From a virus (Duplodnaviria; Heunggongvirae; Uroviricota; Caudoviricetes): 64,000 nt of DNA. This document shows positions 1 to 64,000 of the stretch, in pieces. Below the pieces are notes generated by a model, which was not told the DNA's origin, made no database searches, and saw only the letters and a list, made by a program, of their open reading frames with translations. Positions within the stretch are counted from its first letter, which is position 1; each line of letters starts with the position of its first letter. The translations under genes were made by a program, and so were the position numbers. The stretch lies in IMG/VR virus record IMGVR_UViG_3300043427_004512, one strand, 5' to 3'.

Positions 1-190
1 ATTTGAACTAAATAATCTCCTTTGTCCAATATTTCATCTCCTTTTTTTACATACACAGTAAAATCGAATGGTTCAGCATCAAATTCGCTTGTCAGCCATT
101 CATTACCCAATTTGTTGTAAAGTTTTGTAAGTTGTTTTGAGAGTTGGAATAAATTCATTTTTCTATGTTTAAAATATACATTTAATTTAT

Positions 191-505
191 TTAATCCTCT
201 TCATTTTTTTTACCACTATCTTTTGTTCCGAAATAATACGAGAAAATCATAAGTACCAAAGTACGAATAAGTTCAAAAAGTTGTTCATTTTGCTCTGGAG
301 CAATCAAACTCACTTTCCACGCAATTGTTTTATCTACAATGAATAGAGCAACAAGAGAAGTAAAAATGACCAATATAAATCTCACCAATATTTCTTTGGT
401 ACTTTTTGCAAACATTTGATAAACGAAATAAGTACTACCGATTATGAATCCAAGAGCGGTAAAAATACCCAACACCATTACTAATACATTATCTGATGAA
501 AACAT
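191..505 (-). CDS. small membrane protein (about 3 predicted TM helices)
   Basis: ORF track; hydrophobic segments GIFTALGFIIGSTYFVY, ILVIFTSLVALFIV. Confidence 0.4.
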   Translation of the reverse strand: MFSSDNVLVMVLGIFTALGFIIGSTYFVYQMFAKSTKEILVRFILVIFTSLVALFIVDKTIAWKVSLIAPEQNEQLFELIRTLVLMIFSYYFGTKDSGKKNEED

Positions 506-511
506 TTTTTT

Positions 512-901
512 TTAATTTGGTAATTTTAATAAATTTTGATGTATTCCAACAACAGCTAATTGACTCACGCTCACCGACCATAATGACTCATATTCTCCCA
601 AATTTAAATTAAACATACTATTAAGGCTTTTTTTGATAATCGATTCAATTTCAAATAACTCGGTTTTTTTCAATAAGTTTTCGGAGTTGTCTAAAATAAT
701 ATTTATTCTTCTTTCATTAACAATCGGTTGTCCTGGAGTACTTCCTAATATTTTTCCTTGCTCCGTAAAATATACTTTTTTAACAATAGAAAATTTTTGA
801 TAGATGAATTTTTCAATTAAACTATCCATTTTACTTTCTTTTATTATGTATTTCATATTCAATAAATACAAGCAAAAGATTTTCAATCTTTCTACATTCA
901 A
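512..901 (-). CDS. hypothetical protein
   Basis: 129 aa ORF, no recognisable motif. Confidence 0.35.
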   Translation of the reverse strand: MNVERLKIFCLYLLNMKYIIKESKMDSLIEKFIYQKFSIVKKVYFTEQGKILGSTPGQPIVNERRINIILDNSENLLKKTELFEIESIIKKSLNSMFNLNLGEYESLWSVSVSQLAVVGIHQNLLKLPN

Positions 902-923
902 AGATATTTATAAAGAAAAAATA

Positions 924-1580
924 ATGAAAAAAGAAATTTTAAGTGAGATTGACCAAATGAAATATCTTTTTGGATACAAGGCCGGAAAAGTAATCTCAGA
1001 ACAGACAAAACCTCTAAATCAAGACACAAAAAATATTAATTTAATTAAGGAAGTTGTTAGAAATTTATCTGAAGGAAAATTTCTTTTTATGAGTAAAGAA
1101 AATCCAGGTTTTCTAATAACTTCTGTTTCTAAAGAACCTGAGGGAAGAGATGGTCAGGACGTTGAAATTACTTTTAGAATGTTTGGACCATACAATCAAG
1201 TAGTTGGTGATTACCATAAAAGAACTAGATTATCTGCAAATCCGTCCAAAAAAATGGAAACTCCTGACTTAGGTAATTTAGATTGGAAACAATTGAATGA
1301 ATTACTTAATAAAGGTAATATTGGAGTTGCAAAAAAGACTGATGGTACTCTTTGGATTATTGATGACTTTCCTCCAGACAATAGTCCGTTACATACCCTT
1401 TACATAATGGCCATATCGTCTGGTGGTACTATAAATGATGAAAAACGTAAAAATGTTATTGATTATTTAAAAAGTATCGAACCAAAATCAGGTGAATGGA
1501 TTCTAAATGGTCTTTATAAGAATGACAAAGAAGAATGGACTCAATTAAATAATCTACTGAATCAACAACAAGTGAAATAA
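924..1580 (+). CDS. hypothetical protein with leader-A-like N-terminus (MKKEILSEIDQMKYLFGYKAGKVISEQ)
   Basis: ORF track 804..1580 trimmed to first ATG that does not overlap the minus-strand ORF; N-terminus ends KVISEQ, identical to the leader-A end of the 6181..7155 protein. Confidence 0.45.
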   Translation: MKKEILSEIDQMKYLFGYKAGKVISEQTKPLNQDTKNINLIKEVVRNLSEGKFLFMSKENPGFLITSVSKEPEGRDGQDVEITFRMFGPYNQVVGDYHKRTRLSANPSKKMETPDLGNLDWKQLNELLNKGNIGVAKKTDGTLWIIDDFPPDNSPLHTLYIMAISSGGTINDEKRKNVIDYLKSIEPKSGEWILNGLYKNDKEEWTQLNNLLNQQQVK

Positions 1581-1608
1581 AAAAGGGAACTATATGTTCC
1601 CTTTTTTT
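1581..1608. terminator. bidirectional rho-independent terminator (GGGAAC-tatat-GTTCCC plus T7; A-run on the other side)
   Basis: perfect hairpin between convergent genes 924..1580(+) and 1590..2033(-). Confidence 0.6.
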
Positions 1609-2033
1609 ATGAAAGAAATTGAAATACCTTCTATTTTATTTATATCATATTTAGAAAACCACCATCTGACATTATAAATTTTATTATCCCCATATAACAT
1701 AATTACCCAATGTTTAGGACTGTCCAATAATGAATTGTTATTTAAAGTCATAAAAGAAATAATTCTTTTATTTTCAAAAAAAGGTCGTAGTGAGTGAAAT
1801 TCGTTTAGGAAATCTTCAGTATTTGTAAACTGACGATAGTCAAAATCCATAGTGGAACTTTTATTCACAATAGTATCGATGCTTAGAAACAAAGTTTTAT
1901 TCTCATAAAATTGAATTCCGTTGAAATCAAAATTCAAGGTCTGATAAACTAATGATGGTATTTCTTCTTTAGAATGTTGAGCAATACTGATGTTATAAGT
2001 GAATAAAAATAAAAATAAAAAAAACTTTTTCAT
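1590..2033 (-). CDS. secreted protein with Bacteroidetes-type signal peptide (MKKFFLFLFLFTYNISIAQ)
   Basis: start moved to internal Met; hydrophobic N-terminus ends AQ. Confidence 0.45.
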   Translation of the reverse strand: MKKFFLFLFLFTYNISIAQHSKEEIPSLVYQTLNFDFNGIQFYENKTLFLSIDTIVNKSSTMDFDYRQFTNTEDFLNEFHSLRPFFENKRIISFMTLNNNSLLDSPKHWVIMLYGDNKIYNVRWWFSKYDINKIEGISISFIKKGNI

Positions 2034-2090
2034 ATTCTTTACAATTTGTCTCAAAATTAAAAATAAAAAATTGTAAAAAAAAATTATTAC

Positions 2091-2549
2091 TTATTTATTT
2101 TTGTCAAATTCTTTTTGATACTTCAAAAATTTAGAATATCCTTGTCTTTCTTTTTTAATTTGTTCAGGAGATTTCTTTTCTTTTGGGGGTAATTTTTCTC
2201 TGACAGGTTTTTTTCTTTCTTTGGGAGGTTCATCAGCGCCAATGAGGTTGGAAAAATTTACACCCATAAATTTTTCAGCAGTTTTCCTCACGCCAAAATT
2301 ATCATTTATCCAATCTCTAACACCATCTCTCAAATCTTTCATAGATTCAAAAAATAAATTTTCAGTTAATTTTTTTAAAATAGTTTTATCGAGTGTTGCC
2401 GTAGTTGGGGAGAGAATCATCAATAATTTGTCTCCAACATAAAAATTTCTACTATCTTTTTCAAATTTCATTATATGTCCGTCAAAAATCTCATCGAGCA
2501 TGTTATGTAATATGGAATCACTTTGACTTTCTGATATAATGATTTTCAT
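2091..2549 (-). CDS. leader-B protein (MKIIISESQSDSIL..)
   Basis: N-terminal leader of the MKxIISE(R)Q family. Confidence 0.55.
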   Translation of the reverse strand: MKIIISESQSDSILHNMLDEIFDGHIMKFEKDSRNFYVGDKLLMILSPTTATLDKTILKKLTENLFFESMKDLRDGVRDWINDNFGVRKTAEKFMGVNFSNLIGADEPPKERKKPVREKLPPKEKKSPEQIKKERQGYSKFLKYQKEFDKNK

Positions 2550-2561
2550 CTTTTTTTTTAA

Positions 2562-2903
2562 TTAATTTTCATCTTTAATACAATTATCTTCAAAATAATA
2601 AACTAAAATTTCACCGAAAAGATTTCTACATACCCTTCTTAAGTAATCCGTAATTTCACTATAGTCATCAATTTCTTCCATTTTAGGACCAACTTCGGTA
2701 TAAAAATAATCAATGGCATCATCTATTACAGCATCAGCATAATCATAACCATCATTGTGTTCATCACAATAGGGTGGATTATTTTTTCGTGATAGTGAGA
2801 CGAACTTTTCTAATGTGTTTTTATTAGCCCTCCTTATAATGGATAATGGAATCTTGGATTCTATTATTACATTATATTGTCTCTCATTTAAAAGGTATTT
2901 CAT
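2562..2903 (-). CDS. leader-B protein; cargo domain paralogous to 17895..18371
   Basis: ATG at 2903 gives MKYLLNERQYNVIIES; the track start at 2909 is TTG; cargo IRRANKNTLEKF..YDYADAVIDDAIDYF matches IRRRANRETLKAY..YEYAVAVIDYAIDKL. Confidence 0.6.
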   Translation of the reverse strand: MKYLLNERQYNVIIESKIPLSIIRRANKNTLEKFVSLSRKNNPPYCDEHNDGYDYADAVIDDAIDYFYTEVGPKMEEIDDYSEITDYLRRVCRNLFGEILVYYFEDNCIKDEN

Positions 2904-2942
2904 TATCAATAAATACTTTCACTCATTTGTTTATATGAAATT

Positions 2943-2968
2943 AAAAACCCCTCAATATGCGAGGGGTT
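2943..2968 (-). terminator. rho-independent terminator (CCCCTC-aatatgc-GAGGGG plus T-run on minus strand)
   Basis: hairpin directly downstream of the 2998..3321 gene. Confidence 0.55.
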
Positions 2969-2997
2969 CAGTATAAAGTTTCTAATTCGATGAGGGA

Positions 2998-3321
2998 TTA
3001 AGACATTACAGGGTTCTTTGCAGAACTTAAGAATTTAGATGAAACACAAGCCAATAAAGAAAAAGCCTTCATGCCAAGGTCCGCACCTTTATTCGTAATC
3101 TCTTTCATACAATCTGCCGATGATTGTGGCATTTTCCCTTGCATTAGTTCTGCTCCTGCAGCCATACATTTTCCATAATTTCTCATATCTACGCCACTAT
3201 CCTCAAAACATTTTTGTATTACATTCATAGGATTCTGAGATGGTGGTGCAGTTTGTTCTTCGAGAACCTTTCTTACTATTCTTTCTAAATCATTTTCTGT
3301 TAATCTTACTATCTTTTTCAT
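2998..3321 (-). CDS. leader-A protein (MKKIVRLTENDLERIVRKVLEEQ), Cys-containing cargo
   Basis: internal Met at 3321 restores the family-A N-terminus; upstream TATTTATAATA box. Confidence 0.55.
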   Translation of the reverse strand: MKKIVRLTENDLERIVRKVLEEQTAPPSQNPMNVIQKCFEDSGVDMRNYGKCMAAGAELMQGKMPQSSADCMKEITNKGADLGMKAFSLLACVSSKFLSSAKNPVMS

Positions 3322-3346
3322 AAATTTTTTATTATAAATATATTGT

Positions 3347-4213
3347 TTAGAATTCAAAAGCAGCATCTCCCAATCTATTCGAACCGTTTTTCTCTAAAAA
3401 CTTAGCCATATCGGTCAAATACTGATTTTTACCACGAGAAAGGTCAATCAAATCCCAATCTTTTATGAACCACCCGTCTTCTCCAAAACCAGGAATTACT
3501 GACCACGTACCTTTTTCTTTACCAGTAGTAGCGGCATTTACACCTGATGAACTATTCCAAATTATTTCTTCACCATTCGGCATTTTTACTACGATTACTT
3601 CTCTACCTAAAGGGTCATGATAGGGACCTTCAACTACTTTGACATTCTGAGGGGAAAATTTAGTGTTAGATTTCGGTAATCTACTTATAAAATTACTTTT
3701 TATTGAATTAAAAGAAGGACATGATTTTTGAGTACATCCTTTGATAGCAAATTTATTTTTAATTTGTCTCGAAAGAGCTGTAGGATTTTTCGGGATATAG
3801 CTACCATCTAATGGTTTTTTGTTTTTTAAAAAGTCATCCATTACACTTCTAAAGTCCGTTCCATCCGCAAGTTTACTCGGAAAATATTTCAATACTTCTT
3901 CTCGTCTCAATCTACCCTTAGCAACATTTAACAAAATTTCTTCAACTGTTTCCATTGGTATTGGTGCTGTTTCTAAACTTTTGGATATTAAATATGATTT
4001 CCCTTTTTGTGTTATTACGTTTGGTGATTTGAATTTTATATATAAAAAGTTGTCAAAAGACTTTACAGCATCATCCGAAAAATATTTGAATATATCATCG
4101 AATGTATTTGAGAAGAACGATTTTAAATTTTTTTGTTCTTCGAGTCTTTTAACGGAATATAATTTATCAACTATTATTTTTTTTTGTTGTTCTGATATAA
4201 TCAACTTTTTCAT
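3347..4213 (-). CDS. leader-B protein (MKKLIISEQQKKIIVDKL..), 288 aa
   Basis: family-B leader; variable cargo. Confidence 0.55.
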   Translation of the reverse strand: MKKLIISEQQKKIIVDKLYSVKRLEEQKNLKSFFSNTFDDIFKYFSDDAVKSFDNFLYIKFKSPNVITQKGKSYLISKSLETAPIPMETVEEILLNVAKGRLRREEVLKYFPSKLADGTDFRSVMDDFLKNKKPLDGSYIPKNPTALSRQIKNKFAIKGCTQKSCPSFNSIKSNFISRLPKSNTKFSPQNVKVVEGPYHDPLGREVIVVKMPNGEEIIWNSSSGVNAATTGKEKGTWSVIPGFGEDGWFIKDWDLIDLSRGKNQYLTDMAKFLEKNGSNRLGDAAFEF

Positions 4214-4217
4214 ATTA

Positions 4218-5066
4218 TTAATTTTCTTTTATACTAGCAAGTAAATCCTGTAATCCTTTAAGATTATCTGGTCTGCTTTTATATGTATCTGTTTGAAATT
4301 CTACAGGTACAGGCTTATCAGGTCTCCACCCTTTATCCCAAGCCAAATTCAAAAGTTCATTATCTTTTTTGTTTCCTGAACTACCGAAAGCGGATTTAAC
4401 AAAATCCCAATCAAATCCTTCAACAGAGGTTTTAACTTTAGGAGTACCTCCTCGAACAATGTCATAACCCTTACTATATCCTACACCTGCTGCAGTATAA
4501 ACCGCGGCATCTTTACCTAAATTCTTGGCTCCTTGGACTACTGCTTGTTTTTTTAATTGTTTTTTTGCAAGTTCTTTTCCTGCACGAATTGAAGCATCTT
4601 GTCCAAGTTTCTTCATTCCATCTTCTATGAGTTTTCTATACTGAGCAACTTTTTTAACAACCTCCTCTTCTACTTGTGACAACTTGGTCCCGAATGATAA
4701 TTTTTTCCCGATTTCTGCCAAAGCTTTGCTTCCCCAACCAGATAAACCGATTTTTACAGCCAACCCTCCCACTAAAGGAATTGCACTAAATAATCCAACT
4801 AAACCAGCAGTTTTTTTATCACCATCATCCCAGTACAATTTAGCGTCAGCTAAACCAATTCCAATAGATATTAGAGGACCAATGACTGGAACGAACGATG
4901 TACCAATTTGGTGAATAGTGAGTATTTCATGGGGCGATAAACCTGTTTGTTCAAAAGATTTTCTAATAACGTCTGGCTTTTGATAATCATACCCACCTGG
5001 TGGTGCTAACGTTATTGGTTGCTCAGAAACTATTTTATATTGTCTTTCAGAAATAATAATTTTCAT
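4218..5066 (-). CDS. leader-B protein (MKIIISERQYKIVSEQ) with glycine-zipper hydrophobic core
   Basis: leader plus GTSFVPVIGPLISIGIGLA...LVGLFSAIPLVGGLAVKIGLSGWG. Confidence 0.55.
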   Translation of the reverse strand: MKIIISERQYKIVSEQPITLAPPGGYDYQKPDVIRKSFEQTGLSPHEILTIHQIGTSFVPVIGPLISIGIGLADAKLYWDDGDKKTAGLVGLFSAIPLVGGLAVKIGLSGWGSKALAEIGKKLSFGTKLSQVEEEVVKKVAQYRKLIEDGMKKLGQDASIRAGKELAKKQLKKQAVVQGAKNLGKDAAVYTAAGVGYSKGYDIVRGGTPKVKTSVEGFDWDFVKSAFGSSGNKKDNELLNLAWDKGWRPDKPVPVEFQTDTYKSRPDNLKGLQDLLASIKEN

Positions 5067-5080
5067 AATCTATAAATACG

Positions 5081-6163
5081 TTATTTAATTAATTCAGCAA
5101 ACAAATACCAATCATATCCACCGGGTTTTGAGCTAGCAAATTCACCAGGTAGTTGTATTTTTCCACTCTTGATTAACTTATAACCTTTAGATTCTTGGGC
5201 TCTTTTAGATTCATCATTAATTGCCAAAACAACTTTTTTAATCTTTAGATTACCTAGACCTACCGTCATCCTGAAAAGGATTTCATTTCCATTTGGGATA
5301 TATTTTAGTTCAACAGAATCTATTGAGTATAATTCACCTTCAAAAATGTTTTCTTCAGACCACTTTTGTAGTTTTTTACTCAACTCATTGAAAGCATCTT
5401 TTTTCAAGTCTACGTGTACGAGAAAATTTTCACTTTCCACCGAACTATTAGGTTTTGTGTTATTAGTATTTGTTTTGTTCTCAGAATCAGTAGGAAAATA
5501 TTTTTCCATAATCTGTGAAATATCCGCACCATTCCACATTTCTGCTATAATCTTTGGTCTGTTTTTCCATGATATTTCAAATTTTTGTTTGTATTCTTTT
5601 ACTTTATCTTCAGTCGGTTGTTCACCTGGTTTCGTTGGCGGCGTTAAAGATTTGTATTGTTCAACAATTTTAGAAATATATTTATCATAATAGTCATTAA
5701 TAGTTCCATCTTTAATTTTCTGTTTTACTAAATTGTAGGCATTGTTTCTGTAATCAACATCCGAAATTATTTTACCCCTATCCAAAGAAGGGTTTATAGC
5801 TTGAGCTAATCCTGCAATCCATCTATATTCTTTACCCACAGAGGAACCCGCTTGAAACATGAAAGAGTATATCTGTATTCTAAACAAAGGGTCTATCTTA
5901 AACCATTCCTTTTCAGTCAATCCATTTGGAAAATCTTTTATATATTTTTTTATTACTCCTTCAAGTTCGTCTCCCTTATGAGGCGTAGGTGCAGGTTTCC
6001 ATGTACCTCCGACTTTTTCTGCCGTACCCATATTGTTCTCAATATCCTCAATTATTTCATACCCTTTGGAAGGTATTAAACCATCTTTATACTGTTCATT
6101 CAACAACCCGTACATTTTTAGAATTTCACTTCTATCTGATTCTGATATAATAACTTTTTTCAT
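5081..6163 (-). CDS. leader-B protein (MKKVIISESDRSEILKMYGLLNEQ)
   Basis: internal Met at 6163 gives the family-B leader; the track has an N-extension. Confidence 0.5.
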   Translation of the reverse strand: MKKVIISESDRSEILKMYGLLNEQYKDGLIPSKGYEIIEDIENNMGTAEKVGGTWKPAPTPHKGDELEGVIKKYIKDFPNGLTEKEWFKIDPLFRIQIYSFMFQAGSSVGKEYRWIAGLAQAINPSLDRGKIISDVDYRNNAYNLVKQKIKDGTINDYYDKYISKIVEQYKSLTPPTKPGEQPTEDKVKEYKQKFEISWKNRPKIIAEMWNGADISQIMEKYFPTDSENKTNTNNTKPNSSVESENFLVHVDLKKDAFNELSKKLQKWSEENIFEGELYSIDSVELKYIPNGNEILFRMTVGLGNLKIKKVVLAINDESKRAQESKGYKLIKSGKIQLPGEFASSKPGGYDWYLFAELIK

Positions 6164-6180
6164 TTCAAAAATATTTTTTT

Positions 6181-7155
6181 TTAATAGTAAAGGTAATTCC
6201 AAGTCTCTCTGCCGACAATACCATCTTTACCTTTTAATCCGCTTTTAATTTGCATTTGTTTAACTGCCTTTCGTGTTTTAGGACCATAGATTCCATCACA
6301 TGATTGTTCGTTTTCACCACAATTTCCGGGATTTGAATTATCGTCTTTTAACTCGAACTGAACTTTTTTAACCAAGTCTCCACTACTTCCATTTCCTAAT
6401 ATATGTGTACCATCTAAAATCTGTTGTTCTGTAGTTGCATATCCTTTAGCTCTTGTTGTTTGCTCGGTTTTATAATCTCCACTCAAAACCGGTTTTGTTC
6501 CGTCCCAAGTCCATTGGAGTATCCTAACATACCCTCCGTCAGCCATATCTTTTTTAGCAATCTTAACCTTCCCATCATTTAGAAAAGCTATAATGTGTTC
6601 ATTATTTTTGAGTAGTAATTTAGAATCTCCTTCTTTTTTGGTTAAACTTTCTTTCGAAAAATCAGGTGGAAATCCATTGGACTCAAGGTATTGTTTTACT
6701 TTTGTCCAATTATCAACATTTGGGCTTGCTGCGGGGGCTGCGACGGTTTTTGGAGACAACTTGAAATTTTTGTAAAGATGGTCTTCCAAAGTATACGGTA
6801 CTTTTAATTCTTTAAGTTTTTCCAAAACCTTTTTCATGTCATTTTTGTTGTTGAATCCAAAACCAATTATACTTCCGAGCTCAAATTCACCTCTAATCAT
6901 TTCATCAAACGAACCATATCCTGTTTTTTTATCCTTAAATGTATCATTTAATTTATAAAATTCTTCGGGAGTTTTAATTAATGAAAGTCCGCTGATAATA
7001 TCTTTTGGACGAGTTCCTCCCCATGATTCACCTTTAGCACCTTTTATCATGTATTGATAAGCTTTCGATATATTATCTGTTTGGGCCTGTTCAGAAATTA
7101 CTTTACTAACTAAACGAACCAACTCTGATTCAGTTAATCTTACAACTTTTTTCAT
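6181..7155 (-). CDS. leader-A protein (MKKVVRLTESELVRLVSKVISEQ) with C-terminal peptidoglycan-binding (PG_binding_1-like) domain
   Basis: leader; C-terminus KTRKAVKQMQIKSGLKGKDGIVGRETWNYL matches the PG-binding 1 motif (DGI.G..T). Confidence 0.6.
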   Translation of the reverse strand: MKKVVRLTESELVRLVSKVISEQAQTDNISKAYQYMIKGAKGESWGGTRPKDIISGLSLIKTPEEFYKLNDTFKDKKTGYGSFDEMIRGEFELGSIIGFGFNNKNDMKKVLEKLKELKVPYTLEDHLYKNFKLSPKTVAAPAASPNVDNWTKVKQYLESNGFPPDFSKESLTKKEGDSKLLLKNNEHIIAFLNDGKVKIAKKDMADGGYVRILQWTWDGTKPVLSGDYKTEQTTRAKGYATTEQQILDGTHILGNGSSGDLVKKVQFELKDDNSNPGNCGENEQSCDGIYGPKTRKAVKQMQIKSGLKGKDGIVGRETWNYLYY

Positions 7156-7221
7156 ATTAAATTATTCTCTACAATAAATACCGCATCCGACCTGATTTGG
7201 ATTAATTAAACGATAGGAAAT

Positions 7222-7245
7222 AAAAAACCCCTCACAATGGAGGGG
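7222..7245 (-). terminator. rho-independent terminator (CCCCTC-acaatg-GAGGGG)
   Basis: hairpin plus T-run on the minus strand downstream of 7270..8286. Confidence 0.55.
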
Positions 7246-7269
7246 TAATTTATTTTTTAAAAGTTTTTT

Positions 7270-8286
7270 TTAATAAAGTCTTAATCCTTCAATTCTAATT
7301 CCATTACTTCCACAATCAACTTGGTATTGACTCTTTCCGGGTCTCGTTGAAACAACACTCTTGAGGTGGTTACAAATTTCCAAATATGTATCAGAATCTA
7401 ATGGCTTTTTGTTTAAGTATGTAGCCAAATCCATTCTTCTTGCGTTATAGATTTCTTGATTTAGTTGTTCCAAGTCTGAGAAAGTTTCAAGTCTTTTGAT
7501 TCCAAAAATAATACTATCTTCATCGGGCACTGAGTAAGTATCATATTTATCTTCACCAAGTCCTATATAATCTAAAATTTTATCGATAAAATCTTTACCT
7601 CTTTTAACACTAAGTAGTTTGTTAGGTGATTGAACATCTCTACTGCTTAAAGCTACACCTCTTTGGTCCAAACCTCTTGTTTCAATCGGTCTCATAATTA
7701 TTGTTCCAAATCTCTCTTTATCATTTGGTTTTACCTTATTCGAATCATAAAAATTGAAATTGAATTTTGTTGGTTCATAATTACTTGATTGCATCGAAAT
7801 GAGTTGTTCTATTTTGTCTGTTCTAATACCCAATTCTTTGAAAACTTCCGTTATTATATCAATGAATAATTTTTTTCTCATCCTCGAAACATTTACATTT
7901 TGGTCAGGTGTACCTGTTTGAGAAGTACCAACGTTAATTTCAAAAATCTGAGGTAATTTATACTTACTATCGATAAATCTTTCAATAGTATCTTTCATAT
8001 TCTCAAGATAAGATTTGATTTTATCTTTAACCATTTTTCTTGTTTCAGGTCTCATATTAGCCTTTCCTTCATCAAATGCAAAACCTCCCTGAAGTGCTTG
8101 TCCAGTATGAACTGGTTCAGGTTCCATTTCGTTTAAAATTACAGATTCAGAAATTGGCTTAACATCTCCAAGTTTCGATTCTATTAAAGTTTTAAATTTT
8201 GACGTATCAATTTTAATTCTGTCTGTGTGTTGTTCACGGATTGCATTTTTTTCTTGCTCCGTCAAATTATTCAATATGTGTTTCAT
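7270..8286 (-). CDS. hypothetical protein, 338 aa
   Basis: long ORF flanked by terminators. Confidence 0.5.
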   Translation of the reverse strand: MKHILNNLTEQEKNAIREQHTDRIKIDTSKFKTLIESKLGDVKPISESVILNEMEPEPVHTGQALQGGFAFDEGKANMRPETRKMVKDKIKSYLENMKDTIERFIDSKYKLPQIFEINVGTSQTGTPDQNVNVSRMRKKLFIDIITEVFKELGIRTDKIEQLISMQSSNYEPTKFNFNFYDSNKVKPNDKERFGTIIMRPIETRGLDQRGVALSSRDVQSPNKLLSVKRGKDFIDKILDYIGLGEDKYDTYSVPDEDSIIFGIKRLETFSDLEQLNQEIYNARRMDLATYLNKKPLDSDTYLEICNHLKSVVSTRPGKSQYQVDCGSNGIRIEGLRLY

Positions 8287-8317
8287 AAATTTATTTTTAT
8301 ATAAATATTAAAATTAA

Positions 8318-8343
8318 ATAAAAATCCCCTCTTGTGAGAGGGG
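8318..8343 (-). terminator. rho-independent terminator (TCCCCTC-ttgtga-GAGGGGA)
   Basis: hairpin plus T-run downstream of 8356..8715. Confidence 0.55.
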
Positions 8344-8355
8344 ATTTGATATTTT

Positions 8356-8715
8356 TTAATCCATTCTTTTCATTCTGAGTTTAACAGGACCATCTTGTTG
8401 ATACCTGTCCCAATATCCTTTACCAGGACTTCTGTCTCCCTTGAAACCTTTTGCACCAAACGACCACTTGTTTTCAGGGAAATCTGTATCTGTTTGAGAA
8501 ATATATTCTTCAAAATCCTCAGGACCAAATTCAATTTCTTCATCATAATCAAATTCACCTTTTACTGGTGAGTCCATTTCATCATACCATCTATCCTTGT
8601 GTCCCAAATAGCCCTTTTTTCTCATGGGTAATTCTTTATCCAATTCTGACTCTTTAACTATTTTTCTAACCAATCTGACCAGCTCAGATTCAGTTAATCT
8701 TACAACTTTTTTCAT
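8356..8715 (-). CDS. leader-A protein (MKKVVRLTESELVRLVRKIVKES)
   Basis: first 17 aa identical to 6181..7155, with synonymous nucleotide differences. Confidence 0.6.
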   Translation of the reverse strand: MKKVVRLTESELVRLVRKIVKESELDKELPMRKKGYLGHKDRWYDEMDSPVKGEFDYDEEIEFGPEDFEEYISQTDTDFPENKWSFGAKGFKGDRSPGKGYWDRYQQDGPVKLRMKRMD

Positions 8716-8765
8716 ATTAAATTATTTTACAATAAATATATTGTCTGACCCATTTGTTTAAGATA

Positions 8766-9044
8766 TTATTCATATGAACTCAGGACATCATCAACCATAT
8801 CAAAAAAATCATCCTTTTCATCCTGACTTATATCTTCGTTAAATTCTACCATCCTTGCCAATTGTTTAACCTGTCCCAACATATCATAAAGTTCATCAGA
8901 GCCAGGTTCCAAAGATTCCATTTGACTAACAATTACTTCCAACTCCACTATATAATCTTGTAAGTTATCAAACCTTTCCTCGTTTATTAATCTATATATT
9001 ATTCCCTTCAAATCAGATTCAGTCAACCTTATAACTTTTTTCAT
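8766..9044 (-). CDS. leader-A protein (MKKVIRLTESDLKGIIYRLINEE), acidic cargo
   Basis: family-A leader. Confidence 0.55.
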   Translation of the reverse strand: MKKVIRLTESDLKGIIYRLINEERFDNLQDYIVELEVIVSQMESLEPGSDELYDMLGQVKQLARMVEFNEDISQDEKDDFFDMVDDVLSSYE

Positions 9045-9195
9045 CTTAATTTATTTACAATAAATACTCCGACCCATTTGTTTTAGATGGTCCGTCATGA
9101 GGGGGGATATTCGACCCGACGAAGTCGGTCGGGGACCGTCGGTCAAAAAAAGGGGGTATGGGGGATTGTTGTTCGTTTCCGGCTGCAGACAGAGA

Positions 9196-9435
9196 TTATG
9201 GATACAACATAGTTCTGCTTTCAACACCAGCAGCTCTTTTAAGTTCAAAAACATAACGGGAAATACTATCATGAGCCTTAAAATATTCTTTAATATCACT
9301 AGGAATCATAACAATATCAATATATTGTCCATACTTATCAACCGATACTCGTTCTATAACGGGAAACTTCTTCATAAAAAGTTCGCTATTCAATAACTTT
9401 CTTAAAATTGCAATATCACGTTCCAACTTGTCCAT
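9196..9435 (-). CDS. hypothetical protein
   Basis: 79 aa ORF. Confidence 0.35.
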   Translation of the reverse strand: MDKLERDIAILRKLLNSELFMKKFPVIERVSVDKYGQYIDIVMIPSDIKEYFKAHDSISRYVFELKRAAGVESRTMLYP

Positions 9436-9441
9436 ATATAA

Positions 9442-9747
9442 TTAACAATTTTTTCTATGATTATAATAATATTCAGTAAGGTCAACATAAAATAGGTCCT
9501 TCAATTCTTCAAAAACACCATTATAGTCAAAACCATCAATTAAATAATATGACTCATGAATATCATCCATTAAATTATGATAAAATAGGGGTTCGTATTG
9601 TTCAAAGGAATCATAAACACAAGGGTCCATATACTTTAATGTTTCCATAAAAGTTTTTTTAACCAACTTGTATCTCCTTATTATCCATAACCTGTTAGAA
9701 GAATTAAGTATTCTTTCATATTGGTCTTCTGTTATGACATATTTCAT
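9442..9747 (-). CDS. leader-B variant protein (MKYVITEDQYERIL..)
   Basis: internal Met at 9747; the track N-extension is hydrophobic junk. Confidence 0.45.
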   Translation of the reverse strand: MKYVITEDQYERILNSSNRLWIIRRYKLVKKTFMETLKYMDPCVYDSFEQYEPLFYHNLMDDIHESYYLIDGFDYNGVFEELKDLFYVDLTEYYYNHRKNC

Positions 9748-10037
9748 ATAAGATAAATAGAACCACAAATAAAAAACCCCTCGTAAAACCTGAGTTGTTT
9801 CCAAAATGGAAATAGTTCAAAAAAAGAATGGTTCGTCATCAATCCATCCATACTTATTTCCCAAATAAACAAGAGTACAAGATAAAATAATTGCTCCCAA
9901 TAAAACGAGTAAGACTATCATAAACACAAAGGTAATACATTTTCCAAAAATTTCCAGAAATTTTTTTTTCTCGTTGGGAAGGTAAATTAAAATAGGGGGG
10001 GTCTTGTTTTAGAAGAGACAATACTCATAATTAAATT

Positions 10038-10208
10038 ATGAGAAACTACTACGACTTTTGGTCAAAGAAAATTATCAGACAAGGATTAAAAGCAATCAAG
10101 AGCGTTATTGGTCTTGGATTATCTTTCACATTTACACTTGAGAACCGGCTAATCGGTGGACTATTCTTTGGATGGGTATTGATGGAATCACTTATCGATA
10201 GAGAATAA
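10038..10208 (+). CDS. small membrane protein (56 aa; MRNYYDFWSKKIIRQGLKAIKSVIGLGLSFTFTLENRLIGGLFFGWVLMESLIDRE)
   Basis: not in the ORF track (under 60 aa); followed immediately by the terminator hairpin at 10211. Confidence 0.35.
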   Translation: MRNYYDFWSKKIIRQGLKAIKSVIGLGLSFTFTLENRLIGGLFFGWVLMESLIDRE

Positions 10209-10210
10209 AA

Positions 10211-10236
10211 AACCCCTTACTAAGAAGGGGTTTCAA
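10211..10236. terminator. hairpin CCCCTT-actaag-AAGGGG flanked by A6 and a weak T-run
   Basis: lies between the small plus-strand ORF and the minus-strand gene 10244..10462. Confidence 0.5.
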
Positions 10237-10243
10237 TTATTCA

Positions 10244-10462
10244 TTAAGGTACTCTAATTTGAAATCTTGTTTTTAAGTCTGGAACAAATACAGTGAAACT
10301 ATCTCCCTTTCGTTTGATAGATACTTGACGATAAACAGTATTATCAGGAATTTCCCTCAGATTAGAACTATTTTTTATATTAACCACATTAGGTTGTTCA
10401 TTTAAAACTTTATTAACCAAACGAGATAAATGCTCTTCTGTCAATCTTACCGTCTTTTTCAT
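10244..10462 (-). CDS. leader-A protein (MKKTVRLTEEHLSRLVNKVLNEQ), 72 aa
   Basis: family-A leader. Confidence 0.55.
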   Translation of the reverse strand: MKKTVRLTEEHLSRLVNKVLNEQPNVVNIKNSSNLREIPDNTVYRQVSIKRKGDSFTVFVPDLKTRFQIRVP

Positions 10463-10493
10463 TTTTTGTGTTTATAATAAATACCATAGACAA

Positions 10494-10515
10494 GTCAATT
10501 TTTCCCAAAAATTTT
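10494..10515. repeat. direct repeat copy 1 (gtcaatttttcccaaaaatttt)
   Basis: 22 nt identical to 11006..11027; degenerate copies at 9938..9960 and 10952..10972. Confidence 0.7.
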
Positions 10516-10517
10516 AT

Positions 10518-10964
10518 TTATGAATTATTCCTTGAATTAATTTGACGGGTCTTTTTTTTCTTTATCCTTAAATGAGGAGGTATTAATTTTCTAACCTTGA
10601 TAATTGTTTTATTACTCGCTCCCGTAAGTTCTATTATTCTTTTAATAGTCAAACCCTCTTTCAGATACTCACCAATTTCCCTATTCATAGGTTTATTCAA
10701 AAAAGTTGTTTCATCTTCCACACTACCCTTAGGTCTACCTTCTATATAAGACAATGGGAGACCCATTGCAATTTTTTCTTCCTTTCTCTTCTTTCTTCCA
10801 ATTGATGCCAACTTCTGTATCTTTAACATATGGTCCCCATGAACTTTTGAATGACATAATTCACATAACGGAATAGTCTTAGTCCCACCTTTAACTCTCG
10901 GTACAACATGATGATTATGAATTCTTTCATCCGACCCACATTCGAAACATACAATTTTTTCCAA
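10518..10964 (-). CDS. HNH homing-type endonuclease with C-terminal HTH
   Basis: CFECGSDERIHNHHVVP...CELCHSKVHG HNH motif; apparent TTG start; bracketed by 22-bp direct repeats. Confidence 0.75.
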   Translation of the reverse strand: MEKIVCFECGSDERIHNHHVVPRVKGGTKTIPLCELCHSKVHGDHMLKIQKLASIGRKKRKEEKIAMGLPLSYIEGRPKGSVEDETTFLNKPMNREIGEYLKEGLTIKRIIELTGASNKTIIKVRKLIPPHLRIKKKKTRQINSRNNS

Positions 10965-11005
10965 AAATTTTTGTTTTGATTATAATAACAAATTACCAAA
11001 GGGGG

Positions 11006-11027
11006 GTCAATTTTTCCCAAAAATTTT
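11006..11027. repeat. direct repeat copy 2 (gtcaatttttcccaaaaatttt)
   Basis: identical to 10494..10515. Confidence 0.7.
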
Positions 11028-11077
11028 TTTTGCTTAATCGAGGGGATTATCCCCCTATATACGACATTCTGACAGGA

Positions 11078-11146
11078 GGGGAGGGGGGATACGGGGTACA
11101 GGAGGGGGTAGGGACCCCATGCCAAGGGGGGTATATGACAGGGGGG
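11078..11146 (+). other. cluster of G-runs with G-quadruplex potential (GGGG A GGGGGG ATAC GGGG .. GGGGG TA GGG .. GGGGGG .. GGGGGG)
   Basis: seven G3+ runs within 70 nt in an otherwise AT-rich genome. Confidence 0.5.
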
Positions 11147-11188
11147 AGTTATACACATAATATCCCCCACCCCCTATAAAATTATTAA

Positions 11189-11644
11189 CTATTTCTCCAC
11201 CTTATAATGTGAAGGTCTTATTCTGAATACAGAACGTGAAAGGTGTGCAGGTAGTTTCTTATCTTCGGGTATGTTGGCATGTTCATTAAACCTATGAATG
11301 ATTTTGGATACATCATTATTAACTTTATCAGCGAGTGATTCATCGTTTAGGAATTTTTTAAATGATATACCAATGTGTTCATAGTTTTCCCATGGTAAGA
11401 ACTTGGGGTCCATTACTTGTTTGGTAAGGTTCTCTATCTTATCCTCCCCGAAGTATTCCACGAGTTTGTTGTAGTCGATAATAATATCAAAGAAGACTAA
11501 ACTATTATATGCTTCGGGGTCATCATTGGCATCAATATCAACAATGAATGGGAGTCTGTGCTTAAGAAGACTTCTAAGCAATTTAAACTCCGTTGAGTTT
11601 TCCACCATCTCTTTTGTAAGTCCTTTGGTTAAATTAAATGCCAT
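11189..11644 (-). CDS. hypothetical protein (tandem paralog 1)
   Basis: ENSTEFKLLRSLLKHRLPFIV matches ENSREFRVILNALRRSFPFVK in the next gene. Confidence 0.5.
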   Translation of the reverse strand: MAFNLTKGLTKEMVENSTEFKLLRSLLKHRLPFIVDIDANDDPEAYNSLVFFDIIIDYNKLVEYFGEDKIENLTKQVMDPKFLPWENYEHIGISFKKFLNDESLADKVNNDVSKIIHRFNEHANIPEDKKLPAHLSRSVFRIRPSHYKVEK

Positions 11645-12086
11645 GTGTTTTTATATATTCGTTTACATCATCTTTTGTTACATAGTATGATGATATGTTA
11701 ATTGCATAGAAAGGGATTTTTTCTTCCTCAGGTAGTATTGAATCAGACTGATGAACTACATTAATCTTCTTATGCATTATCTCACTAATCTTCATTGTAT
11801 CTGAAAGACTAAGTCCGAATGTAGATAGGGTCCCTTTAATAACTGTATCAAGTGAATCTTTGTTTAAAACATATTTGATGTATGATGGCAATCTTCTATT
11901 ACCCCCAAGGTATTTAAAAAACTTATCAATATCAATTTCACATTCCAAGAATAATGTTGTTTTATAGTCTTCCCAATTGTCAGTTAATCTTATACTCTTC
12001 ACAAATGGGAAGGACCTTCTTAGAGCATTTAATATTACTCTGAACTCTCTTGAATTTTCAATACCTTCTCTTGTCTTCGGGACCAT
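11634..12086 (-). CDS. hypothetical protein (tandem paralog 2)
   Basis: paralog of 11189..11644; 11-nt overlap. Confidence 0.5.
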   Translation of the reverse strand: MVPKTREGIENSREFRVILNALRRSFPFVKSIRLTDNWEDYKTTLFLECEIDIDKFFKYLGGNRRLPSYIKYVLNKDSLDTVIKGTLSTFGLSLSDTMKISEIMHKKINVVHQSDSILPEEEKIPFYAINISSYYVTKDDVNEYIKTHGI

Positions 12087-12287
12087 GTAAAAAACATTTT
12101 TTGGTTATATCATAAATACATTATACCTTTGCTTTGTCTGAATATAAGTAGGACGGGCTGGAGTGAACCTCTTGGAGCTGAATCAAAGGCAGGTTGCTTA
12201 ATAATAATATTAAGGTCAAGTTTTCCGTTCGAAAAACTTGACCTTAATATGTGGATAAGTTTATTTGGCAGTTTGGGAAATATTTCG

Positions 12288-12295
12288 TATCTTTG
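12288..12295 (+). promoter_or_regulatory. Bacteroidetes-type -7 box TATCTTTG
   Basis: matches the TAnnTTTG consensus; duplicated at 12348. Confidence 0.35.
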
Positions 12296-12347
12296 TAGGT
12301 TATTCCCCCCTATATAAAATTCTTTTGGCCATGTCAGAAAATAGTCG

Positions 12348-12355
12348 TACCTTTG
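12348..12355 (+). promoter_or_regulatory. Bacteroidetes-type -7 box TACCTTTG next to the start of 12360..12767
   Basis: tcgtaCctttgtag repeats tcgtaTctttgtag at 12283. Confidence 0.35.
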
Positions 12356-12359
12356 TAGT

Positions 12360-12767
12360 ATGAAAATGACAAAGAACATACTATTAAAGACTGACACTCG
12401 GGACCTTAGTCAAACCAAGGTTAAGGAGATTGCCAAGCTTACCATCATGTATGGTGTTGGGAAGTTTGGGGTCCATAACTATAAGAAGGTCCCCACCGTT
12501 TCAGTTGTCAATAACCCTGACGATAAGTTCTATGGTATGTTTGACTGTGGGACCAATAAGATAGTTGTCAATAGAGCTTATGCTGTCAATGTTAAATTGT
12601 TGGTCCAAACTATTCTCCATGAATATACCCACTACCTTCAGAACATGAGCAAGTATATACAACTCTATAAGAAGGTTGGGTATGACAACCACCCCTACGA
12701 AGTGGAAGCAAGAAACAGTGAGAAGTTATATTCAGAAGCGTTCAAACAAATAAAACAATTGATATGA
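12360..12767 (+). CDS. HExxH metallopeptidase-like protein (LHEYTHYL)
   Basis: HExxH motif; 135 aa. Confidence 0.45.
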   Translation: MKMTKNILLKTDTRDLSQTKVKEIAKLTIMYGVGKFGVHNYKKVPTVSVVNNPDDKFYGMFDCGTNKIVVNRAYAVNVKLLVQTILHEYTHYLQNMSKYIQLYKKVGYDNHPYEVEARNSEKLYSEAFKQIKQLI

Positions 12768-12961
12768 GTATCTTAATGTATTTCCTGCTCGGACTATTTG
12801 TATTCTTCGTTGGGGTGTCGATGTTTATCGTCGTATTCAAATTCCTCTTTAATATATTTTGGTCATTCATTTCCTTCATGTGGTCCTACGCCAGACTCGT
12901 TGGGACCATCTTGGTTATGATTGTTGTCTATTGTTTCTTTAAGGTTTACATTCTTAATTAA
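12764..12961 (+). CDS. possible small hydrophobic membrane protein
   Basis: ATGA overlap with the upstream gene; 2 TM helices; but it overlaps the 3' end of the minus-strand ORF 12863..13207. Confidence 0.25.
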   Translation: MSILMYFLLGLFVFFVGVSMFIVVFKFLFNIFWSFISFMWSYARLVGTILVMIVVYCFFKVYILN

Positions 12962-13207
12962 CTCTTGACACCAAGCAACAATTTCCTTGGGAGTAATACT
13001 CTCCCCACCATAAACGTATAATCCCTCGACTTTTGCTTCCACACAAGCCCATCCATTCTGAAGGATGGGTTTTCTATTCCACCCCCTCTTAGCCTTCTCG
13101 AAGTACAAGGTCCCTAACTCTTGGTCCTCTACCCTTAGTACTATTCTCACTCTGTTCTCTTCTAACCACTCTATCTCAGGTACAATATATTCTTTCCATG
13201 ATTTCAT
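12863..13207 (-). CDS. hypothetical protein
   Basis: 114 aa ORF in the GC-elevated island. Confidence 0.4.
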   Translation of the reverse strand: MKSWKEYIVPEIEWLEENRVRIVLRVEDQELGTLYFEKAKRGWNRKPILQNGWACVEAKVEGLYVYGGESITPKEIVAWCQELIKNVNLKETIDNNHNQDGPNESGVGPHEGNE

Positions 13208-13861
13208 ACCATAAAATATACGTTGGGAACATATAAAAATAAAGATGACATTGTGTCTGTTAATATCAGGAAGGGGAATGTGGATAAAAAAATACCCCTA
13301 AAAATTTGGATTTGTCAGAATGTCAGGGGACTCGCCACGATGGGGATAATCCCTTTTCCACATTTTCCCCCACTTTCTCCCACCACTGATTCCCACTTTT
13401 TACCACCGAATTGTGTGTGTAGATAGTGTAGGGACCACTTTTTCCCCTGTGGCACTATCAGGAGGACCATATTTTTACTATATATATTTCCCAGATAAAA
13501 AAGGAATATTAAGTGTAATGTGGGGGGAGTGAGTGTAACGAACCTTTAACCCTATATAATACCCCTTCAACGAACCTGTTAGTTTGGTTTTATGACCTTC
13601 CACGAGATGGACAATCTATGTCCCCTTCGTAGCGGACATCTCATATGGTGGGTAAAAGTGGGAAGAGTATAATTTTGTCATTAGTACCACAAAGTGGTAC
13701 CTTTAACATAAAATTACTCTTAAGGGAATATAAGTGTCATACCCTAATGGGTGTAATTATTTACCGAAGGTATTGTCTTATACCCTTATGGGTGTAGACA
13801 CAATATATCACCATCTCACTGATGTCCTGTCATTATATGGGGGACAAGATATAAGGTGGGG

Positions 13862-13946
13862 ATTATAGAGTAAGGTGGTGAACGTAAGGACTTCCGAACG
13901 AAGTGAGGAATGTATTGTCCTGAAGTGAACTAACTTACTCTATAAT
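13862..13946. other. stem-loop element copy A (13-bp inverted repeat attatagagtaag / cttactctataat enclosing ccgaacgaagtgagg and gtgaact)
   Basis: perfect inverted repeat read from the sequence; a second copy with compensatory stem changes at 15511..15610. Confidence 0.5.
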
Positions 13947-13951
13947 ATACG

Positions 13952-14479
13952 TTAAAGAGAGATTGTAATTCCTCCAGTAACCATAACTATTTCACCTAAA
14001 CCCATGTTTAGAGTTACGCCGATTAGTTTACTAACTTGGGAATCAAATCCGTATCTGAAGAAAGGAAGTATCTTGTTTTGAAAAACTGGGTCGGTATTGA
14101 CCGCTTTAGCAGTAAAAGAATGTGCTAAACCGAGTCCGATATTACCTACATATCTATCGTCTCTTTTTGTTTTATAATATACGGAATATATACGCGTGAC
14201 CATACCAGCGTCGTATGTATTTGTAACTCCGTTGATATAGTCATTAATATCGTTTGTTGAGTTATTTATACGCCAAGAATACCCAAACTCGAATCCTATT
14301 CTATCGTTAAATTCAACACCGTGAGAAAGAACAGGTGCAAATTTGTTGATTATATCTGTTTTCATCGTGGTAAAAGTCCCGAAAGATGTGGTGAACTTAA
14401 TAGGTGAGAAGTCAGTGTTTTGACCATAAGAGAAAACCGATGCAATTAAGGAGATTGCAACCATAAAAAATCTTTTCAT
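13952..14479 (-). CDS. outer-membrane beta-barrel-like protein with signal peptide (MKRFFMVAISLIASVFSYGQ)
   Basis: signal peptide plus alternating aromatic/Gly strands, ends ..GGITISL. Confidence 0.45.
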   Translation of the reverse strand: MKRFFMVAISLIASVFSYGQNTDFSPIKFTTSFGTFTTMKTDIINKFAPVLSHGVEFNDRIGFEFGYSWRINNSTNDINDYINGVTNTYDAGMVTRIYSVYYKTKRDDRYVGNIGLGLAHSFTAKAVNTDPVFQNKILPFFRYGFDSQVSKLIGVTLNMGLGEIVMVTGGITISL

Positions 14480-14505
14480 ATATGTGTTTGTTTATTTATA
14501 AGATA

Positions 14506-14513
14506 CAAAGATA
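14506..14513 (-). promoter_or_regulatory. -7 box TATCTTTG (minus strand) 27 nt upstream of the 14479 start
   Basis: gtatctttgta, same core as 12283, 28707 and 29671. Confidence 0.35.
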
Positions 14514-14575
14514 CTATTTCTTTCTACTTCCCCAAATATTTTTTTCTCACTTAATTGGGAGACAACCTATAGGGT

Positions 14576-14584
14576 GGGGGGGGG
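14576..14584. repeat. G9 homopolymer tract
   Basis: gggtggggggggg upstream of the family-D gene array. Confidence 0.6.
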
Positions 14585-14588
14585 AACT

Positions 14589-14605
14589 GTCAAGTAATAC
14601 TTGAC
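14589..14605. promoter_or_regulatory. perfect 17-bp palindrome GTCAAGTAaTACTTGAC (candidate operator)
   Basis: 20 nt upstream of the ATG at 14625. Confidence 0.4.
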
Positions 14606-14624
14606 AACTGAAATATTTATTAAT

Positions 14625-15188
14625 ATGGAAGAAATTTTAAAAAAATTAATTGAAAGACTTGTATTACCGAAATATCCTATTATAAAGGATTTTGCTATTA
14701 CAGAAGTAAATAGAAAAGTTGGAATACATAATTACGAGGCAAAGAATTTTTATAGTGTTCATTATTTTGTTGTGGATGATTTGAATTATGAAAACAATAG
14801 GAAAATAAAAGAAGATATAACATCTGATACTGTAAAATTATTTAAGGCTTTAGGAATTGAAAAATATGATGTACATGAAAGTGTTATGTTTGCTAGTTAC
14901 CAAGTTAATAAAATGGTAAACTCATTAGAAAAATTAATTGGAAATGTTATGCCACCGAAATACCCTTGGATAAAGAATTTTGAGGTTTTTGGAAATGAAG
15001 ATTTCGGAGAGAATTTTTATACAATTCATTACTATGTTGATGAAAATGAATATAAGAAAAAAAACAGCAGTGAAATCAACCGCATTATATCCGAAACTAG
15101 GAATTTATACAGTAGTCTCGGACCGAGTGAAAATGATTTTTTAAAAGATATATCATTCGAGAATTATGGAGAATGGTTTAAGAATTAA
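14625..15188 (+). CDS. family-D protein 1 (MEEILKKLIERLVLPKYPIIKDF..), internal duplication
   Basis: ATG at 14625 (the track start at 14601 is TTG); the LPKYP motif occurs twice. Confidence 0.55.
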   Translation: MEEILKKLIERLVLPKYPIIKDFAITEVNRKVGIHNYEAKNFYSVHYFVVDDLNYENNRKIKEDITSDTVKLFKALGIEKYDVHESVMFASYQVNKMVNSLEKLIGNVMPPKYPWIKNFEVFGNEDFGENFYTIHYYVDENEYKKKNSSEINRIISETRNLYSSLGPSENDFLKDISFENYGEWFKN

Positions 15189-15200
15189 AAAAATATTGTG

Positions 15201-15506
15201 ATGATGAAAGATTCGTTAGATAAGTTAATTAAAAAATTAGTTCTCCCTAAGTATCCCATTATAAAGGATTACGAAATAACGGTAGATGTTTACAAACCCA
15301 CATTACCTTTAGCTGGAGGTAAGAAGAAAATTGCGTCAGAACATTATACAGTTAGTTATGATTTATCTTCTGATGAGGATGGTAATTTTACTGTCACTGA
15401 TGACCTCGGTAAAATAGATAAACTAACGGTGACTTTGTTTAAAATGCTCGGACCTGAACATTATCAGAAGTTGAACAACGTTGATTTTTATAGTTATAAG
15501 GATTAG
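15201..15506 (+). CDS. family-D protein 2 (MMKDSLDKLIKKLVLPKYPIIKDY..)
   Basis: paralog of the previous gene. Confidence 0.55.
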   Translation: MMKDSLDKLIKKLVLPKYPIIKDYEITVDVYKPTLPLAGGKKKIASEHYTVSYDLSSDEDGNFTVTDDLGKIDKLTVTLFKMLGPEHYQKLNNVDFYSYKD

Positions 15507-15510
15507 ATAA

Positions 15511-15610
15511 GATTATAGAGTAATGTGTAGTTAGAGAACGAATGGAGATGACCCCGAACGATAGTGAGGTGTATTGGTCATCGGAGTGAGTGAACTATAC
15601 TACACATTAC
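15511..15610. other. stem-loop element copy B (stem taatgtgtagt / actacacatta; core ccgaacgatagtgagg, gtgaact)
   Basis: shares a 13-nt 5' end and internal motifs with copy A, but the stem sequence is different and still complementary. Confidence 0.5.
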
Positions 15611-15630
15611 AAAATATTATATTTATTAAT

Positions 15631-15939
15631 ATGAAGGAAACACTAACGAAATTAATAAACAAAATAATAATACGTAAATACAGGGATATTGCACCCGAAC
15701 TTAGTTTTGAGGTAATGCCAGCTAGTTTGGAATATGATTCTATGGGTGTTGGAGAGAATACCTATCTTGTAAGATTTAAGTTTACTGATGAGAATGATAA
15801 ATTCCCCTCGATTGTTGAGAAACCTTTGGTTAAGGACACGATATTTGTAATGAAGTCTGTTGGATTAAAAGGTGTACGACACAAACAGAGTAATATGACT
15901 TACTTTAGAGGTTATGTGGATATAATTGGAAATAATTAA
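15631..15939 (+). CDS. family-D protein 3 (MKETLTKLINKIIIRKY..)
   Basis: ATG at 15631 preceded by aaatatttattaat, identical to the sequence upstream of 14625. Confidence 0.5.
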   Translation: MKETLTKLINKIIIRKYRDIAPELSFEVMPASLEYDSMGVGENTYLVRFKFTDENDKFPSIVEKPLVKDTIFVMKSVGLKGVRHKQSNMTYFRGYVDIIGNN

Positions 15940-15961
15940 ATTTCACGTTATTTATAGTTAT

Positions 15962-16237
15962 ATGAACGTTGTCTCATTACAGAAAATAATTAATAAGTTA
16001 GTACTCCCTAAGTATGATTGGATAGTATCCTATGAGATAGATTCTTTCTATTATCGTCCGTTTGAGAATTTTAGAGTAGTATATTATGTAGATTCCCCCG
16101 ACATAACAGATAAAGAGGATGAGGTTAAGAAAGTAGAGAAAATGACTGAGAATTTGTTTGAAGTTCTTGGACCTGTGGGTACTCAGGTATTACGAGGAGT
16201 TGTATTTGAATACGATGAGGATAGAGTGAAGAACTAA
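15962..16237 (+). CDS. family-D protein 4 (MNVVSLQKIINKLVLPKYDW..)
   Basis: paralog; internal Met start. Confidence 0.5.
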   Translation: MNVVSLQKIINKLVLPKYDWIVSYEIDSFYYRPFENFRVVYYVDSPDITDKEDEVKKVEKMTENLFEVLGPVGTQVLRGVVFEYDEDRVKN

Positions 16238-16239
16238 CT

Positions 16240-16614
16240 CTAAAATTTTGTCAAAGCATAACTCGTGACTGAAAAAGAATAAGGAGGTAATCCCAAAATC
16301 TTGGTAATATTTCTTACTTTTCTCTCGTTTGATTCGAGGTGGTCAGAGAAATCTGTATCAGTTTCATCGTATTTTAATTTGATTTGGTACATCCCCTGAA
16401 GTTCATTCCATATTACCTCGACATCGAAAACATGTGGTAAAGACATTTTGGACAACAATCTTTTAATAATGTTGTATGTTGATTCTGAATACTCGACATT
16501 CTCATATTGAGCCAATTCGTTAATATTCATCATCTGTTTAATCCTGTCTATGTTTTCCTGTAAGTTCATGTTTATAAATATATTTGTAAGATAATTATAT
16601 GGTATGAAATACAT
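16240..16614 (-). CDS. leader-C protein (MNLQENIDRIKQMMNINE..)
   Basis: internal Met restores the MNLQENI leader. Confidence 0.5.
   Translation of the reverse strand: MYFIPYNYLTNIFINMNLQENIDRIKQMMNINELAQYENVEYSESTYNIIKRLLSKMSLPHVFDVEVIWNELQGMYQIKLKYDETDTDFSDHLESNERKVRNITKILGLPPYSFSVTSYALTKF
16579..16586 (+). promoter_or_regulatory. -7 box TATATTTG 17 nt upstream of the ATG at 16604
   Basis: matches the TAnnTTTG consensus. Confidence 0.3.
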
Positions 16615-16984
16615 TATATCTGAAAGACAATATCAATTAATAAGTGAAACTTTGGACACGAGTTCTTTAGCACTTAGAAGAAGATTATCTTTAATCGAAA
16701 AATTAATCGACGAGGAATTAGCAGAGATTCATAAAGAAGGTGGTAGTGAATTCACGGACCTAATCGAATTCATGAACATTGTAATTAATATCGTTGTGGA
16801 TAAAGTTTTTACGGAAACAGGTGGAGAAGAAGAATTAGACCAAGAAGAATTAAAAGAATTTATTGAAGAGCATTATGGTGATTACATACTTTCTATGTTC
16901 CCACATGATTTGGAAGGCGATGAAGAGGATGATGAAGACTATGAAGAAGATGAAGACTATGAAGAAGAGGATGATGAATTCTAA
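16604..16984 (+). CDS. leader-B protein (MKYIISERQYQLISE) with poly-acidic C-terminal tail
   Basis: leader; DE-rich tail containing an 18-nt tandem repeat gatgaagactatgaagaa x2. Confidence 0.55.
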   Translation: MKYIISERQYQLISETLDTSSLALRRRLSLIEKLIDEELAEIHKEGGSEFTDLIEFMNIVINIVVDKVFTETGGEEELDQEELKEFIEEHYGDYILSMFPHDLEGDEEDDEDYEEDEDYEEEDDEF

Positions 16985-17034
16985 ATGAATACTTTTTAAT
17001 TGAATATAAAATAATATTAATTCTAAAATAACCA

Positions 17035-17421
17035 ATGCGTTATATTATTACACAATCTCAGTTTCATACTTTGATATACAAATATCTTGATGGTTTATTT
17101 GCTAATGAAGATTTCAGAAAAGAGATTAATCCATATGTAAAAGACGGAAACACTTATAGTATAGACATGTTCACAGATAAGGGAAAAGAATTAATGAGTT
17201 ATTTTTGGTATGGTCCTGGCGAATATGATGATGGAACAGAACATAATGGAATCGGTAATTTACATATACATCACGAATTAGTGGATTCATTAAGAAGTAA
17301 ATTAACCGTAAGAGAATCTAAGATATTGGACATTATTGCGGATTGGGTTAGTGAAAAATTTAATTCTGACGTAGATGATACGACTATATATCCGAAGAAT
17401 CCAAAGCCCACAAATTATTAA
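17035..17421 (+). CDS. leader-B-like protein (MRYIITQSQFHTLIYKYL)
   Basis: degenerate family-B N-terminus. Confidence 0.45.
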   Translation: MRYIITQSQFHTLIYKYLDGLFANEDFRKEINPYVKDGNTYSIDMFTDKGKELMSYFWYGPGEYDDGTEHNGIGNLHIHHELVDSLRSKLTVRESKILDIIADWVSEKFNSDVDDTTIYPKNPKPTNY

Positions 17422-17898
17422 TTATCCAGGTGTCATGTTGTCCAAGTAATATTCCTCTATCTCATCAGAGAAATAATCTTCAACATATTTTGTAATGTAT
17501 GGTTCGATTTTCTCTCTCATTTTTAATATTTCTTCGTAATTTAGGTCTCCTGAAGAATTAGAAATTTCTCTTATAACATTAAAAATAATTCTTGACATAT
17601 ACTCATCATAACTGTTAAAAGACCATGGTACAAGATGTTCGTAAGTATCTCTAACATATCTCGGCAAAAAATCAAATAATCTTCTTTTGATGTATAGTGG
17701 GATTTCTGATTCTGTGACTAAGTCGTTATTTGTGCCACAGTGTGGACAGATGGGTAAAGACTTCTTTCCCTTGTGTATTGTCTGTGTAAACTTCTTTTTA
17801 CAATTGAAACATTTAATCCATTTTTCTCCTGACTCTTTTTCTTCGAGAGAAACTCCCATCACTTCCTTAATCCTTGATATGTTTTCTTGTAAGTTCAT
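17422..17898 (-). CDS. leader-C protein (MNLQENISRIKEVMGVSLEE) with zinc ribbon (CFNCKKKF..CPHCG)
   Basis: internal Met gives the leader and an ATGA overlap with the upstream gene; the track N-extension is spurious. Confidence 0.55.
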   Translation of the reverse strand: MNLQENISRIKEVMGVSLEEKESGEKWIKCFNCKKKFTQTIHKGKKSLPICPHCGTNNDLVTESEIPLYIKRRLFDFLPRYVRDTYEHLVPWSFNSYDEYMSRIIFNVIREISNSSGDLNYEEILKMREKIEPYITKYVEDYFSDEIEEYYLDNMTPG

Positions 17899-18371
17899 TT
17901 CTTTTTCTTTTTTACACAGTTTGGATATTTTTTCCCGAACATTGTCTTCATCCCTTTTTGTGTATATCCTTTCCAACACCTTTCAGTTATTTCTGACTCG
18001 TTCTGTTCCTGTCTTCCTGAATCTGACATATATTCAGAACAAGTTGTTTTATATACTTCAATCAAATACTGACCAAACATAATCTCAGTCATACTTCTTA
18101 AATAATCCAAAACATCACTGATGTAATCCTGCTCAAATATGTCATCATCCACATCATCCAATAATTTATCAATCGCATAATCAATTACAGCAACAGCATA
18201 TTCATATTCATCACCAAAATCGTCACACAGAGTTGGATATTCCAATTCTGCTCTGTTTATATAAGCTTTCAGTGTCTCACGGTTAGCTCTTCTTCTAATT
18301 GAACTAGGAACAGTGGATTCATTTATACCCATCACGTCCTTAATCCTTGATATGTTTTCTTGTAAATTCAT
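17895..18371 (-). CDS. leader-C protein; cargo paralogous to 2562..2903
   Basis: MNLQENISRIKDVMGINES followed by the IRRRANRETL..YEYAVAVIDYAID domain. Confidence 0.6.
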   Translation of the reverse strand: MNLQENISRIKDVMGINESTVPSSIRRRANRETLKAYINRAELEYPTLCDDFGDEYEYAVAVIDYAIDKLLDDVDDDIFEQDYISDVLDYLRSMTEIMFGQYLIEVYKTTCSEYMSDSGRQEQNESEITERCWKGYTQKGMKTMFGKKYPNCVKKKKK

Positions 18372-18949
18372 TTCATTAACTCTAATGCATGTTCGAGACT
18401 TTTAACCCCAAATTTACGTGCTTGAACCAAACGTCTACCCTTGGATGAGTCTTTGTCCCAACATAGAATACACGGACGTTTTTTATTTAACTCATCTTCC
18501 CAATGGTTGTATTGTGTTGTATAGTCCCATATTTTTTTAGTATTTCCCCATCCTTTGGAATATAACCAACCTCCAACATTTCCTCCTGTTCTATCCATTC
18601 CGTTTCTACAATGAATTAAAGTATAACCCTTATCCAAAATTGAATTTACTTTGCTTTGGTCGTTTTCTGCGTCCAAGAGGAAGAAATTACATCCCAAAGA
18701 CTCACAAATCTTTTTTTCCTCGGCTACAGACAAACCTTTACTGTCTCCTCCATCTGCGTTAAACCTAATTATGTTTTTGATTTTGTTAACTCTAATTGTA
18801 TTTTTCAGAACCTCTGAAGGTAATTCACCTGAGCGGAAATTGTTTTTTCCTAATGGGATTTGATGTAAGTTAGTCTGAGTAATACTCGATTGTTCTTTGA
18901 TAAGACCCATGACCTCCTTGATTCTATTTAAGTTTTCAGTTAAGTTCAT
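18368..18949 (-). CDS. leader-C dual-specificity/tyrosine protein phosphatase
   Basis: MNLTENLNRIKEVMG leader; active-site loop HCRNGMDRTG (CX5R). Confidence 0.7.
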   Translation of the reverse strand: MNLTENLNRIKEVMGLIKEQSSITQTNLHQIPLGKNNFRSGELPSEVLKNTIRVNKIKNIIRFNADGGDSKGLSVAEEKKICESLGCNFFLLDAENDQSKVNSILDKGYTLIHCRNGMDRTGGNVGGWLYSKGWGNTKKIWDYTTQYNHWEDELNKKRPCILCWDKDSSKGRRLVQARKFGVKSLEHALELMK

Positions 18950-18954
18950 CTTGA

Positions 18955-19239
18955 TTATAAATTGTCAATAGATTTTATAAGTTTATGACATTTTTGGGAC
19001 ACTTTACCTTTTTCATGGTCTGTTATTGATATTTTGACTTTGTTGTATTTGATTTCAATATCAGGATGATGGTCTTGTTTTTCCGCTATTTTAGCAACTT
19101 TATTAACAAAATCTATGGATTGGTCAAAATTTTTAAATTCAAATGTTTTTTCCAACTTTTTTTCAGAGTCGCCCCATCCTTTAGATTCACTCAAAGTCAT
19201 CACTTCCTTAATCCTTTGTATGTTTTCTTTTAGGTTCAT
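18955..19239 (-). CDS. leader-C pterin-4a-carbinolamine dehydratase-like protein
   Basis: MNLKENIQRIKEVM leader; EKQDHHPDIEIKYNKVKISITDH matches the PCD/DCoH signature. Confidence 0.65.
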   Translation of the reverse strand: MNLKENIQRIKEVMTLSESKGWGDSEKKLEKTFEFKNFDQSIDFVNKVAKIAEKQDHHPDIEIKYNKVKISITDHEKGKVSQKCHKLIKSIDNL

Positions 19240-19907
19240 TACTTTTTAAGTTCTGATGATATTTTAACCGCAATGTCTGCGTCTTTTTTTAAATCTTGAA
19301 CAAGCGTATTAAAATTTTGTAAAGGCTCTTTGAAATATTTCAACTTTGGTGTTTTATTTACTTCTTGAATTAATTGAGAAAGTTTTTTTGATACTTCAGT
19401 TAAACTTTCAGCTAATTCTCCTCCTAAAAATTTGGCAAGTACTAAAAGAAATAAGTATTGAAATTTATTCTTGAATAGAAAAAATTTGGTTCTATCAACT
19501 ATCCCCAACTTTTGACCAATAATCATAATTTCCGCTGGTGTATACTTTAAAACTTGTTTTATTCCTGTTCTAACCATAATTGGTAATGAGTTTCCCGCAA
19601 TTGGAATAAAAGTTGCGCCAAGAGTTATGAAGGCGAGTGTCGCATTTTCTATTCTTTCTTCATCAGTTTTACTGAAAAAATACCTAACAATGTAAGAAAT
19701 AGTGTGGATAATATCTATACCAGCAGATACGAGATTACCAATTCCAGGTATTCCATCAATCGCAGCTGAAACAAGGTCAATTGTGTCATCAAGACCAATT
19801 GAAGGTAAATCTTCATGTTTAGTCCTTGGTTGAAATCTACTGTCAGGAATTTGTTCGTTAATTCCCATGACTTCCTTTATCCTTTGTATATTTTCTTGTA
19901 AGTTCAC
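19239..19907 (-). CDS. leader-C protein with glycine-zipper membrane segment; GTG start
   Basis: leader MNLQENIQRIKEVMGINEQ encoded from the GTG at 19905-19907; IDGIPGIGNLVSAGIDIIHT. Confidence 0.5.
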   Translation of the reverse strand: MNLQENIQRIKEVMGINEQIPDSRFQPRTKHEDLPSIGLDDTIDLVSAAIDGIPGIGNLVSAGIDIIHTISYIVRYFFSKTDEERIENATLAFITLGATFIPIAGNSLPIMVRTGIKQVLKYTPAEIMIIGQKLGIVDRTKFFLFKNKFQYLFLLVLAKFLGGELAESLTEVSKKLSQLIQEVNKTPKLKYFKEPLQNFNTLVQDLKKDADIAVKISSELKK

Positions 19908-19962
19908 AGATTATAAATACAAAAGAAAAAACAATTTTTTCAAGTACTATTGGAATTAATCT

Positions 19963-20250
19963 CTAATAACCATTCTTGATTACAGCTTCCAAAACCTCTA
20001 TTGCTTCTTTGTCTTTTTTAGTTTTGAAAGATTTTAACTTGAGTTCGTTAAGCGCAGTTTGAGCGTCATAACTCCTCGATTCTTTGTATGATTCTACAGG
20101 GATAGTTTTTGAAACGTAATTAGGTAATTGATTTTGAATTGGTTCATTAACCATAACCTTATCACCTTGATATAAAACTTGGTATACTTTTGCTGCTATG
20201 AGTGCATCCTTGATGAAGACTTTCAGAGTCAAATATCTAAATAATTTCAT
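19963..20250 (-). CDS. hypothetical protein
   Basis: 95 aa ORF. Confidence 0.4.
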   Translation of the reverse strand: MKLFRYLTLKVFIKDALIAAKVYQVLYQGDKVMVNEPIQNQLPNYVSKTIPVESYKESRSYDAQTALNELKLKSFKTKKDKEAIEVLEAVIKNGY

Positions 20251-20277
20251 GTAGCTAAGATAAGAAAAACCTTGGTT

Positions 20278-20583
20278 TCAAAATAATTTTCTTTTCCTAA
20301 CTATCAATTTTTCCTTGTCTGAAAGTTTTCGAATTTTTTGGTAAACTTTAAGTAAACGTTCTGTAAGAATCTCATCGAGAAAATCAAACCATTCGTCAAG
20401 TTTATAATCCGAGTCCTCATGGTAATCATTAAGTATTTTCGTAAATATTCTATTTTTGAAACTAGTGAACCACAAAAAATCAGTTCTTTTTGGGTCATTA
20501 ACTATATCATTAATTGTACGGTTGATTACCTTTACAAATCTTTCAACATCAAGTCTTCTTTTTAAATGAATGAAATTATCCAT
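20278..20583 (-). CDS. hypothetical protein
   Basis: 101 aa ORF. Confidence 0.4.
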   Translation of the reverse strand: MDNFIHLKRRLDVERFVKVINRTINDIVNDPKRTDFLWFTSFKNRIFTKILNDYHEDSDYKLDEWFDFLDEILTERLLKVYQKIRKLSDKEKLIVRKRKLF

Positions 20584-20631
20584 ATCTGATTTTGATTAAT
20601 TATAAATAATTCAAAAACTTTTTATTAAAAA

Positions 20632-20880
20632 TCAACTTTGGTTTTCCCACTCGCCATTAAGAATAATCGGAACTATTTCTAAATCAAGATATGGTCCTTC
20701 AGCGGTAGTAAGTGAAGGAATAAAAGTTGGTGTTGGTTGTTCTTGCTCATCCCAAATTAGAATTGTTTTCGTACCAGCTAAATTGAGTCTAAAATAATAT
20801 GAGGACCCATAAAGTTCACTCACAAGTTGTTTGGTGTCAACCAAAGGAATTTCTACAACATTTATGATTAAGTGTGTCAT
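20632..20880 (-). CDS. hypothetical protein
   Basis: 82 aa ORF. Confidence 0.35.
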   Translation of the reverse strand: MTHLIINVVEIPLVDTKQLVSELYGSSYYFRLNLAGTKTILIWDEQEQPTPTFIPSLTTAEGPYLDLEIVPIILNGEWENQS

Positions 20881-20886
20881 ATTTTT

Positions 20887-22050
20887 TTAATAACTTATAC
20901 CAAAAACCAAATTATTAACATTATCATTAATTACATTCAATTCATAATTAGTTAATGCTCTATTATAAAACAATCCCCATTGTATCCCACCAGGCGTATA
21001 TAAATTAAGGAGAGGATTATTATGAAGATATACCGGAATATCAGGCCGAGGAATACTCCAATCTGTAATTGTTACTTCCCACATAAGTGTAAGTGCTGAG
21101 TAAACTGTAAATGGTTGAGACCAATAAAGTTGCACATTATTACCTGATTTTACTAATGTGGTAATCCTGTTTTGAGTATATGTGGTACCGAAAGCTGAAG
21201 CAACTCCAGTTGTGAATCCGTTATATCTAGTACCTGTGGTAGCAGCACTATAAACACTTGAAGGTGTTTCTATCACCATTGAGACTGTAGTAGCTGTTGC
21301 ATTCCAATATTTAATTGCAAAGTTTTTTGTTGCCCCAGTACCCGAGGTAATTATATATTGATTAGGACCATATGTTCCATTTACAGAATGATACATTGAA
21401 AAAGTAAAATCTCCGCTATAATCGTTTGTATTACCTGATATTTCTATTTTACCTGTAAGCCCGTTCATAGCCCAACCACTGTAGGACCTTGACCTTCCTT
21501 GTCCCGCAGGTTGTCCAGCTAATACAGTACTAAAGTCATATCTATTGAATGAAAACTCTTTTCTACCTCCGGAAACATTTGTTGGCAGAAAATTTGAAAT
21601 AAATCCAGTACTCAAACCGCTTGTTGGCATATTCTTGAAATAGAAGTTCATACAAGTAGTATTTTGTAATCCAGAATTATTAATTGCGGAAATGATTGTT
21701 GAGCTCGCTTGAGGAACTCCAGTAGTTGCGGTGGGGGGTTGTGATGAACCTGAAAGCCACTGTATTGTTGCCGAATTATCCGTAGTACTTGATAATGTCA
21801 TGAAACTTGGTGTATCACCTGTGAATATCACCAATTGAGATTTTCCGGGAACAGTATCAAGTGTATTTTGTGTATAAGTAGAATTTTGTCCATTTAGATA
21901 CTCAGGACCAGGATAAAAACCAGTCGTAGCGGTACCCCCATAATCCGCGGTAAATCCTGACCATCCTGTTTCCACTGCAACTGTCAATCCATTCAAGTAG
22001 ATACATCCTGGTGTCTGAACTAATCCTTTTTTGAAATAATTAGGAACCAT
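20887..22050 (-). CDS. LamG/concanavalin-like domain structural protein (tail fibre / receptor-binding candidate)
   Basis: T/S/G/N-rich; C-terminus ..LFYNRALTNYELNVI is typical of a LamG_3 end. Confidence 0.55.
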   Translation of the reverse strand: MVPNYFKKGLVQTPGCIYLNGLTVAVETGWSGFTADYGGTATTGFYPGPEYLNGQNSTYTQNTLDTVPGKSQLVIFTGDTPSFMTLSSTTDNSATIQWLSGSSQPPTATTGVPQASSTIISAINNSGLQNTTCMNFYFKNMPTSGLSTGFISNFLPTNVSGGRKEFSFNRYDFSTVLAGQPAGQGRSRSYSGWAMNGLTGKIEISGNTNDYSGDFTFSMYHSVNGTYGPNQYIITSGTGATKNFAIKYWNATATTVSMVIETPSSVYSAATTGTRYNGFTTGVASAFGTTYTQNRITTLVKSGNNVQLYWSQPFTVYSALTLMWEVTITDWSIPRPDIPVYLHNNPLLNLYTPGGIQWGLFYNRALTNYELNVINDNVNNLVFGISY

Positions 22051-22053
22051 TTT

Positions 22054-22587
22054 TTATTGTTCTTTGTCAAAATTATTTGTACCGTCAGGTTTGACAAAAT
22101 ACACATTTATTTTTTCCTCATCTTGAATAGAATCTAAAGGAACTCCCTTATTATTTTCTGATTTCCAAGGTTTTTCCATAAGAATGGTTTTGTTGTGAGG
22201 TACGATTATTGTAGGAATCATTTTTACTTTAGCCATTTTGTGAGCTGCGAGTCTATGATTTCCATCGACGACTAAATATTTTTTTTCATCTAATGGATGT
22301 TGAACTACGAGAACAGGTGGAAGTTCCATTCCACTTTTGAGAGACATTACCATTTTTGAAACATTTTCACTATTTTGCATGTAATCAAAATCCTTGAATG
22401 GTTCGTTGGGAATCATATCTTTCAAGGGTAAATAAAATTTCTCTCCCTTATTTAATTCTTCACCCGTGTCACTTCCTCCACCATTCGGATATATTCTCAA
22501 TAAGTCTTCATATGGACTTTCTTCTTCAGTTGGAAGTTCCATTATTTCTAATATTCTTTTAATGGTTTCATCTAGCTTCATCATCAT
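22054..22587 (-). CDS. ParB-like nuclease domain protein
   Basis: PVLVVQHPLDEKKYLVVDGNHRLAAHKMA resembles the ParB/Srx fold motif. Confidence 0.45.
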   Translation of the reverse strand: MMMKLDETIKRILEIMELPTEEESPYEDLLRIYPNGGGSDTGEELNKGEKFYLPLKDMIPNEPFKDFDYMQNSENVSKMVMSLKSGMELPPVLVVQHPLDEKKYLVVDGNHRLAAHKMAKVKMIPTIIVPHNKTILMEKPWKSENNKGVPLDSIQDEEKINVYFVKPDGTNNFDKEQ

Positions 22588-22611
22588 AAATACTAAATAA
22601 AAATAAAGATA

Positions 22612-24300
22612 TTAGATGTATCGATATCGAGTTGCGTTATAGTTTTGTAAAACTTGAGAATCATCTAATGAATTTCCATAAAACAAAGTGTATCCTATTT
22701 GTCCTGGAAAAAACTCAGTCCCCGATATACTCGTACCAATTAAAACATTTTGAACTGGGTCTCTAAATCCTTTTATTCCTCCGGCACCAGCTTCAAGAAC
22801 ACCATTCACATAAAGAAGAGCACCTGCACTAAATTGGTCGGATACAATTGCTAAATTTGTCCAACTTGTAGTTGCCGGGACAGTGGTTTCTCCAGAATAA
22901 AAATTTCCGCCTATCAAGATTGAAACACCCCATTTATTTGTACTAGTTTTACTAATACTAAATAACCCATCATCTCCCACATTAAATCCAACTGAATTGA
23001 CAATTTGATGAATATTATTATCCGTTGCTCCTGTATCTCTAACCCATATCTGAATAGAACTGCTTGATGTAACTGAAGGGTCGGATAGAAAATTAACATA
23101 ATCATCGACACCATCAAAGTTGAAAACTCCTCCTGAATCGCTCGAAAATGTTGGAGAGCCTACCAATGTACCTCCTGAAAAAGTACCACTCAAATCTATC
23201 CACCGTGTACCGGTTCTTGGATAACTAATAATACTACCCGGGTCAAATTGTCCGTATATAAAATCATTAATTGAGTTCGAAATATCTTGAACTGTACTAT
23301 TACTAATGATTCCCATGGTAAAACAAACCCATTGGTCGTTGTTTGCCCCCAAACTAAATGTTCCAGGATTCGCCGTTCCTGATAGAGTTTGATAAAGATA
23401 GGCAGCTGCGGTAGTCCCTTGAGTAGCGGATGGTGAACCGATTAAAGTATATCCTGATGGTGGTGTCGCAGTTCCCACTAAATCATCGATAAATACCCAA
23501 GGAACAATCATTGCACCATCTAAGTTTTGGACAAGAGAGGGTGGGTCAGGAGCTCCTGTCGTTGCATTTGCATAAGTTAAACCATTTATGGGTACTGTAA
23601 AACTCACATTTCTGAACGCAGCAACTAAAGTCACATATTGACCGGCAGATGGTGGACTAATGACGACTTCACTGTCAGCAAAACTACTTTGTATGATTTT
23701 ATACGATAATCTATACCTTGTCGCAGTTGCTAAGACACCAGTACCTCCTGATATGTTTATATACCCTAATGTTAGTGGCATTGCAACTGCATTATCATCC
23801 GCATAAGTACCAACAACAACCATATCCAACCTTGTTAAATTAAGAGAAGAAATATCAATTGTTGTTGTATTTGCACTACCCACAAAACCTACGAACTCGA
23901 CATCTGTAAAAACACTTGCAGATGTCCAATACCCATTATTAGTAAGCCAAAGTACCGCTTCTGTTCCCCCTGTAAAAGTTTGAGGAGTATTATTGACCCG
24001 TGAAACCGATTGAGCCAAATTTACCAAACCTGTTTGGTTTTGCCCTTCTGTTCTGTAAAACCCTAATTGAGCCGTGGATGGAATAACAGGTGTTGGTTGA
24101 GTACTTGCAGTTAATGATTGTCCTATTACATAACCCAACTCTTCATCAGGACCCATCCAAAATCTTATTCCATTCGTATTCGTTATATTGTAAAATCCAT
24201 AATCAAAAGTAGTTGCAGTACCTATCATTAGGTTTCCTACCTTGTAAGCCTCAGGAATCGATGTTCCTGTCCAATAAGCAATAGGAGTAGATGTTGGCAT
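22612..24300 (-). CDS. LamG domain fibre-like structural protein, 562 aa
   Basis: FNFDGVDDYVNF...LFYGNSLDDSQVLQNY LamG_3 signature; T/S/G-rich. Confidence 0.6.
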   Translation of the reverse strand: MPTSTPIAYWTGTSIPEAYKVGNLMIGTATTFDYGFYNITNTNGIRFWMGPDEELGYVIGQSLTASTQPTPVIPSTAQLGFYRTEGQNQTGLVNLAQSVSRVNNTPQTFTGGTEAVLWLTNNGYWTSASVFTDVEFVGFVGSANTTTIDISSLNLTRLDMVVVGTYADDNAVAMPLTLGYINISGGTGVLATATRYRLSYKIIQSSFADSEVVISPPSAGQYVTLVAAFRNVSFTVPINGLTYANATTGAPDPPSLVQNLDGAMIVPWVFIDDLVGTATPPSGYTLIGSPSATQGTTAAAYLYQTLSGTANPGTFSLGANNDQWVCFTMGIISNSTVQDISNSINDFIYGQFDPGSIISYPRTGTRWIDLSGTFSGGTLVGSPTFSSDSGGVFNFDGVDDYVNFLSDPSVTSSSSIQIWVRDTGATDNNIHQIVNSVGFNVGDDGLFSISKTSTNKWGVSILIGGNFYSGETTVPATTSWTNLAIVSDQFSAGALLYVNGVLEAGAGGIKGFRDPVQNVLIGTSISGTEFFPGQIGYTLFYGNSLDDSQVLQNYNATRYRYI

Positions 24301-24348
24301 AACAATAAATACTTTATCTACCGTTTATAAAGAAAAATAAATATCTAA

Positions 24349-24549
24349 TTAATCATACCACTTTTTATTTTTTTTCTTTTTTTCTCCAATTGAGTAATCA
24401 ATTGCAAAACCCAAAAAATAAGCACTTATAAGTAATAAAATATCAACGAATCTATCTGTCCAACTTGACATCACCCATTTTATAATCAAATATGTAAAAA
24501 CCAGTATAAGGGAGCCTAATATTAATCTTTCAATATGTTTGAACCACAT
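24349..24549 (-). CDS. small membrane protein
   Basis: 2 TM helices, KKKKNKKWYD tail. Confidence 0.4.
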   Translation of the reverse strand: MWFKHIERLILGSLILVFTYLIIKWVMSSWTDRFVDILLLISAYFLGFAIDYSIGEKKKKNKKWYD

Positions 24550-24552
24550 AAA

Positions 24553-24768
24553 TTATTTTTTTTCTTCTTGAATAATTCTAAAGTTTAAGACTCTTTTTCC
24601 ATTTACTGTCGGCATCCCATATTCATCTTTGCCAATTGTTTTAACGGTAGTTTTTTTGTTTCTAAAACGACCGGTATAAATAATGTCCCCAACTTTGAGA
24701 GGAACATAAATTCCGTTGATTCTATTATCCTTCATGTGGTGTAGATACTCCTCTTTTTCTAACAACAA
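24553..24768 (-). CDS. hypothetical protein (71 aa)
   Basis: ORF track; overlaps the next gene by 44 nt. Confidence 0.35.
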   Translation of the reverse strand: MLLEKEEYLHHMKDNRINGIYVPLKVGDIIYTGRFRNKKTTVKTIGKDEYGMPTVNGKRVLNFRIIQEEKK

Positions 24769-25480
24769 TTGACGACAATCTATTCGCTTCGTTTATTGAA
24801 AATTCTATATCTTCAGTTTTGAGAAACGAGACCACGAATCCTGCAACGAATGTATCACCCGCACCACTTACGTCTATGGTTTCTTGTGGCGAATCTGAAG
24901 AGTAAATTTTTCCCTTGTATTTTGCACCTTTACTACCTAACGTTATTATTATTCTTTTTAATAATTCCTCATCTTCTGTAAAATTATTTTCAAACTCTTT
25001 TTCATTTAATTTTACAAAACTGAAACATTTAATAGTTTCACTCTTAAGTTTTTTCTTCGTATCTAAAACAGAAATCTTTGCATATTGAGCTAACTCACAC
25101 AAATCATCTTCATGAAGAAAACCCTTATCATAATCCGATATTATCAACGCATCAGCCTTTCTTATGTAATGAATTAATATATCGGTAATTTTAATTCTTC
25201 TAACTTTTGATTCTTCATCTACTCTGATGAACGGATAATTACTTTTTCTATCAACGTATCGTGTTTTTTTAATAACTTCATCTTGATGAAAACCCTTGAT
25301 GTTTGATGAATGGTCTCGTGTTATTGCACTAATATTTCTTACTACATTTCCCGCCATACCATCAGTTGATGTTGTATGCTGTGGAAGAAAAACAGGAATA
25401 GGTGCCTCAGGTGATAATCTATCTGCATCACCATAAACAAACACATCAAAACACTTTTCCCCAATCACTACTATATTCAT
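24725..25480 (-). CDS. hldE: D-beta-D-heptose 7-phosphate kinase-like (RfaE/HldE domain I, PfkB family)
   Basis: IVVIGEKCFDVFVYGDADRLSPEAPIPVF matches the HldE N-terminus; the GAGDTF ribokinase motif is near the C-terminus. Confidence 0.7.
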   Translation of the reverse strand: MNIVVIGEKCFDVFVYGDADRLSPEAPIPVFLPQHTTSTDGMAGNVVRNISAITRDHSSNIKGFHQDEVIKKTRYVDRKSNYPFIRVDEESKVRRIKITDILIHYIRKADALIISDYDKGFLHEDDLCELAQYAKISVLDTKKKLKSETIKCFSFVKLNEKEFENNFTEDEELLKRIIITLGSKGAKYKGKIYSSDSPQETIDVSGAGDTFVAGFVVSFLKTEDIEFSINEANRLSSIVVRKRGVSTPHEG

Positions 25481-25883
25481 AATTAAAAATCTCTGTTGTT
25501 GATTTATTACTTAGTTTAGGAAAGTACAATATCTGTTTTGCGAACTCTGAACCAACGACTTCTTTTTCCTTATACTCTTCACCGACAACAATTATATCGG
25601 TTTCGTATTCCTTAATTTTTTGTCTCAACTCATCATCTGAACCAAATGAAACTACACTATCAACAAACTTTATCGAGGATATAAACTCTACCCTTTCTTC
25701 AAGTCTGTTGAATGGTCTTGTAAGTCCTTTTCTATCTCTAATTCTTTCATCTGTGTCTAATCCTACTCGGACCTTACCAAAAGTACTGGCAAATTCCAAT
25801 AGTCTAATATGACCCAAATGCATTACATCAAATGTTCCGTTTACCCAAATATTCATAACTTTTTTTGTGAGTCTCCTTTCCAA
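25446..25883 (-). CDS. hldE: heptose 1-phosphate adenylyltransferase-like cytidylyltransferase (RfaE/HldE domain II)
   Basis: WVNGTFDVMHLGHIRLLEFA contains the nucleotidyltransferase HxGH motif. Confidence 0.65.
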   Translation of the reverse strand: MERRLTKKVMNIWVNGTFDVMHLGHIRLLEFASTFGKVRVGLDTDERIRDRKGLTRPFNRLEERVEFISSIKFVDSVVSFGSDDELRQKIKEYETDIIVVGEEYKEKEVVGSEFAKQILYFPKLSNKSTTEIFNYEYSSDWGKVF

Positions 25884-26245
25884 ACCCTATAAGAATCAGA
25901 GTCAAAATGTTGTGTTGATACTTCAAATATTTCCCCTTCTTCCAAACATTCTAGTTGATGCGGTTGACCTGGTCTTTGTCTAACAGTATCACCACTTTTT
26001 AAAATTATCTCTTTAACATCCGCAGTTTCAGTATCAATCCATCTATACATGAACTCCCCATAATTCACATACCATGTTTCATCTTTAATCATGTGGTAAT
26101 GCATGGAGAACTTTGCGCCTAACTTGAAACGTAGAAGTTTTCCGCAATAAAGTTCGTGATTACAAATTATAATCTCTTCACCCCATCCTTTTGGAATTTT
26201 ACATCCAGGACATTCATTTACATTTATAACTTCAGGTCTTTCCAT
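25853..26245 (-). CDS. cupin-fold protein (possible sugar-phosphate isomerase/epimerase)
   Basis: small beta-barrel cupin pattern; lies in an operon with the heptose enzymes. Confidence 0.4.
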   Translation of the reverse strand: MERPEVINVNECPGCKIPKGWGEEIIICNHELYCGKLLRFKLGAKFSMHYHMIKDETWYVNYGEFMYRWIDTETADVKEIILKSGDTVRQRPGQPHQLECLEEGEIFEVSTQHFDSDSYRVWKGDSQKKL

Positions 26246-26556
26246 GATTCAAATTTTAAACCTTTATCATCGATATAAACATCCGCATCAGGCTTACCAA
26301 AGTAAATCTCATCGTAGGGTATTTCGTATTTTTTTAACCAATCAAATAATACTGGACCCTGTATTGCATTAATCTTTCCAAGATTACCTGCAAGAGTTTT
26401 CATGTTTCTCGCAGTATATAAAATGATGTAATGACCCTGTTCACTTAACTTTTTTAAAGTTTCAACAGCACCCTCTTTTGGTTTAACGTCCTTATAAAAT
26501 TGTTTTTCTTCTCTTAATTCTGCAATAGTTCCATCAATATCGAAACAATATCTCAT
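26224..26556 (-). CDS. HAD-superfamily phosphatase (GmhB/KdsC-like mini-HAD)
   Basis: CFDIDGTI motif I, YTAR motif II, GKPDADVYIDDK motif III. Confidence 0.55.
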   Translation of the reverse strand: MRYCFDIDGTIAELREEKQFYKDVKPKEGAVETLKKLSEQGHYIILYTARNMKTLAGNLGKINAIQGPVLFDWLKKYEIPYDEIYFGKPDADVYIDDKGLKFESWKDLKL

Positions 26557-26573
26557 TAAGAAAATATAATAAA

Positions 26574-26822
26574 TTATAACAGTAGAATCAATTTATTATC
26601 ATGTAAAATAGGTTCTCCGTTTTTTGTTTCAATAGTACAAATAGTTTGTTCTTCCGATAGTTTTTCCAAAAGGAATATAGTAATTGGATAATAATTTATT
26701 AGACTATCATCACCAATATTTTTTTCAGATTTGACGTATCCTATCTCAAAATTCAGTATCTTTGTATCAGAACTAAACTTAAATCCATCATTTTCAAATG
26801 TAATTATTCCTTTCATTTTCAT
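26574..26822 (-). CDS. hypothetical protein
   Basis: 82 aa ORF. Confidence 0.35.
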   Translation of the reverse strand: MKMKGIITFENDGFKFSSDTKILNFEIGYVKSEKNIGDDSLINYYPITIFLLEKLSEEQTICTIETKNGEPILHDNKLILLL

Positions 26823-26851
26823 TTAATTAATACAATAAATATTTAATTTAT

Positions 26852-27136
26852 ATGTCTAACATTACAAACGAACAAATGAAAAAACTTATTCAGAGAGTTG
26901 TGAACAAAATTCTCAATGAAAAAGAATTTCAGGACATAAAAAAAATAGAAATATTTTTTGTTTTTGGCTCCAAAACCAAAAGTGCGTTCTGTAATTGGGC
27001 TTATGGAATGAAAATTAATTCACCAAAAAGATTCAACGATAATTTTATAATTTCTAAAATCCAAAGACTAACTCAATCTACTTTGGATAGGATGCTCGAT
27101 ACAAAAGTGTGTTGTACAGATGTTATTTTCGAATAA
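26852..27136 (+). CDS. hypothetical protein with leader-like N-terminus (MKKLIQRVVNKILNE)
   Basis: resembles the A/D leader style. Confidence 0.4.
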   Translation: MSNITNEQMKKLIQRVVNKILNEKEFQDIKKIEIFFVFGSKTKSAFCNWAYGMKINSPKRFNDNFIISKIQRLTQSTLDRMLDTKVCCTDVIFE

Positions 27137-27539
27137 CCTGTTCGTTGTATAATACTTTTTTTGACCCCTCATTATTCTTTTCGAATGATTTTACCATAAT
27201 TCCTGAAACGACGTTTGCGAAGTCTTCTACTGGACCACCTATATTTGGTGTTTTTTCGTCGTTTTTAAGACCTAATTTCTGATGTTGGAACTCATGAGCC
27301 CACTCGTGAGAAAGTGTCCTTAAAACGTCTATAACCATCCTATTTTTCGATAATACAAATAGTTCATGTGGAGGCATCCTCAACCCTGTAGTCATATGTG
27401 GTTCTCTACTACTTGTAAAATTGATATTGATTTCATCTTTTAAAGGTAGTTCCCTTTGTAGATACTCGATGAAATTCTTAATCGTAATCACCTGCTCCTC
27501 TGAGAAGTTATTTTTGATGTTTTTTAAATGAACTCGCAT
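27123..27539 (-). CDS. HExxH metallopeptidase-like protein (SHEWAHEF)
   Basis: HExxH motif. Confidence 0.4.
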   Translation of the reverse strand: MRVHLKNIKNNFSEEQVITIKNFIEYLQRELPLKDEININFTSSREPHMTTGLRMPPHELFVLSKNRMVIDVLRTLSHEWAHEFQHQKLGLKNDEKTPNIGGPVEDFANVVSGIMVKSFEKNNEGSKKVLYNEQVIRK

Positions 27540-27561
27540 ACTAAAATAAATATAACATTCA

Positions 27562-27924
27562 TTAGTCTGCGTCAGTTTCCCACTCCGAAACTATGAATTC
27601 GAGATGGAGAGATGTAATATGTTTGTACTTATTAACGAAACAATATGCCTTAAATCCTCCTGTGGCATTGAAATATGGTTCATATTGCCTAAGTCTGTCG
27701 CATTTTTTGGCCCCTTCCATGGCACCATTGAGGAGACCTTTAGCTGTATCAATCATTCTTTCTTTGGTTGGTATAGTCCTGTCTCCCCACCAAGTCCAGT
27801 TCAGTGCTTTCATGGTAAGTTGAACTTTATTGAAATCAAAATTTTCAATTGTTTCATTAACCATTTGTTCCATGGTTTTTAATTCTTTTGTTTGTTTCAT
27901 GAGATAAAAGTTTAACTCCTCCAC
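27562..27924 (-). CDS. hypothetical protein
   Basis: 120 aa ORF. Confidence 0.4.
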   Translation of the reverse strand: MEELNFYLMKQTKELKTMEQMVNETIENFDFNKVQLTMKALNWTWWGDRTIPTKERMIDTAKGLLNGAMEGAKKCDRLRQYEPYFNATGGFKAYCFVNKYKHITSLHLEFIVSEWETDAD

Positions 27925-27946
27925 GAAGGAGGAGTTATTAATTATT

Positions 27947-28687
27947 TTAGATTGCTTGAAGAACTCTTCTCATCTTACCTTCCCACTTCTCGATTTTGGC
28001 TTTTGGAACCCAAAACTCCATCTCTCCAATTTCTTCAACTCTTTTGAGATATTCATTTCTGAATTTTTCTACCTCAGAAACGTCCTTGATGTATTCTACT
28101 CCCATATGTTTAGCACATATCTTTCCCATATGTGTTGCCATAGAAAATTCATCGGTAAGTGTTTTAGCACAACACATACAAACATCACCACGTTTAACGG
28201 TCATCTTACCTGAAAATTTAATCGCTTTCGGTGAGATTGCAAGGATTTTAGTTATGTCCAAAAGAATTGGATTGAATTTGAGACCATATTGCTCCTTGAG
28301 CCTTTGACCTACTGTGCGACCGATTTTAATTGTCTCACCAGGAGTTGGCCATTTTACTTGAATAGTTTTTTCTTTATCTTGGTCTTTTTGAATTTGTCTG
28401 TTGGCGGCTTCTACTTGCTTGTGAGTCAAAGTACCGTATGTTTGGAGTTTCTTTTTGATGTCCAAGACAAACTCACTTGGTCCTTGATAATCAAAAATAG
28501 TTTTCATTTCAGGGGTCAATGAATCAGGAGAAACAATATTTGACTTACTGTTCAATGCCTTCTCGACTGCTTCAAGTTGTTTACCAGTAAGTGAACCCCA
28601 CTTTTTGAGACTTTCCTTAATTTTCAAAACGAAAGGATTTTCTCCGTTGTAGTTTCTAACTCTGTCGATGATAGTAGAATGTGTCAT
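27947..28687 (-). CDS. hypothetical protein (start moved to MTHSTIIDRV)
   Basis: the track N-extension contains the conserved promoter box, so the internal ATG at 28687 is preferred. Confidence 0.45.
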   Translation of the reverse strand: MTHSTIIDRVRNYNGENPFVLKIKESLKKWGSLTGKQLEAVEKALNSKSNIVSPDSLTPEMKTIFDYQGPSEFVLDIKKKLQTYGTLTHKQVEAANRQIQKDQDKEKTIQVKWPTPGETIKIGRTVGQRLKEQYGLKFNPILLDITKILAISPKAIKFSGKMTVKRGDVCMCCAKTLTDEFSMATHMGKICAKHMGVEYIKDVSEVEKFRNEYLKRVEEIGEMEFWVPKAKIEKWEGKMRRVLQAI

Positions 28688-28706
28688 ATGTTTGTGTTTT
28701 GTTACA

Positions 28707-28714
28707 CAAAGATA
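28707..28714 (-). promoter_or_regulatory. -7 box TATCTTTG 20 nt upstream of the ATG at 28687
   Basis: aatgtCCTATCTTTGTgtaacaaaacacaaacatATG is nearly identical to the region upstream of 29650. Confidence 0.45.
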
Positions 28715-28747
28715 GGACATTATTTTTAATCCACCAAAAATATTTTT

Positions 28748-29038
28748 TTAGGGTAAATTATCTAACCATTCCTGTAGCGGAATGTGGTTCCCATTGTATT
28801 GTTTTTTTCTTAATTGATTTGCCTGTATTTGCTCCTCAGTTGGATATGAACCATCGGATAATGGACCTTTAGGGTTTGGTTGACTACCTACAAATTGTAG
28901 TATGTTTTGAAAACAGTGTGCAGTATAAGCATACAATTCACATAAAAAGGCAACTTTTTTTTCTTCATATTCTGGAAAATAAAAGGTTTCCACATATGTT
29001 AGTCCTGTCGTGTCGTAATTTAAGTCATCCATGTTCAT
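28748..29038 (-). CDS. hypothetical protein (start probably MNMDDLNYD)
   Basis: the track start overlaps the terminator hairpin. Confidence 0.35.
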   Translation of the reverse strand: MNMDDLNYDTTGLTYVETFYFPEYEEKKVAFLCELYAYTAHCFQNILQFVGSQPNPKGPLSDGSYPTEEQIQANQLRKKQYNGNHIPLQEWLDNLP

Positions 29039-29048
29039 AAATACTTGG

Positions 29049-29082
29049 AAAAAAAAATCCCTCAATTCGAGGGACCTTTTTT
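29049..29082. terminator. bidirectional terminator (A9 TCCCTC-aattc-GAGGGA cc T6)
   Basis: perfect hairpin with flanking A and T runs. Confidence 0.6.
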
Positions 29083-29176
29083 CTTAAATTTTCCAAAAAA
29101 AGAACTAAGAATTATGATACAAGCAAGAATCAAAGGTATACTGAAAAGGTACATCAAAATTGAAATTTTGAATACA

Positions 29177-29650
29177 TTAATTATTTCTAAAAGCATAGTC
29201 TGCCCAAGTTTTAGCATTAACAAGTTCCCACAAATTCATATCACACATATCAGGGAAAGAAGTTCTCATATTACCCACAGTCAACACTTTCAAGAAACCC
29301 AAGTCAATACTATACCACTTACCACCTTTAGTTGTTAGTACATTGAACCAAAGAACTTTACCGTTCTCGTAGGTATGTTTCATTTGAATATTGACGAGAC
29401 TGTTTTTATCCCATGAAGCAATTGCATCATAAGGAGTTCCTGTTATATCAGTGATATTGATAAACCCTGCTTGACACTTTGCGGCTACACGGAACTCATA
29501 TTTTCCATTTTCATCTTTGAGATGATTGGAAACCATGATAGAAGTTCTTTTACCTTTAACTGTGGTGTCAAAAGAACCGTAGAAAACATCTCCTGCCATT
29601 ACTGGGTCTGTACTAACTTTAACTGATGGGATTGTGATTGTGGTAGTCAT
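29177..29650 (-). CDS. hypothetical protein
   Basis: 157 aa ORF. Confidence 0.45.
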   Translation of the reverse strand: MTTTITIPSVKVSTDPVMAGDVFYGSFDTTVKGKRTSIMVSNHLKDENGKYEFRVAAKCQAGFINITDITGTPYDAIASWDKNSLVNIQMKHTYENGKVLWFNVLTTKGGKWYSIDLGFLKVLTVGNMRTSFPDMCDMNLWELVNAKTWADYAFRNN

Positions 29651-29670
29651 ATTGTTTTGTTTTGTGAATA

Positions 29671-29678
29671 CAAAGATA
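29671..29678 (-). promoter_or_regulatory. -7 box TATCTTTG 20 nt upstream of the ATG at 29650
   Basis: aatgaCCTATCTTTGTAttcacaaaacaaaacaatATG. Confidence 0.45.
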
Positions 29679-29735
29679 GGTCATTCTCAATTACCGGCCA
29701 AATATTTTTTTTAAAATATTTTAACTGATTGATTT

Positions 29736-30080
29736 TCAAGAATTTACACATTTATTAGGTTGGAAACACCCTTGTCCAGCTCCTTCTACATACCCAACCC
29801 TGAAATTAATATCAGTTGTGGTCTTATATGGTGATACTTTACCACACATAACGCACTTATCATACCCATTTTCAACATATGAATCAGATTCTTTTGGTAA
29901 ATGAATTCCTTTAACCAAACCTGTTTCATCTGCGATAATGATAAATTTTTCATCATCATAGTCTCTCAAATCTTCATATTTTTTTTCCGACCAATAACGT
30001 TGTCTAACAAACTCTCCAAGTTCATAATCGTTGGGATGGTCAAGTACATCTTTTTCTGTAATAGTTAAATAAATTGACAT
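29736..30080 (-). CDS. zinc-ribbon protein (CVMCGKV...CFQPNKC)
   Basis: two Cys pairs. Confidence 0.4.
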   Translation of the reverse strand: MSIYLTITEKDVLDHPNDYELGEFVRQRYWSEKKYEDLRDYDDEKFIIIADETGLVKGIHLPKESDSYVENGYDKCVMCGKVSPYKTTTDINFRVGYVEGAGQGCFQPNKCVNS

Positions 30081-30161
30081 AGTTTATATTTTCAACAAAG
30101 ATAATACAAAGTATCTTAATCAACAATCTTTTTTTTTAATATTTATTATTTAAAATTATTG

Positions 30162-31040
30162 ATGCAACCAATCAAAAGACCCGATACAACATTAATTAAA
30201 ATTTCAGAAAAATTATCTAAAACTATTAATTCTGGAGATATTAATGAAGTTTTGAAGTTAGTCGGAAAAAAAATAAAAAGAGACCGTGATTTTTTTGACT
30301 CATTTACCGCACAGGATTTATTGAAAATTTGTTTTTACACGTATTCAATTTGTCTAACGAAGAGTTCAGAACTTGGTCAAAAAATTATTGATAATCTTTC
30401 AATAATTTATTTACTTGAGGTGGAAGATTTTGAAGAATTTGAGCAACAAACATGTGACAATTGTGCGGGTGATGGCACCGTTGAGTGTTCATATTGTGGT
30501 GGAAATGGTGACTACCCTTGTGATACTTGTGAGGAAAGTGAAGTTGTTAGTTGTGATGACTGTGAGGGGAAAGGAACAACAACAGATGAAGATGGTAATG
30601 TAGAACCTTGTGATAATTGTGATGGTGAGGGAGAAATTTCATGTCCAAATTGTACTAATGGAAGAGAAACTTGTATGGAATGTTCGGGTAGAGGATATGA
30701 AGATTGTAATGAGTGCGATGGAAATGGGACCTATGAAACAAACCGAGTTCAATATTATCATCACATAATTCTTAATTGGGACAATAGATTCAAAGATGAA
30801 TGTGAAATCAGAGAAGAAATGAGAAAACCTGTAGATTACGATTATGAACAAGAAAATCAGATAGAATTGATGACAATGTTGGATTATGAAACGTTCAATA
30901 AAGATGTTGTAGAAGAAGATAAATTTTATTGTTATGACATTGAATCATTATCAGACTCGTCTTTGAGGTTAAATATTAATTCTCCGTATATCTTTACAAG
31001 TTTGAATTCACCAAGTGCTAGCAGTGGTTTAATAAAATAA
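30162..31040 (+). CDS. DnaJ-type zinc-finger repeat protein (about 8 CxxCxGxG repeats, no J domain)
   Basis: CDNCAGDG..CSYCGGNG..CDTCEES..CDDCEGKG..CDNCDGEG..CPNCTNG..CMECSGRG..CNECDGNG. Confidence 0.6.
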   Translation: MQPIKRPDTTLIKISEKLSKTINSGDINEVLKLVGKKIKRDRDFFDSFTAQDLLKICFYTYSICLTKSSELGQKIIDNLSIIYLLEVEDFEEFEQQTCDNCAGDGTVECSYCGGNGDYPCDTCEESEVVSCDDCEGKGTTTDEDGNVEPCDNCDGEGEISCPNCTNGRETCMECSGRGYEDCNECDGNGTYETNRVQYYHHIILNWDNRFKDECEIREEMRKPVDYDYEQENQIELMTMLDYETFNKDVVEEDKFYCYDIESLSDSSLRLNINSPYIFTSLNSPSASSGLIK

Positions 31041-31045
31041 GAAAA

Positions 31046-31069
31046 GAGAGGTTTGACCCTCTCTTTTAA
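31046..31069 (+). terminator. rho-independent terminator (AGAGAGG-tttgac-CCTCTCT plus TTT)
   Basis: directly after the stop at 31040. Confidence 0.5.
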
Positions 31070-31112
31070 TTGGGACTATCCGGTATTTTGGATAATCGCT
31101 CCACCACCAAGT

Positions 31113-31415
31113 TTAAGAACTTGGAAATTCTTGATTCATAACAATTCTAACAATTTCTTCAACGTCCTTCCCACTCTGATAAGGTAAGACATCATCTTCC
31201 GAGTGAAAAAATAATTTGGTGACAAATTGAGAATTTTCTTTTGTCATGATAGCAACTTCAAAGTCTTCAACAAAGTCTCCGTAAAGTCCTTGTCTTCCTC
31301 CAACAATTGAAATTTTGAAGTTGTTGACTTCGATACTTGTTCTTCTACCACCCATTCCGTCTTCAACAGAAAGGTCAATTACATCCTGAATTGTATATGT
31401 TTTATTTTGTGACAT
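31113..31415 (-). CDS. hypothetical protein
   Basis: 100 aa ORF. Confidence 0.4.
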   Translation of the reverse strand: MSQNKTYTIQDVIDLSVEDGMGGRRTSIEVNNFKISIVGGRQGLYGDFVEDFEVAIMTKENSQFVTKLFFHSEDDVLPYQSGKDVEEIVRIVMNQEFPSS

Positions 31416-31677
31416 CTGCTTCGATTTTTGACTTTTTTTCTAAATGTTCGCTCAAGGTATAAGGTATTGAATTTCCCAACACCAAAGAGTTTGAAAGTAT
31501 TTTTGTGGGTATATGAACCAAGAAGTCTTCTCCATTGAAAAAGGAAAGGTCATTTTTCAATTCTATACATCCATGAACCATTTTCAAGAATAATTTGAAC
31601 TGTGTTTTATTCATGAATGTCTCGTTCAAGATTTCTCCGTGTGTCTCGTGTGTTATTTTAATAGTGTATATATTCAT
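31402..31677 (-). CDS. hypothetical protein
   Basis: 91 aa ORF. Confidence 0.35.
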   Translation of the reverse strand: MNIYTIKITHETHGEILNETFMNKTQFKLFLKMVHGCIELKNDLSFFNGEDFLVHIPTKILSNSLVLGNSIPYTLSEHLEKKSKIEADVTK

Positions 31678-31715
31678 ACCACAAATTTAGTTCTTTTTAC
31701 TCAAACACCAAAATA

Positions 31716-32264
31716 TTATTCGTGTGTATTACTCATTATAGTAGTTCCTAAGTTATTACTCGAATCACTAATTATCCTGTAAGTTTTGATTTCACCTAAA
31801 TCAGGAAAGCTGACTTGTTCTACGGTTATACCCCATTTCTGTACTTGTTCGTTCACATCAGGAATAACAACACTTCCCAAATCATACAAATCAACCCATT
31901 TACACCCTTCAACGACATCTCGTATAATACCCTGAGTTGTATCAATCAACACGTCATTTGCGTGCATGACACCGAGCAAAAACTTTTCTACATCGTGTAT
32001 GTGGTACCTAACAATACTAGAAAGAACAACACTTTTTTCGTCCTCTGTGGTCACAGTTTGAGCTTTGAGATTAACTGTTTGTGTAATTACAGGAGTTGTT
32101 AAGATTTGGTCAAAAAAAGGTATTTTCCAACTCAAACCAGGTTCAACTACTTTTCTGAATATACCCAAACGTAGATGTACTCCCTTTTCCCATTGGTCTA
32201 CTATTTTGAAAGGTAGGAAGTCTACGATAAAGGTGACAACCAAGTCAATTAATTTGTCAAACAT
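31716..32264 (-). CDS. SPFH/band-7 (prohibitin-like) domain protein
   Basis: N-terminal TM then KIVDQWEKGVHLRLGIFRKVVEPGLSWKIPFFD, an SPFH pattern. Confidence 0.5.
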   Translation of the reverse strand: MFDKLIDLVVTFIVDFLPFKIVDQWEKGVHLRLGIFRKVVEPGLSWKIPFFDQILTTPVITQTVNLKAQTVTTEDEKSVVLSSIVRYHIHDVEKFLLGVMHANDVLIDTTQGIIRDVVEGCKWVDLYDLGSVVIPDVNEQVQKWGITVEQVSFPDLGEIKTYRIISDSSNNLGTTIMSNTHE

Positions 32265-32326
32265 AGTTTCAGAATTTATATACTAAGGTACAAAAATCTT
32301 TTAACATTACAAAATATTTATTTTTT

Positions 32327-32602
32327 ATGGAAGAAGATTTAAAAATGATAAAAAAAATACTTCTGTCGATGCAAATCACAGAAAATTATATAGATGGGGT
32401 CTTAATTCCTCACATAATTAGGTCCTTAGAACAATTTGAGGTTGATAAACTTACTCCTAACTTTTTATACAGAATTTTAATGTTCGAACTCGGTAGAAAT
32501 CATGCAGAAGATGTAAGAGATTATTTTCAACAATATAGAGAAAAAGGTTATTTTACAGACAAATTAACGGATTTTCTTAGGAAATCAAAGTGGACCAAGT
32601 AA
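32327..32602 (+). CDS. hypothetical protein
   Basis: 91 aa ORF. Confidence 0.4.
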   Translation: MEEDLKMIKKILLSMQITENYIDGVLIPHIIRSLEQFEVDKLTPNFLYRILMFELGRNHAEDVRDYFQQYREKGYFTDKLTDFLRKSKWTK

Positions 32603-32608
32603 TAGATT

Positions 32609-32941
32609 ATGCCAAAAGATTTTAAGAAAATTTTAGACAAGATTTCTGGTAGACAAAAACACACTATCAATGTGACTGTAAGAGCGCCTTATGATGATAA
32701 AAGGTATAGACTTTCTTTCGATGTAGAAATTCAGAGCGCAATTTTTACTTCCGTAATGACAATCACCTTTGTAGTATCTAACAGAACGGTAAACGGGGAA
32801 ATTGATGACCAAGAGTTTGAATATTGGTTTAATAAATCAAATTTCCAAGAAGAATTAAAAGATGATACGTATGATTTCTTCAAATTATCTGCTTTGGGTG
32901 TTGAGTACGATGATTTTGAGATGAGATTTATTTTCGATTAA
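32609..32941 (+). CDS. hypothetical protein
   Basis: 110 aa ORF. Confidence 0.4.
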   Translation: MPKDFKKILDKISGRQKHTINVTVRAPYDDKRYRLSFDVEIQSAIFTSVMTITFVVSNRTVNGEIDDQEFEYWFNKSNFQEELKDDTYDFFKLSALGVEYDDFEMRFIFD

Positions 32942-33630
32942 GAATTATATACCTTTCTATATTTCTTACTTAACGACTTCAATATATTTTTCTTGACACC
33001 TTTACTGAACTTCTTACTTTCCCAACCAAAATTAAGATACGCCTGAATCTCATCATAAACCACACCTTCAGTATAACCCATCTCAAGTAGATTGTTCTTG
33101 AGTGTCTCACGAACTTCAGGGTCTATTGAATCGGTAATCTCATCAACAGCCTTCTTATATTCCTTATTGGTATAATATAACCCGTGACAAACCTCGTGTT
33201 TGAATGTATTACCTTCCATATCCTCGGTTCCGATGATATAGGCATTCATGTCTCTCGTATGTTTTTTGTGGAACATACGACCTTGAACTGCCCATACAAT
33301 ATTTTTCATTACTTCATCCCATTTACTCTTCCAAGTGTCTTTCATTGTACTAACACCATCATAACACTCCCAAGCAACAGGTAATGGAATATTGAATCCA
33401 CTCCAATCAGAAGCATAAGTGAAACTTCCATTATTCTGAAAACTGTACCATGCAATATAATCCCAAATGTCAAACTTTTTACCTCTGAAGTCAGGATTTG
33501 GTGATTCATAAAACTCCTGAACTCTGAGAAAAGTCATTGCCCTTTCATATGAATCAGGAATGATTGCCGCGAATATTCTGTCTTTTACTTCGGTGATTTT
33601 TGGTGTCATATCTTGTGATTGTGTAGACAA
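32938..33630 (-). CDS. HExxH motif protein (HEVCHGLYY), 230 aa
   Basis: putative zinc metallohydrolase motif. Confidence 0.4.
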   Translation of the reverse strand: MSTQSQDMTPKITEVKDRIFAAIIPDSYERAMTFLRVQEFYESPNPDFRGKKFDIWDYIAWYSFQNNGSFTYASDWSGFNIPLPVAWECYDGVSTMKDTWKSKWDEVMKNIVWAVQGRMFHKKHTRDMNAYIIGTEDMEGNTFKHEVCHGLYYTNKEYKKAVDEITDSIDPEVRETLKNNLLEMGYTEGVVYDEIQAYLNFGWESKKFSKGVKKNILKSLSKKYRKVYNS

Positions 33631-33677
33631 AGATACGACTTATCTTGTGAATTAAAAAAAAACTATTTTTCTAATAG

Positions 33678-34598
33678 TTATAAACTACTTTCGAATATTT
33701 CTTTGGCCTTTGGATTAATGTCTAGTAATACGTAATTTCTACCCAAATTAATACAAGCCCTTCCTGTTGTTCCTGAACCTGCAAATGGGTCTAACACACT
33801 ATCCCCGATGTCACTATACATTTTAACCAATCTTTCAAGGAGTTCAACTGGTTTCTGAGTTGCATAATTTAATTTTTCACTTCCCTGTATTTGATTAATA
33901 TCGACCCATAAGTCACGAACAGGTATTCCTTCCATTTCACTTAAATATTTTTTGACTCGGGGAATTCCTTTTGAATTATACTCTAACCTATCCTCGTTAT
34001 GAAGTTGTTTCATTTTTTCTAAAGACCACCACCACTGCATGTGATGACCATTCCACTCATACCTGAGATTAGGTCTTTGAATTACGTCAGGTTGGCTATT
34101 ATGTGCCGCACTAGTTGTATACTCCCCTCTTAAATCTTTTTTGATTGTATTTGATTTCTTATATTCTTCATTGTATGGAATATAAATTGGATTATATTTG
34201 AATGTTTTCGATTTAGAATATACGATTAAAACGTCATGAAATCTCATGAGTTTTTTGGAACTTTTTTTATTTCCTCCACTTTTCCAAACAATTTCGTTTT
34301 GGAAGTTTTTTATTCCGAAAACATCGTCTAAAACCAGTCTTACATAATGTGAGATTTTAGGTTCGACATGAACTACAATAATCCCATCATTTTCCAACAA
34401 ATCTTTCATTATTTCCAACCTTGGCTTCAAAAACTCATACGCATAGTTTTGTATTGTTTCAAATTTATCATCAAAATCAAAAAAGTCTCTACCAGTATTG
34501 TATGGCGGGTCGAGATATATAAATCTGAATTTGTAATTTTCACTTCTGAGTCTTGACAGTTGTTCGAGATTTTCTCCGAGAAAAAAGTTATTGTACAT
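33678..34598 (-). CDS. DNA methyltransferase, beta-class N6A/N4C (DPPY then FAGSGTT)
   Basis: IYLDPPYNTGRDF (motif IV) precedes LDPFAGSGTTGRA (motif I). Confidence 0.7.
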   Translation of the reverse strand: MYNNFFLGENLEQLSRLRSENYKFRFIYLDPPYNTGRDFFDFDDKFETIQNYAYEFLKPRLEIMKDLLENDGIIVVHVEPKISHYVRLVLDDVFGIKNFQNEIVWKSGGNKKSSKKLMRFHDVLIVYSKSKTFKYNPIYIPYNEEYKKSNTIKKDLRGEYTTSAAHNSQPDVIQRPNLRYEWNGHHMQWWWSLEKMKQLHNEDRLEYNSKGIPRVKKYLSEMEGIPVRDLWVDINQIQGSEKLNYATQKPVELLERLVKMYSDIGDSVLDPFAGSGTTGRACINLGRNYVLLDINPKAKEIFESSL

Positions 34599-35208
34599 GG
34601 TTCGATAAATTTATAAGTTTAGTTGTTAACATATAAATATTATCGTATGAATTTTCTAAAAGTAAAGCTGATGGTACATGTGGCAAACAATATCCACGAT
34701 TGTTAACATCTTCTAACTCCTCAGATTTTATTAAAGAATAGGACCAATCTTTATATTTTTTTCTTAATCCCTCTTCTATGTGACAAATCACGATAAGAAC
34801 ATAATCAAACTCATTTATACTATATCTAACATGACCTGTATTTGAAGAACTATTTTGATTTTTTTCAGATAAACGTCTAGTATTTTCAAAATGAATTTGT
34901 TTACTATATGGTGTTTTACCATTTACTTGACGAAATTTAATCTGAATTTTTTTCTTTACTGGTAAAAGTAGTCGGTCAAATCCAGGACCATTATTGGAAT
35001 ACTTGAATTCTTCCACTAAATTGGGGTTTTTGTCCAAATTAAACAAGATTTGTTTATCGGCAATTTCATTGACCTTATAATGAATATATTCCTCTACAGC
35101 ACTCTGTATTGCCTTTCCGAAGTCTATAGGTTTTAAATTTTGTATGAAAGGGTTTTCCAGTGCAGAAATAACATCTTCAAAAGAATAGTCAACATTTCTA
35201 ATCTCCAT
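34588..35208 (-). CDS. hypothetical protein adjacent to the MTase (restriction endonuclease candidate)
   Basis: overlaps the MTase by 11 nt on the same strand; no confident PD-(D/E)xK assignment. Confidence 0.3.
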   Translation of the reverse strand: MEIRNVDYSFEDVISALENPFIQNLKPIDFGKAIQSAVEEYIHYKVNEIADKQILFNLDKNPNLVEEFKYSNNGPGFDRLLLPVKKKIQIKFRQVNGKTPYSKQIHFENTRRLSEKNQNSSSNTGHVRYSINEFDYVLIVICHIEEGLRKKYKDWSYSLIKSEELEDVNNRGYCLPHVPSALLLENSYDNIYMLTTKLINLSNHVQ

Positions 35209-35250
35209 GTATTTTTTTAAAAAAAATAATAAAATAAACTCAAAAAACAA

Positions 35251-36257
35251 AAAACCCCATTTGTAGAAACAAACGGGGTCAATTAGTTAAAAAAACTTTG
35301 AGAATACAAGTTCTATTTGAGAATCTTTAGAAGGATTATTGTTTCCCTTCGTTTCCACTTCCTTTTGAGAAGTAATCCTCAGTGACGATTAATTAGGTTA
35401 ATCAAACCTTGAGTTGTCAGATACTCTCTTGATACTTGCTACTCCTCGATGATGCCTCACCGATACTTCCTTGCGAGAATAGAGAACTTTTTCAAAAATC
35501 GTGTCGGGCTTGGGACCCTTCACGTCCGTGAACATCTCACGAATATGTAGTCACCTTTCACTGACAACTGACGGACACTTTTCCGTTTGTAATTATTATT
35601 GTTAATAACATTTAACAAATGAATTGGTTGTGGATTTGGAAAGTAGCGGTCCGTCAACCTGCTTCCCCATCTTTTGAACGAGGAAATACTGAACTACTCT
35701 CTGAAACATCCCTGTCTCCATACTTTAAGTCTACTTCATAACTCATGCCTTGGTAGGCTAAGGTTAAGGAGAACAACAGCACCACCTGTACGAACTCATA
35801 CCTTTCGGTTTTAAGTCAACTCTGATATTGAATCACGCAATTGTATAGTTGGATGACCATACTTCTTGCAAGAGTTCTACGGGTTATTCTTATTGGTGTT
35901 CCCACCTCAACCAAACGACCCACATCGCTTGGTCATCATTCCATTTCGCCTACAGTGTCACCCTCAGCTACTCAGGAACAATGATGTCCCGCTTGTCTAC
36001 TCGAGCTCAACAGGGGACACCCCTATCGAGCCGCAACCTACTTCAACCGAGGTAGGTCACTTTATACTGCTTTCACAGTTTATTTTATGGACTATAGACC
36101 GCCCAATATCTTAAATCAAAGAACTATCAAGTTTGAAGGAAAAAGGTATTTTTACGACCTGAAACCTTTCAGGGACCTTTACAACCCGTTTCCTTCAATT
36201 GTTCTACAAAATTAAGAAAGGTTTTTCATACTTCCAAATTTTTTAGAACTTTTTTTG
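35251..36257. other. about 1 kb ORF-free, GC-elevated region 3' of the tRNA (candidate structured ncRNA or gene remnant)
   Basis: no ORF over 80 aa in any frame; local hairpins such as CCTGAAAccTTTCAGG nested inside GAAGGAAA...TTTCCTTC. Confidence 0.4.
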
Positions 36258-36330
36258 TTGCGTGAGTAAGAATCGAACTTACGACCTAAAGGTTATGAGC
36301 CTTCCGAGCTACCGCTGCTCTATCACGCGA
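36258..36330 (-). tRNA. tRNA-Met (CAT), initiator-like
   Basis: minus-strand sequence CGCGTGATAGAGCAGCGGTAGCTCGGAAGGCTCATAACCTTTAGGTCGTAAGTTCGATTCTTACTCACGCAA has a cloverleaf; C1:A72 mismatch; close similarity to bacterial tRNA-fMet; CCA not encoded. Confidence 0.75.
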
Positions 36331-36646
36331 TGTAAAATTAAATTCTACCCATTCCCCGTCGTCACCATCCAAGTCATGCTCTGGTTGTACATGGGTAGAA
36401 TCAATATGTTAAAGAACTTTATTCGATTAAAAAGTCCCACAAATCTACGATACTTTTCTCAAACTACCAAATTCGTGGGACTAAGGGGTGAGATGTTTGA
36501 CCATCTCATTTGTTTCACAAAGTTAAGAAGAATTTCTCAATTCGTCAAATTTTTCTTGTAAAACTTTTTTTGTGGGGTGTCCACCTTTTTACAGGTGTGG
36601 ATTAATAAATATAATAAAAAAATTGAAAAGTCAACTATTTGTTGAA

Positions 36647-36880
36647 TTATGCTGTCAAGTTCAAGATAGTTTTACTAGTATATAAATCAATAACAGCATT
36701 AGTCCATCCTACAGATTTATAGATATTTTCTACCTCTGTCGCAACTGATTGATTCATTGGATAAATAATGAGAATACTATATTGGTCCAATCCTAAAGAC
36801 ATAGTTCCTAAAACTCTATCGAAGGCATCCACATATTCATTAGCAGATACTGGATTCATTTGTGTGGGTGTGAGCGCCAT
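36647..36880 (-). CDS. hypothetical protein
   Basis: 77 aa ORF. Confidence 0.35.
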   Translation of the reverse strand: MALTPTQMNPVSANEYVDAFDRVLGTMSLGLDQYSILIIYPMNQSVATEVENIYKSVGWTNAVIDLYTSKTILNLTA

Positions 36881-37299
36881 TAGTTAAGAATTGTTTCAAG
36901 AAGTTTATATAAATAAGTACCAGTTTTTCCTATTTCTATTTGTGGTAAAGTAAAATATTTCCAGTCAGAATGTTCATCTCCATCAATTGCATTTTCAAAA
37001 TCAGGTTCCAACTCTTTATCACATTCATGAAGATAAACGTACATAAGACCTTTAACTTTTTTTCCATCACGAGTATGCCTTGGGACTAATCCAACAAATT
37101 TTAATTCGACATCAGACAAATCTATATTTGTTTCTTCGAAGAATTCTCTTTTTGCACCCTCAATTGTAGATTCCTCGTCTTCCAACTTTCCGGCGGGTAT
37201 TGACCACATTCCGGGAAAACTTCCTTCATGATTTCTTTTACATAGTAAAACCTTATTATTACATTTTACTGCTACTCCAACATATCTTTTCTTTTCCAT
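36880..37299 (-). CDS. Nudix hydrolase
   Basis: Nudix box GKLEDEESTIEGAKREFFEETNI. Confidence 0.8.
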   Translation of the reverse strand: MEKKRYVGVAVKCNNKVLLCKRNHEGSFPGMWSIPAGKLEDEESTIEGAKREFFEETNIDLSDVELKFVGLVPRHTRDGKKVKGLMYVYLHECDKELEPDFENAIDGDEHSDWKYFTLPQIEIGKTGTYLYKLLETILN

Positions 37300-37313
37300 T
37301 TGTATTTATAATT

Positions 37314-37676
37314 ATGTTGATAAAAATTAATCAAAAAGAATTTCAAGTCAAAGTTTTAGTTGATAAAAAGTCTCAAGAAATCGGTATGAAAAAAAATAAA
37401 TTTTCTTCACCGAACGAAGGATTACTTTTTTTAATGGGTGGAAACCGTCAGTGTTTTTGGATGAAAGATTGTATAGTTCCGTTAGATATTATAATAATTG
37501 AAAATAATACTATAAAGAAAATACATCACAATTGTCCTCCTTGTGATAATGAAAATTGTCAATCATATTGTGGTAATGGAAATATAGTTTTGGAACTAAT
37601 GGGAAATTCCTGTAAAAAACACAATATAGAAGAAGGGGATTCTGTGGAATATGTTTTAAAATCAAAAAAGTCCTAA
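37314..37676 (+). CDS. DUF192-like protein
   Basis: LDIIIIENNTIKKIH...NIVLELMGNSCKK resembles COG1430/DUF192; start moved to the ATG at 37314. Confidence 0.45.
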   Translation: MLIKINQKEFQVKVLVDKKSQEIGMKKNKFSSPNEGLLFLMGGNRQCFWMKDCIVPLDIIIIENNTIKKIHHNCPPCDNENCQSYCGNGNIVLELMGNSCKKHNIEEGDSVEYVLKSKKS

Positions 37677-38012
37677 AAATTTACTTTCAAACTTATCAAG
37701 ACCGTCTTCTCTCATTTTAGTAAACGTTTCACGCCCTAAAATACCATCAGGATATATTCTTTTTTCTGATTGATATTTTTTAATTGCCGCCTCAGTTTTA
37801 GAGTTAGGTCCGGTCTTTCCATCAACTTTTAATGGAACGAATGTTTTGTCTTTCTTATATCTGTTGTTTAAAAATTTTTGAACCGAAGTGACTGTTTCAT
37901 ATTCTTCTTCGTCGTGTTGTTCTGTAATCACTCTCTTAATAATCATTCTCAAATCAGACTCTGTAAGTCTTATAACTTTCGGTTCCACTGAAAATTTATC
38001 TTTATTTTTCAT
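37662..38012 (-). CDS. leader-A protein (..KVIRLTESDLRMIIKRVITEQ) with C-terminal peptidoglycan-binding domain
   Basis: AIKKYQSEKRIYPDGILGRETFTKM is a PG_binding_1 motif; 12-aa N-extension before the leader; possible GTG start. Confidence 0.55.
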   Translation of the reverse strand: MKNKDKFSVEPKVIRLTESDLRMIIKRVITEQHDEEEYETVTSVQKFLNNRYKKDKTFVPLKVDGKTGPNSKTEAAIKKYQSEKRIYPDGILGRETFTKMREDGLDKFESKFLGLF

Positions 38013-38013
38013 T

Positions 38014-38385
38014 TTAGTATTTTAATGTCAATAAGTATTTTGATTTATTTATCAGACCTAACATTTCATCTCTAAGGTTAAGTAAATCGGTGTCGTATCT
38101 AGAATCTAAATGGTCAGATAATCCTACCAAGAATTCAGTGATTCCATCCATAAAGTTTTGCATTGTCAGGTTTTTGATGTCTTGAAACATCATACCAAAT
38201 TCTGCTTGAAACTCAGGTCTACCTTGTTTTCCCATCATGGTCTCTGTAAATTCATCGATAAGGTCACCTAATTTATCGTATATATCTCCATACAATCTAT
38301 GTTTAGAATCTCCTGTAGTTTGCCAATGTAAAAATTTAAATTGTGTTTGTATTTGGACCAACTTTATAATAATTTCCTCTTTCAT
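38014..38385 (-). CDS. hypothetical protein
   Basis: start moved to the Met downstream of the terminator hairpin. Confidence 0.4.
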   Translation of the reverse strand: MKEEIIIKLVQIQTQFKFLHWQTTGDSKHRLYGDIYDKLGDLIDEFTETMMGKQGRPEFQAEFGMMFQDIKNLTMQNFMDGITEFLVGLSDHLDSRYDTDLLNLRDEMLGLINKSKYLLTLKY

Positions 38386-38420
38386 TAGAAAAACATTTAT
38401 TATAAATACTACAGTAATAA

Positions 38421-38445
38421 AAAAAGGGTCAGAGACCCTTTTCAA
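38421..38445 (-). terminator. hairpin AAGGGTC-aga-GACCCTT with T7 on the minus strand, overlapping the MTase stop codon
   Basis: read from the sequence. Confidence 0.5.
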
Positions 38446-39295
38446 ATTCTAATTTTGTTTGTTTCATTTTATCCTCAAAGGATTTAACCCTTTTGTTTGC
38501 AACCTTTAAATATTCTTCACTCAATTCTATTCCAATCCATCTTCTATCATTAATTACCGCACTCACCAAACTAGTTCCGCTACCAGCGAAAGGGTCAAGA
38601 ACAATATCGTTTTTATATGTGAGTATTTTGATTGCTTTATTAGGTATATCCATAGAAAAAGTTGCTTTAGTCAAAGATTTAGTATCTGCAAAATATTCCC
38701 ATTGACCGAAAACTAAATCCATAAATTCTTTTTTCTGTTCTTCAGTATAAATTATTTTTTTCTTCGATACTCCTTCTTCATTTTCTACCATAGTTTCAAC
38801 ACCAACCCACTCTGGCTCACCTTTTATCTTCTTAATGTGGAATTTTTTATAAGCAAGTATTATACATTCTTTGGGGTTATAAATGTATGGTGAGGATGGC
38901 GACATCCAAGAACCCCAAGCAGTGGTCTTACTCCTATGTGGGGAATTCTCTTCCAAATCTACCACACCAAAAAATTTGAATCCTACCTCTTGCATTATTT
39001 TCCATAATTCAGCAACCATGAAAATTCTTCCTCCCTTAGCCTGTCTGTTAATTTCATATGGAATGTTTATTGCAATTCTTCCATCATCTTTTAATACTCT
39101 GAATGCCTGCTCAATCCACTCTTTGGAAAATTTCTTATACTCCTCGAAATGAACATCATCATCATGAACATCATAGTCAATTCCAACACCATAAGGAGGG
39201 GAGGTGACGATTAAGTCAACTGAATTTTCAGGTATTTCGGACATGACCTGTCTACAATCACCCAAGTGAATTTTGTTTATATAATTTTCAATCAT
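38429..39295 (-). CDS. DNA methyltransferase, beta-class N4C/N6A (SPPY then FAGSGTS)
   Basis: DLIVTSPPYGVGIDYD then LDPFAGSGTSLVSAV. Confidence 0.7.
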   Translation of the reverse strand: MIENYINKIHLGDCRQVMSEIPENSVDLIVTSPPYGVGIDYDVHDDDVHFEEYKKFSKEWIEQAFRVLKDDGRIAINIPYEINRQAKGGRIFMVAELWKIMQEVGFKFFGVVDLEENSPHRSKTTAWGSWMSPSSPYIYNPKECIILAYKKFHIKKIKGEPEWVGVETMVENEEGVSKKKIIYTEEQKKEFMDLVFGQWEYFADTKSLTKATFSMDIPNKAIKILTYKNDIVLDPFAGSGTSLVSAVINDRRWIGIELSEEYLKVANKRVKSFEDKMKQTKLEFEKGL

Positions 39296-39576
39296 TTTAG
39301 TTTTTTTATTTCGATTTCTGTTGTATCAAACAGAATTATAGAGCTAATTTCTGGAACAATCAAAGTTCTAATCTTTTCTTCATTGAGTTTTCTCCAAAAT
39401 CTTTCTTTTAACTTTTTTTCTACTTCTTCAGGATTTGTTATTGAATCGGGAATTAACAATAGAACGTTTTCATTATTTTCCAATATTTCGTTCACTTGGG
39501 AATTTAAATCAATTAAAGACACATTTTCTTCAACAAGAATATACTTGTATTTCTTTTTAGGAAGTATTGGGCTCAT
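39292..39576 (-). CDS. hypothetical protein
   Basis: 94 aa ORF. Confidence 0.4.
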   Translation of the reverse strand: MSPILPKKKYKYILVEENVSLIDLNSQVNEILENNENVLLLIPDSITNPEEVEKKLKERFWRKLNEEKIRTLIVPEISSIILFDTTEIEIKKLK

Positions 39577-40037
39577 TTTTCAAGATTTTTAATTTTTCTT
39601 TCCAAATAAAATTTGGCCTTTTTCAAATCTTCAATTTCTTTTTTAATGTCTTTTTTTCCTGCCCTTGCAATATATTTTACAACGTTGAATAGGTAGGCGT
39701 CCTTATCTAAATCCCAAGCTTCACAAACCTTTATGACTTCATATGGATTATTCTCTCCTCCGTAATAGTTGGGGTGATTAACTGCGTGTTTGTGAATTAA
39801 ATATCTAACATTAGTGGTGACATAGTTTTCTGTAATATCATTCATATGAACTTCATATTCTACTTTCAAACCTAAGCCATCATTATTAAAGAAATCAAAA
39901 TGTTGATTACAAAACTTTTCTTCTTCGGGAATAAGTTCTATCGCTTCAGTCCATCTTCCACCATACATGACGGTATACACTAACCATTTAGGTGGAGTAA
40001 GAAGTGTGTTGTCGAATTTTAATAATCCTTCAGGCAT
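39573..40037 (-). CDS. DUF3310-family phage protein
   Basis: YEVIKVCEAWDLDKDAYLFNVVKYIARAGKKD...DLKKAKFYLERKI matches the DUF3310 consensus. Confidence 0.55.
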   Translation of the reverse strand: MPEGLLKFDNTLLTPPKWLVYTVMYGGRWTEAIELIPEEEKFCNQHFDFFNNDGLGLKVEYEVHMNDITENYVTTNVRYLIHKHAVNHPNYYGGENNPYEVIKVCEAWDLDKDAYLFNVVKYIARAGKKDIKKEIEDLKKAKFYLERKIKNLEK

Positions 40038-40185
40038 AATATCATTATTTAGAATTGTTATTCCATTTATTATTCATGTATTCGTGGTACTTATGTCGTT
40101 TATTCCCATTATACAGCATGTAAGCAATATAATAATCGAATAACCACTCAATTTTTTTTAATATTTTTTTCATAAATTAAGAATT

Positions 40186-40380
40186 TTATTTATTCTTAAC
40201 TTTTTTTTGACTTGGTTCAGAGTCAGTACTATCTTGAATTTTGTTCAAGTTTTTCCATTCTGATTTAGAAATGTACATCCAACTATTTCCTACCATGTTG
40301 AATGCAGTTTTATCATCTACTCTTCTAATTTCACCTAATTGAACGTCTTTGGTTGCACGAGTGGCTTTAATTGTCTTCAT
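40186..40380 (-). CDS. hypothetical protein
   Basis: 64 aa. Confidence 0.3.
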   Translation of the reverse strand: MKTIKATRATKDVQLGEIRRVDDKTAFNMVGNSWMYISKSEWKNLNKIQDSTDSEPSQKKVKNK

Positions 40381-40567
40381 ACTTTTCGTTTTTGATTATT
40401 TCTAATATTTCGTTTTCTTTTTTTCCTGATTTGTATAGGTCAAATATTTTTGAACTTTTATTATCCATAAAAATAAGAGATTCTGAACTATACAAAATAG
40501 ATAGTTTTTCTTCCTTAAGATAAGAATCACTGACTTCTGAATTAATTATTCTTCTATGAAAACCCAT
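40367..40567 (-). CDS. hypothetical protein
   Basis: 66 aa. Confidence 0.3.
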   Translation of the reverse strand: MGFHRRIINSEVSDSYLKEEKLSILYSSESLIFMDNKSSKIFDLYKSGKKENEILEIIKNEKYEDN

Positions 40568-40585
40568 AAATCAAAAATAACTAAT

Positions 40586-41365
40586 TTATTTTAATTCGTC
40601 AAAATTTTGGAGTTTTTTGAAATTAACAATTTGGAAAATGTATGCAGTAATTTTTCTCCTTATCATTGGTACTAAAGTTTCATTCAAAGGAAACTTTTGA
40701 CTGGTTTTGACTTCAAACACTGGCAAAAATTTGAAACCGTCATTATCTTTCCATGTTGTATAATCAGAAATGATTGACGTTAAAGTTTTTTCTTTGTGTT
40801 CTCCTTCATAAATCAGATTGAGATAGTTTTTGTTTGTTTGATTCTTTTTACCTTGTTTTTTGATGTTATATTCCCAAATGTAGACTTTACTAATTTCTTT
40901 ATCGAAAAAAACAACAAATCCTGTACCAGATTCTATGTTTTCCTTATTTTTTTTGAGACTAATTGAAATATTATCATATGCAATATTCCAAATTGATTTT
41001 CCGATATTAAATGTGTCGAAAACTCTTGGTGCGGAAAACTTTAAAGTTTTAGTAAGTTCTTCTTGTCCTTCTTCATCTAGAGTTGGAGGTTTTTTCGTTG
41101 TAAGTTCTTTTAGTAAAATCTCATCATCACAATCTTCGAATTTTTTATCGGTTGAGAATATTGTATTTTCTTTGATTAAAGATTGTAAATTTGCTAAATG
41201 CAAAGATAATTCAACAAAATCAGGATATATTTCTAATTTATCAAACCTGTTTTCACATTTTTGTAAATAATCAAGCAAAGTATACTTGTTATATTCAAAA
41301 TCAATCGGTTCCTTGAACATCCACTCAGGATTCAATCTAAAGGATATTTTTTTCTTTCTCGGCAT
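40586..41365 (-). CDS. hypothetical protein
   Basis: 259 aa. Confidence 0.45.
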   Translation of the reverse strand: MPRKKKISFRLNPEWMFKEPIDFEYNKYTLLDYLQKCENRFDKLEIYPDFVELSLHLANLQSLIKENTIFSTDKKFEDCDDEILLKELTTKKPPTLDEEGQEELTKTLKFSAPRVFDTFNIGKSIWNIAYDNISISLKKNKENIESGTGFVVFFDKEISKVYIWEYNIKKQGKKNQTNKNYLNLIYEGEHKEKTLTSIISDYTTWKDNDGFKFLPVFEVKTSQKFPLNETLVPMIRRKITAYIFQIVNFKKLQNFDELK

Positions 41366-41401
41366 ATAAAAATATAGATACTTTTTCTAATCTACTGAAG
41401 T

Positions 41402-43183
41402 CTATTCTATCCTCATTACATAAAAAATCTCACCATTAACTTCTTGTGTGTCATAATTACCGTCGTAGGAATTTACTATTCCATAACCATCACTATTAAT
41501 CAATCCCTTTATAAAATCATCCCTGTTAATAAATTCTGTCACCTCCATACCAAAATCTTTCACGTAAGAAATTGGACTATCTCTAACATTATCCAATAAC
41601 TCTTCCAATTTTTCTTCGATTAAATCATCAGGAAAATCTCCTTCAGGACTTTCTGTAATCTCGTCTATTTCAATGTTCAAATCTTCAATTTCGGACTCAG
41701 CTTCCTCTATTTTTTCCTGAAACTCCTGTATCTCATCTTCATTTTCAATAGTATCTATAAATTCGTTAATCCTTTCAATTTCGTTCTTATATTGTTCTAT
41801 TTTATTTTTTAATATTTCAACTTCAGACATTTGACTTCTCGATAATTTTCTTTGGGAGTCTTCGAAATAATTTTCAGGTTCACTATACAAATCTTCGTTA
41901 TAAAAATCTCTGAAATGGTCAACCACCAATTCTTCATCGACATGGTCTTCAACAAAACTTTTATTGAAACTTTCGTAACCTATATCATCTATCAGTCCGT
42001 CACAATATTCTCTTGCAGATTTTTCCATTTCATCTTCATCACCCACAGCATATCTTACGTCTTCAGTATCACCTAAGACTTTGAACGTTGTCATGTCGAA
42101 GAAATTTCCCTCGGGAATTAAATAATAAACGTCTATATATTCTTCATCGAAAGTTTCCAACTCATCTTCATACTCCTCAATCATGTCTAGCAAGTCAACT
42201 CTTGTATCCTCACTTTCATTATATTCGTTATTTAATCTTTCTATTTCCGATTTCAAAAAATTGATTCTTTCTATCTGTTCTTCACCAAATTTCTTATATT
42301 GGTCATCATCTACCAAATGATTTAACAGAGCATTTGCCTCTAAACCTTCTTCGTCTATATTAGGATTACTCAAATCCCACTCCCTATTTACCCTTCTTTC
42401 TTCCGCTTCAGCTTTTTGTAGTTCGTAAATCCTTTGTTGTCTCAATTTTGCCAACCTTTCTCTTTCTGTTCTAGCCCTTTCTTTATCTTTGAAAATTTCA
42501 AGTTGTTGTTTGAATTCTGTCTGAAGATAATCGTCCATTTCAGAAATTAGTTTTTGTGCAATTGGGCTATGCTTTATATACCATTCAACAGACAATTTTT
42601 CGTCTTTAGCATTCCAAAATGATTTATCGCCATCAAACTTATACAAAAGTGCTATTTTATAATTTACATCATTTGTTGGAAGTTTTTTGTCTATAATATA
42701 GAATAATTTACCATCAACGTTGTATTGATTGAAGTGGTGGTCGCTGTCTGCGGCTGTACACCATTTGGTTCCTCTACCATAATAACATGAAGAACCATGA
42801 GTTAATGGATTTACAATATAATACCTATCATCTTCATAAACTAAATTACCACCCTCAACTTGTTTATATTCTCTACGAGGTCTATTTTCATACTTTGTTA
42901 ATTCAGATTCAAGCTCTTCTAAACTCTGATATTGATTTATATCTGGTTTAGGTAAATTACTCGATATTTTTTCAAATTTTTTGATACTGTCAACTAATTT
43001 CATTAGAAATTGGTCAAACCCTTTGTCAATTAGAGAATAGTCAACAATTTTCCCCACCCACTCTAAAAATTTTGGTGGAATTAATTTAATAATTCTGTTT
43101 ATAGTATTCTCATCGAACTTCTTGGAATATTTTTCTTTGAATCTCTCCGCCCTATCTTCCTTTAATATCTGCAAAAATTTCAT
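41402..43183 (-). CDS. large acidic coiled-coil protein with a GxGTxWCT domain shared with 48001..49368
   Basis: HGSSCYYGRGTKWCTAADS aligns with GGWHMESGKGETNWCTSSAG. Confidence 0.5.
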   Translation of the reverse strand: MKFLQILKEDRAERFKEKYSKKFDENTINRIIKLIPPKFLEWVGKIVDYSLIDKGFDQFLMKLVDSIKKFEKISSNLPKPDINQYQSLEELESELTKYENRPRREYKQVEGGNLVYEDDRYYIVNPLTHGSSCYYGRGTKWCTAADSDHHFNQYNVDGKLFYIIDKKLPTNDVNYKIALLYKFDGDKSFWNAKDEKLSVEWYIKHSPIAQKLISEMDDYLQTEFKQQLEIFKDKERARTERERLAKLRQQRIYELQKAEAEERRVNREWDLSNPNIDEEGLEANALLNHLVDDDQYKKFGEEQIERINFLKSEIERLNNEYNESEDTRVDLLDMIEEYEDELETFDEEYIDVYYLIPEGNFFDMTTFKVLGDTEDVRYAVGDEDEMEKSAREYCDGLIDDIGYESFNKSFVEDHVDEELVVDHFRDFYNEDLYSEPENYFEDSQRKLSRSQMSEVEILKNKIEQYKNEIERINEFIDTIENEDEIQEFQEKIEEAESEIEDLNIEIDEITESPEGDFPDDLIEEKLEELLDNVRDSPISYVKDFGMEVTEFINRDDFIKGLINSDGYGIVNSYDGNYDTQEVNGEIFYVMRIE

Positions 43184-43272
43184 TAACTTTTATTTAATAA
43201 ATATTATTTGTTTCATATAATTAAAATATTAGTATTTATAATTAAAATAAACTTTTTCTAAATTTAAAAAAA

Positions 43273-43434
43273 ATGGGTTGCGGTTGTAAAGGCAAAGGAA
43301 CTACAGCACCGGCTCCTTCTACTCAAACTTCTCAGACTACTCAAACTCAGAAAACTGCAGTAAATGAGTCAATCAAACAATCGATTAAGAAAACGATTGA
43401 GAAGTATTATCATTTGAACAAAACTTCAAGGTAG
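43273..43434 (+). CDS. small Cys-rich peptide (53 aa; MGCGCKGKGTTAPAPSTQTSQTTQTQK..)
   Basis: not in the ORF track; sole gene in a divergent AT-rich intergenic region; strong terminator follows. Confidence 0.4.
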   Translation: MGCGCKGKGTTAPAPSTQTSQTTQTQKTAVNESIKQSIKKTIEKYYHLNKTSR

Positions 43435-43458
43435 TCGGGCTGAGGAACAAAGTAAGAA

Positions 43459-43486
43459 GGGGCGTCAAAAACGTCCCTTTTTTTAT
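43459..43486 (+). terminator. rho-independent terminator (GGGGCG-tcaaaaa-CGTCCC plus T9)
   Basis: read from the sequence. Confidence 0.6.
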
Positions 43487-43496
43487 ATTTATACTT

Positions 43497-44459
43497 ATGA
43501 ATTGGAATAGACTAATTGATTCTTATAATAATGACACCCTGAATATCGAATCAATGTTCGGAGATGAAGAAACTTTCTTCAAAATTATTGGAAAAAAAGG
43601 TTTACTGAATGAATTAGACCCAGAAAAAAATGAAAATCGAATATTTTTAGCATATTTTGAATTTGACAGAAACCAATTTATTGAAAACGTATTGAATTGT
43701 TTAACAAACGTTGTTTTCGAAAATGATAAATTTTATTTTGTAACATACAACAGAGAAGACCTCGCAGAACTTTTCCGTTATGGTGGAAGAAATTACGATT
43801 TTCAAGCATTAGCAAAAAGAATGTTGTCAGAAGATTCTGACTATGATTTTTACGATTATTATCCTGAAAACATTTTTACGGAAGTTATTGAAGAGTTGAA
43901 CTCATCCAATATAAAAAAATTAGAGTCAATAATAATAAAAGAATTAGATGGAAAAATGATTGAACCCGAAACCGAATTGTTAGAAACTTTGAGTTCATCA
44001 GATGAAAATGGTGGAGGTGTTGTTGTAAACTCAGAAAATATTTCCGACATAATAAATGATGAAGAAACTATAACATATCTTTTAAACAATGAACTACAAG
44101 ATATAAAATCTAATTTAAGTCAACTCTATAATAGTGCATACAATGATGCATATCATAAAGAATTGTGGGAAGAAATGTGGAGTGAACTTCAACATTATTT
44201 CGTTGGCCAAGGTGATTGGGAACTGGAACAAAACAAAAAAAATTATTTTTTCAAAATAGAAATATCGGATTTTATGGGAGAAATATTAGATTTCTTGAGG
44301 ACTAACGCAAACTATACGAGCCCAACGTTATGTTATGAGGGAAGTTATATTTTTGTATTAAATGAAGTTAATGAAGGTTTAAAACTTTATCCTCCAGATT
44401 ATGCAAATAGTCAATTAGTCGACGAATATATCAACTCAGAATTCGACTCATTTTTATAA
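43497..44459 (+). CDS. hypothetical protein, 320 aa
   Basis: ORF track. Confidence 0.45.
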   Translation: MNWNRLIDSYNNDTLNIESMFGDEETFFKIIGKKGLLNELDPEKNENRIFLAYFEFDRNQFIENVLNCLTNVVFENDKFYFVTYNREDLAELFRYGGRNYDFQALAKRMLSEDSDYDFYDYYPENIFTEVIEELNSSNIKKLESIIIKELDGKMIEPETELLETLSSSDENGGGVVVNSENISDIINDEETITYLLNNELQDIKSNLSQLYNSAYNDAYHKELWEEMWSELQHYFVGQGDWELEQNKKNYFFKIEISDFMGEILDFLRTNANYTSPTLCYEGSYIFVLNEVNEGLKLYPPDYANSQLVDEYINSEFDSFL

Positions 44460-44511
44460 AAAACACTTCATGTTCTGAAATTTTAATTTTATTTTTTCAA
44501 AAAATTATAGT

Positions 44512-45123
44512 TTGAAAGAAAATCTTTTTTCAGAATTTATTTTGAATAAGTTCGATGTAAAATACAAAACAAGAATTCAAGTTTGTATCTGTGAAAATTT
44601 CACAATAATAAAAGGGGAAACAGAATCAGAAGATGTAATTTCCGTTAAAGACTTAACTTCTGAATTTTCTAAAGAGTATGAAGAGTTTGAAATAAAAAAT
44701 ACATTTGACCTTATAATCTATAAGGAAAAGGTCGAGTCTCTAACTAAAATTTCTTTGATTTTTTCTGAGGTTCCGAATACTGAAAATTTGAATTATTTTC
44801 AGGTCTCTTCTTTTCCTTTCGGTTGTCCTATAGAAGAAAAGGCTGTCTTCTTGTTGTTTGAAAACATTACTCAAATTATTCCATCAGTATACCCTTATAA
44901 TTGGATAAAGTTTGATGTATTAATTGACGAAAATAATCAAATTGATTTTCAGGTATTCGATGATTATATCAATAATGAAAACGACGTATTAAGGTCTGCA
45001 ATCTTAGATTCAGTCAATTTGAATTTAGAATATTACGTTGAACAATTGAAAAACCTTGAGTCGAATTTTCTATTTGAAGAGAGAAATAATATTTTTTCGC
45101 TTAAGATGTTAGAAATAATTTAA
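44512..45123 (+). CDS. hypothetical protein (apparent TTG start)
   Basis: 203 aa ORF. Confidence 0.35.
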   Translation: MKENLFSEFILNKFDVKYKTRIQVCICENFTIIKGETESEDVISVKDLTSEFSKEYEEFEIKNTFDLIIYKEKVESLTKISLIFSEVPNTENLNYFQVSSFPFGCPIEEKAVFLLFENITQIIPSVYPYNWIKFDVLIDENNQIDFQVFDDYINNENDVLRSAILDSVNLNLEYYVEQLKNLESNFLFEERNNIFSLKMLEII

Positions 45124-45413
45124 ATTATTTCCATGTGTTTTTTAACAATCTCTAATGCCTCATTCAAATCATCGTAATTTCTGTCAGGAGCATACAAAAA
45201 TGACTTTGGTGAAACTTCATTGATATTCTCAATTATCAACATCGAGGGTATTAATTCATTATCAGTTGCTTTCACAAACAAATCGTACTCATCTTTGTGT
45301 TCGTGAATATCTCTATCAACATATTCAATATTTTCATTTTTCAAAGTTTCTTTGAATTGCTCACAGAATGGACAACCTTTCATTGTATATACTATAACAG
45401 AAACGTCTTTCAT
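45120..45413 (-). CDS. glutaredoxin/NrdH-like redoxin (CPFC)
   Basis: MKGCPFCEQFKETL. Confidence 0.55.
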   Translation of the reverse strand: MKDVSVIVYTMKGCPFCEQFKETLKNENIEYVDRDIHEHKDEYDLFVKATDNELIPSMLIIENINEVSPKSFLYAPDRNYDDLNEALEIVKKHMEII

Positions 45414-45414
45414 A

Positions 45415-45723
45415 TTAATTGTTTGAAATAATGTTTAACATTTCGGATGGTTGCATAATACCAGATTTTGAAAAGTATTCTTCTCCACCCTTGAAAAATT
45501 TTATTGTTGGGACACTTCTAATTCCCATTTCATTCATAGCAAATTCTCTATCACTGTCTATATCAAATTTGTATATTTTTGTTGTAGTAATATTTTCATT
45601 AAGTTTTTGTAAGTTGTTTAACATAACTTTACAAGGTCCGCACCAAGTAGCATAAAAGTCTATAATTAAATTTTCTCCGCTTTTAATTTTTTCTACCAAT
45701 TGTTCTGATGTTAGTTGTTCCAT
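45415..45723 (-). CDS. trx: thioredoxin
   Basis: WCGPCK active site. Confidence 0.85.
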   Translation of the reverse strand: MEQLTSEQLVEKIKSGENLIIDFYATWCGPCKVMLNNLQKLNENITTTKIYKFDIDSDREFAMNEMGIRSVPTIKFFKGGEEYFSKSGIMQPSEMLNIISNN

Positions 45724-45726
45724 TAT

Positions 45727-46089
45727 TTATTTTTTATTTAGTTGATTAAGAAATATTATTACTTCGTTTAATTCACTTGGTTTATGATAAATACAAACTC
45801 CAAATGAATATGTGGATTTTTTATCACCAAAGGGTGGAATAAATAATTTATCCCAACATATATAAAATCCACTCGAGGATTGATAAGTTTTTTTCAAGTA
45901 TTCGACTTTCCCATCTTGAATTTCAGAATCACAATAAACTAATTTTAGGTTTCTGTTATTATCAATTTTAGAAGTTTCCTCTAAATCTTTTTTTAATTTC
46001 ATGACTGAGAAAACCCCTTGTTCTGATTCCAATTTTTTTATATAATCATTTTTTACCATAAGAAATTTGTTATATCTACGCTGTTCCAA
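45727..46089 (-). CDS. hypothetical protein
   Basis: 120 aa. Confidence 0.4.
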   Translation of the reverse strand: MEQRRYNKFLMVKNDYIKKLESEQGVFSVMKLKKDLEETSKIDNNRNLKLVYCDSEIQDGKVEYLKKTYQSSSGFYICWDKLFIPPFGDKKSTYSFGVCIYHKPSELNEVIIFLNQLNKK

Positions 46090-47657
46090 AATGGAGAACC
46101 ATACTTATCCCAATCTGAATCAGAGACTAATTTTTTTCCATTTGGGAACTCTCTTGTTATGGATGGACTACCAAACTCCTTTGAGGTGATGTTGCTCAAT
46201 CTATCCATAATAGTATTTTTAGGTAAAATCCATTCCTCGCTGAGTTTACCATTAAATCTTCCCAAATATTGTGGACAAGTAAATATTAATTTTTCTTTTT
46301 CTTTATAGAACTGTATTTCCATTGTCGCCCTTTCCTCAGAGTCTTTAGAATTTTTTCTTATTGATAATATTAATGATGATGGCTTACCGATATAACTCCT
46401 AACACAATTAGATTGAATTGAACTCTCCTGATTATAATTTTCACTCGACAACAATATGATTGGAAAATATGTATTTTTTTCTAACTCGATGGGTTGTTGT
46501 AATTTGTATATTAAATCATTTGAATAAACTCTGAAATATTTTCCATCATTATATTGTTGTACTAAATCGGTGAGGTAAATATGTTCATCGTTAAACGAAC
46601 TTACATCAATCGCTTTCCACTTCAAATTAGTTTCTCCAAATGACTTCAGTTGATTTATAAATCTTATGTGGTCTCTAAATGAATGTATATTAATTTTCTC
46701 ATCTAAAACTTCTAAAAATATTTTGAACATTTTTTTAAGTTCTGATTTGGTGAACTTGTCCGTGTGATTATAGTTCGGAAATAGATAATGATTATCTAAA
46801 GAGGTTGAGGGTTCTTTTTCGAGAATCTTTATGATTAATTTATAATCTTTATTTATCCAATCGTGAGGAAAAATATCATAAGCATCTTTCAAAAATTTTA
46901 AACCTATTTTATTTGTTAGATGAAGTGCTTTTTTCAAATTATTACCACTCAAATCGTTTTTTTCCATGAACGAATCAACCAATTTAAGATTTGTTTTTTT
47001 TAAATCTTTCATTTTCAAGGAATTTAAATTTGTGTTATAATAAACCTTAAAATTATTTGGATACTTGATATTTTTTTTATCTAAGTAGAATTTTAGAATT
47101 TGTTCCTGACAACTTGTATCTTGTTCAAAATTCAATGCTTTTTTAAACTCTGTGAGACAATCAAGAAAGATTGAATTACAATTCTCAGTAGCAATTTCTC
47201 TCCACACATTCATAATAACTTTAATGTAGTCGATTGAAAAATTATTTTTCTGAAAACTACTCCTGAATTTTCTCTTCTTATTATAATTCAATATTTGACC
47301 TTGGAAACAATCACCTGTTTTAGTATTAACAGTAAGGTATTTCATGTTTTTACTTACCATGAAATAAAATCTACCTGCCAATCTATTTCTTTTCCCCCAA
47401 AAAACTTTTAAAGAAACTTTATTTTCTTTTTTTTCTACGAGCAACATAGCATACTGTTTCTCTACAGAACACATGTAGTTGCCATAATTCTCAACAAAAG
47501 ATTCTTCAGTATAAAAAATTTGGTCGGGTAGAAATGCCTGTATTTTTTTCTTTGAGTAGAAATTTAATTCTCCCTCAGAGAACCCTTCAATATTACAATA
47601 ATCCTTGTTTTTACACGTAATGAACTTAACAAAAGAATGTTTGAAGACTTCGGACAT
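46053..47657 (-). CDS. hypothetical protein, 534 aa
   Basis: ORF track. Confidence 0.45.
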   Translation of the reverse strand: MSEVFKHSFVKFITCKNKDYCNIEGFSEGELNFYSKKKIQAFLPDQIFYTEESFVENYGNYMCSVEKQYAMLLVEKKENKVSLKVFWGKRNRLAGRFYFMVSKNMKYLTVNTKTGDCFQGQILNYNKKRKFRSSFQKNNFSIDYIKVIMNVWREIATENCNSIFLDCLTEFKKALNFEQDTSCQEQILKFYLDKKNIKYPNNFKVYYNTNLNSLKMKDLKKTNLKLVDSFMEKNDLSGNNLKKALHLTNKIGLKFLKDAYDIFPHDWINKDYKLIIKILEKEPSTSLDNHYLFPNYNHTDKFTKSELKKMFKIFLEVLDEKINIHSFRDHIRFINQLKSFGETNLKWKAIDVSSFNDEHIYLTDLVQQYNDGKYFRVYSNDLIYKLQQPIELEKNTYFPIILLSSENYNQESSIQSNCVRSYIGKPSSLILSIRKNSKDSEERATMEIQFYKEKEKLIFTCPQYLGRFNGKLSEEWILPKNTIMDRLSNITSKEFGSPSITREFPNGKKLVSDSDWDKYGSPFWNSVDITNFLW

Positions 47658-47676
47658 GGAACAAAATTAATAAAAA

Positions 47677-47700
47677 AAGAGGATAAAATCCTCTTTTTTC
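47677..47700. terminator. bidirectional terminator (A7 AGAGGAT-aaa-ATCCTCT T6)
   Basis: read from the sequence. Confidence 0.55.
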
Positions 47701-47709
47701 AAATTATTT

Positions 47710-47994
47710 TTAGTTCCAACAAATATACCCCCATTTAGTCTGAAGATGAATTCTATCTAAGTTCTTTTTAACTAAATGTTCTTTATCGTTAATTTCTAAA
47801 CAAATATCAATGAATTGTTGTTGGGTTAAAACAACCTCATCTCCTTTTTCAGCGTTTTCCAAAGCTCTTTGTTTAATCTTATCGAAGAAAATGTATTTTT
47901 TTTCCTCCGAGACAAAATTGTAGAGGTCGGAAGGGTTTTCACTAAAAAACTTGATGACTCCATTCATATAAATTTCTACATCAAGGTTATTCAT
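47710..47994 (-). CDS. hypothetical protein
   Basis: 94 aa. Confidence 0.4.
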   Translation of the reverse strand: MNNLDVEIYMNGVIKFFSENPSDLYNFVSEEKKYIFFDKIKQRALENAEKGDEVVLTQQQFIDICLEINDKEHLVKKNLDRIHLQTKWGYICWN

Positions 47995-48000
47995 ATTAAA

Positions 48001-49368
48001 TTAATTTGATTCGCTTTGAAAATCCCAAATATTGTCTCCCATGTCCTGTGCTCGTGTCTTAAAGTTTTCAGGTACTTTAACGTTATTTGAACCTCTCAAA
48101 TTAACAACAACAATCGACTCCATTTCACCGATACACTCAGGGATTTCCTGAAGTTCGGAGTTGTTAATTAATGAAATAAAGTTAAGATTTTTGAGTTCAC
48201 AAATCTCTTGAGGTACACTTCTTATACAATTGAAACAAGCAAGGAACTCTAAATTTTTGAATCTAGTTATACTTGGTGGAATGTCTATAATGACGTTGTC
48301 TCCTGCTCTATTACTCATGGATATTTGTTCAAGAGTTTCAGGTAATGTTTCAAAAAGGTCTTCCAATCCATAAAGTGCTGCATACTTACCAACGGGTCCG
48401 CTTGAAAAAGAACTGATGTCCAAAACATCACCTTTCGTGACCAATCCTTGAGCAAAATATGGTTTAAACAATTCCTTTAATTCGGACATTTTTCCGTTCA
48501 GTAGCCCTATTAAATCCACTTGTCTGTCATTTACGTCCATAAATTGTTGGTCTTCGAAATGAAACTGATACCTCTCAGCGGGAAGTCCAGATTTTTCACC
48601 TACTTTACCAGTCCAATTATTTGGAATGACTACATATAAAGGACCTTTGGCAATATATCTTTCGAACCAATTATATCCAGCAGATGAAGTACACCAGTTG
48701 GTTTCTCCTTTACCTGATTCCATATGCCAACCACCGAAGAAACAAGCTGCATTCTTTCCGAGTGCTCCTGTGTCAGTAATTTTAACAACTGTCCAATCTT
48801 TACCTCTAAAAATTACTTCACTACCAGGGTATTCATATGTTTTTTTTGCCTCTTCTTTTTCTTGTTTTGTACCCTTTGTCTTCTCTAAAGAAAAATCTTT
48901 TACTTTATCATAAAGTTGGTCAGGAGTAAGTTTTTGGAGGTCTCTTTCACCTTCTATTCTTTCCTTAAACCTCATAAACTTTTGAAGGTTTGTGGTAATT
49001 TTGTATAAATTTTCCAAATATAGTTCTCTTGCAGTCTTGAGTGCATTTTTATACTCTGCAGAGTCTTTCGGAAAATCTTTGTATTCACCTAAGTCAGGAT
49101 TGAGATAGTGTTTGATAATCCATGGGACATATCCTCCAGGTTTTATTTGTCTTAGCTCTTCATCATTAGCATTTTCGATGTCTACTTGATTTAATTTAGT
49201 TCTTGGGTCGCCTTGTACTAATTGAATAAACTCCTCTCTACTTAAAAGAGGCTTAAGTTTTTTACCTTCTTTGGATTCTGTTGGCTTCAAGAATTTATCT
49301 ATCATGAAGTCAATCTTCTCAGCTTCACTAATAAGTTGTTTTAAAATTGACGTAAATTTGACTGACAT
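48001..49368 (-). CDS. protein with GxGxTNWCT domain and C-terminal leucine-rich repeats
   Basis: FKNLEFLACFNCIRSVPQEICELKNLNFISLINNSELQEIPECIG has LRR-like periodicity. Confidence 0.5.
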   Translation of the reverse strand: MSVKFTSILKQLISEAEKIDFMIDKFLKPTESKEGKKLKPLLSREEFIQLVQGDPRTKLNQVDIENANDEELRQIKPGGYVPWIIKHYLNPDLGEYKDFPKDSAEYKNALKTARELYLENLYKITTNLQKFMRFKERIEGERDLQKLTPDQLYDKVKDFSLEKTKGTKQEKEEAKKTYEYPGSEVIFRGKDWTVVKITDTGALGKNAACFFGGWHMESGKGETNWCTSSAGYNWFERYIAKGPLYVVIPNNWTGKVGEKSGLPAERYQFHFEDQQFMDVNDRQVDLIGLLNGKMSELKELFKPYFAQGLVTKGDVLDISSFSSGPVGKYAALYGLEDLFETLPETLEQISMSNRAGDNVIIDIPPSITRFKNLEFLACFNCIRSVPQEICELKNLNFISLINNSELQEIPECIGEMESIVVVNLRGSNNVKVPENFKTRAQDMGDNIWDFQSESN

Positions 49369-49413
49369 TTCGAAAATAATTTAATTATAAATACTAGCTC
49401 AACACAAAAATAA

Positions 49414-50253
49414 CTAATAATTCAATATCAACAACTCTTCTGCTAAATTTTGTTTTATCCCTTTTTTTGCCGACGCAGCTTTAGCAAAACTCTTTTTTTC
49501 CCATCTATACTCTTCTTCAGGAAACCACTCGTGTAATTGTGGAAAATCATAATAAGAAAGACTGAATTTAGACTGAACTTTATTTAATACATTTGCCAGC
49601 CTTTCGTGGTCATTTCTATCAAAATCATGATTGGAATAATAGTTCTCAGTTTTCCAATAAGGTGGGTCCAAATATATGTAGGTACTTTTACTATCAAACT
49701 CGTCAATAACTTGTTGGAAATCCATATTTCTAACTTCAGTAATCTTCAAGAAATGTTCCAACCAAACAGGCTTACTCAGTTTGTCTCTAAATGCAAGATA
49801 CTTGGACCTATATTTACCCTTCAAGTCGATGAATGAGGATGATTCAGGTTTACTACCTGAAAAGACTTGCGTGACCACATAAACATATTTTGCCGCAACT
49901 TCATAACTTGGGTAGTTAATCGTAAATCCTGATGAGAATACTTCTCTTTGGTATTCTTCGAACCTTGTACGAAATTCTAATGGTGTGTTCTCTACCCCAA
50001 ATTGTTGTACTGGAAGCTGGTCCAAAGCTCTTTGTAGCTCAGAGGGATTTTGGACACACATGAAGAGGTTATAATTAAGTGGGTTAAAGTCATTATAGAC
50101 AACTTGTTTGAGGTTCGGGAATTGACTTAAATCCATGTTATAGAAACACCAAAACATTCCTCCGAATGTTTCCAAGTATACCTCCATATCTTTCGGATAA
50201 AGGTCAACAATCCATTTTCCTATTTTTGATTTACCTCCAATATAACTTAACAT
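49414..50253 (-). CDS. dam: Dam-like N6-adenine DNA methyltransferase (D12 class)
   Basis: N-terminal YIGGKSKIG and DPPY (LDPPYWKTENYY). Confidence 0.75.
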   Translation of the reverse strand: MLSYIGGKSKIGKWIVDLYPKDMEVYLETFGGMFWCFYNMDLSQFPNLKQVVYNDFNPLNYNLFMCVQNPSELQRALDQLPVQQFGVENTPLEFRTRFEEYQREVFSSGFTINYPSYEVAAKYVYVVTQVFSGSKPESSSFIDLKGKYRSKYLAFRDKLSKPVWLEHFLKITEVRNMDFQQVIDEFDSKSTYIYLDPPYWKTENYYSNHDFDRNDHERLANVLNKVQSKFSLSYYDFPQLHEWFPEEEYRWEKKSFAKAASAKKGIKQNLAEELLILNY

Positions 50254-50289
50254 GAATCAAATGTAATAAATAAATTTCAAAAAGCAAAC

Positions 50290-50571
50290 TTACTTATAAC
50301 AATTCTTGTAGGGTCTACAACTGGCTTTCTGTGTAAAACCCATCTCATCACAAGGAGTAGAATTACAATAGGATTTACTATATTTTCTTGGCTTCTTAAA
50401 TTTCTTTGAGTTCTTTTCTTCCAAATATTGGTGAATAACTCTACGAATAATTTGTTCCGAAATCATAATTATAAATATGGCAGAAAAAAAATGTAAATCA
50501 TGTAGTAAACCAATAAGAAATGTTGAGTTTCGTATGGTTTTTTGGGGAATTGTTATTTCATCGTTCACCAT
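50290..50571 (-). CDS. small membrane protein with Cys-rich tail
   Basis: TM plus CNSTPCDEMGFTQKASCRPYKNC. Confidence 0.35.
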   Translation of the reverse strand: MVNDEITIPQKTIRNSTFLIGLLHDLHFFSAIFIIMISEQIIRRVIHQYLEEKNSKKFKKPRKYSKSYCNSTPCDEMGFTQKASCRPYKNCYK

Positions 50572-50605
50572 TTACGGATTCTACGAAGCCGTAAGCAAAC
50601 TAATA

Positions 50606-51532
50606 TCACTTATTAATTGAGTCTCTTTCGAATTTTACATGTAGTTTGACATAAAAATCTCCTCCATTAAATCCTTTACCTCTTATCCTCAACGGTTTAG
50701 AGCTGTCAAATATTTTCGGTGCACTAATTTTGAGTTCTCCGTCAGGATGTGGGACAATATAGTTGTCATTACATAATGATTCATAATTTAGAGACAAATT
50801 ATATATTAAATCATTATTGAGTTTTTCGAATTCATTTGGAGTTATTTGAATTTGTAAAACCAAATCTCCGAATTGACCACTGTTGAAATCCCCTAAATTT
50901 TCTAACTTCAGAAACTGACCATCATCAACTCCATGTGGTAAATTAATTTTTATATCATTAGATTCGGATTTAACACCTCTACCATCACAATAAAAACATT
51001 TATGAACTAGTGTAAACCCTCTACCCCCACATGTCTCACAAGCGGTTAATATTTGTTGAACCATAAACCCAGTTCCGAATGTTTTCACTTTTTGTCCTGC
51101 ACCATTACATGATGCACAAGTTTGTCTTTCTCCACCTGAGCCATTACAATTAACACAAGGATTATTTCTCATGTAAATTATTGATTTCTCAGAACCGAGA
51201 TAAGATTCTAAAGGATTTACTTGCACTTTTAAGACTTTGTCAGGAGCACTTTTCCTTTGTTGTCTTTGACCGAACGGATTTCTACCAAAGATATTATTAA
51301 AAATGTTGTCAAAATTTCCTCCTTGGAATGGGTTATTTTTTTTATTGTTATATTCCGCTCTTTTTTGAGGTGTCCCGATGTTCTCGTATGCCTCGGCAAT
51401 TTCCTTGAATTGTTCTTCTCCCTGTGGATTAACGTCGGGATGATATTTCCTTGATAGGATTCTGTATTGTTTTTTTATTTCTTCATCAGACGCATTCTCT
51501 TCAACTCCTAAAATTTTATAGTAATCTTTCAT
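50606..51532 (-). CDS. dnaJ: DnaJ-like chaperone (J domain plus CxxCxGxG zinc finger)
   Basis: DYYKILGVEENASDEEIKKQYRILSRKYHPDVN; CVNCNGSGG, CASCNGAG, CETCGGRG, CFYCDGRG. Confidence 0.8.
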   Translation of the reverse strand: MKDYYKILGVEENASDEEIKKQYRILSRKYHPDVNPQGEEQFKEIAEAYENIGTPQKRAEYNNKKNNPFQGGNFDNIFNNIFGRNPFGQRQQRKSAPDKVLKVQVNPLESYLGSEKSIIYMRNNPCVNCNGSGGERQTCASCNGAGQKVKTFGTGFMVQQILTACETCGGRGFTLVHKCFYCDGRGVKSESNDIKINLPHGVDDGQFLKLENLGDFNSGQFGDLVLQIQITPNEFEKLNNDLIYNLSLNYESLCNDNYIVPHPDGELKISAPKIFDSSKPLRIRGKGFNGGDFYVKLHVKFERDSINK

Positions 51533-51533
51533 T

Positions 51534-52184
51534 ATGGAAAATTATTTGATTGTATTATTTGATAATAAACTTAAAAAGAAAATAATAAAAAAATATATAA
51601 CTTACAACAAGGCAAAAAATTATTTTGATTCATGTTTAAAGAAAAATGAGGAAGTCATTTTTAATAAAGAGGTGAAAAATGGTTTTGAAGCCAAATACGA
51701 GTTAGGACTGGTTGAGATGAGTAATAAACAATTATTACCTGTGTACCTTACCGATGAGATGGGAAGAAATATCAAAGTAAGACTCGAAAATGAAAACATG
51801 ACGCTAATTCAAATTTCAGATTATAAGATAGAAGAAGAAATTTACGACCATCAGTCAAAGAAAAAAATTGATTCTCATACATTGATTAAAAAATATATAA
51901 AAAAAGAAAACATCAAGTTAGTTTCAAATCTAAATAACAAATTGATAATACAGAATGAAGAACAAATAAGTATTTTTTCAACCAAAAATGAAAATGAATC
52001 TTTGAGACTTTTGGATAGTTTATCTATGTATTTTTTCAAAAACAAAAGGGGAGATTGTATCTTTGTGAAAACAATATCGTCAGCTCAAAAAAAATATCTT
52101 ATTGACCTATTATCTTCAAAAGGATTCGATAAAAAAATGCTTTACAGGAAATATACTACTTTTCCTCGTCAGTCTTCAAAATGA
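51534..52184 (+). CDS. hypothetical protein
   Basis: 216 aa. Confidence 0.4.
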   Translation: MENYLIVLFDNKLKKKIIKKYITYNKAKNYFDSCLKKNEEVIFNKEVKNGFEAKYELGLVEMSNKQLLPVYLTDEMGRNIKVRLENENMTLIQISDYKIEEEIYDHQSKKKIDSHTLIKKYIKKENIKLVSNLNNKLIIQNEEQISIFSTKNENESLRLLDSLSMYFFKNKRGDCIFVKTISSAQKKYLIDLLSSKGFDKKMLYRKYTTFPRQSSK

Positions 52185-52389
52185 ACACGAAGTCTATCCC
52201 CGAAATTTCTATCGTAAATTGTTTGTGATGTCTATCTATTTCTCTGAAATGATTTATAACACCATTATATTCCTCTTTGTCTAACTCGAAAACGACCATT
52301 GTTTGTCCTTTGAATAAATCTTGAAAAGAGTCGGCAAGAAGTGCCAATTTTTCTAAGACCCCCAAATCATTATTTTTATTTTCTTCCAT
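52156..52389 (-). CDS. hypothetical protein
   Basis: 77 aa. Confidence 0.3.
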   Translation of the reverse strand: MEENKNNDLGVLEKLALLADSFQDLFKGQTMVVFELDKEEYNGVINHFREIDRHHKQFTIEISGIDFVFILKTDEEK

Positions 52390-52556
52390 ATTGATATTTT
52401 TTCTGTTTGGGGTTTGAAAATTTTATTTTTATCTAAACCTTTAATCTCGTTAATATAATCAAGTTTAGACTTGTCTAATTGAATCTGGTCTTTTCTTTTT
52501 TCTTTTTCAAGCCAATTCAATATCGTCTGAAATCTGTCTTTCTTCTGTGTCATCAA
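52353..52556 (-). CDS. hypothetical protein
   Basis: 67 aa. Confidence 0.3.
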   Translation of the reverse strand: MMTQKKDRFQTILNWLEKEKRKDQIQLDKSKLDYINEIKGLDKNKIFKPQTEKISIWKKIKIMIWGS

Positions 52557-52935
52557 TCAACGGTTGTTCTATTTTGAAGTCAAAATATAAATTTTTCAAC
52601 TTTTCTAAATCATTTTTCTCAAAAGTCTTTTTCAAGGAGTCTATTGTTTCTTTGAAGAGTTTTTCTTTGATTTCCTTATCCTTATTTAACTTTATAGTTT
52701 TTTTGATTTTATCGATTGTCATGTCAATTTCAGAATCTGAAATACTACAAACGAATGAATACCCTTTGAATCCGTCGTCCTGCAAGTCAAAAGGTACTAA
52801 TTTACCCTCATCAACTATACTTTTGGGAATACCCCACTTCTCAGGAATTCTAAGGTCAAAAGTAATAAAGTCTTCTAACTTTCTTATCGAAATTAAGAAT
52901 TCCGAAAGGAAAAAAATTGTTTCGTTAAATGTCAT
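52507..52935 (-). CDS. hypothetical protein
   Basis: 142 aa. Confidence 0.4.
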   Translation of the reverse strand: MTFNETIFFLSEFLISIRKLEDFITFDLRIPEKWGIPKSIVDEGKLVPFDLQDDGFKGYSFVCSISDSEIDMTIDKIKKTIKLNKDKEIKEKLFKETIDSLKKTFEKNDLEKLKNLYFDFKIEQPLIDDTEERQISDDIELA

Positions 52936-53003
52936 TATAATGAATGTAAGTAGGTTATAATATAACTTAAAGATAATCCTAAATAAATTAGGTCCCTATT
53001 ACT

Positions 53004-53068
53004 AAATTGAACTTGTTGTGGTTCTTTTTGTAATAGGGTTCCTAATATTTTAAAAAGGAATTTGACAT
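53004..53068. other. two adjacent intergenic hairpins (CCCTATTAC..26 nt..GTAATAGGG; TTCCT-aatattttaaaa-AGGAA) followed by an (AAAAT)3 tract
   Basis: perfect 9-bp and 5-bp inverted repeats downstream of the histone-like gene. Confidence 0.4.
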
Positions 53069-53115
53069 GTGTTAAAATGCTGAATATTAAAATAAAATAA
53101 AATAATGATTCAGTA

Positions 53116-53298
53116 TTAAGCATTTTCATTTTCTTTTTTGGATTCTAAAATTTCACCTCTGAGTTTTTGGAGTAGTGCCTTCAACTCTTGTGCAGATTTT
53201 CTAGCTCTCGTTCCTGCACTTTTGTTTCCTGCGAAGAACTTGGTAGTATCAACTGAAAGTTGTTCTGTGAGGGTTTTGATTTTTTCTAACGTTTCCAT
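53116..53298 (-). CDS. Bacteroidetes histone H1-like small DNA-binding protein
   Basis: FFAGNKSAGTRARKSAQELKALLQKLRGEI resembles the 60-aa Bacteroides histone-H1-like family. Confidence 0.45.
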   Translation of the reverse strand: METLEKIKTLTEQLSVDTTKFFAGNKSAGTRARKSAQELKALLQKLRGEILESKKENENA

Positions 53299-53371
53299 CT
53301 TATATATTTTATAAAATTTATTATCACTAAAATATAAAATAATCTTAGTATAGTCAATAAAGGGAGTTTAT

Positions 53372-53824
53372 TTATTCCATGTTTTTTTCCAAAAGATGAT
53401 AAACTTCTGTTAATATATCTAAATCAGATTTTGTAAATGGCTTTTCTAATTCGAAGACATCTTCTAAAAATTCAGGAATAGCAACTTTAAGGTTTTTATT
53501 ATTATAGAATGTGTCCGCAAAAAATGATTTGAAATAATCTTTATGTTGACCTTCTTTCTTGAACTTTATATTCTCTTTAGAGAAATTTTCTAAGTTGGTA
53601 GTCCAACACCATTCGAAATGAGATATTTTGTCTTCATCAGATAAAGCAATTTTGGTTTCACCATTTTCTTCACCCAGATACGTGTCTCTCATTATTTCAT
53701 AGAGTGATTTGAAAAAATCTCCAAATAGTTCAATTTTTTCATAATTCAAATTATGAACATTGAACCAAATAACTATTTCTTCTGCAGGTATAGGTTTAGA
53801 CATCCAATTAAAAAAATTCTCCAT
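53372..53824 (-). CDS. hypothetical protein
   Basis: 150 aa. Confidence 0.4.
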   Translation of the reverse strand: MENFFNWMSKPIPAEEIVIWFNVHNLNYEKIELFGDFFKSLYEIMRDTYLGEENGETKIALSDEDKISHFEWCWTTNLENFSKENIKFKKEGQHKDYFKSFFADTFYNNKNLKVAIPEFLEDVFELEKPFTKSDLDILTEVYHLLEKNME

Positions 53825-53869
53825 AGTTTTTTCTATGGAGAATATAATTAATAAATTATGATTGTGAAT

Positions 53870-55408
53870 TTATTGTGTTTTTTTGTTGTAATCGATTAAT
53901 CTGAACATTTTTATTACGTCTTCGTTAATCAATTTTTCTTTTTTGTCATTAGTAGACTCAAGTTTAGCAAACATAGAATCCAATTGCTCTTCCCCTTTAC
54001 CTTCTCCAGCCTCATCTACCGGTTGTGTCACTCTATTGTATGACCTCTTTTTCTCTTTTGAATATAAATTCAGTTCTCTTTTCTTATTTGCCTTTTCACC
54101 AACATCAGTCTTAACAGCGTTTGCCCATTCAGGGTTATTACCAGTTTTTGAAGAGCCAACTAAATTATTTTTTAACCATTCATCGTTAGGTTTGATTTCA
54201 TCATAGTCTGTATTTTCCAATCCAGGATATGCTAAATTCTCGATATATTCTTCAACCGCTTTGGATGGTTTATATGCCTTTTTTGTCATTTCACCTAATT
54301 CTCCATTTCCCTTAGGAAAGTTTTTCGGATTCATTTCAAATTTACCCTTTGAACCGTTTTTTAAATACTCTTTCATTTTCTTGGTTACTTCCTTTGCTTC
54401 TTCTTTATTGTCTTTTTCAGTTTTACTATTTGATTTTTCAACTTCCTTTAACCCGATTGGTGTTTGGACATTGATATTGTTTTTTACCTTACCTAATGTC
54501 TCTTCATTAACTATTTTTTCAATCAAGTCAATCAATTCATTTTCTGATAATACTAAAGTTTTTTTGTTGATATTTTCATCGAGCTTCCCCAAAGTCAAAG
54601 CCAAGTTTACTTGTTTAAGTAATTTAGAATCAGATGCAGAAAGTTTTTTGTCTCCTTCACTTTTTTTCATTAACTCTTTTTTTAAGGAGTTCAATTTAGA
54701 TTTTGGAATTTTTTCTCCTTCAGGAACTCCTAATTTTTTTCTCAAAGCACCCTTTTTCATTCCTGTCTTTTGAATCCATTTTTCTTCTTCCTTCATATCT
54801 TTTTTCTTAACAGATTCTTTAACAGGATAAGTTTTACCGTCAACATCAAAAGTTTTCTTGTTTTCTTTTCTCGCTTTTTCTAATTCACCTGAGAATGCAT
54901 TACCTTCTTCAGTTTCAGCTTCTCCTAAACCTTTAGCATGTCTAATTTTCAAAGGACCGAATTTTTCTTTATATCTGTTAAACATAGATTCACCTGATTT
55001 ATCAGGTGAAAACCATTTCACTTTATCTCCATACTTTTGGTTGAATGAATCAAATTCATCAAATTCTTCTTCGTCGTAATCAAAATCAAATTCGCCTGTA
55101 TATGGATAATCAGTCTCATCAAACCAATCTTCATCGTTAAAAGAAGCAAACCTTGTTCCTCTGTATCTTGGTTCTTTTTGTGAAAGTTTCTCAGCTTGGT
55201 GTTCTTCCTGCTCATCACCTTCATAGTCCCCAAATTCTTCTTTCGTTTCTTTTTTCTTACTTCCTAATTTTTTAAAATCAGCTTTATTTAATATACCTTT
55301 TGGTTTTGCAACATCTAATTTATGTTGACCTCCATGAAGTTTTTCAGAAAGCACTTCAGATAATATATCAGAAATTTTTTCCTCTATTTTTTTTTGGTAA
55401 TTTTTCAT
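53870..55408 (-). CDS. highly charged (K/E-rich) protein, 512 aa
   Basis: ORF track; low-complexity charged repeats. Confidence 0.45.
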   Translation of the reverse strand: MKNYQKKIEEKISDILSEVLSEKLHGGQHKLDVAKPKGILNKADFKKLGSKKKETKEEFGDYEGDEQEEHQAEKLSQKEPRYRGTRFASFNDEDWFDETDYPYTGEFDFDYDEEEFDEFDSFNQKYGDKVKWFSPDKSGESMFNRYKEKFGPLKIRHAKGLGEAETEEGNAFSGELEKARKENKKTFDVDGKTYPVKESVKKKDMKEEEKWIQKTGMKKGALRKKLGVPEGEKIPKSKLNSLKKELMKKSEGDKKLSASDSKLLKQVNLALTLGKLDENINKKTLVLSENELIDLIEKIVNEETLGKVKNNINVQTPIGLKEVEKSNSKTEKDNKEEAKEVTKKMKEYLKNGSKGKFEMNPKNFPKGNGELGEMTKKAYKPSKAVEEYIENLAYPGLENTDYDEIKPNDEWLKNNLVGSSKTGNNPEWANAVKTDVGEKANKKRELNLYSKEKKRSYNRVTQPVDEAGEGKGEEQLDSMFAKLESTNDKKEKLINEDVIKMFRLIDYNKKTQ

Positions 55409-55432
55409 TTTAACTTTTTATAATAAATATAT

Positions 55433-56185
55433 TTATTTGACCTTATTTACAACTTTTTCATACTCATACTCCAAAATAGCCTTAATCACTGTTTCACTTA
55501 TATTCATTTTTTGAGAGACATTTTTTATAGCATCTCTCACACTTTCATTTTTGTAAATGTGTAATGCATTTATATCCCCTTTATTACAATATGGAAATTT
55601 AGTACACTTTTTCTTAACTGAAACAAAAGCACCTCCAGGAATTTGAGTTTTCGATTTACCTCTCCAATCTTTTTTATTTGTAGATTTAGCCCACATTGCA
55701 GGACTTTCATATGCACCCACAGAACCTGATGTTGTTGCTTCTTTAGCCTCAACTTTTTTTGGTACTTCAGACTCACTTTTTTTCATAAAATCATCTTCAC
55801 CACCAAACAAAGGTGCTGAATATGCACCTGATGAACCTGAACCCGTCGCTTCTTTATTTTCTACTTTTTTTAACTTTGTATAGTAATTAGGGTCTTCAGC
55901 CAAATGGTCCGTGGCAATTTCTGATGCAAGACTTTTATCTTTTGTATGTTCCATTTCAACTTTTACACCCTTGAGAAATTCTTTAGTCAATTTTTCAACA
56001 TCAACTTTGTGTTTAACTGCAATGTCTCCTAAACTCATATTATCTGAAAGACCTCCACTTAAAACATCTTCTTCTCCTAAACTAGTTTTATATTTCGAAA
56101 CATCTTGCATAATTCCAGAAACATTTGGCTCGGAAGATAATGCCTTGTCGAAAGATTTTTTAAATACTTCAGTACTATTTCTCAT
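55433..56185 (-). CDS. hypothetical protein
   Basis: 250 aa. Confidence 0.45.
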   Translation of the reverse strand: MRNSTEVFKKSFDKALSSEPNVSGIMQDVSKYKTSLGEEDVLSGGLSDNMSLGDIAVKHKVDVEKLTKEFLKGVKVEMEHTKDKSLASEIATDHLAEDPNYYTKLKKVENKEATGSGSSGAYSAPLFGGEDDFMKKSESEVPKKVEAKEATTSGSVGAYESPAMWAKSTNKKDWRGKSKTQIPGGAFVSVKKKCTKFPYCNKGDINALHIYKNESVRDAIKNVSQKMNISETVIKAILEYEYEKVVNKVK

Positions 56186-56188
56186 ATG

Positions 56189-56599
56189 TTATTTTGTTAT
56201 TATAAATGCCCCTATTACCAATAATCCTATAGTGGTTAAGGAACCGAATAATCTAGATTTTATTTTTTCTATTTTGAGTTGTTTTTCAACTTTACCGTTA
56301 TGATTTTCCAATAATTTGAATTTGTCTTTTTCTAATCCAAGGATATATCCATCATACTCAATCTTTGTATTTAAATTACTTATCACACTATCTTTCAGAA
56401 CAACAATTTGTCTAGTTTTTTCCAACTCTTTATTAACAAGCTCAAGTTGAGCCTTAGCCGAATCACCGCTAAGTAAATCCTTAACTATGAGTTTCACTAC
56501 AGGTATTGGAAAACTTTTAGTAGGGATAGTTGTATCTTTCTGTGAAAAAGCTGTCAAGCTGCTTATCACTATAATTGTTGACATTATTAATTTTTTCAT
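56189..56599 (-). CDS. secreted/lipoprotein-like protein (signal peptide ..TAFSQ)
   Basis: MKKLIMSTIIVISSLTAFSQ. Confidence 0.4.
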   Translation of the reverse strand: MKKLIMSTIIVISSLTAFSQKDTTIPTKSFPIPVVKLIVKDLLSGDSAKAQLELVNKELEKTRQIVVLKDSVISNLNTKIEYDGYILGLEKDKFKLLENHNGKVEKQLKIEKIKSRLFGSLTTIGLLVIGAFIITK

Positions 56600-56870
56600 A
56601 ATAAACTTCTCTTATTATTGTTTTGTCCCCTTGGATTCCGTTTATTTCAGTCTCAACATTCAGAATTTGACTATTGAAACCATTTATATTTGAATCTAAC
56701 TTTTTTTGGAATGTTTGAATCTCTTTAATCGATGTTTCCAAGTTTTTGATTTCTTTTTTGTAAGAATCATCTATCTTGGTTCCTCTTAACAAAATTACAT
56801 AGATGAGTATTCCCCATGTAATTACATAAAATATTGTTTTAGCATTTTTCTTCAAGAATGAAATTACCAT
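56517..56870 (-). CDS. single-pass membrane protein with coiled coil
   Basis: TM YVITWGILIYVILL; overlaps the next ORF by 83 nt. Confidence 0.3.
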   Translation of the reverse strand: MVISFLKKNAKTIFYVITWGILIYVILLRGTKIDDSYKKEIKNLETSIKEIQTFQKKLDSNINGFNSQILNVETEINGIQGDKTIIREVYYEKINNVNNYSDKQLDSFFTERYNYPY

Positions 56871-56876
56871 ATAATA

Positions 56877-57443
56877 TTAATTTACCGATTTTGTTCTCTT
56901 TCTTTGTGCCAATATTTTGGACCATTTTGATTTGAATTTTTCGTAGAATTGTTGTAATTTATTTACCATCTCCAAAAAATCTTCATCTACCTTGATTGCT
57001 GTGCCATTAACATAAATTCCAGATGATTCACCAATTGTAAGAATAAATTCAATATCCTCATCAATAATTTTACCTGACCATTCCACACTATTTGAATAAA
57101 CATTTAGCTCATTAAAATCTGCTAAGTCAGAGACTTCATCAACAAACTCCTCCATGGTTTCTTGGAAAGCAAGTTTCTCATCCGTAGTTATTTCCACATC
57201 ACTTTTATCTTTTCCGTGAAGGGCAATTATTCCACCCGAAATTCTGTATTTTTGTACAACATCATCTGGTGATTCCTCGACATCAGTTTCAGAAGAATCA
57301 TATTTTTCTTCATCTTGGTCAATTTTATCTTCAATACTTTGAGCAACATTGTCTCTTTGTATTGATACTTGTTCATTAAGAAGTCTCATGGTGTTTAACA
57401 TGGATTTCATTTGGTCGTATTTTTCGTCAATATATCTGCTCAT
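56877..57443 (-). CDS. acidic hypothetical protein
   Basis: 188 aa. Confidence 0.4.
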   Translation of the reverse strand: MSRYIDEKYDQMKSMLNTMRLLNEQVSIQRDNVAQSIEDKIDQDEEKYDSSETDVEESPDDVVQKYRISGGIIALHGKDKSDVEITTDEKLAFQETMEEFVDEVSDLADFNELNVYSNSVEWSGKIIDEDIEFILTIGESSGIYVNGTAIKVDEDFLEMVNKLQQFYEKFKSKWSKILAQRKRTKSVN

Positions 57444-58032
57444 GTCCTATTTTTTTTAAAAAAAATTCAAAGTCGAATGAAGGGCTCAAATCAGTAAATC
57501 TTGTTTCGTAATTACTCCTTGAGGTTATACCTTCAAAATTTATTATTCCGTCTATTTTAGTGTTGTGTCCTGAACATTTTTTATCGATTCCAAATTCTTC
57601 GCAAATCTTGTTTGTCAATTGACTTAATGAATCCATTTGATGTTCAGTGTACATGTCCCAAAAAAAGTAGTCTCTCCACTTTTTTTCATAGACTTCACCT
57701 TTATAAATAGTCCCATTCCAATTAATGTAGTCTTTGGAAAGTGGTTTTCTTTCCAACCAACCTAAGTTTTCAAGGGTGATTATTATACTATTTTTGTTAA
57801 TTTTTGGGTCTTCAAAAAAACGACTATACTTTATGTCTTCTATTAGTTGAATAACGTTCCCATCTTTTTTTAAAAGGTAATGAGGAATCTTGTTATACTT
57901 TTTATTGTATCTAAATTTAAGGGAGGTCAAATATTCATTTGCCTCCCTAGATGTATGACACAAAATTATCTGTGTTTTTTTCTTGTGAATCCCCTCGGTT
58001 TTAAATTCTTTGAGTAAGGACGTTTGGACCAT
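57427..58032 (-). CDS. possible N-acetylmuramoyl-L-alanine amidase (amidase_2-like) endolysin
   Basis: IILCHTS, ITLENLGW, CSGHNTKIDG are candidate zinc-ligand positions; weak. Confidence 0.3.
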   Translation of the reverse strand: MVQTSLLKEFKTEGIHKKKTQIILCHTSREANEYLTSLKFRYNKKYNKIPHYLLKKDGNVIQLIEDIKYSRFFEDPKINKNSIIITLENLGWLERKPLSKDYINWNGTIYKGEVYEKKWRDYFFWDMYTEHQMDSLSQLTNKICEEFGIDKKCSGHNTKIDGIINFEGITSRSNYETRFTDLSPSFDFEFFLKKIGHEQIY

Positions 58033-58906
58033 TTCTGTTTATATAAGATAGTCTATTTATTTTTTTCTCTTCGATATTAGTAGGGTCAAGATTTTCTTTT
58101 TCATCAATCAGGACCTCTATTTCTGTAGGAACAATGTCTGTTTCCACTTCTTCAATTCCAATTGTTGTTTCAGGTTCTTCTGTTCCTATAGGTTCCTCGG
58201 GTTTTTCTTCAGGTAAAATTTCTTCAATTTCGATTTCAACTTTTTGTTCATCTTCATTGTTTGTGAATTTTTGCTCATCAACTTTTTTCAAATATTCCTC
58301 AATAATTTTCAGTTGTTCATCGGATGGAGTAAATTTTTCTTTTTCTATGCTTGCTTCAAGTTTACCGGCCTCCAAACTCAATTCATCAATATTCATTACT
58401 GGTTGAGTATTCGTATCTGCGATTGTGGTACTCTTTTTCAATCTTTCTTCCTCTTCGAACTTCACTAACATGTGTAGGAAAGATAAAGAAATTATCGGGA
58501 GCATTCCCCCTGAAAATAAAGCCAAAAATCTTTTATGACCAACGAAATCACCTGACTCTACACCCATAAAACTTACTATTGGGTCAACCAAATCAACCCA
58601 ATCTAAAAATCCTTTTGAGTTAATGTCAATAAATTGGTATGCAAAAAAAATGTTTCCAATAAATTGTATTAAAGTCACAATTAAAAAAGGGAAGTAGACC
58701 TTTCTACCCATTTGGGCTGAAATTGCCGCTAATGCTGAAAGAGCGGCAATTTCAATTCCAAATGATAGGTACAAAGCCCAACTAAAAGGGTTTGATAGCC
58801 CATACCAAGATGCTACGTGTGAAATAGACACGAATGCAACAGTTAGGATAGGGACCAAAAAAGCCACATAAATTAAAGTCTTAAAATTTCTTTGTACCCA
58901 GTTCAT
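58001..58906 (-). CDS. multi-pass membrane protein with acidic C-terminal tail (holin-like candidate)
   Basis: about 4 TM helices then E-rich tail. Confidence 0.4.
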   Translation of the reverse strand: MNWVQRNFKTLIYVAFLVPILTVAFVSISHVASWYGLSNPFSWALYLSFGIEIAALSALAAISAQMGRKVYFPFLIVTLIQFIGNIFFAYQFIDINSKGFLDWVDLVDPIVSFMGVESGDFVGHKRFLALFSGGMLPIISLSFLHMLVKFEEEERLKKSTTIADTNTQPVMNIDELSLEAGKLEASIEKEKFTPSDEQLKIIEEYLKKVDEQKFTNNEDEQKVEIEIEEILPEEKPEEPIGTEEPETTIGIEEVETDIVPTEIEVLIDEKENLDPTNIEEKKINRLSYINRNGPNVLTQRI

Positions 58907-58908
58907 CT

Positions 58909-59193
58909 TTACTTTTTTAGAGATTTAATCTCTTCTTCAATTTCTGTTTGTCTTCTTACATCCAATAATTTTCTATCGGTAGCTTGAATCATTCTTTTTT
59001 CAGCTTCTAACCCACTTATCTTTAATTCTTTTTCGAGTTCAGACTTAGTGAAAGTAGAATCTTTGATGGAGGTGATTTCTTTTTTGATTTTTGATAATTC
59101 TCTTGAATCACTACAACCTTTGAAAAAAGATAAAATCGCAATTACTAACACAATAATAGTAAAATTATCTTTGATAAATTTTTTCATATACAA
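58909..59193 (-). CDS. membrane-anchored coiled-coil protein (spanin-like candidate)
   Basis: N-terminal TM IIVLVIAILSFFKGC then coiled coil. Confidence 0.35.
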   Translation of the reverse strand: MYMKKFIKDNFTIIVLVIAILSFFKGCSDSRELSKIKKEITSIKDSTFTKSELEKELKISGLEAEKRMIQATDRKLLDVRRQTEIEEEIKSLKK

Positions 59194-59204
59194 ACTTTTG
59201 TTTA

Positions 59205-59612
59205 TTAATCTTTGTGAAACCTGTATACAGGTACTTTGAATCCAATAGTTCTCAATCTGTCGTTGAATGATGAACTAAATGCCAACCTTACTTGATTTGA
59301 TATTTTCAAATCTAAACCAAATGTTGGTAAAAATGTGTGGTTTTGTAAGTAAGCACCGTTGAGTTGAACACCGAGTTTGTCTTTCCACAAAGAATGTCTA
59401 ACACCAACTGTAGAAACATCATATCCTGCAAGTACTTTAGAATACGTTCCTACTACTGATACGTTTTTGGTTATGCTTCCACTTACCTCCAATTGAGAAA
59501 AACCGTAGTTTTTACCTCTGTAGGTTAAGTTTCCACCTTGAACTGATACTAATTGTGCTTTGGTCGCCATCATCGATAGTACTAAAGCTAGAGACATAAT
59601 TAATCTTTTCAT
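59205..59612 (-). CDS. outer-membrane beta-barrel-like protein with signal peptide (MKRLIMSLALVLSMMATKAQ)
   Basis: internal Met start; alternating beta-strand pattern. Confidence 0.45.
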   Translation of the reverse strand: MKRLIMSLALVLSMMATKAQLVSVQGGNLTYRGKNYGFSQLEVSGSITKNVSVVGTYSKVLAGYDVSTVGVRHSLWKDKLGVQLNGAYLQNHTFLPTFGLDLKISNQVRLAFSSSFNDRLRTIGFKVPVYRFHKD

Positions 59613-59652
59613 AGTTAATTTATTTGTATAATAAATATAAAAAAAAATGGGA

Positions 59653-60450
59653 TTATAAATAATCGAACAATGAAACCGACTCATTTCTGAGTTTTCTGAG
59701 TGCTTTTTCTTTGATTTGTCTCACTCTTTCCTTCGTCAAATCGAAATCATTACCAATATCCTCTAATGTTCTGGTATTACCTGTAAGTCCGAAATAATCT
59801 TCAATAATAATTCTTTCTCTATCGTCAAGAATATCTAACATGGCAATTAACTTATCTTTCAAGGTGTCCTCAGTTGAAAATATTTCATCAGGACTCTCTA
59901 CGTTAGGGTTCTTGATTACGTCCATTAATGTGTCTCCTTCCTCGTTCAATGGAGTGTCTAAATCTACAGTATAAGGAAGATTAGCAAACTTATCAGAAAG
60001 TTCTTCTCCTGTTATTTCTTGTTCTTTTTTTGCCTTGTGTAGCTCTTGTACTACATTGACAGGAAAACGTATGGTTCGAGAATTTTCATTCAAGGATTGT
60101 AAAATTGATTGTCTAATCCACCATACGGCATATGAAATAAATCTTAGATTTTTTGACCAATCGAAATTTTCAATTGCCTTTAAAAGACCATAATTACCTT
60201 CAGCAATAAGGTCTGGCAAGTCTAACCCTTGATTCTGATATTGTTTTGAGACAGTAATCACAAACCTTAAATTACCTTCTAAAATTTCTTGTTTAATCTC
60301 TTCCTTTTCGAATTTAGAAAGTTCATTACTCAACATTCTTTTGGCCAACTCCTTTTCTCTTTCTACAGTCATTACTTTCAGCTTTCTAATATCTTTAAGG
60401 TAAACTGAAATTTCTTCTTGATTGATAGGGATAATTGATTTCTCTTTCAT
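59653..60450 (-). CDS. RNA polymerase sigma-70 family factor
   Basis: region 2 DLIAEGNYGLLKAIENFDWSKNLRFISYAVWWIRQSI; region 4 TLEDIGNDFDLTKERVRQIKEKALRKLR. Confidence 0.85.
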   Translation of the reverse strand: MKEKSIIPINQEEISVYLKDIRKLKVMTVEREKELAKRMLSNELSKFEKEEIKQEILEGNLRFVITVSKQYQNQGLDLPDLIAEGNYGLLKAIENFDWSKNLRFISYAVWWIRQSILQSLNENSRTIRFPVNVVQELHKAKKEQEITGEELSDKFANLPYTVDLDTPLNEEGDTLMDVIKNPNVESPDEIFSTEDTLKDKLIAMLDILDDRERIIIEDYFGLTGNTRTLEDIGNDFDLTKERVRQIKEKALRKLRNESVSLFDYL

Positions 60451-60462
60451 ATTTTGTTTTAA

Positions 60463-60960
60463 TTATTTTGAATAATCGTTTAATGTATCTCTCTCATAAT
60501 CAGATAAGGAACTCAAACCTTTAGATTTTATTTTTTCTAATAAAAAATCCAAGGATGGTTTTTTTACTTTGGACTTTATTTCCTCCAAAAGTAATGCCAC
60601 ATTTTCATGGTAGTCATCTTCAACCGAATCGTCTCTATCAATTTCTTCATTATTTATTTGGTTGTCATTCTTCTCCAAATTGAAAAGATGGTCGCTATAC
60701 ATTTTGGGCATGTTTACTGACACTTTGTCGGTTAATTCTACGAGCACATAAATTTTAATTATACCGTAGGTAATAACACCGATAAATTCATGAATCTCAA
60801 TATGGTCTACTTCGGATTCAAAGTGTATCAACATAGAACCCTGAGCATAATGATATTTGAGATTAGGAGAATCCACTATAGGGGTTAATTCATTTGCAAT
60901 GAGATTACATACTTCTGAGTTAAAATCCCCCAAAATCGTCAACAAATACTTTTTCTTCAT
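60463..60960 (-). CDS. hypothetical protein
   Basis: 165 aa. Confidence 0.4.
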   Translation of the reverse strand: MKKKYLLTILGDFNSEVCNLIANELTPIVDSPNLKYHYAQGSMLIHFESEVDHIEIHEFIGVITYGIIKIYVLVELTDKVSVNMPKMYSDHLFNLEKNDNQINNEEIDRDDSVEDDYHENVALLLEEIKSKVKKPSLDFLLEKIKSKGLSSLSDYERDTLNDYSK

Positions 60961-60986
60961 GTTTATTTTTTTTTTTCAAAGTTAAG

Positions 60987-61514
60987 CTAAACTCTTTTAG
61001 AATGTGAAATTATTTGGTAAAAATCTTTTTTTCCTTGACAATATTCTTTAACTAAACCTAACATGTTTTTAAACATGTATGCGTCAGGGGATTGTTTTTC
61101 ACATTTAATGAACAATTCTATTAGAGCACATAAAAAATCTGTTCTATATTCTCCAATCATCCCCAATGCAGAATATTTAAATTCGAACTTTTGTAAGTAT
61201 CTTAGCTCGTAATTGTTTCTTTCTTCAATAGAAGTAAAGGGATTTATAATATCGTAATGCTCAATCCAATCATTTACAAAATTAAGTACTTGTGGTTTAA
61301 CACTCTCACTCTTAATCAATAAGTCTACAATCCAATGAGTGTGTGAAGGTGCTCTTAACCTTTTTCCTGGTGATAGATATTTTATGACAAAATCAAGTTC
61401 AGGATTTGCACCTCTACTTCCTTGATATATTGCTATAGTTGTTCCATCACTCATAATCCAATGTTTCAAAGGACTATGTTGTAATCCTTCTTTTTTGAAA
61501 ATTAATTTACTCAT
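60987..61514 (-). CDS. hypothetical protein
   Basis: 175 aa. Confidence 0.4.
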   Translation of the reverse strand: MSKLIFKKEGLQHSPLKHWIMSDGTTIAIYQGSRGANPELDFVIKYLSPGKRLRAPSHTHWIVDLLIKSESVKPQVLNFVNDWIEHYDIINPFTSIEERNNYELRYLQKFEFKYSALGMIGEYRTDFLCALIELFIKCEKQSPDAYMFKNMLGLVKEYCQGKKDFYQIISHSKRV

Positions 61515-61993
61515 AGATAAACTCTCCCTTTTTTTCCTGAGTGTTGTTCATACCACTTGCCATCTTTATCCATCCAAACATATGGGTCTAACGGATTTTC
61601 AGTCCATCCATATTGTGAATAAAAGTCGGGGTCTTTCTTCAGTAAATTAGCTCTATGTGAAGAGTGAAATTTTTCATTACCAAACCAATTTGGAAAACTA
61701 ATGTTGTCTTCATTATAAGTTTCAAATTGCATGGTATTTTTGAAACCACGACTAACCCATTCAGTTATTGAATAATTTAAATAAACCTTAAGTGCTGGCA
61801 GATAATCTTTCCACATTATTGTACAGGGATGATTTAACCATCCCTTATAAGGTGTTCCGTCCAATTTGGGTCTTTGTGTTATTGCTGATATAATCTGATA
61901 TGTCTCTACTCTCTGTTTGCCCAATCTCTTATTATCAAGAGACTGTAAAGATTTTCTCATATCAGAGTATGGTAAAAATATTTGCATGAACAA
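61511..61993 (-). CDS. denV: pyrimidine-dimer DNA glycosylase (T4 endonuclease V / DenV-like)
   Basis: LQSLDNKRLGKQRVETYQI and SITEWVSRGF align with T4 EndoV LVSELADQHLMAEYREL and IAECLKRGF. Confidence 0.5.
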   Translation of the reverse strand: MFMQIFLPYSDMRKSLQSLDNKRLGKQRVETYQIISAITQRPKLDGTPYKGWLNHPCTIMWKDYLPALKVYLNYSITEWVSRGFKNTMQFETYNEDNISFPNWFGNEKFHSSHRANLLKKDPDFYSQYGWTENPLDPYVWMDKDGKWYEQHSGKKGRVYL

Positions 61994-62002
61994 ATATACA
62001 AA

Positions 62003-64000
62003 TTATTGCGATACTTTGGAAATATTTTCTGTTTTTGTGATTCTTATTGTGTTATTTGCCCAATTATTTACCAAAGGGTTATGTGTAATAACAAATATTT
62101 TTTCAAAATATTCTCTCATTTTTGTGAAGAATTCACCAACCATTTCCAAGTTTTCATTACTAATTTTTCCGAACACTTCATCCCAAACAATGATATTAGG
62201 TTTAGGTAATGAACAGACTTTACTAAGAACTGCACGTAGAGCCATTGCCGCAATAGTTCTCTCATAGCCAGAACCAGATGTCATAAGTTTTTCTATACCT
62301 GTACTATTATCAATCATTATGAATTCAACTTCATTTTTGTCATTGATTCTAATCTCCAAATTGAAATAACAAGAATCTTGAAGTAGTCTTTGAAGTTCTG
62401 AGTTTATAATCGGCATCATGTTTTTCATGATTAGTTTTGAGATTCCGTTCTTGCCAAATATATCCAAATAAATTTTATAAATTTTTTCTTTCTGTGATTC
62501 TTCTGAGATTTTTAAAATAAATTCATTGTTTCTAATAATTCTCTCTTGTGAGTTTGATACGCTAATTTGGTTTGAAGTAATTATTCTTTCATATCCCCTT
62601 TTTTCATCAATCAATTCGTCTATTCTCAAATTAGCTTTCATAAGTTGAGCATCGACTTCTTTATTTTTCTTAATTTTTTCTTGGACTTCTTCGTATCGTC
62701 TTTTTTTATCTTTGAGTTGATTGATTTTCATTTCGTATGAGTCCAATGTTGCATCATACTTTTCTTTTATCAACTTATTTTTTTCATACTCGTCGAAGTC
62801 CCTCTTCAGTTTTGTGTATGATTTCTCTTTTATTTCAAGGTCTTCCCAGTTTTTGGATAGTTCAAATACCTTATTTTCCCAACTTCCTAACTCGTCAATT
62901 TTTTTCTTTGTTAAAGTTGCCTCCATCAATTTAATACCACAGTGTTCACACTTTATCCCACCTCCAAAGTCCTTAACCAGTTGTTCAATTTCCTCAACTT
63001 TGTTTTGAGATAAAATTAACTCACCATTAACTTTTCTCATAGACTCTTTAATCTCATCATGTTTGTCTTCATGATAAAACTCAGTTGGTTCAACAACTTT
63101 TGTTTCTTTGATTTTGAATTTTATATCTTCAATTTTGAAGTTGAAATCTTTAATATCATTTTCTAACACGACAGGATTCAGGATAATCAACTCTTGCTCC
63201 AAATCATTAAACTTGGATTTGAGAAGATTCTCTTTATATTCTTGTCCCTTCTGAAGTCTTAAATCAACGTCTTTAATGTTATTTTCCGCATCGGAGATTT
63301 CTTTCTTCAAAGACTTTATAGACTCTTCGAGTTCTGAAATTTCCTGTCTCAATAATTCACTATTGTAAAGATTAGAGAGCATAGACTTTGAGAACTGAGA
63401 ATATAATTCTTTTGCAACTTCTTCTTTTCTCTTTAAAAACTCCAAACCCAAAAATCTCGAAAGAACCTGTCCCCTTGCAGTAGGTTTAGAATCCAACAAC
63501 TCTTCCAAGTTCGAAGCTGTTGTTAAAATAGTCATCAAGAAGTCATCCATAGTCCCTATGGATTTTTTTATGAATTCTTCAGTTTCTCTTCTTTGCTCTC
63601 CTGTAAAGTTTTGTAATTGACCGTCAGAAAGTTTTTTGAAAAAATCAAGTTCAGTTTTTACATTCCACTCACCTTGTTTAGATTTTTTTCTTTCTAATTG
63701 ACGAACAATTATATAATCCTCCCCATCAATTTCTATTTCACCTTTAACCGAAACTTTATTCTTATCCGTGAATCTATTGAATATTTCTTCTGCCTTACTA
63801 GTTTTTGTTGTCGTATTGAAAAACAAAAACATCAATAGGTCTACAGATAGTACAGTCTTCCCTCCGAAGTTAGGTGGGTCTGACTCGACAACAGTAATTC
63901 CATTACACTTTTCGAAATCTACCACTTGGTTTTCACCATATGAAAGAAAATTTGAAAATTCAATTTTTTTGATATACCATCTTTTAAATGGGGTTATATC
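62003..64000 (-). CDS. gp46/SbcC/Rad50-like recombination ATPase (5' end beyond the window)
   Basis: reading frame stays open upstream to 64000 (..KIEFSNFLSYGENQVVDFEKCNGITVVESDPPNFGGKT); coiled coil with CEHCGIKL hook; Walker B IIVWDE; the track start is a GTG. Confidence 0.65.
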   Translation of the reverse strand, partial: DITPFKRWYIKKIEFSNFLSYGENQVVDFEKCNGITVVESDPPNFGGKTVLSVDLLMFLFFNTTTKTSKAEEIFNRFTDKNKVSVKGEIEIDGEDYIIVRQLERKKSKQGEWNVKTELDFFKKLSDGQLQNFTGEQRRETEEFIKKSIGTMDDFLMTILTTASNLEELLDSKPTARGQVLSRFLGLEFLKRKEEVAKELYSQFSKSMLSNLYNSELLRQEISELEESIKSLKKEISDAENNIKDVDLRLQKGQEYKENLLKSKFNDLEQELIILNPVVLENDIKDFNFKIEDIKFKIKETKVVEPTEFYHEDKHDEIKESMRKVNGELILSQNKVEEIEQLVKDFGGGIKCEHCGIKLMEATLTKKKIDELGSWENKVFELSKNWEDLEIKEKSYTKLKRDFDEYEKNKLIKEKYDATLDSYEMKINQLKDKKRRYEEVQEKIKKNKEVDAQLMKANLRIDELIDEKRGYERIITSNQISVSNSQERIIRNNEFILKISEESQKEKIYKIYLDIFGKNGISKLIMKNMMPIINSELQRLLQDSCYFNLEIRINDKNEVEFIMIDNSTGIEKLMTSGSGYERTIAAMALRAVLSKVCSLPKPNIIVWDEVFGKISNENLEMVGEFFTKMREYFEKIFVITHNPLVNNWANNTIRITKTENISKVSQ

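Follow-up and report, generated by a model that had tools for sequence, protein, structure and literature searches.

The locus at 16240-19907 raises the question of why a run of neighbouring viral genes encoding unrelated proteins should begin with the same short N-terminal peptide. It lies in a 64,000-nucleotide stretch of viral DNA, the whole of which is referred to here as the window. An initial annotation described five translationally coupled genes sharing this peptide (leader C), and all five reading frames lie where it had placed them (Table 1). They abut or overlap as described: genes 1 and 2 share one nucleotide at 19239 (TAATG), five nucleotides separate gene 2, which ends at 18955, from gene 3, which starts at 18949, and ATGA overlaps join gene 3 to gene 4 (18371-18368) and gene 4 to gene 5 (17898-17895). 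All five do share an N-terminus, (M/V)NL(Q/K/T)EN(I/L)xRIK(E/D)VM. The total has to be revised, since a sixth copy of the leader, MNLQENIDRIKQMMNINE, begins at 16569 within the same coordinates and had not been counted. This sixth gene is separated from genes 1-5 by two plus-strand genes, and across the six minus-strand genes within 16240-19907 the leader consensus becomes (M/V)NLxENxxRIKxxM. When other leader classes are included, the window holds at least 13 tagged genes.

Table 1. Leader-bearing genes of the locus; a slash marks the predicted cleavage position.
Feature	Coordinates	Strand	Protein	Leader
Gene 1	19239-19907	minus	222 aa, GTG start	residues 1-18 (nt 19907-19854), ending INE/Q
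Gene 2	18955-19239	minus	94 aa	residues 1-18 (nt 19239-19186), ending LSE/S
Gene 3	18368-18949	minus	193 aa	residues 1-19 (nt 18949-18893), ending IKE/Q
Gene 4	17895-18371	minus	158 aa	residues 1-18 (nt 18371-18318), ending INE/S
Gene 5	17422-17898	minus	158 aa	to LEE/K, residues 18-20 (nt 17898-17839)
Gene 6	16240-16569	minus	109 aa	residues 1-18 (nt 16569-16516), ending INE/L
Two genes between genes 5 and 6 (16604-17421)	16604-16984 and 17035-17421	plus		class B

Two gene starts needed particular attention, and at both the earlier reading holds. Gene 1 keeps its leader only if it starts at the GTG at 19907; a stop codon lies directly upstream of this GTG, the next in-frame ATG is Met14, and the GTG start recurs in three independent metagenome contigs. 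For gene 5, the N-terminal extension of the 17422 open reading frame is spurious, the 185-aa form being an artefact of a first-start rule, and the leader Met is at 17898 within the ATGA overlap; a counterpart on one contig was called as 158 aa by JGI. No promoter or terminator signals delimiting the operon were found, and a Shine-Dalgarno sequence is absent from all six leader-C genes. Tandem paralog families are common in the window (14625-16234).

The leader is selected at the protein level; it is a modular peptide, restricted to viruses, that ends in a gp21 motif and is tied to T4-like head genes. A degenerate DNA pattern for leader C gave six matches in the window and none in 100 shuffles, and the six leaders are closely alike at the DNA level. 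Across 96 distinct leader DNAs, however, codons change freely at synonymous sites under a conserved amino-acid sequence (AAC/AAT 70/26; TTA/CTA 55/33; AGA/AGG 48/45; GGA/GGT/GGG 33/22/20), and because synonymous codons are free to vary we conclude that the leader is selected as a peptide. In the same 96 sequences the DNA upstream of the leader shows no conservation. Beyond about residue 20 the six window proteins are unrelated, with differing Pfam families and folds, and AF2 models place the leader in a helix that is followed by a low-confidence linker. It is hydrophilic and resembles neither a Sec nor a Tat signal. The leader is present in at least 120 IMG/VR contigs, many of them 270-330 kb, where the cargo of 185 unique tagged proteins forms at least 62 unrelated clusters, and the same cargo (the phosphatase, the gene 1 family, PCD) is found behind differing leaders. 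A scan of 185,579 cellular species genomes returned a single match to the leader pattern, on a 3.3-kb contig, and none of the cultured phages in the collection carries it.

The end of the leader is nearly as constant as its beginning. T4 gp21 cuts after L/I-X-E (PMC9026906), and at the sequence level the leader end matches the cleavage motif of this prohead protease: [LIV]-x-E is found in 100 of 105 leader proteins as compared with 9.1% of 2267 control ORFs, although the search pattern used for the leader put no constraint on the positions of the motif. The first Glu after Met14 falls at residues 17-19 in 101 of the 105 and beyond residue 19 in the other four, and the P3 residue is I, L or V in 100 and another residue in five. 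All six leader-C genes of the window carry the motif, with that of gene 5 displaced (LEE at residues 18-20).

The protease that could recognise such a site is encoded in related genomes. Leader loci encode T4-like gp20, gp21, gp23 and gp18, and the protease of one of these (locus L027) belongs to Pfam Peptidase_S77 (77 bits against a cutoff of 27). Its predicted substrate site also appears in the capsid protein, where SYLINE/AAV aligns with SFLTE/AEI of T4 gp23; the predicted maturation site, LINE/A, is present again in all matched capsid proteins from a second set of loci, 75 of which carry a gp23 homolog. The scaffold carries NL[IL]E/S 20 residues ahead of its end. Leader-C genes and a scaffold with the tail motif described below occur together on five contigs, two of which are 287 and 309 kb, while a leader-C gene lies inside only one of 119 head-module loci, so the linkage to head genes is genome-level and not local. 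Head genes, protease and scaffold are all absent from the 64-kb window, and a T4-like affiliation for this particular genome is what its other genes suggest. The SbcC-like protein finds its best matches in Microcystis phage Mel-JY01 and LR756508, as does the capsid protein of L027, and a same-strand gene 2.7 kb upstream encodes a virion structural protein that matches structural proteins of S-PM2 and Flavobacterium phage immuto; by these SbcC-like and virion structural protein matches the window appears to be linked to the T4-like, leader-bearing clade.

A further connection to the prohead comes from the core of the leader itself. In 411,670 residues the pattern R[IMVL][KS][EDKQSG][MLV]M was found in 102 leader contexts and at 11 other places, of which two are leader variants and nine are the extreme C-termini of proteins, namely five scaffolds, three prohead proteases and one protein of unknown function (locus L072). 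With a broader regular expression, 168 of 174 matches fall in the leader, leader-variant or C-terminal classes, and in locus L034 a 283-aa protein closes with a near-complete copy of the leader (...TLKENIMRIKRLMLL). In one subclade the protease tail, SLDLMKKL, has only D-L-M-x-K in common with the scaffold tail. In these phages a related short peptide ends both scaffold and protease, with the protease site of the scaffold about 20 residues upstream, and dozens of cargo proteins that are not structural begin with the same peptide.

We propose that the leader is probably a capsid-targeting sequence (CTS), by which cargo would be docked on the prohead core, cut by the protease and ejected into the next host. 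By analogy, its role most likely corresponds to that of the propeptides, 10-20 residues long, on Alt and the internal proteins of T4. The six leader-C genes would be made together, late in infection, and an amphipathic helix spanning residues 2-14 (core R-I-K-E-M-M) would dock each protein on the prohead scaffolding core or the inner shell. Because the core motif is shared, the docking site may be the one to which the scaffolding protein and prohead protease bind with their C-terminal tails. The leader-end motif and the site in the capsid protein suggest that a gp21-family serine protease (Peptidase_S77) would then cleave at [LIV]-x-E (residues 17-20), on the C-terminal side of the Glu, freeing the mature cargo in the head, from which, as in T4, it may leave with the DNA. 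If ejected, the cargo would act ahead of any phage gene expression, and it would bring in a PTP-fold phosphatase and a PCD/DCoH enzyme together with one zinc-ribbon protein, one all-helical protein and two unassigned proteins. The initial annotation had spoken of leader-tagged, possibly injected cargo. That idea has strong indirect support from the gp21-type motif, the co-occurrence with T4-like head genes, the S77 protease and the core on the scaffold and protease tails, and injection itself is a step that we infer.

Other explanations have to be set against this one. The leader might instead be an uncleaved docking or oligomerisation helix with a hub elsewhere than the head, for example a complex for host takeover inside the cell, the tail or baseplate, or a chaperone such as the DnaJ encoded in the window. 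A short amphipathic helix with a flexible linker behind it would suit this purpose, leader genes are mostly distant from head genes, and some of the cargo has peptidoglycan-binding or hydrolase domains that are also typical of tail-associated lysins. We nevertheless consider it unlikely, as it leaves unexplained the near-constant [LIV]-x-E ending at a fixed distance, the confinement of the core motif, outside leaders, to the C-terminal ends of two prohead-core components, the scaffold and the prohead protease, and the copies of a leader between the modules of fused proteins. A role in nucleic acid, with the leader serving as a recombination cassette boundary and/or an A-rich, Shine-Dalgarno-independent start region and the peptide having no targeting role, would account for the similarity of the six leaders as DNA, for the missing Shine-Dalgarno sequences and for the frequent exchange implied by the same cargo standing behind different leaders. 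It is very improbable given the synonymous variation over the 96 leader DNAs with amino acids kept, and the motif is found also at protein C-termini and inside ORFs, where no start region is possible; moreover, cassette exchange fits alongside a CTS and does not displace it. The idea of a cassette boundary parallels a proposal made for the T-even internal-protein loci.

One conserved leader on many cargos also recalls the leader systems of RiPPs and bacteriocins, and an export signal for a dedicated transporter, such as a double-glycine leader with its peptidase-ABC exporter, could carry the cargo out of the cell or to the periplasm, to which the peptidoglycan-binding domains of some cargo and phosphatase homologs would need access. 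However, double-glycine systems have a GG or GA leader end and a C39-peptidase transporter nearby, whereas the leader here has no Gly-Gly motif, its junction is [LIV]-x-E, and no transporter or C39 peptidase is among the matches listed for the window (the best 25 of 35-40 families). The cargo consists of folded enzymes, 100-500 aa in length, among them kinases and an ADP-ribosyltransferase that act in the cytoplasm, and the hydrophilic leader is unlike Sec or Tat signals, all of which makes export a still fainter prospect than a role in nucleic acid. Least probable of all is a functionless remnant of tandem duplication, for which the adjacency of the genes and the abundance of tandem paralogs in the window could be cited, but which is already contradicted by modularity: the six proteins are unrelated past the leader, and the same leader stands on unrelated clusters across many contigs.

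The CTS reading places the leader within a general kind of system that is already known, the unusual features being the breadth of cargo and a tag common to scaffold and protease. In T4, IPI, IPII, IPIII and Alt carry, as here, a short N-terminal propeptide on unrelated proteins that ends in L/I-x-E and is processed by gp21; host-modifying enzymes are likewise among the cargo, and the cargo genes are diverse and swapped among related phages (PMC9026906, PMC3012670, PMC5694885). Leader-bearing relatives also have head genes of the gp20, gp21, gp22 and gp23 type. By inspection there is no sequence similarity between the leader and the T4 CTS, MKTYQEFIAE, but similarity to that sequence is a mark of the T-even family alone, not of the general system. 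At 17-20 residues the leader is longer than the T4 sequence (10 residues), cargo families are far more numerous (at least 62), several leader classes (C, C', B and D) occur in one genome, and the core motif is found also at the scaffold and protease C-termini. Neither a PTP-fold phosphatase nor PCD is among the T4 head proteins covered in reviews (PMC9026906, PMC5694885).

In the giant phages phiKZ, 201phi2-1 and SPN3US, many head-internal proteins are cut after Glu by a diverged gp21 homolog (the gp175/gp245 proteases), and giant-phage paralogs with identical N-termini have been suggested to act in a CTS-like manner (PMC5694885). Many leader contigs are also large, but the giant-phage motif is S/A/G-x-E and the propeptides are mostly >100 residues, whereas [LIV]-x-E and about 18 residues are found here, as in T4; their capsid protein and portal are far from those of T4, while those of leader-bearing contigs are T4-like. 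The polyvalent proteins of phages and conjugative elements have effector domains thought to be delivered with DNA (Iyer et al., 2017, PMC5512222), and they overlap with the present cargo in ART-PolyVal, ParB-like, zincin peptidase, peptidoglycan hydrolase and kinase domains (PMC5512222). Some tagged proteins are multi-module in the same way. However, polyvalent proteins join many domains in one polypeptide that is thought to be cut by its own metallopeptidase (PMC5512222), whereas the cargo here is mostly single-domain and individually tagged, with the prohead protease as the predicted cutting enzyme.

As to the cargo itself, the PCD/DCoH signature reported for gene 2 is present (EKQDHHPDIEI, residues 53-63), and a profile search confirms a predicted pterin-4a-carbinolamine dehydratase/DCoH domain (Pfam Pterin_4a, 82.8 bits against a cutoff of 26, E 1.9e-23). 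Its alignment with human PCBD2 (PDB 4c45, E 1.2e-13) begins at residue 13, where the leader ends, and pairs both the HHP and a third His. These are residues 57-59 and His75, the latter in TDHEKG (residues 73-78), and we take them to be catalytic. Homologs are found in nine related loci, and that of L027 has another leader (MRIIITEDQ) and adjoins head genes. No aromatic amino-acid hydroxylase is among the matches listed for the window (the best 25 of 35 families).

Gene 3 has the phosphatase loop HCRNGMDRTG at residues 113-122 (nt 18613-18584), as initially noted, but its assignment to a tyrosine or dual-specificity phosphatase family finds no profile match above threshold, as every Pfam cutoff is missed (best Y_phosphatase3, 16 bits against 22.2; DSPc, 12.2 against 33.5). 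What does hold is the fold and the P-loop. In 19 homologs the H, C, G, D, R, T and G of H-C-x2-G-x-D-R-T-G are invariant, the catalytic Cys and Arg thus included, and one homolog has a precomputed DSPc match. The AF2 model (pLDDT 82) has a PTP/DSP alpha-beta fold, and its top 50 Foldseek matches in the PDB are all PTP-fold phosphatases (best E 3e-5, probability 1.0), without exception atypical dual-specificity phosphatases of the Cys-PTP fold. Gene 3 is therefore a predicted Cys-based PTP-fold phosphatase, whose substrate need not be phosphotyrosine. For both enzymes the initial annotation is thus supported. It has its fold and HCx5R(S/T) P-loop in common with Siw14, plant PFA-DSP1, DUF442, TpbA, PTPMT1 and laforin, but differs from atypical dual-specificity phosphatases in an identity of only 10-20%, in having no identifiable conserved general-acid Asp (that of LLDAENDQ varies among homologs) and in a peptidoglycan-binding-like insert in many homologs.

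The cargo of gene 1 is predicted to be an all-helical domain. Its model (AF2 pLDDT 84) has a leader helix at residues 2-12, disorder at 13-37 and then a helical bundle, for which the PDB gave no fold match (best E 0.12). A membrane span is usually taken at a hydropathy of about 1.6, and gene 1 peaks at 1.2-1.5. The conserved motif DDxxDxxSAxIDGIPGIGNLxSxGIDxxHxxSY (nt 19790-19692) marks a family with 79 representative homologs that carry at least six different N-terminal leaders. No Pfam or PHROG match was found for the gene 6 cargo. That of gene 4 has an N-terminal SSIRRR and a C-terminal motif, CWKGYTQKGMKTMFGKKYPNCV (nt 17978-17913), for which PHROGs 9737/727 and hypothetical proteins from T4-like cyanophages gave matches, and locus L077 encodes an 81% identical protein. 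Gene 5 encodes a CxxC...CxxC zinc ribbon (nt 17811-17737) and a C-terminal module, and in L077 the two are fused behind a ParB-like module.

Elsewhere, Pfam identifies glucosaminidase, PG_binding_1, ART-PolyVal, HD and kinase domains in tagged cargo, and inspection by eye adds ParB-like and HExxH proteins. The two plus-strand genes of the locus share the class B leader, beginning MKYIISERQY and MRYIITQSQF, and since classes B and D are without the RIKEMM core, the docking argument does not cover them. The leader copies between modules belong to a second leader class (ESIRRILREE) and occur in multi-module ORFs.

All five ORFs that the initial annotation had placed in the leader operon are present as described, and their junctions comprise one 1-nt overlap, one 5-nt gap and two ATGA overlaps (see table). 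The N-terminal peptide said to be shared by these five genes was confirmed, but the count was too low, as a six-frame motif search located a sixth copy of this class C leader in gene 6, which is separated from genes 1-5 by two plus-strand genes. Searched as a degenerate DNA pattern, the leader matched six times in the window and not once in 100 shuffles. The leader of gene 1 is only kept if translation starts at the GTG at 19907, which has a stop codon immediately 5' of it and is also present in three metagenome contigs, so the proposed GTG start holds; likewise, the suspected N-terminal extension of the last ORF is spurious, the 185-aa version being an artefact of a first-start rule.

Coordinates of features in the window and in related metagenome loci (L handles)
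Feature	Position (strand)	Length	Remark
Gene 1	19907-19239 (-)	222 aa	GTG start
Gene 2	19239-18955 (-)	94 aa	PCD
Gene 3	18949-18368 (-)	193 aa	predicted PTP-fold phosphatase
Gene 4	18371-17895 (-)	158 aa
Gene 4 C-terminal motif	17913-17978 (-)		CW.GY...G.K...GK.[YV]PNCV
Gene 5	17898-17422 (-)	158 aa
Gene 6	16569-16240 (-)		sixth class C leader copy
Class B gene	16604-16984 (+)		MKYIITESQY-like leader
Class B gene	17035-17421 (+)		MKYIITESQY-like leader
Class B gene	9442-9747 (-)		MKYIITESQY-like leader
Class B gene	4218-5066 (-)		MKYIITESQY-like leader
Class D gene	8356-8715 (-)		MKKVVRLTESEL-like leader
Class D gene	6181-7155 (-)	324 aa	MKKVVRLTESEL-like leader; PG_binding_1, endolysin-like
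Class D gene	8766-9044 (-)		MKKVVRLTESEL-like leader
TATTTATA(A) sites	19912-19919, 16573-16580, 5071-5078 (-)
TATTTATA(A) sites	15949-15956, 43486-43493 (+)
Tandem domain family	14625-16234 (+)		five domain copies in four genes
Structural-protein match	22612-24300 (-)	562 aa	C-terminal 210 residues
SbcC-like ORF	62003-63925 (-)		incomplete in ORF list
L034 C-terminal leader copy	9410-10261 (-)
L034 C-terminal leader copy	10757-11254 (-)
L072 C-terminal leader copy		169 aa
L032 internal class C'		315 aa
L040 internal class C'	8712	333 aa
L111 internal class C'	11467	426 aa
L124 leader match	970-1011		contig CAZYEM010000367.1
L027 gene with gene 4 motif	7822-8475

The leader behaves as a portable peptide of viruses. 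Its pattern matched at least 120 IMG/VR contigs and, in 185,579 species genomes, a single 3.3-kb contig (L124), which had been binned in an uncultured Bacteroides MAG. The gene on this contig genuinely belongs to the family (MNLQENIDRIKEMMEGKDAYVS.., like that of the related locus L060) and has its start within an ATGA overlap; the contig is probably a mis-binned phage fragment. A tblastn search with a 20-aa consensus leader gave no match in 50,697 cultured phage records, a search with a 40-aa leader profile matched only fragments of at most 70 aa that lack informative names, and no paper in the full-text library searched contained the leader strings. Approximately 1.1 Mb of related loci contained 185 unique tagged proteins, whose cargos make up at least 62 clusters unrelated to one another, with families including glucosaminidase, PG_binding_1, ART-PolyVal, acetyltransferase, HD and P-loop kinases, and with many ParB-like (DGxHR) and HExxH proteins recognised by eye. 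Cargo-first searches gave the same picture of portability as leader-first searches, with N-terminal leaders of at least six kinds on the phosphatase and gene 1 families, most of them ending [LIVM]-x-E-Q directly before the conserved domain. In a local HMM search looser leader variants (MKLQENI.., ..RVKELMG, ..RMKSMM..) came up, as did a second class, C' (MNLQE[ST]IRRILREE).

Of the tagged genes in the window, at least 13 in all, class C accounts for six, class B for four and class D for three. Class B has the consensus MK[YI]II[ST]E.Q[YLF]..[LI], often ends [LI]-x-E and also tags dozens of proteins, unrelated to one another, of related contigs; for the phosphatase, gene 1, PCD and GLHDTSWEN families, whether the leader is B or C differs between phages. 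Class D has the consensus MKKV[VI]RLTES[ED]L..[LI][VI].K[IV][IV].E, is also found on gene 1 homologs in other loci and, in the endolysin-like protein, ends VISE|Q.

Two of the cargo proteins had been annotated as enzymes. Gene 2 is borne out as a PCD, scoring 82.8 bits (E 1.9e-23) against Pfam Pterin_4a, where the cutoff is 26, and matching human PCBD2 (4c45; E 1.2e-13) with the HHP motif and a third histidine aligned; the homology to PCBD2 begins at residue 13, where the leader ends. For the phosphatase, gene 3, the profile search gave nothing above any Pfam cutoff (top Y_phosphatase3, 16 bits), although the remaining evidence agrees with the annotation. Aligned with 18 homologs, the HCxxGxDRTG loop keeps every one of its specified residues, the catalytic Cys and Arg among them, and all of the top 50 PDB matches to an AF2 model (pLDDT 82) are Cys-PTP-fold enzymes, with E values down to 3e-5. 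Taken together, the P-loop alignment, the model and the PDB matches identify gene 3 as a predicted Cys-based PTP-fold phosphatase. Its structural matches include Siw14, plant PFA-DSP1, DUF442, TpbA, PTPMT1 and laforin, and several of its nearest structures are of enzymes that act on non-protein phosphates. Most homologs (P0120-P0134) have a peptidoglycan-binding-like insert (..KDGVDG..GP.T..A..) between leader and catalytic domain, which hints at a periplasmic or cell-wall-associated substrate. Neither a PTP-fold phosphatase nor a PCD is among the T4 head proteins covered in PMC9026906 and PMC5694885.

Residues 15-20 had been left free in the leader search pattern, and it is here that a second motif is found. 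In 101 of 105 unique leader proteins the Glu that comes first after Met14 occupies position 17, 18 or 19, and in 100 of the 105 an I, L or V stands two residues ahead of it; among 2267 control ORFs only 9.1% have such a motif at the equivalent place. By sequence, the junction looks like a prohead-protease site; the T4 prohead protease gp21 cleaves after L/I-X-E (PMC9026906). In T4 the 10-residue N-terminal capsid-targeting sequence (CTS) of the internal protein IPIII is necessary and sufficient for packaging, and its targeting and processing residues are separate (PMC9026906; PMC5694885; PMC3012670).

T4-like head genes are present in the related contigs. Using T4 gp16-gp24 (NC_000866) as phmmer queries, we found in the leader loci a portal (E 1e-25), a gp21 protease (E 1e-15, in eight loci), a major capsid protein (E 5e-27) and a tail sheath (E 4e-30). 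In one locus, L027, the order is protease (77 bits to Pfam Peptidase_S77, cutoff 27), acidic scaffold and capsid protein, followed on the opposite strand by a class C leader gene and a homolog of the PCD that carries a class B leader. The SYLINE|AAV of the capsid protein aligns with the known T4 gp23 site SFLTE|AEI. A second scan, by scaffold tail, added 119 head loci, with gp21 in 83 and gp23 in 75; here LINE|A recurs in all matched capsid proteins, and 20 residues from the C-terminal end of the scaffold lies NL[IL]E|S. Leader genes are not locally linked to head genes, since only one of these 119 loci contains a leader gene. Leader-C genes and a scaffold with the tail motif occur together in five contigs, two of which (287 and 309 kb) hold them 70-190 kb apart.

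The leader core itself recurs in head proteins. In 411,670 ORF residues, R[IMVL][KS][EDKQSG][MLV]M matched 102 leader contexts and 11 others, of which two were leader variants and nine were extreme C-termini, belonging to five scaffolds (ENPQFSRIKEMMRKIK, ..KRMKDLMTKIK), three prohead proteases (..DRMKKLMGRLDTFLSK) and one L072 protein (..FEQVNRIKKLML). With a broader expression over 812,540 residues, 168 of 174 matches were leader, scaffold tail or protease tail. The natural reading is that leader core and scaffold and protease tails would bind one common prohead site; for T4, it is suspected that the gp21 propeptides target the protease itself (PMC9026906). A 283-aa protein of L034 ends in a near-complete leader copy (...TLKENIMRIKRLMLL), and such C-terminal copies, e.g. 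...EEEDNTLKENIMRIKRLMLL, can stand behind a Pro/Glu-rich linker; the tag therefore seems functional at either protein end. Copies of the class C' leader (..NLQESIRRILREE..) lie between modules of multi-module ORFs (L032, L040, L111, L029, L056, L061 and L110), which look like fused tagged genes or polyproteins with protease-site linkers, and this fits a unit of tag plus cleavage site.

We propose that the leader is probably a T4-like capsid-targeting propeptide. Late in infection the tagged genes would be expressed, the leader would dock through its RIKEMM helix, an S77 protease would remove it at [LIV]-x-E, and the cargo, packaged in the head, would be ejected into the next host. The observations behind this proposal are the motif statistics, selection at the level of the peptide, the modularity of the leader, its restriction to viruses and its presence together with T4-like head genes. 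An uncleaved helix that docks with another complex would not explain the [LIV]-x-E junction, and we regard it as unlikely.

A role at the level of nucleic acid, as recombination cassette or start region, is more doubtful. Among 96 distinct leader DNAs, in which invariance of residues 1-14 is imposed by the search pattern, synonymous sites vary freely while residues are kept, and DNA 5' of the leader is not conserved; the free synonymous variation implies that selection acts on the peptide. An N-terminal, portable peptide could also be an export leader, to which we give less credence still, and that the copies are a plain remnant of duplication, on at least 62 unrelated cargo clusters, is hardly credible.

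As a capsid-targeting propeptide, the leader would belong to the same kind of system as that of the T-even phages, in which diverse internal proteins have a common conserved CTS. It differs in being longer and of different sequence, in a distant, uncultured and partly jumbo clade, and in the number and enzymatic nature of the cargo. Moreover, several tag classes are found within one genome, and the tag is common to scaffold and protease tails and is placed at N-termini, at C-termini and between modules.

No head genes are among the families listed for the 64-kb window, megablast of 24 kb of it against phages gave no match, and an exact 41-mer taken from it is absent from IMG/VR. Its phage is tied to the leader clade indirectly, by four links drawn from sequence. 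Its leader is identical to that of the related clade, and cargo is shared, with 81% identity of genes 4 and 5 to proteins of locus L077 and 68% of the PCD to one of L008. Microcystis phage Mel-JY01 and LR756508 give the best matches both to the window's SbcC-like protein and to the L027 capsid protein. Encoded on the strand of the leader operon and 2.7 kb upstream of it, the 562-aa protein matches annotated virion structural proteins of the T4-like cyanophages S-PM2 and S-RSM4 and of Flavobacterium phage immuto. Lastly, the contig extension beyond the right end of the window (L126) has an SbcD/SbcC pair and a primase-like gene. On related contigs the SbcC-like gene encodes 792 aa and is preceded by Metallophos (SbcD-like) and primase-like genes and followed by Pyr_excise (T4 DenV-like), DUF6576 and a sigma-70 r2/r4 factor; the true start of the window's copy lies further upstream. 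The accessory load of the window is unusual for a phage, with a DnaJ with Cys-rich and C-terminal domains, SPFH/Band_7, GmhA-like and HldE-like heptose-pathway enzymes, a cysteine-dioxygenase-like cupin, NUDIX, thioredoxin, glutaredoxin and several DNA methyltransferases.

It is possible, and we say so tentatively, that a large T4-like phage clade loads dozens of enzymes into its capsid by portable tags that include a scaffold-tail mimic. This clade comprises AT-rich aquatic phages, uncultured and distantly T4-like, many of whose contigs span 270-330 kb. Scaffold and maturation protease would be anchored to the prohead by the very peptide that forms the tag xRIKEMMx, so that mimicry of the scaffold tail would package the cargo; the tag would work at either protein end and, with the protease site, as an inter-module linker. 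The coexisting classes (C, C', B and D in the window) might differ in the site they address, in copy number or in the order of ejection. If true, this would be a natural, programmable means of packaging and injecting proteins, offering short tags for engineered protein delivery by phages. A simple sequence rule would then sort hypothetical genes of widespread uncultured phages into virion-borne proteins that act within the first seconds of infection, among them the PTP-fold phosphatase, PCD/DCoH, kinases, ADP-ribosyltransferases, ParB-like and zincin-like proteins and cell-wall hydrolases. The common leader/tail motif would also provide a testable answer to the question in T4 head assembly of what the CTS binds and how the prohead protease itself is targeted.

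Several operon-first genes, both leader-C genes that open transcription units among them, have the sequence TATTTATA(A) 3-5 nt 5' of the start codon. It could be a phage promoter whose transcripts have very short 5' leaders or, in a host poor in Shine-Dalgarno sequences, an element of the start region. No leader gene has a Shine-Dalgarno sequence, and sigma-70 promoter and terminator signals in the operon were no commoner than in shuffles. Near gene 6, a plus-strand tandem family of ~95-residue domains (consensus ..L.KLI.KLVLPKYP.IK.FEI...LFK.LGP...) has no Pfam or PHROG matches, and a relationship of gene 6 to this neighbouring paralog family was not supported (BLASTP E 5.7, hhalign E 0.09). 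A PDB fold search with gene 1 gave nothing significant; weak matches to ClyA-like and designed helical bundles were dismissed, and a membrane protein is not supported because hydrophobicity is below the level of a clear membrane span. The C-terminal motif of gene 4 has ~80% DNA identity to hypothetical proteins of the T4-like cyanophages Bellamy, S-SRM01 and SynMITS9220M01, matches PHROGs 9737 and 727, and is seen again at the C-terminal end of several tagged proteins from related loci, one of them in L027.

Follow-up and report, generated by a model that had tools for sequence, protein, structure and literature searches.

The window analysed here, a 64,000-nt stretch of DNA from an uncultured phage of the Caudoviricetes (IMG/VR record IMGVR_UViG_3300043427_004512), contains an interval at 35251-36646 that lies between two minus-strand genes (34588-35208 and 36647-36880) and carries an initiator-like tRNA-Met(CAU) at 36257-36329 and, 153 nt downstream of it, an RNA of the GOLLD family. 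All RNA features described below are on the minus strand. The preliminary description of this DNA had called the interval free of open reading frames (ORFs) and raised in GC, and both observations held. The longest ORFs between the flanking genes encode 99 aa (36262-36561, plus strand, GTG start) and 82 aa (35866-36114, plus strand, TTG start), and they run antisense to the tRNA and to the GOLLD RNA, respectively; GC content is 0.38-0.447 over 35250-36600 compared with 0.27-0.33 in both flanks. Gene neighbours match phage families, namely DNA methyltransferases, NUDIX, endolysin-type PG-binding and virion protein; neither of the two directly flanking ORFs (34588-35208 and 36647-36880) is matched in Pfam or PHROG, and relatives lack counterparts of both. 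Megablast of window positions 20000-44000 against 50,697 phage records gave zero matches, so this phage is without a close cultured relative, and blastn hits of the interval among phages were confined to tRNA genes and, in one uncultured phage of 635 kb, the GOLLD 5' domain. When 35200-36700 was scanned permissively against Rfam, GOLLD and the tRNA were joined by sub-threshold chance matches only, with no named family for the leader (36330-36646) or the spacer (36105-36257).

GOLLD was described in 2009, and its cage structure followed in 2025. The ~1 kb downstream of the tRNA, previously suggested to encode one or more structured RNAs, is, on the evidence of sequence and alignment, a full-length GOLLD RNA of ~810 nt (~36104-35295), that is, a further member of the known family and not a novel type of element. 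The searches proposed in the preliminary description, using ARAGORN and using Infernal with Rfam, returned the tRNA-Met and GOLLD. The GOLLD 3' domain (35295-35701), which is the universally conserved half, matches Rfam RF02032 over the complete model (1-416 of 416; 317.3 bits, gathering threshold 150; E = 5e-90), and in the cmscan alignment all helices are filled, both pseudoknot strands are aligned and four non-standard pairs are flagged. The 5' domain (36104-35702, ~403 nt) is of the type found in env-38, a GOLLD RNA from marine metagenome scaffold JCVI_SCAF_1096627009515 that was resolved by cryo-EM as a D7 14-mer nanocage (PDB 9MEE; PMC12286853). MAFFT aligned both domains end to end with env-38 and in the same 5'/3' order, the 5' domain to residues 1 to ~415 and the 3' domain to residues ~416-810, with 501 of 787 aligned positions identical over the full length (~64%); residue numbering relative to the structure is approximate because 815 of the 833 nt of the env-38 sequence were recovered. 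The 5' domain begins with GGGCGGUCUAUAGUCC and encodes, at 35895-35875, a 21-nt motif, CAAUAAGAAUAACCCGUAGAA, that is present in at least 120 IMG/VR contigs, and, at 35809-35800, a short hairpin, CC-GAAA-GG. Env-38 likewise has a 5'-domain hairpin capped by GAAA and an A/U-rich internal linker: the single-stranded linker within the 3' domain of the window's RNA (~35640-35575) corresponds to the env-38 linker that is disordered and faces inwards. The two RNAs differ in that the hairpin equivalent to P11a is shorter in the window's RNA, whereas its 5'-domain hairpin at ~36040-36000 is expanded. Like the GOLLD RNA described here, env-38 lies downstream of a tRNA-Met (PMC12286853). In all 12 relatives checked, the 3' domain directly follows the common 5' domain (270-338 bits). 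A terminator scan predicted an intrinsic terminator at 35253-35280, composed of a 12-pair hairpin and a U-run, 15 nt past the GOLLD 3' end.

Three promoter motifs of the Bacteroidota type (-33/-7) are present in the interval. The motif scan located PA1, TTTG-N20-TAACTTTG, at 36518-36549, followed by a hairpin at 36507-36490, and PA2 at 36471-36440, which is enclosed by an inverted repeat, GUCCCAC/GUGGGAC (36434-36481), of a design that recurs in three relatives. PB, TTTG-N20-TAATTTTG, lies at 36207-36238 between the tRNA and GOLLD. The window as a whole has 14 matches to the promoter motif versus 2.9 expected, a count reached by 0 of 100 shuffles. In relatives, the motif occurs on the sense strand only, upstream of GOLLD and never within it, and PA1 is kept as a block of ~60 nt. 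We note that PB gives GOLLD a promoter-like motif of its own, downstream of the tRNA. Co-transcription of GOLLD with the tRNA, which the preliminary description suggested, is a prediction, as are the promoters, the ends of the transcripts and their processing. Both hairpins singled out in the preliminary description, at 36132-36200 and 36583-36606, exist, with coordinates that were a few bases off. The first is a leader hairpin in the boxB position (36135-36196; arms 36196-36189 and 36142-36135; stem GAAGGAAA/UUUCCUUC), placed between PB and the second of two boxA-like elements; its predicted fold has a free energy of -25.4 kcal/mol (z -3.0), its internal loops GUAAAG and CGUAAA are conserved, and its stem has compensatory changes in four relatives. 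The second (36580-36601; arms 36601-36594 and 36585-36580) lies beyond the stop codon of the small ORF upstream (36647-36880), and similar hairpins precede the promoter in three relatives. A further hairpin of 54 nt, CUACCCAU...AUGGGUAG (36345-36398), recognized by sequence and fold, is inserted between the first boxA-like element and the tRNA, and is conserved in three relatives only.

Both the tRNA and GOLLD are preceded by the motif GTTCTTT(A/G)A, represented in the window's DNA by the 9-mers GTTCTTTGA and GTTCTTTAA. The first boxA-like element (GUUCUUUAA followed by CAUAUUG; 36409-36417) is upstream of the tRNA, and the second (GUUCUUUGA followed by UUUAAGAUAUUGG; 36116-36124) is 12 nt ahead of the 5' end of GOLLD. 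Their positions, downstream of predicted promoters and upstream of the tRNA or GOLLD, would fit a transcribed leader. Among relatives, the motif is found at most ~115 nt upstream of GOLLD in 107/115 and never antisense, and in 46/84 it precedes the initiator-like tRNA by 10-30 nt. In Bacteroidota, GTTCTTTGA is the commonest leader 9-mer upstream of 16S genes (42/100), and the motif occurs in 49 of 100 16S leaders in the sense orientation versus 1 antisense, occurs again in the 16S-23S spacer and is found inside neither 16S nor 23S. With the rrn boxA of E. coli, UGCUCUUUA (PMC2724277), it agrees at 7 of 9 positions, and when the E. coli spacer is included, UGCUCUUUAACAAUUUA, the first element agrees at 12 of 17. 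Because the motif occupies the boxA places of Bacteroidota (16S leader and 16S-23S spacer), its presence before the tRNA and GOLLD suggests Nus-factor (rRNA-type) antitermination. BoxA-mediated protection of long non-coding RNAs has been described, Bacteroidetes included (PMC7665894). None of the papers listed by a full-text literature search, with most subscription-journal papers outside its reach, mentions GOLLD together with boxA or antitermination. The motif itself is too invariant to yield evidence of the covariation type. Two other readings were considered and rejected. A phage-specific promoter was set aside since the window shows no enrichment of the motif (8 matches over both strands versus ~9 expected, a hand estimate from base composition). 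The motif could also have been the 5' strand of a helix joining leader and trailer by pairing with the 3' end of GOLLD, but env-38 does not conserve the sequence of that end.

Instead of a Nus-factor boxA, GTTCTTT(A/G)A could be a signal for RNA processing or protein binding that flags each mature RNA on its 5' side, for example an endonuclease site at which a shared precursor is cut to free the tRNA and GOLLD; likeness to rRNA leaders would then arise because the same enzyme processes pre-rRNA. This would be consistent with the fixed short distance of the motif to the mature RNA and not to the promoter (10-30 nt for the tRNA, and 12 nt for GOLLD in the window), and with the lack of over-representation elsewhere in the window by the same hand estimate. 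However, the agreement with an experimentally defined E. coli boxA, the occurrence at precisely those two sites of Bacteroidota rRNA operons where boxA canonically lies, and the hairpin ahead of the element in the window, as with boxB in rRNA leaders, argue for a boxA and leave a processing signal unlikely, if still worth weighing. This phage probably infects a member of the Bacteroidota, an assignment drawn only from the promoter and boxA motifs and a weak similarity of the tRNA to those of Cellulophaga phages.

The tRNA-Met(CAU) (Rfam tRNA, 63.5 bits) is the sole tRNA detected by ARAGORN in the window. Its minus-strand position, CAT anticodon and C1:A72 opposition, as previously described, were recovered by ARAGORN, by Rfam and by direct reading of the sequence. 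It carries C1xA72, A11:U24 and A73, and encodes no CCA, with CAA coming next. The anticodon stem is A29:U41/G30:C40/G31:C39, which gives two of the three consecutive G:C pairs at 29-31:39-41, G29:C41 being absent. The tRNA is initiator-like, as in the preliminary description, with this one departure from the canonical stem. In relatives, whose tRNAs were predicted using ARAGORN with -t -w, a same-strand tRNA-Met lies upstream of GOLLD in 88 of 115 loci, and the tRNA most persistently tied to GOLLD of the env-38 type is the initiator-like tRNA-Met. The AU/GC/GC pattern of the anticodon stem is found in 69 of 90 homologues and GC/GC/GC in only 8. At position 1:72, these 90 tRNAs have CxA (61), CxU (18), U:A (4), A:U (3) or G:C (4), and thus a mismatched or weak pair in 86, indicating that the feature is under selection; the corresponding count for A11:U24 is off register in 46 homologues with a D arm one base longer.

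An elongator tRNA-Met, or a tRNA-Ile2 in which C34 is modified to lysidine, would also have a CAU anticodon. A29:U41, which reduces the three G:C pairs that bacterial initiators typically have to two, would suit either identity, and 4 of 90 upstream CAU tRNAs in relatives have an elongator- or Ile2-like G1:C72. Both are nevertheless improbable, given that C1xA72, A11:U24, A73 and G30:C40/G31:C39 are all present in the window's tRNA and that 1:72 is so rarely a strong pair among its homologues. Moreover, initiators with AU/GC/GC stems exist in nature and can sustain E. coli.

RNAalifold on 51 sequences of the GOLLD 5' domain predicted 109 pairs in 21 helices, of which 76 pairs have compensatory double changes versus 27-37 in slid controls, and 98.0% of 5'-domain cells were paired versus 36-45% in those controls; the observed values were reached by 0 of 500 shuffles. 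The preliminary description raised two alternatives, a protein-coding gene in decay and a tRNA array that has degenerated. They might be expected from an ORF-free region in a densely coding genome and from the long tRNA arrays at the same place in related phages, but both are exceedingly improbable: the former does not fit because change across the 51 relatives follows base-pairing and not codons and because coding signal is lacking, with stop-free stretches that we read as no longer than in shuffled sequence (median of the longest stretch in 94 homologous segments, 86 aa versus 74.5 aa), the latter does not fit because the permissive Rfam scan turned up nothing tRNA-like in 35200-36700 beyond the one tRNA, and the 317-bit match to the GOLLD model counts against either.

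RNA-only homo-oligomeric nanocages have been described for env-38 and for the GOLLD of S. agalactiae (PMC12286853, PMC12990946), the latter being a dodecamer (PDB 9L0R; PMC12990946), and GOLLD variants differ in stoichiometry, with 10, 12 or 14 subunits (PMC12990946). Expression of the L. brevis GOLLD increases during lytic growth, as cited in PMC12286853. The GOLLDs of Lactobacillales and Mycobacterium prophages (RF02032) share the 3' domain with the window's RNA, which matches the full Rfam model, and likewise occur in a phage or prophage context adjoining tRNA genes. However, their 5' domains are divergent or reduced, and some have a tRNA embedded in the linker (PMC12990946, PMC6582537), whereas the window's linker has no tRNA and its GOLLD is accompanied by a single tRNA. 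ROOL, a phage and plasmid RNA that forms an octameric nanocage, is similarly a large, ornate, phage-associated RNA encoded near tRNAs and assembling into a hollow homo-oligomeric cage, but its sequence and fold are unrelated to those of GOLLD, and Rfam scans of the interval gave no ROOL match. The arrangement of signals resembles that of an rRNA operon leader, with promoter-like motifs in tandem, then a hairpin and a boxA-like element before a long, structured, untranslated RNA, and the element is identical to the motif of Bacteroidota 16S leaders. Unlike in rRNA operons, the product is a phage RNA cage (by homology) plus a tRNA and not rRNA, and no boxC is defined.

We conclude with high confidence that 35251-36646 is a phage locus for non-coding RNA, consisting of an initiator-type tRNA-Met and GOLLD with host-type signals. 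In the proposed scheme, the minus strand would begin with a tandem pair of host-type promoters and continue with a boxA-like element and the initiator-type tRNA-Met, followed by a third promoter, the leader hairpin, the second boxA-like element, the ~810-nt GOLLD RNA and the intrinsic terminator. Both RNAs may be transcribed by host RNA polymerase modified by Nus factors, with NusB/S10 on boxA, as the identity of the motif would imply. By analogy with rRNA and CRISPR arrays, such modification could guard the long untranslated transcript from Rho and aid its co-transcriptional folding. A candidate site for Rho loading is the beginning of the linker (35640-35620), which is rich in C and poor in G. 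The GOLLD RNA, with its 5' 'cap' domain and 3' 'ring' domain, would fold unaided and assemble into a closed homo-oligomeric nanocage with the A/U-rich linker facing inwards, by homology to env-38, with which it is 64% identical. That GOLLD is so persistently paired with an initiator tRNA, and in relatives also with tmRNA and tRNA arrays, suggests that the cage takes part in the phage's handling of translation. More tentatively, and as a possibility that falls somewhat short of probable, GOLLD and the initiator-type tRNA may form, across this large group of lake and marine phages, a conserved two-gene core expressed like a mini rRNA operon from tandem host promoters, with a boxB-like hairpin and a boxA of the host type, in which cage assembly depends on a Nus-factor antitermination/RNA-chaperone complex and the cage acts in translation initiation or ribosome handling.

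The locus represents a minimal version of the arrangement, with one initiator-type tRNA and GOLLD and no tRNA array. Two regularities found in relatives, the link to an initiator-like tRNA-Met and the rRNA-type boxA motif before both RNAs, could make the function of GOLLD testable. If GOLLD does need the Nus complex, boxA mutants, Rho inhibition and NusB would provide a genetic handle on cage formation in cells, and a phage RNA would join the short list of Nus-factor targets.

The interval at 35251-36646, bordered by minus-strand genes at 34588-35208 and 36647-36880, encodes a tRNA and a member of GOLLD, a family of giant phage RNAs. No credible ORF is present: the longest are 99 amino acids (GTG start, antisense to the tRNA) and 82 amino acids (TTG start), and GC content is 0.38-0.447 throughout, compared with 0.27-0.33 in both flanks. 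The preliminary description had noted these features, together with two hairpins, both present within a few bases of the positions quoted, and a lone minus-strand tRNA with anticodon CAT. Its main interpretation, a structured RNA downstream of the tRNA, was correct, and this RNA is GOLLD. At curated thresholds, an Infernal scan of the window against Rfam returned two matches, the tRNA and GOLLD (RF02032; 35295-35701, minus strand; 317.3 bits, threshold 150; E = 5e-90), the latter aligned over the entire model (positions 1-416 of 416), pseudoknot strands included. RF02032 models only the conserved 3' half of GOLLD. The sequence of env-38, a GOLLD member with a cryo-EM nanocage structure, was taken from Supplementary Table 4 of Kretsch et al. 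2025 (PMC12286853), with 815 of 833 nt recovered from the machine-read PDF. In a pairwise MAFFT alignment it is colinear with the minus strand from 36104 to approximately 35300, with 501 of 787 aligned positions identical. The Rfam match and this alignment together predict a GOLLD RNA of approximately 810 nt, comprising a 5' domain (36104-35702, minus strand; env-38 alignment) and a 3' domain (35701-35295, minus strand; both methods). An A/U-rich single-stranded linker (approximately 35640-35575, minus strand) lies in the same place as the disordered, inward-facing linker of env-38, and a predicted intrinsic terminator (35280-35253, minus strand) follows the 3' end. GOLLD is already in Rfam, with structures solved, and the identification itself is of modest interest.

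At least 120 IMG/VR viral contigs carry the 21-nt 5'-domain motif CAATAAGAATAACNCNTAGAA, and the nearest relatives among the matches listed share 77-79% identity across the whole RNA. The GOLLD 3' domain (270-338 bits) directly follows the common 5' domain in all 12 relatives checked, including a 635-kb uncultured GenBank phage. RNAalifold, applied to the 5' domains of the window and 50 relatives (<93% identical to each other and 60-80% to the window), yielded 109 pairs in 21 helices, and compensatory double changes occur at 76 of the pairs. By an independent count, standard pairs occupy 98.0% of cells, compared with 36-45% in controls with partners displaced by 1-3 columns; the covariation score reaches 0.57, compared with 0.07-0.10 for these controls, and 0 of 500 shuffles match any observed pairing measure. 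The GOLLD gene is complete and under strong structural selection. A decayed gene, which the preliminary description had raised as an alternative, is excluded because pairing covaries across the 51 sequences and stop-free runs in 94 homologous segments do not exceed those of shuffled sequence in length. Its other alternative, a degenerate tRNA array, is excluded by the covariation and by a permissive Rfam scan of the interval, which detected no further tRNA-like element.

ARAGORN detected a single tRNA in the 64-kb window, tRNA-Met(CAT) at 36257-36329 (minus strand), with C1 opposite A72, A11:U24, discriminator A73, G30:C40 and G31:C39. Because A29:U41 replaces the third G:C pair and CCA is not encoded, it is graded as initiator-like, short of a proven initiator. 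Of the related loci, 115 extend at least 700 nt upstream; a tRNA-Met(CAT) on the same strand lies no more than 900 nt ahead of the 5'-domain motif in 88 of them, and a same-strand tRNA of any kind does so in 96. The 1:72 pair is mismatched or weak in 86 of 90 upstream CAU tRNAs (CxA in 61, CxU in 18, U:A in 4 and A:U in 3), and an AU/GC/GC anticodon stem is common to 69 of the 90. In many relatives, GOLLD lies inside arrays of 10-30 tRNAs, at times with a tmRNA. Such arrays and tmRNA genes (Rfam 79-89 bits; contigs L033 6311-6704, L066 7779-8171 and L013 12201-12566) adjoin GOLLD in related phage contigs, some of 250-330 kb. The location of env-38 downstream of a Met-tRNA and the frequent proximity of GOLLD to tRNAs have been published (PMC12286853, PMC5737381). 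The initiator-like tRNA, the only one kept in the window, looks like the conserved core partner of GOLLD.

Bacteroidota promoters have the consensus TTTG at -33 and TAnnTTTG at -7. A scan with this consensus found 14 motifs in the window against 2.9 expected, a count reached by 0 of 100 shuffles; the -7 box was independently recovered as an enriched 9-mer, TA(C/T)CTTTGC, upstream of 16S in Bacteroidota rRNA operon loci (L122-L241). The interval holds three of the 14, each on the minus strand: two upstream of the tRNA (36549-36518 and 36471-36440) and one between the tRNA and GOLLD (36238-36207). Because of this last motif, and because in relatives the motif is frequent upstream of GOLLD on the sense strand, with none inside GOLLD and none antisense, GOLLD probably has its own promoter. 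Read-through from the tRNA is possible, since no terminator lies between them. The second upstream motif lies wholly within a 7-bp inverted repeat, GTCCCAC/GTGGGAC (36434-36481, minus strand), a design that recurs in three related contigs (L117, L108 and L038); the repeat could be a boxB-like RNA hairpin in first-promoter transcripts, or an operator. Elsewhere, a divergent intergenic region (12087-12359, plus strand) carries three tandem motifs of this type at 12100, 12264 and 12324. Downstream of the first is a unit of approximately 115 nt closed by an 18-bp terminator-like hairpin (12207-12250; fold z = -3.0), making 12138-12255 a candidate small RNA. A leaderless or near-leaderless mRNA is suggested by the third, whose end is 4 nt short of the ATG at 12360.

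Upstream of each mature RNA is another conserved element, aAaGTTCTT(T/A)(A/G/T)A: GTTCTTTAA before the tRNA (36417-36409, minus strand) and GTTCTTTGA before GOLLD (36124-36116, minus strand). Of 115 relatives, 107 have it approximately 115 nt or less ahead of GOLLD; in 46 of 84 it lies 10-30 nt ahead of the initiator-like tRNA, with no antisense copy upstream of either RNA among the relatives surveyed. The element matches E. coli rRNA boxA (UGCUCUUUA, plus spacer ACAAUUUA; PMC2724277) at 7 of 9 positions, or 12 of 17 including the spacer. Bacteroidota were represented by 120 genome loci through the 5' end of 16S, and 100 of these reach 350 nt or more ahead of 16S. In those 100, the motif precedes 16S in sense in 49 and in antisense in 1; no leader 9-mer is commoner than GTTCTTTGA (42 of 100 loci), the 16S end itself aside. 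Within the Bacteroidota rRNA operon, the motif is confined to the two classical boxA positions, the 16S leader and the 16S-23S spacer, with none inside 16S or 23S. The working Bacteroidota boxA consensus from L122-L241 is (A)AGTTCTTTGAAnnATTG, with GTTCTTTGA dominant in leaders and recurring in the spacer. In rRNA leaders boxB precedes boxA, and each boxA-like element of the window similarly comes after a hairpin. The hairpin in the GOLLD leader (36196-36135; -25.4 kcal/mol, z = -3.0) has compensatory stem changes among relatives. From the sequence and position of the element, we moderately favour transcription of the tRNA and GOLLD by a Nus-factor-modified RNA polymerase; the main rival is that the element is instead a processing or protein-binding site. 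Under the Nus-factor mechanism, rRNA and CRISPR arrays, Bacteroidetes ones among them, are shielded against Rho termination, and RNA folding is aided (PMC7665894). No mention of GOLLD together with boxA or antitermination was found in a full-text literature search whose reach left out most subscription-journal papers.

Two leader modules differ among relatives. Only the window and three close relatives (L102, L062 and L020) have a 54-nt hairpin (36345-36398, minus strand; CUACCCAU...AUGGGUAG) as an insert separating the boxA-like element from the tRNA; the hairpin has the conserved core GUACAACCAG...GCAUGAC...GGUGAC...GGGGAA and no Rfam match. In L020, L062, L117, L038, L003 and L057, but not in the window, an extra module of approximately 60 nt, ...GUUGAUGAUGAGACC-UUCG-GGUUGAUUCUGAGA..., separates the boxA-like motif from the 5' end of GOLLD. 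It is flanked by duplicated AAGAUAUU, and its UGAUGA/CUGA pairing resembles a kink-turn.

The same-strand neighbours of the RNA locus are phage-like. Three minus-strand genes show synteny with 26-29 related contigs (L107, L045, L062, L102 and L020 among them), where they also lie upstream of tRNA-GOLLD, with amino-acid identity of up to 69-85%: they encode a NUDIX hydrolase (36880-37299), a peptidoglycan-binding protein (37662-38012) and a Dps-like DUF5856 protein (38014-38445). The NUDIX gene immediately precedes the tRNA in the closest relatives. Two minus-strand N6/N4 DNA methyltransferase genes (PF01555; 33678-34598, E = 3e-44; 38429-39295, E = 4e-33) flank the locus within 5 kb. No close cultured phage was found, and the tRNA matches weakly to Cellulophaga phages; these matches and the promoter and boxA motifs suggest a Bacteroidota host.

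By homology, the GOLLD transcript would self-assemble into a closed multimeric cage. The env-38 cage is a D7 14-mer 380 Å across that is stable down to 12.5 nM, and other variants form 10- or 12-mers (PMC12286853, PMC12990946). In the window RNA the P11a-type hairpin (CC-GAAA-GG, 35809-35800) is shorter and a hairpin near 36040-36000 is expanded, so the subunit number of this RNA is not predictable. Published ideas on what the cage does are encapsulation of tRNAs, ribosomes or other cargo, and the initiator-tRNA link and rRNA-like transcription signals are compatible with a possible role in translation. The GOLLD gene is paired with an initiator-like tRNA and framed by host-type promoter motifs, host rRNA-type boxA motifs and a predicted terminator. 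Beyond identification, the initiator-tRNA/GOLLD core and the rRNA-type boxA before both RNAs offer testable leads on how GOLLD may be produced.
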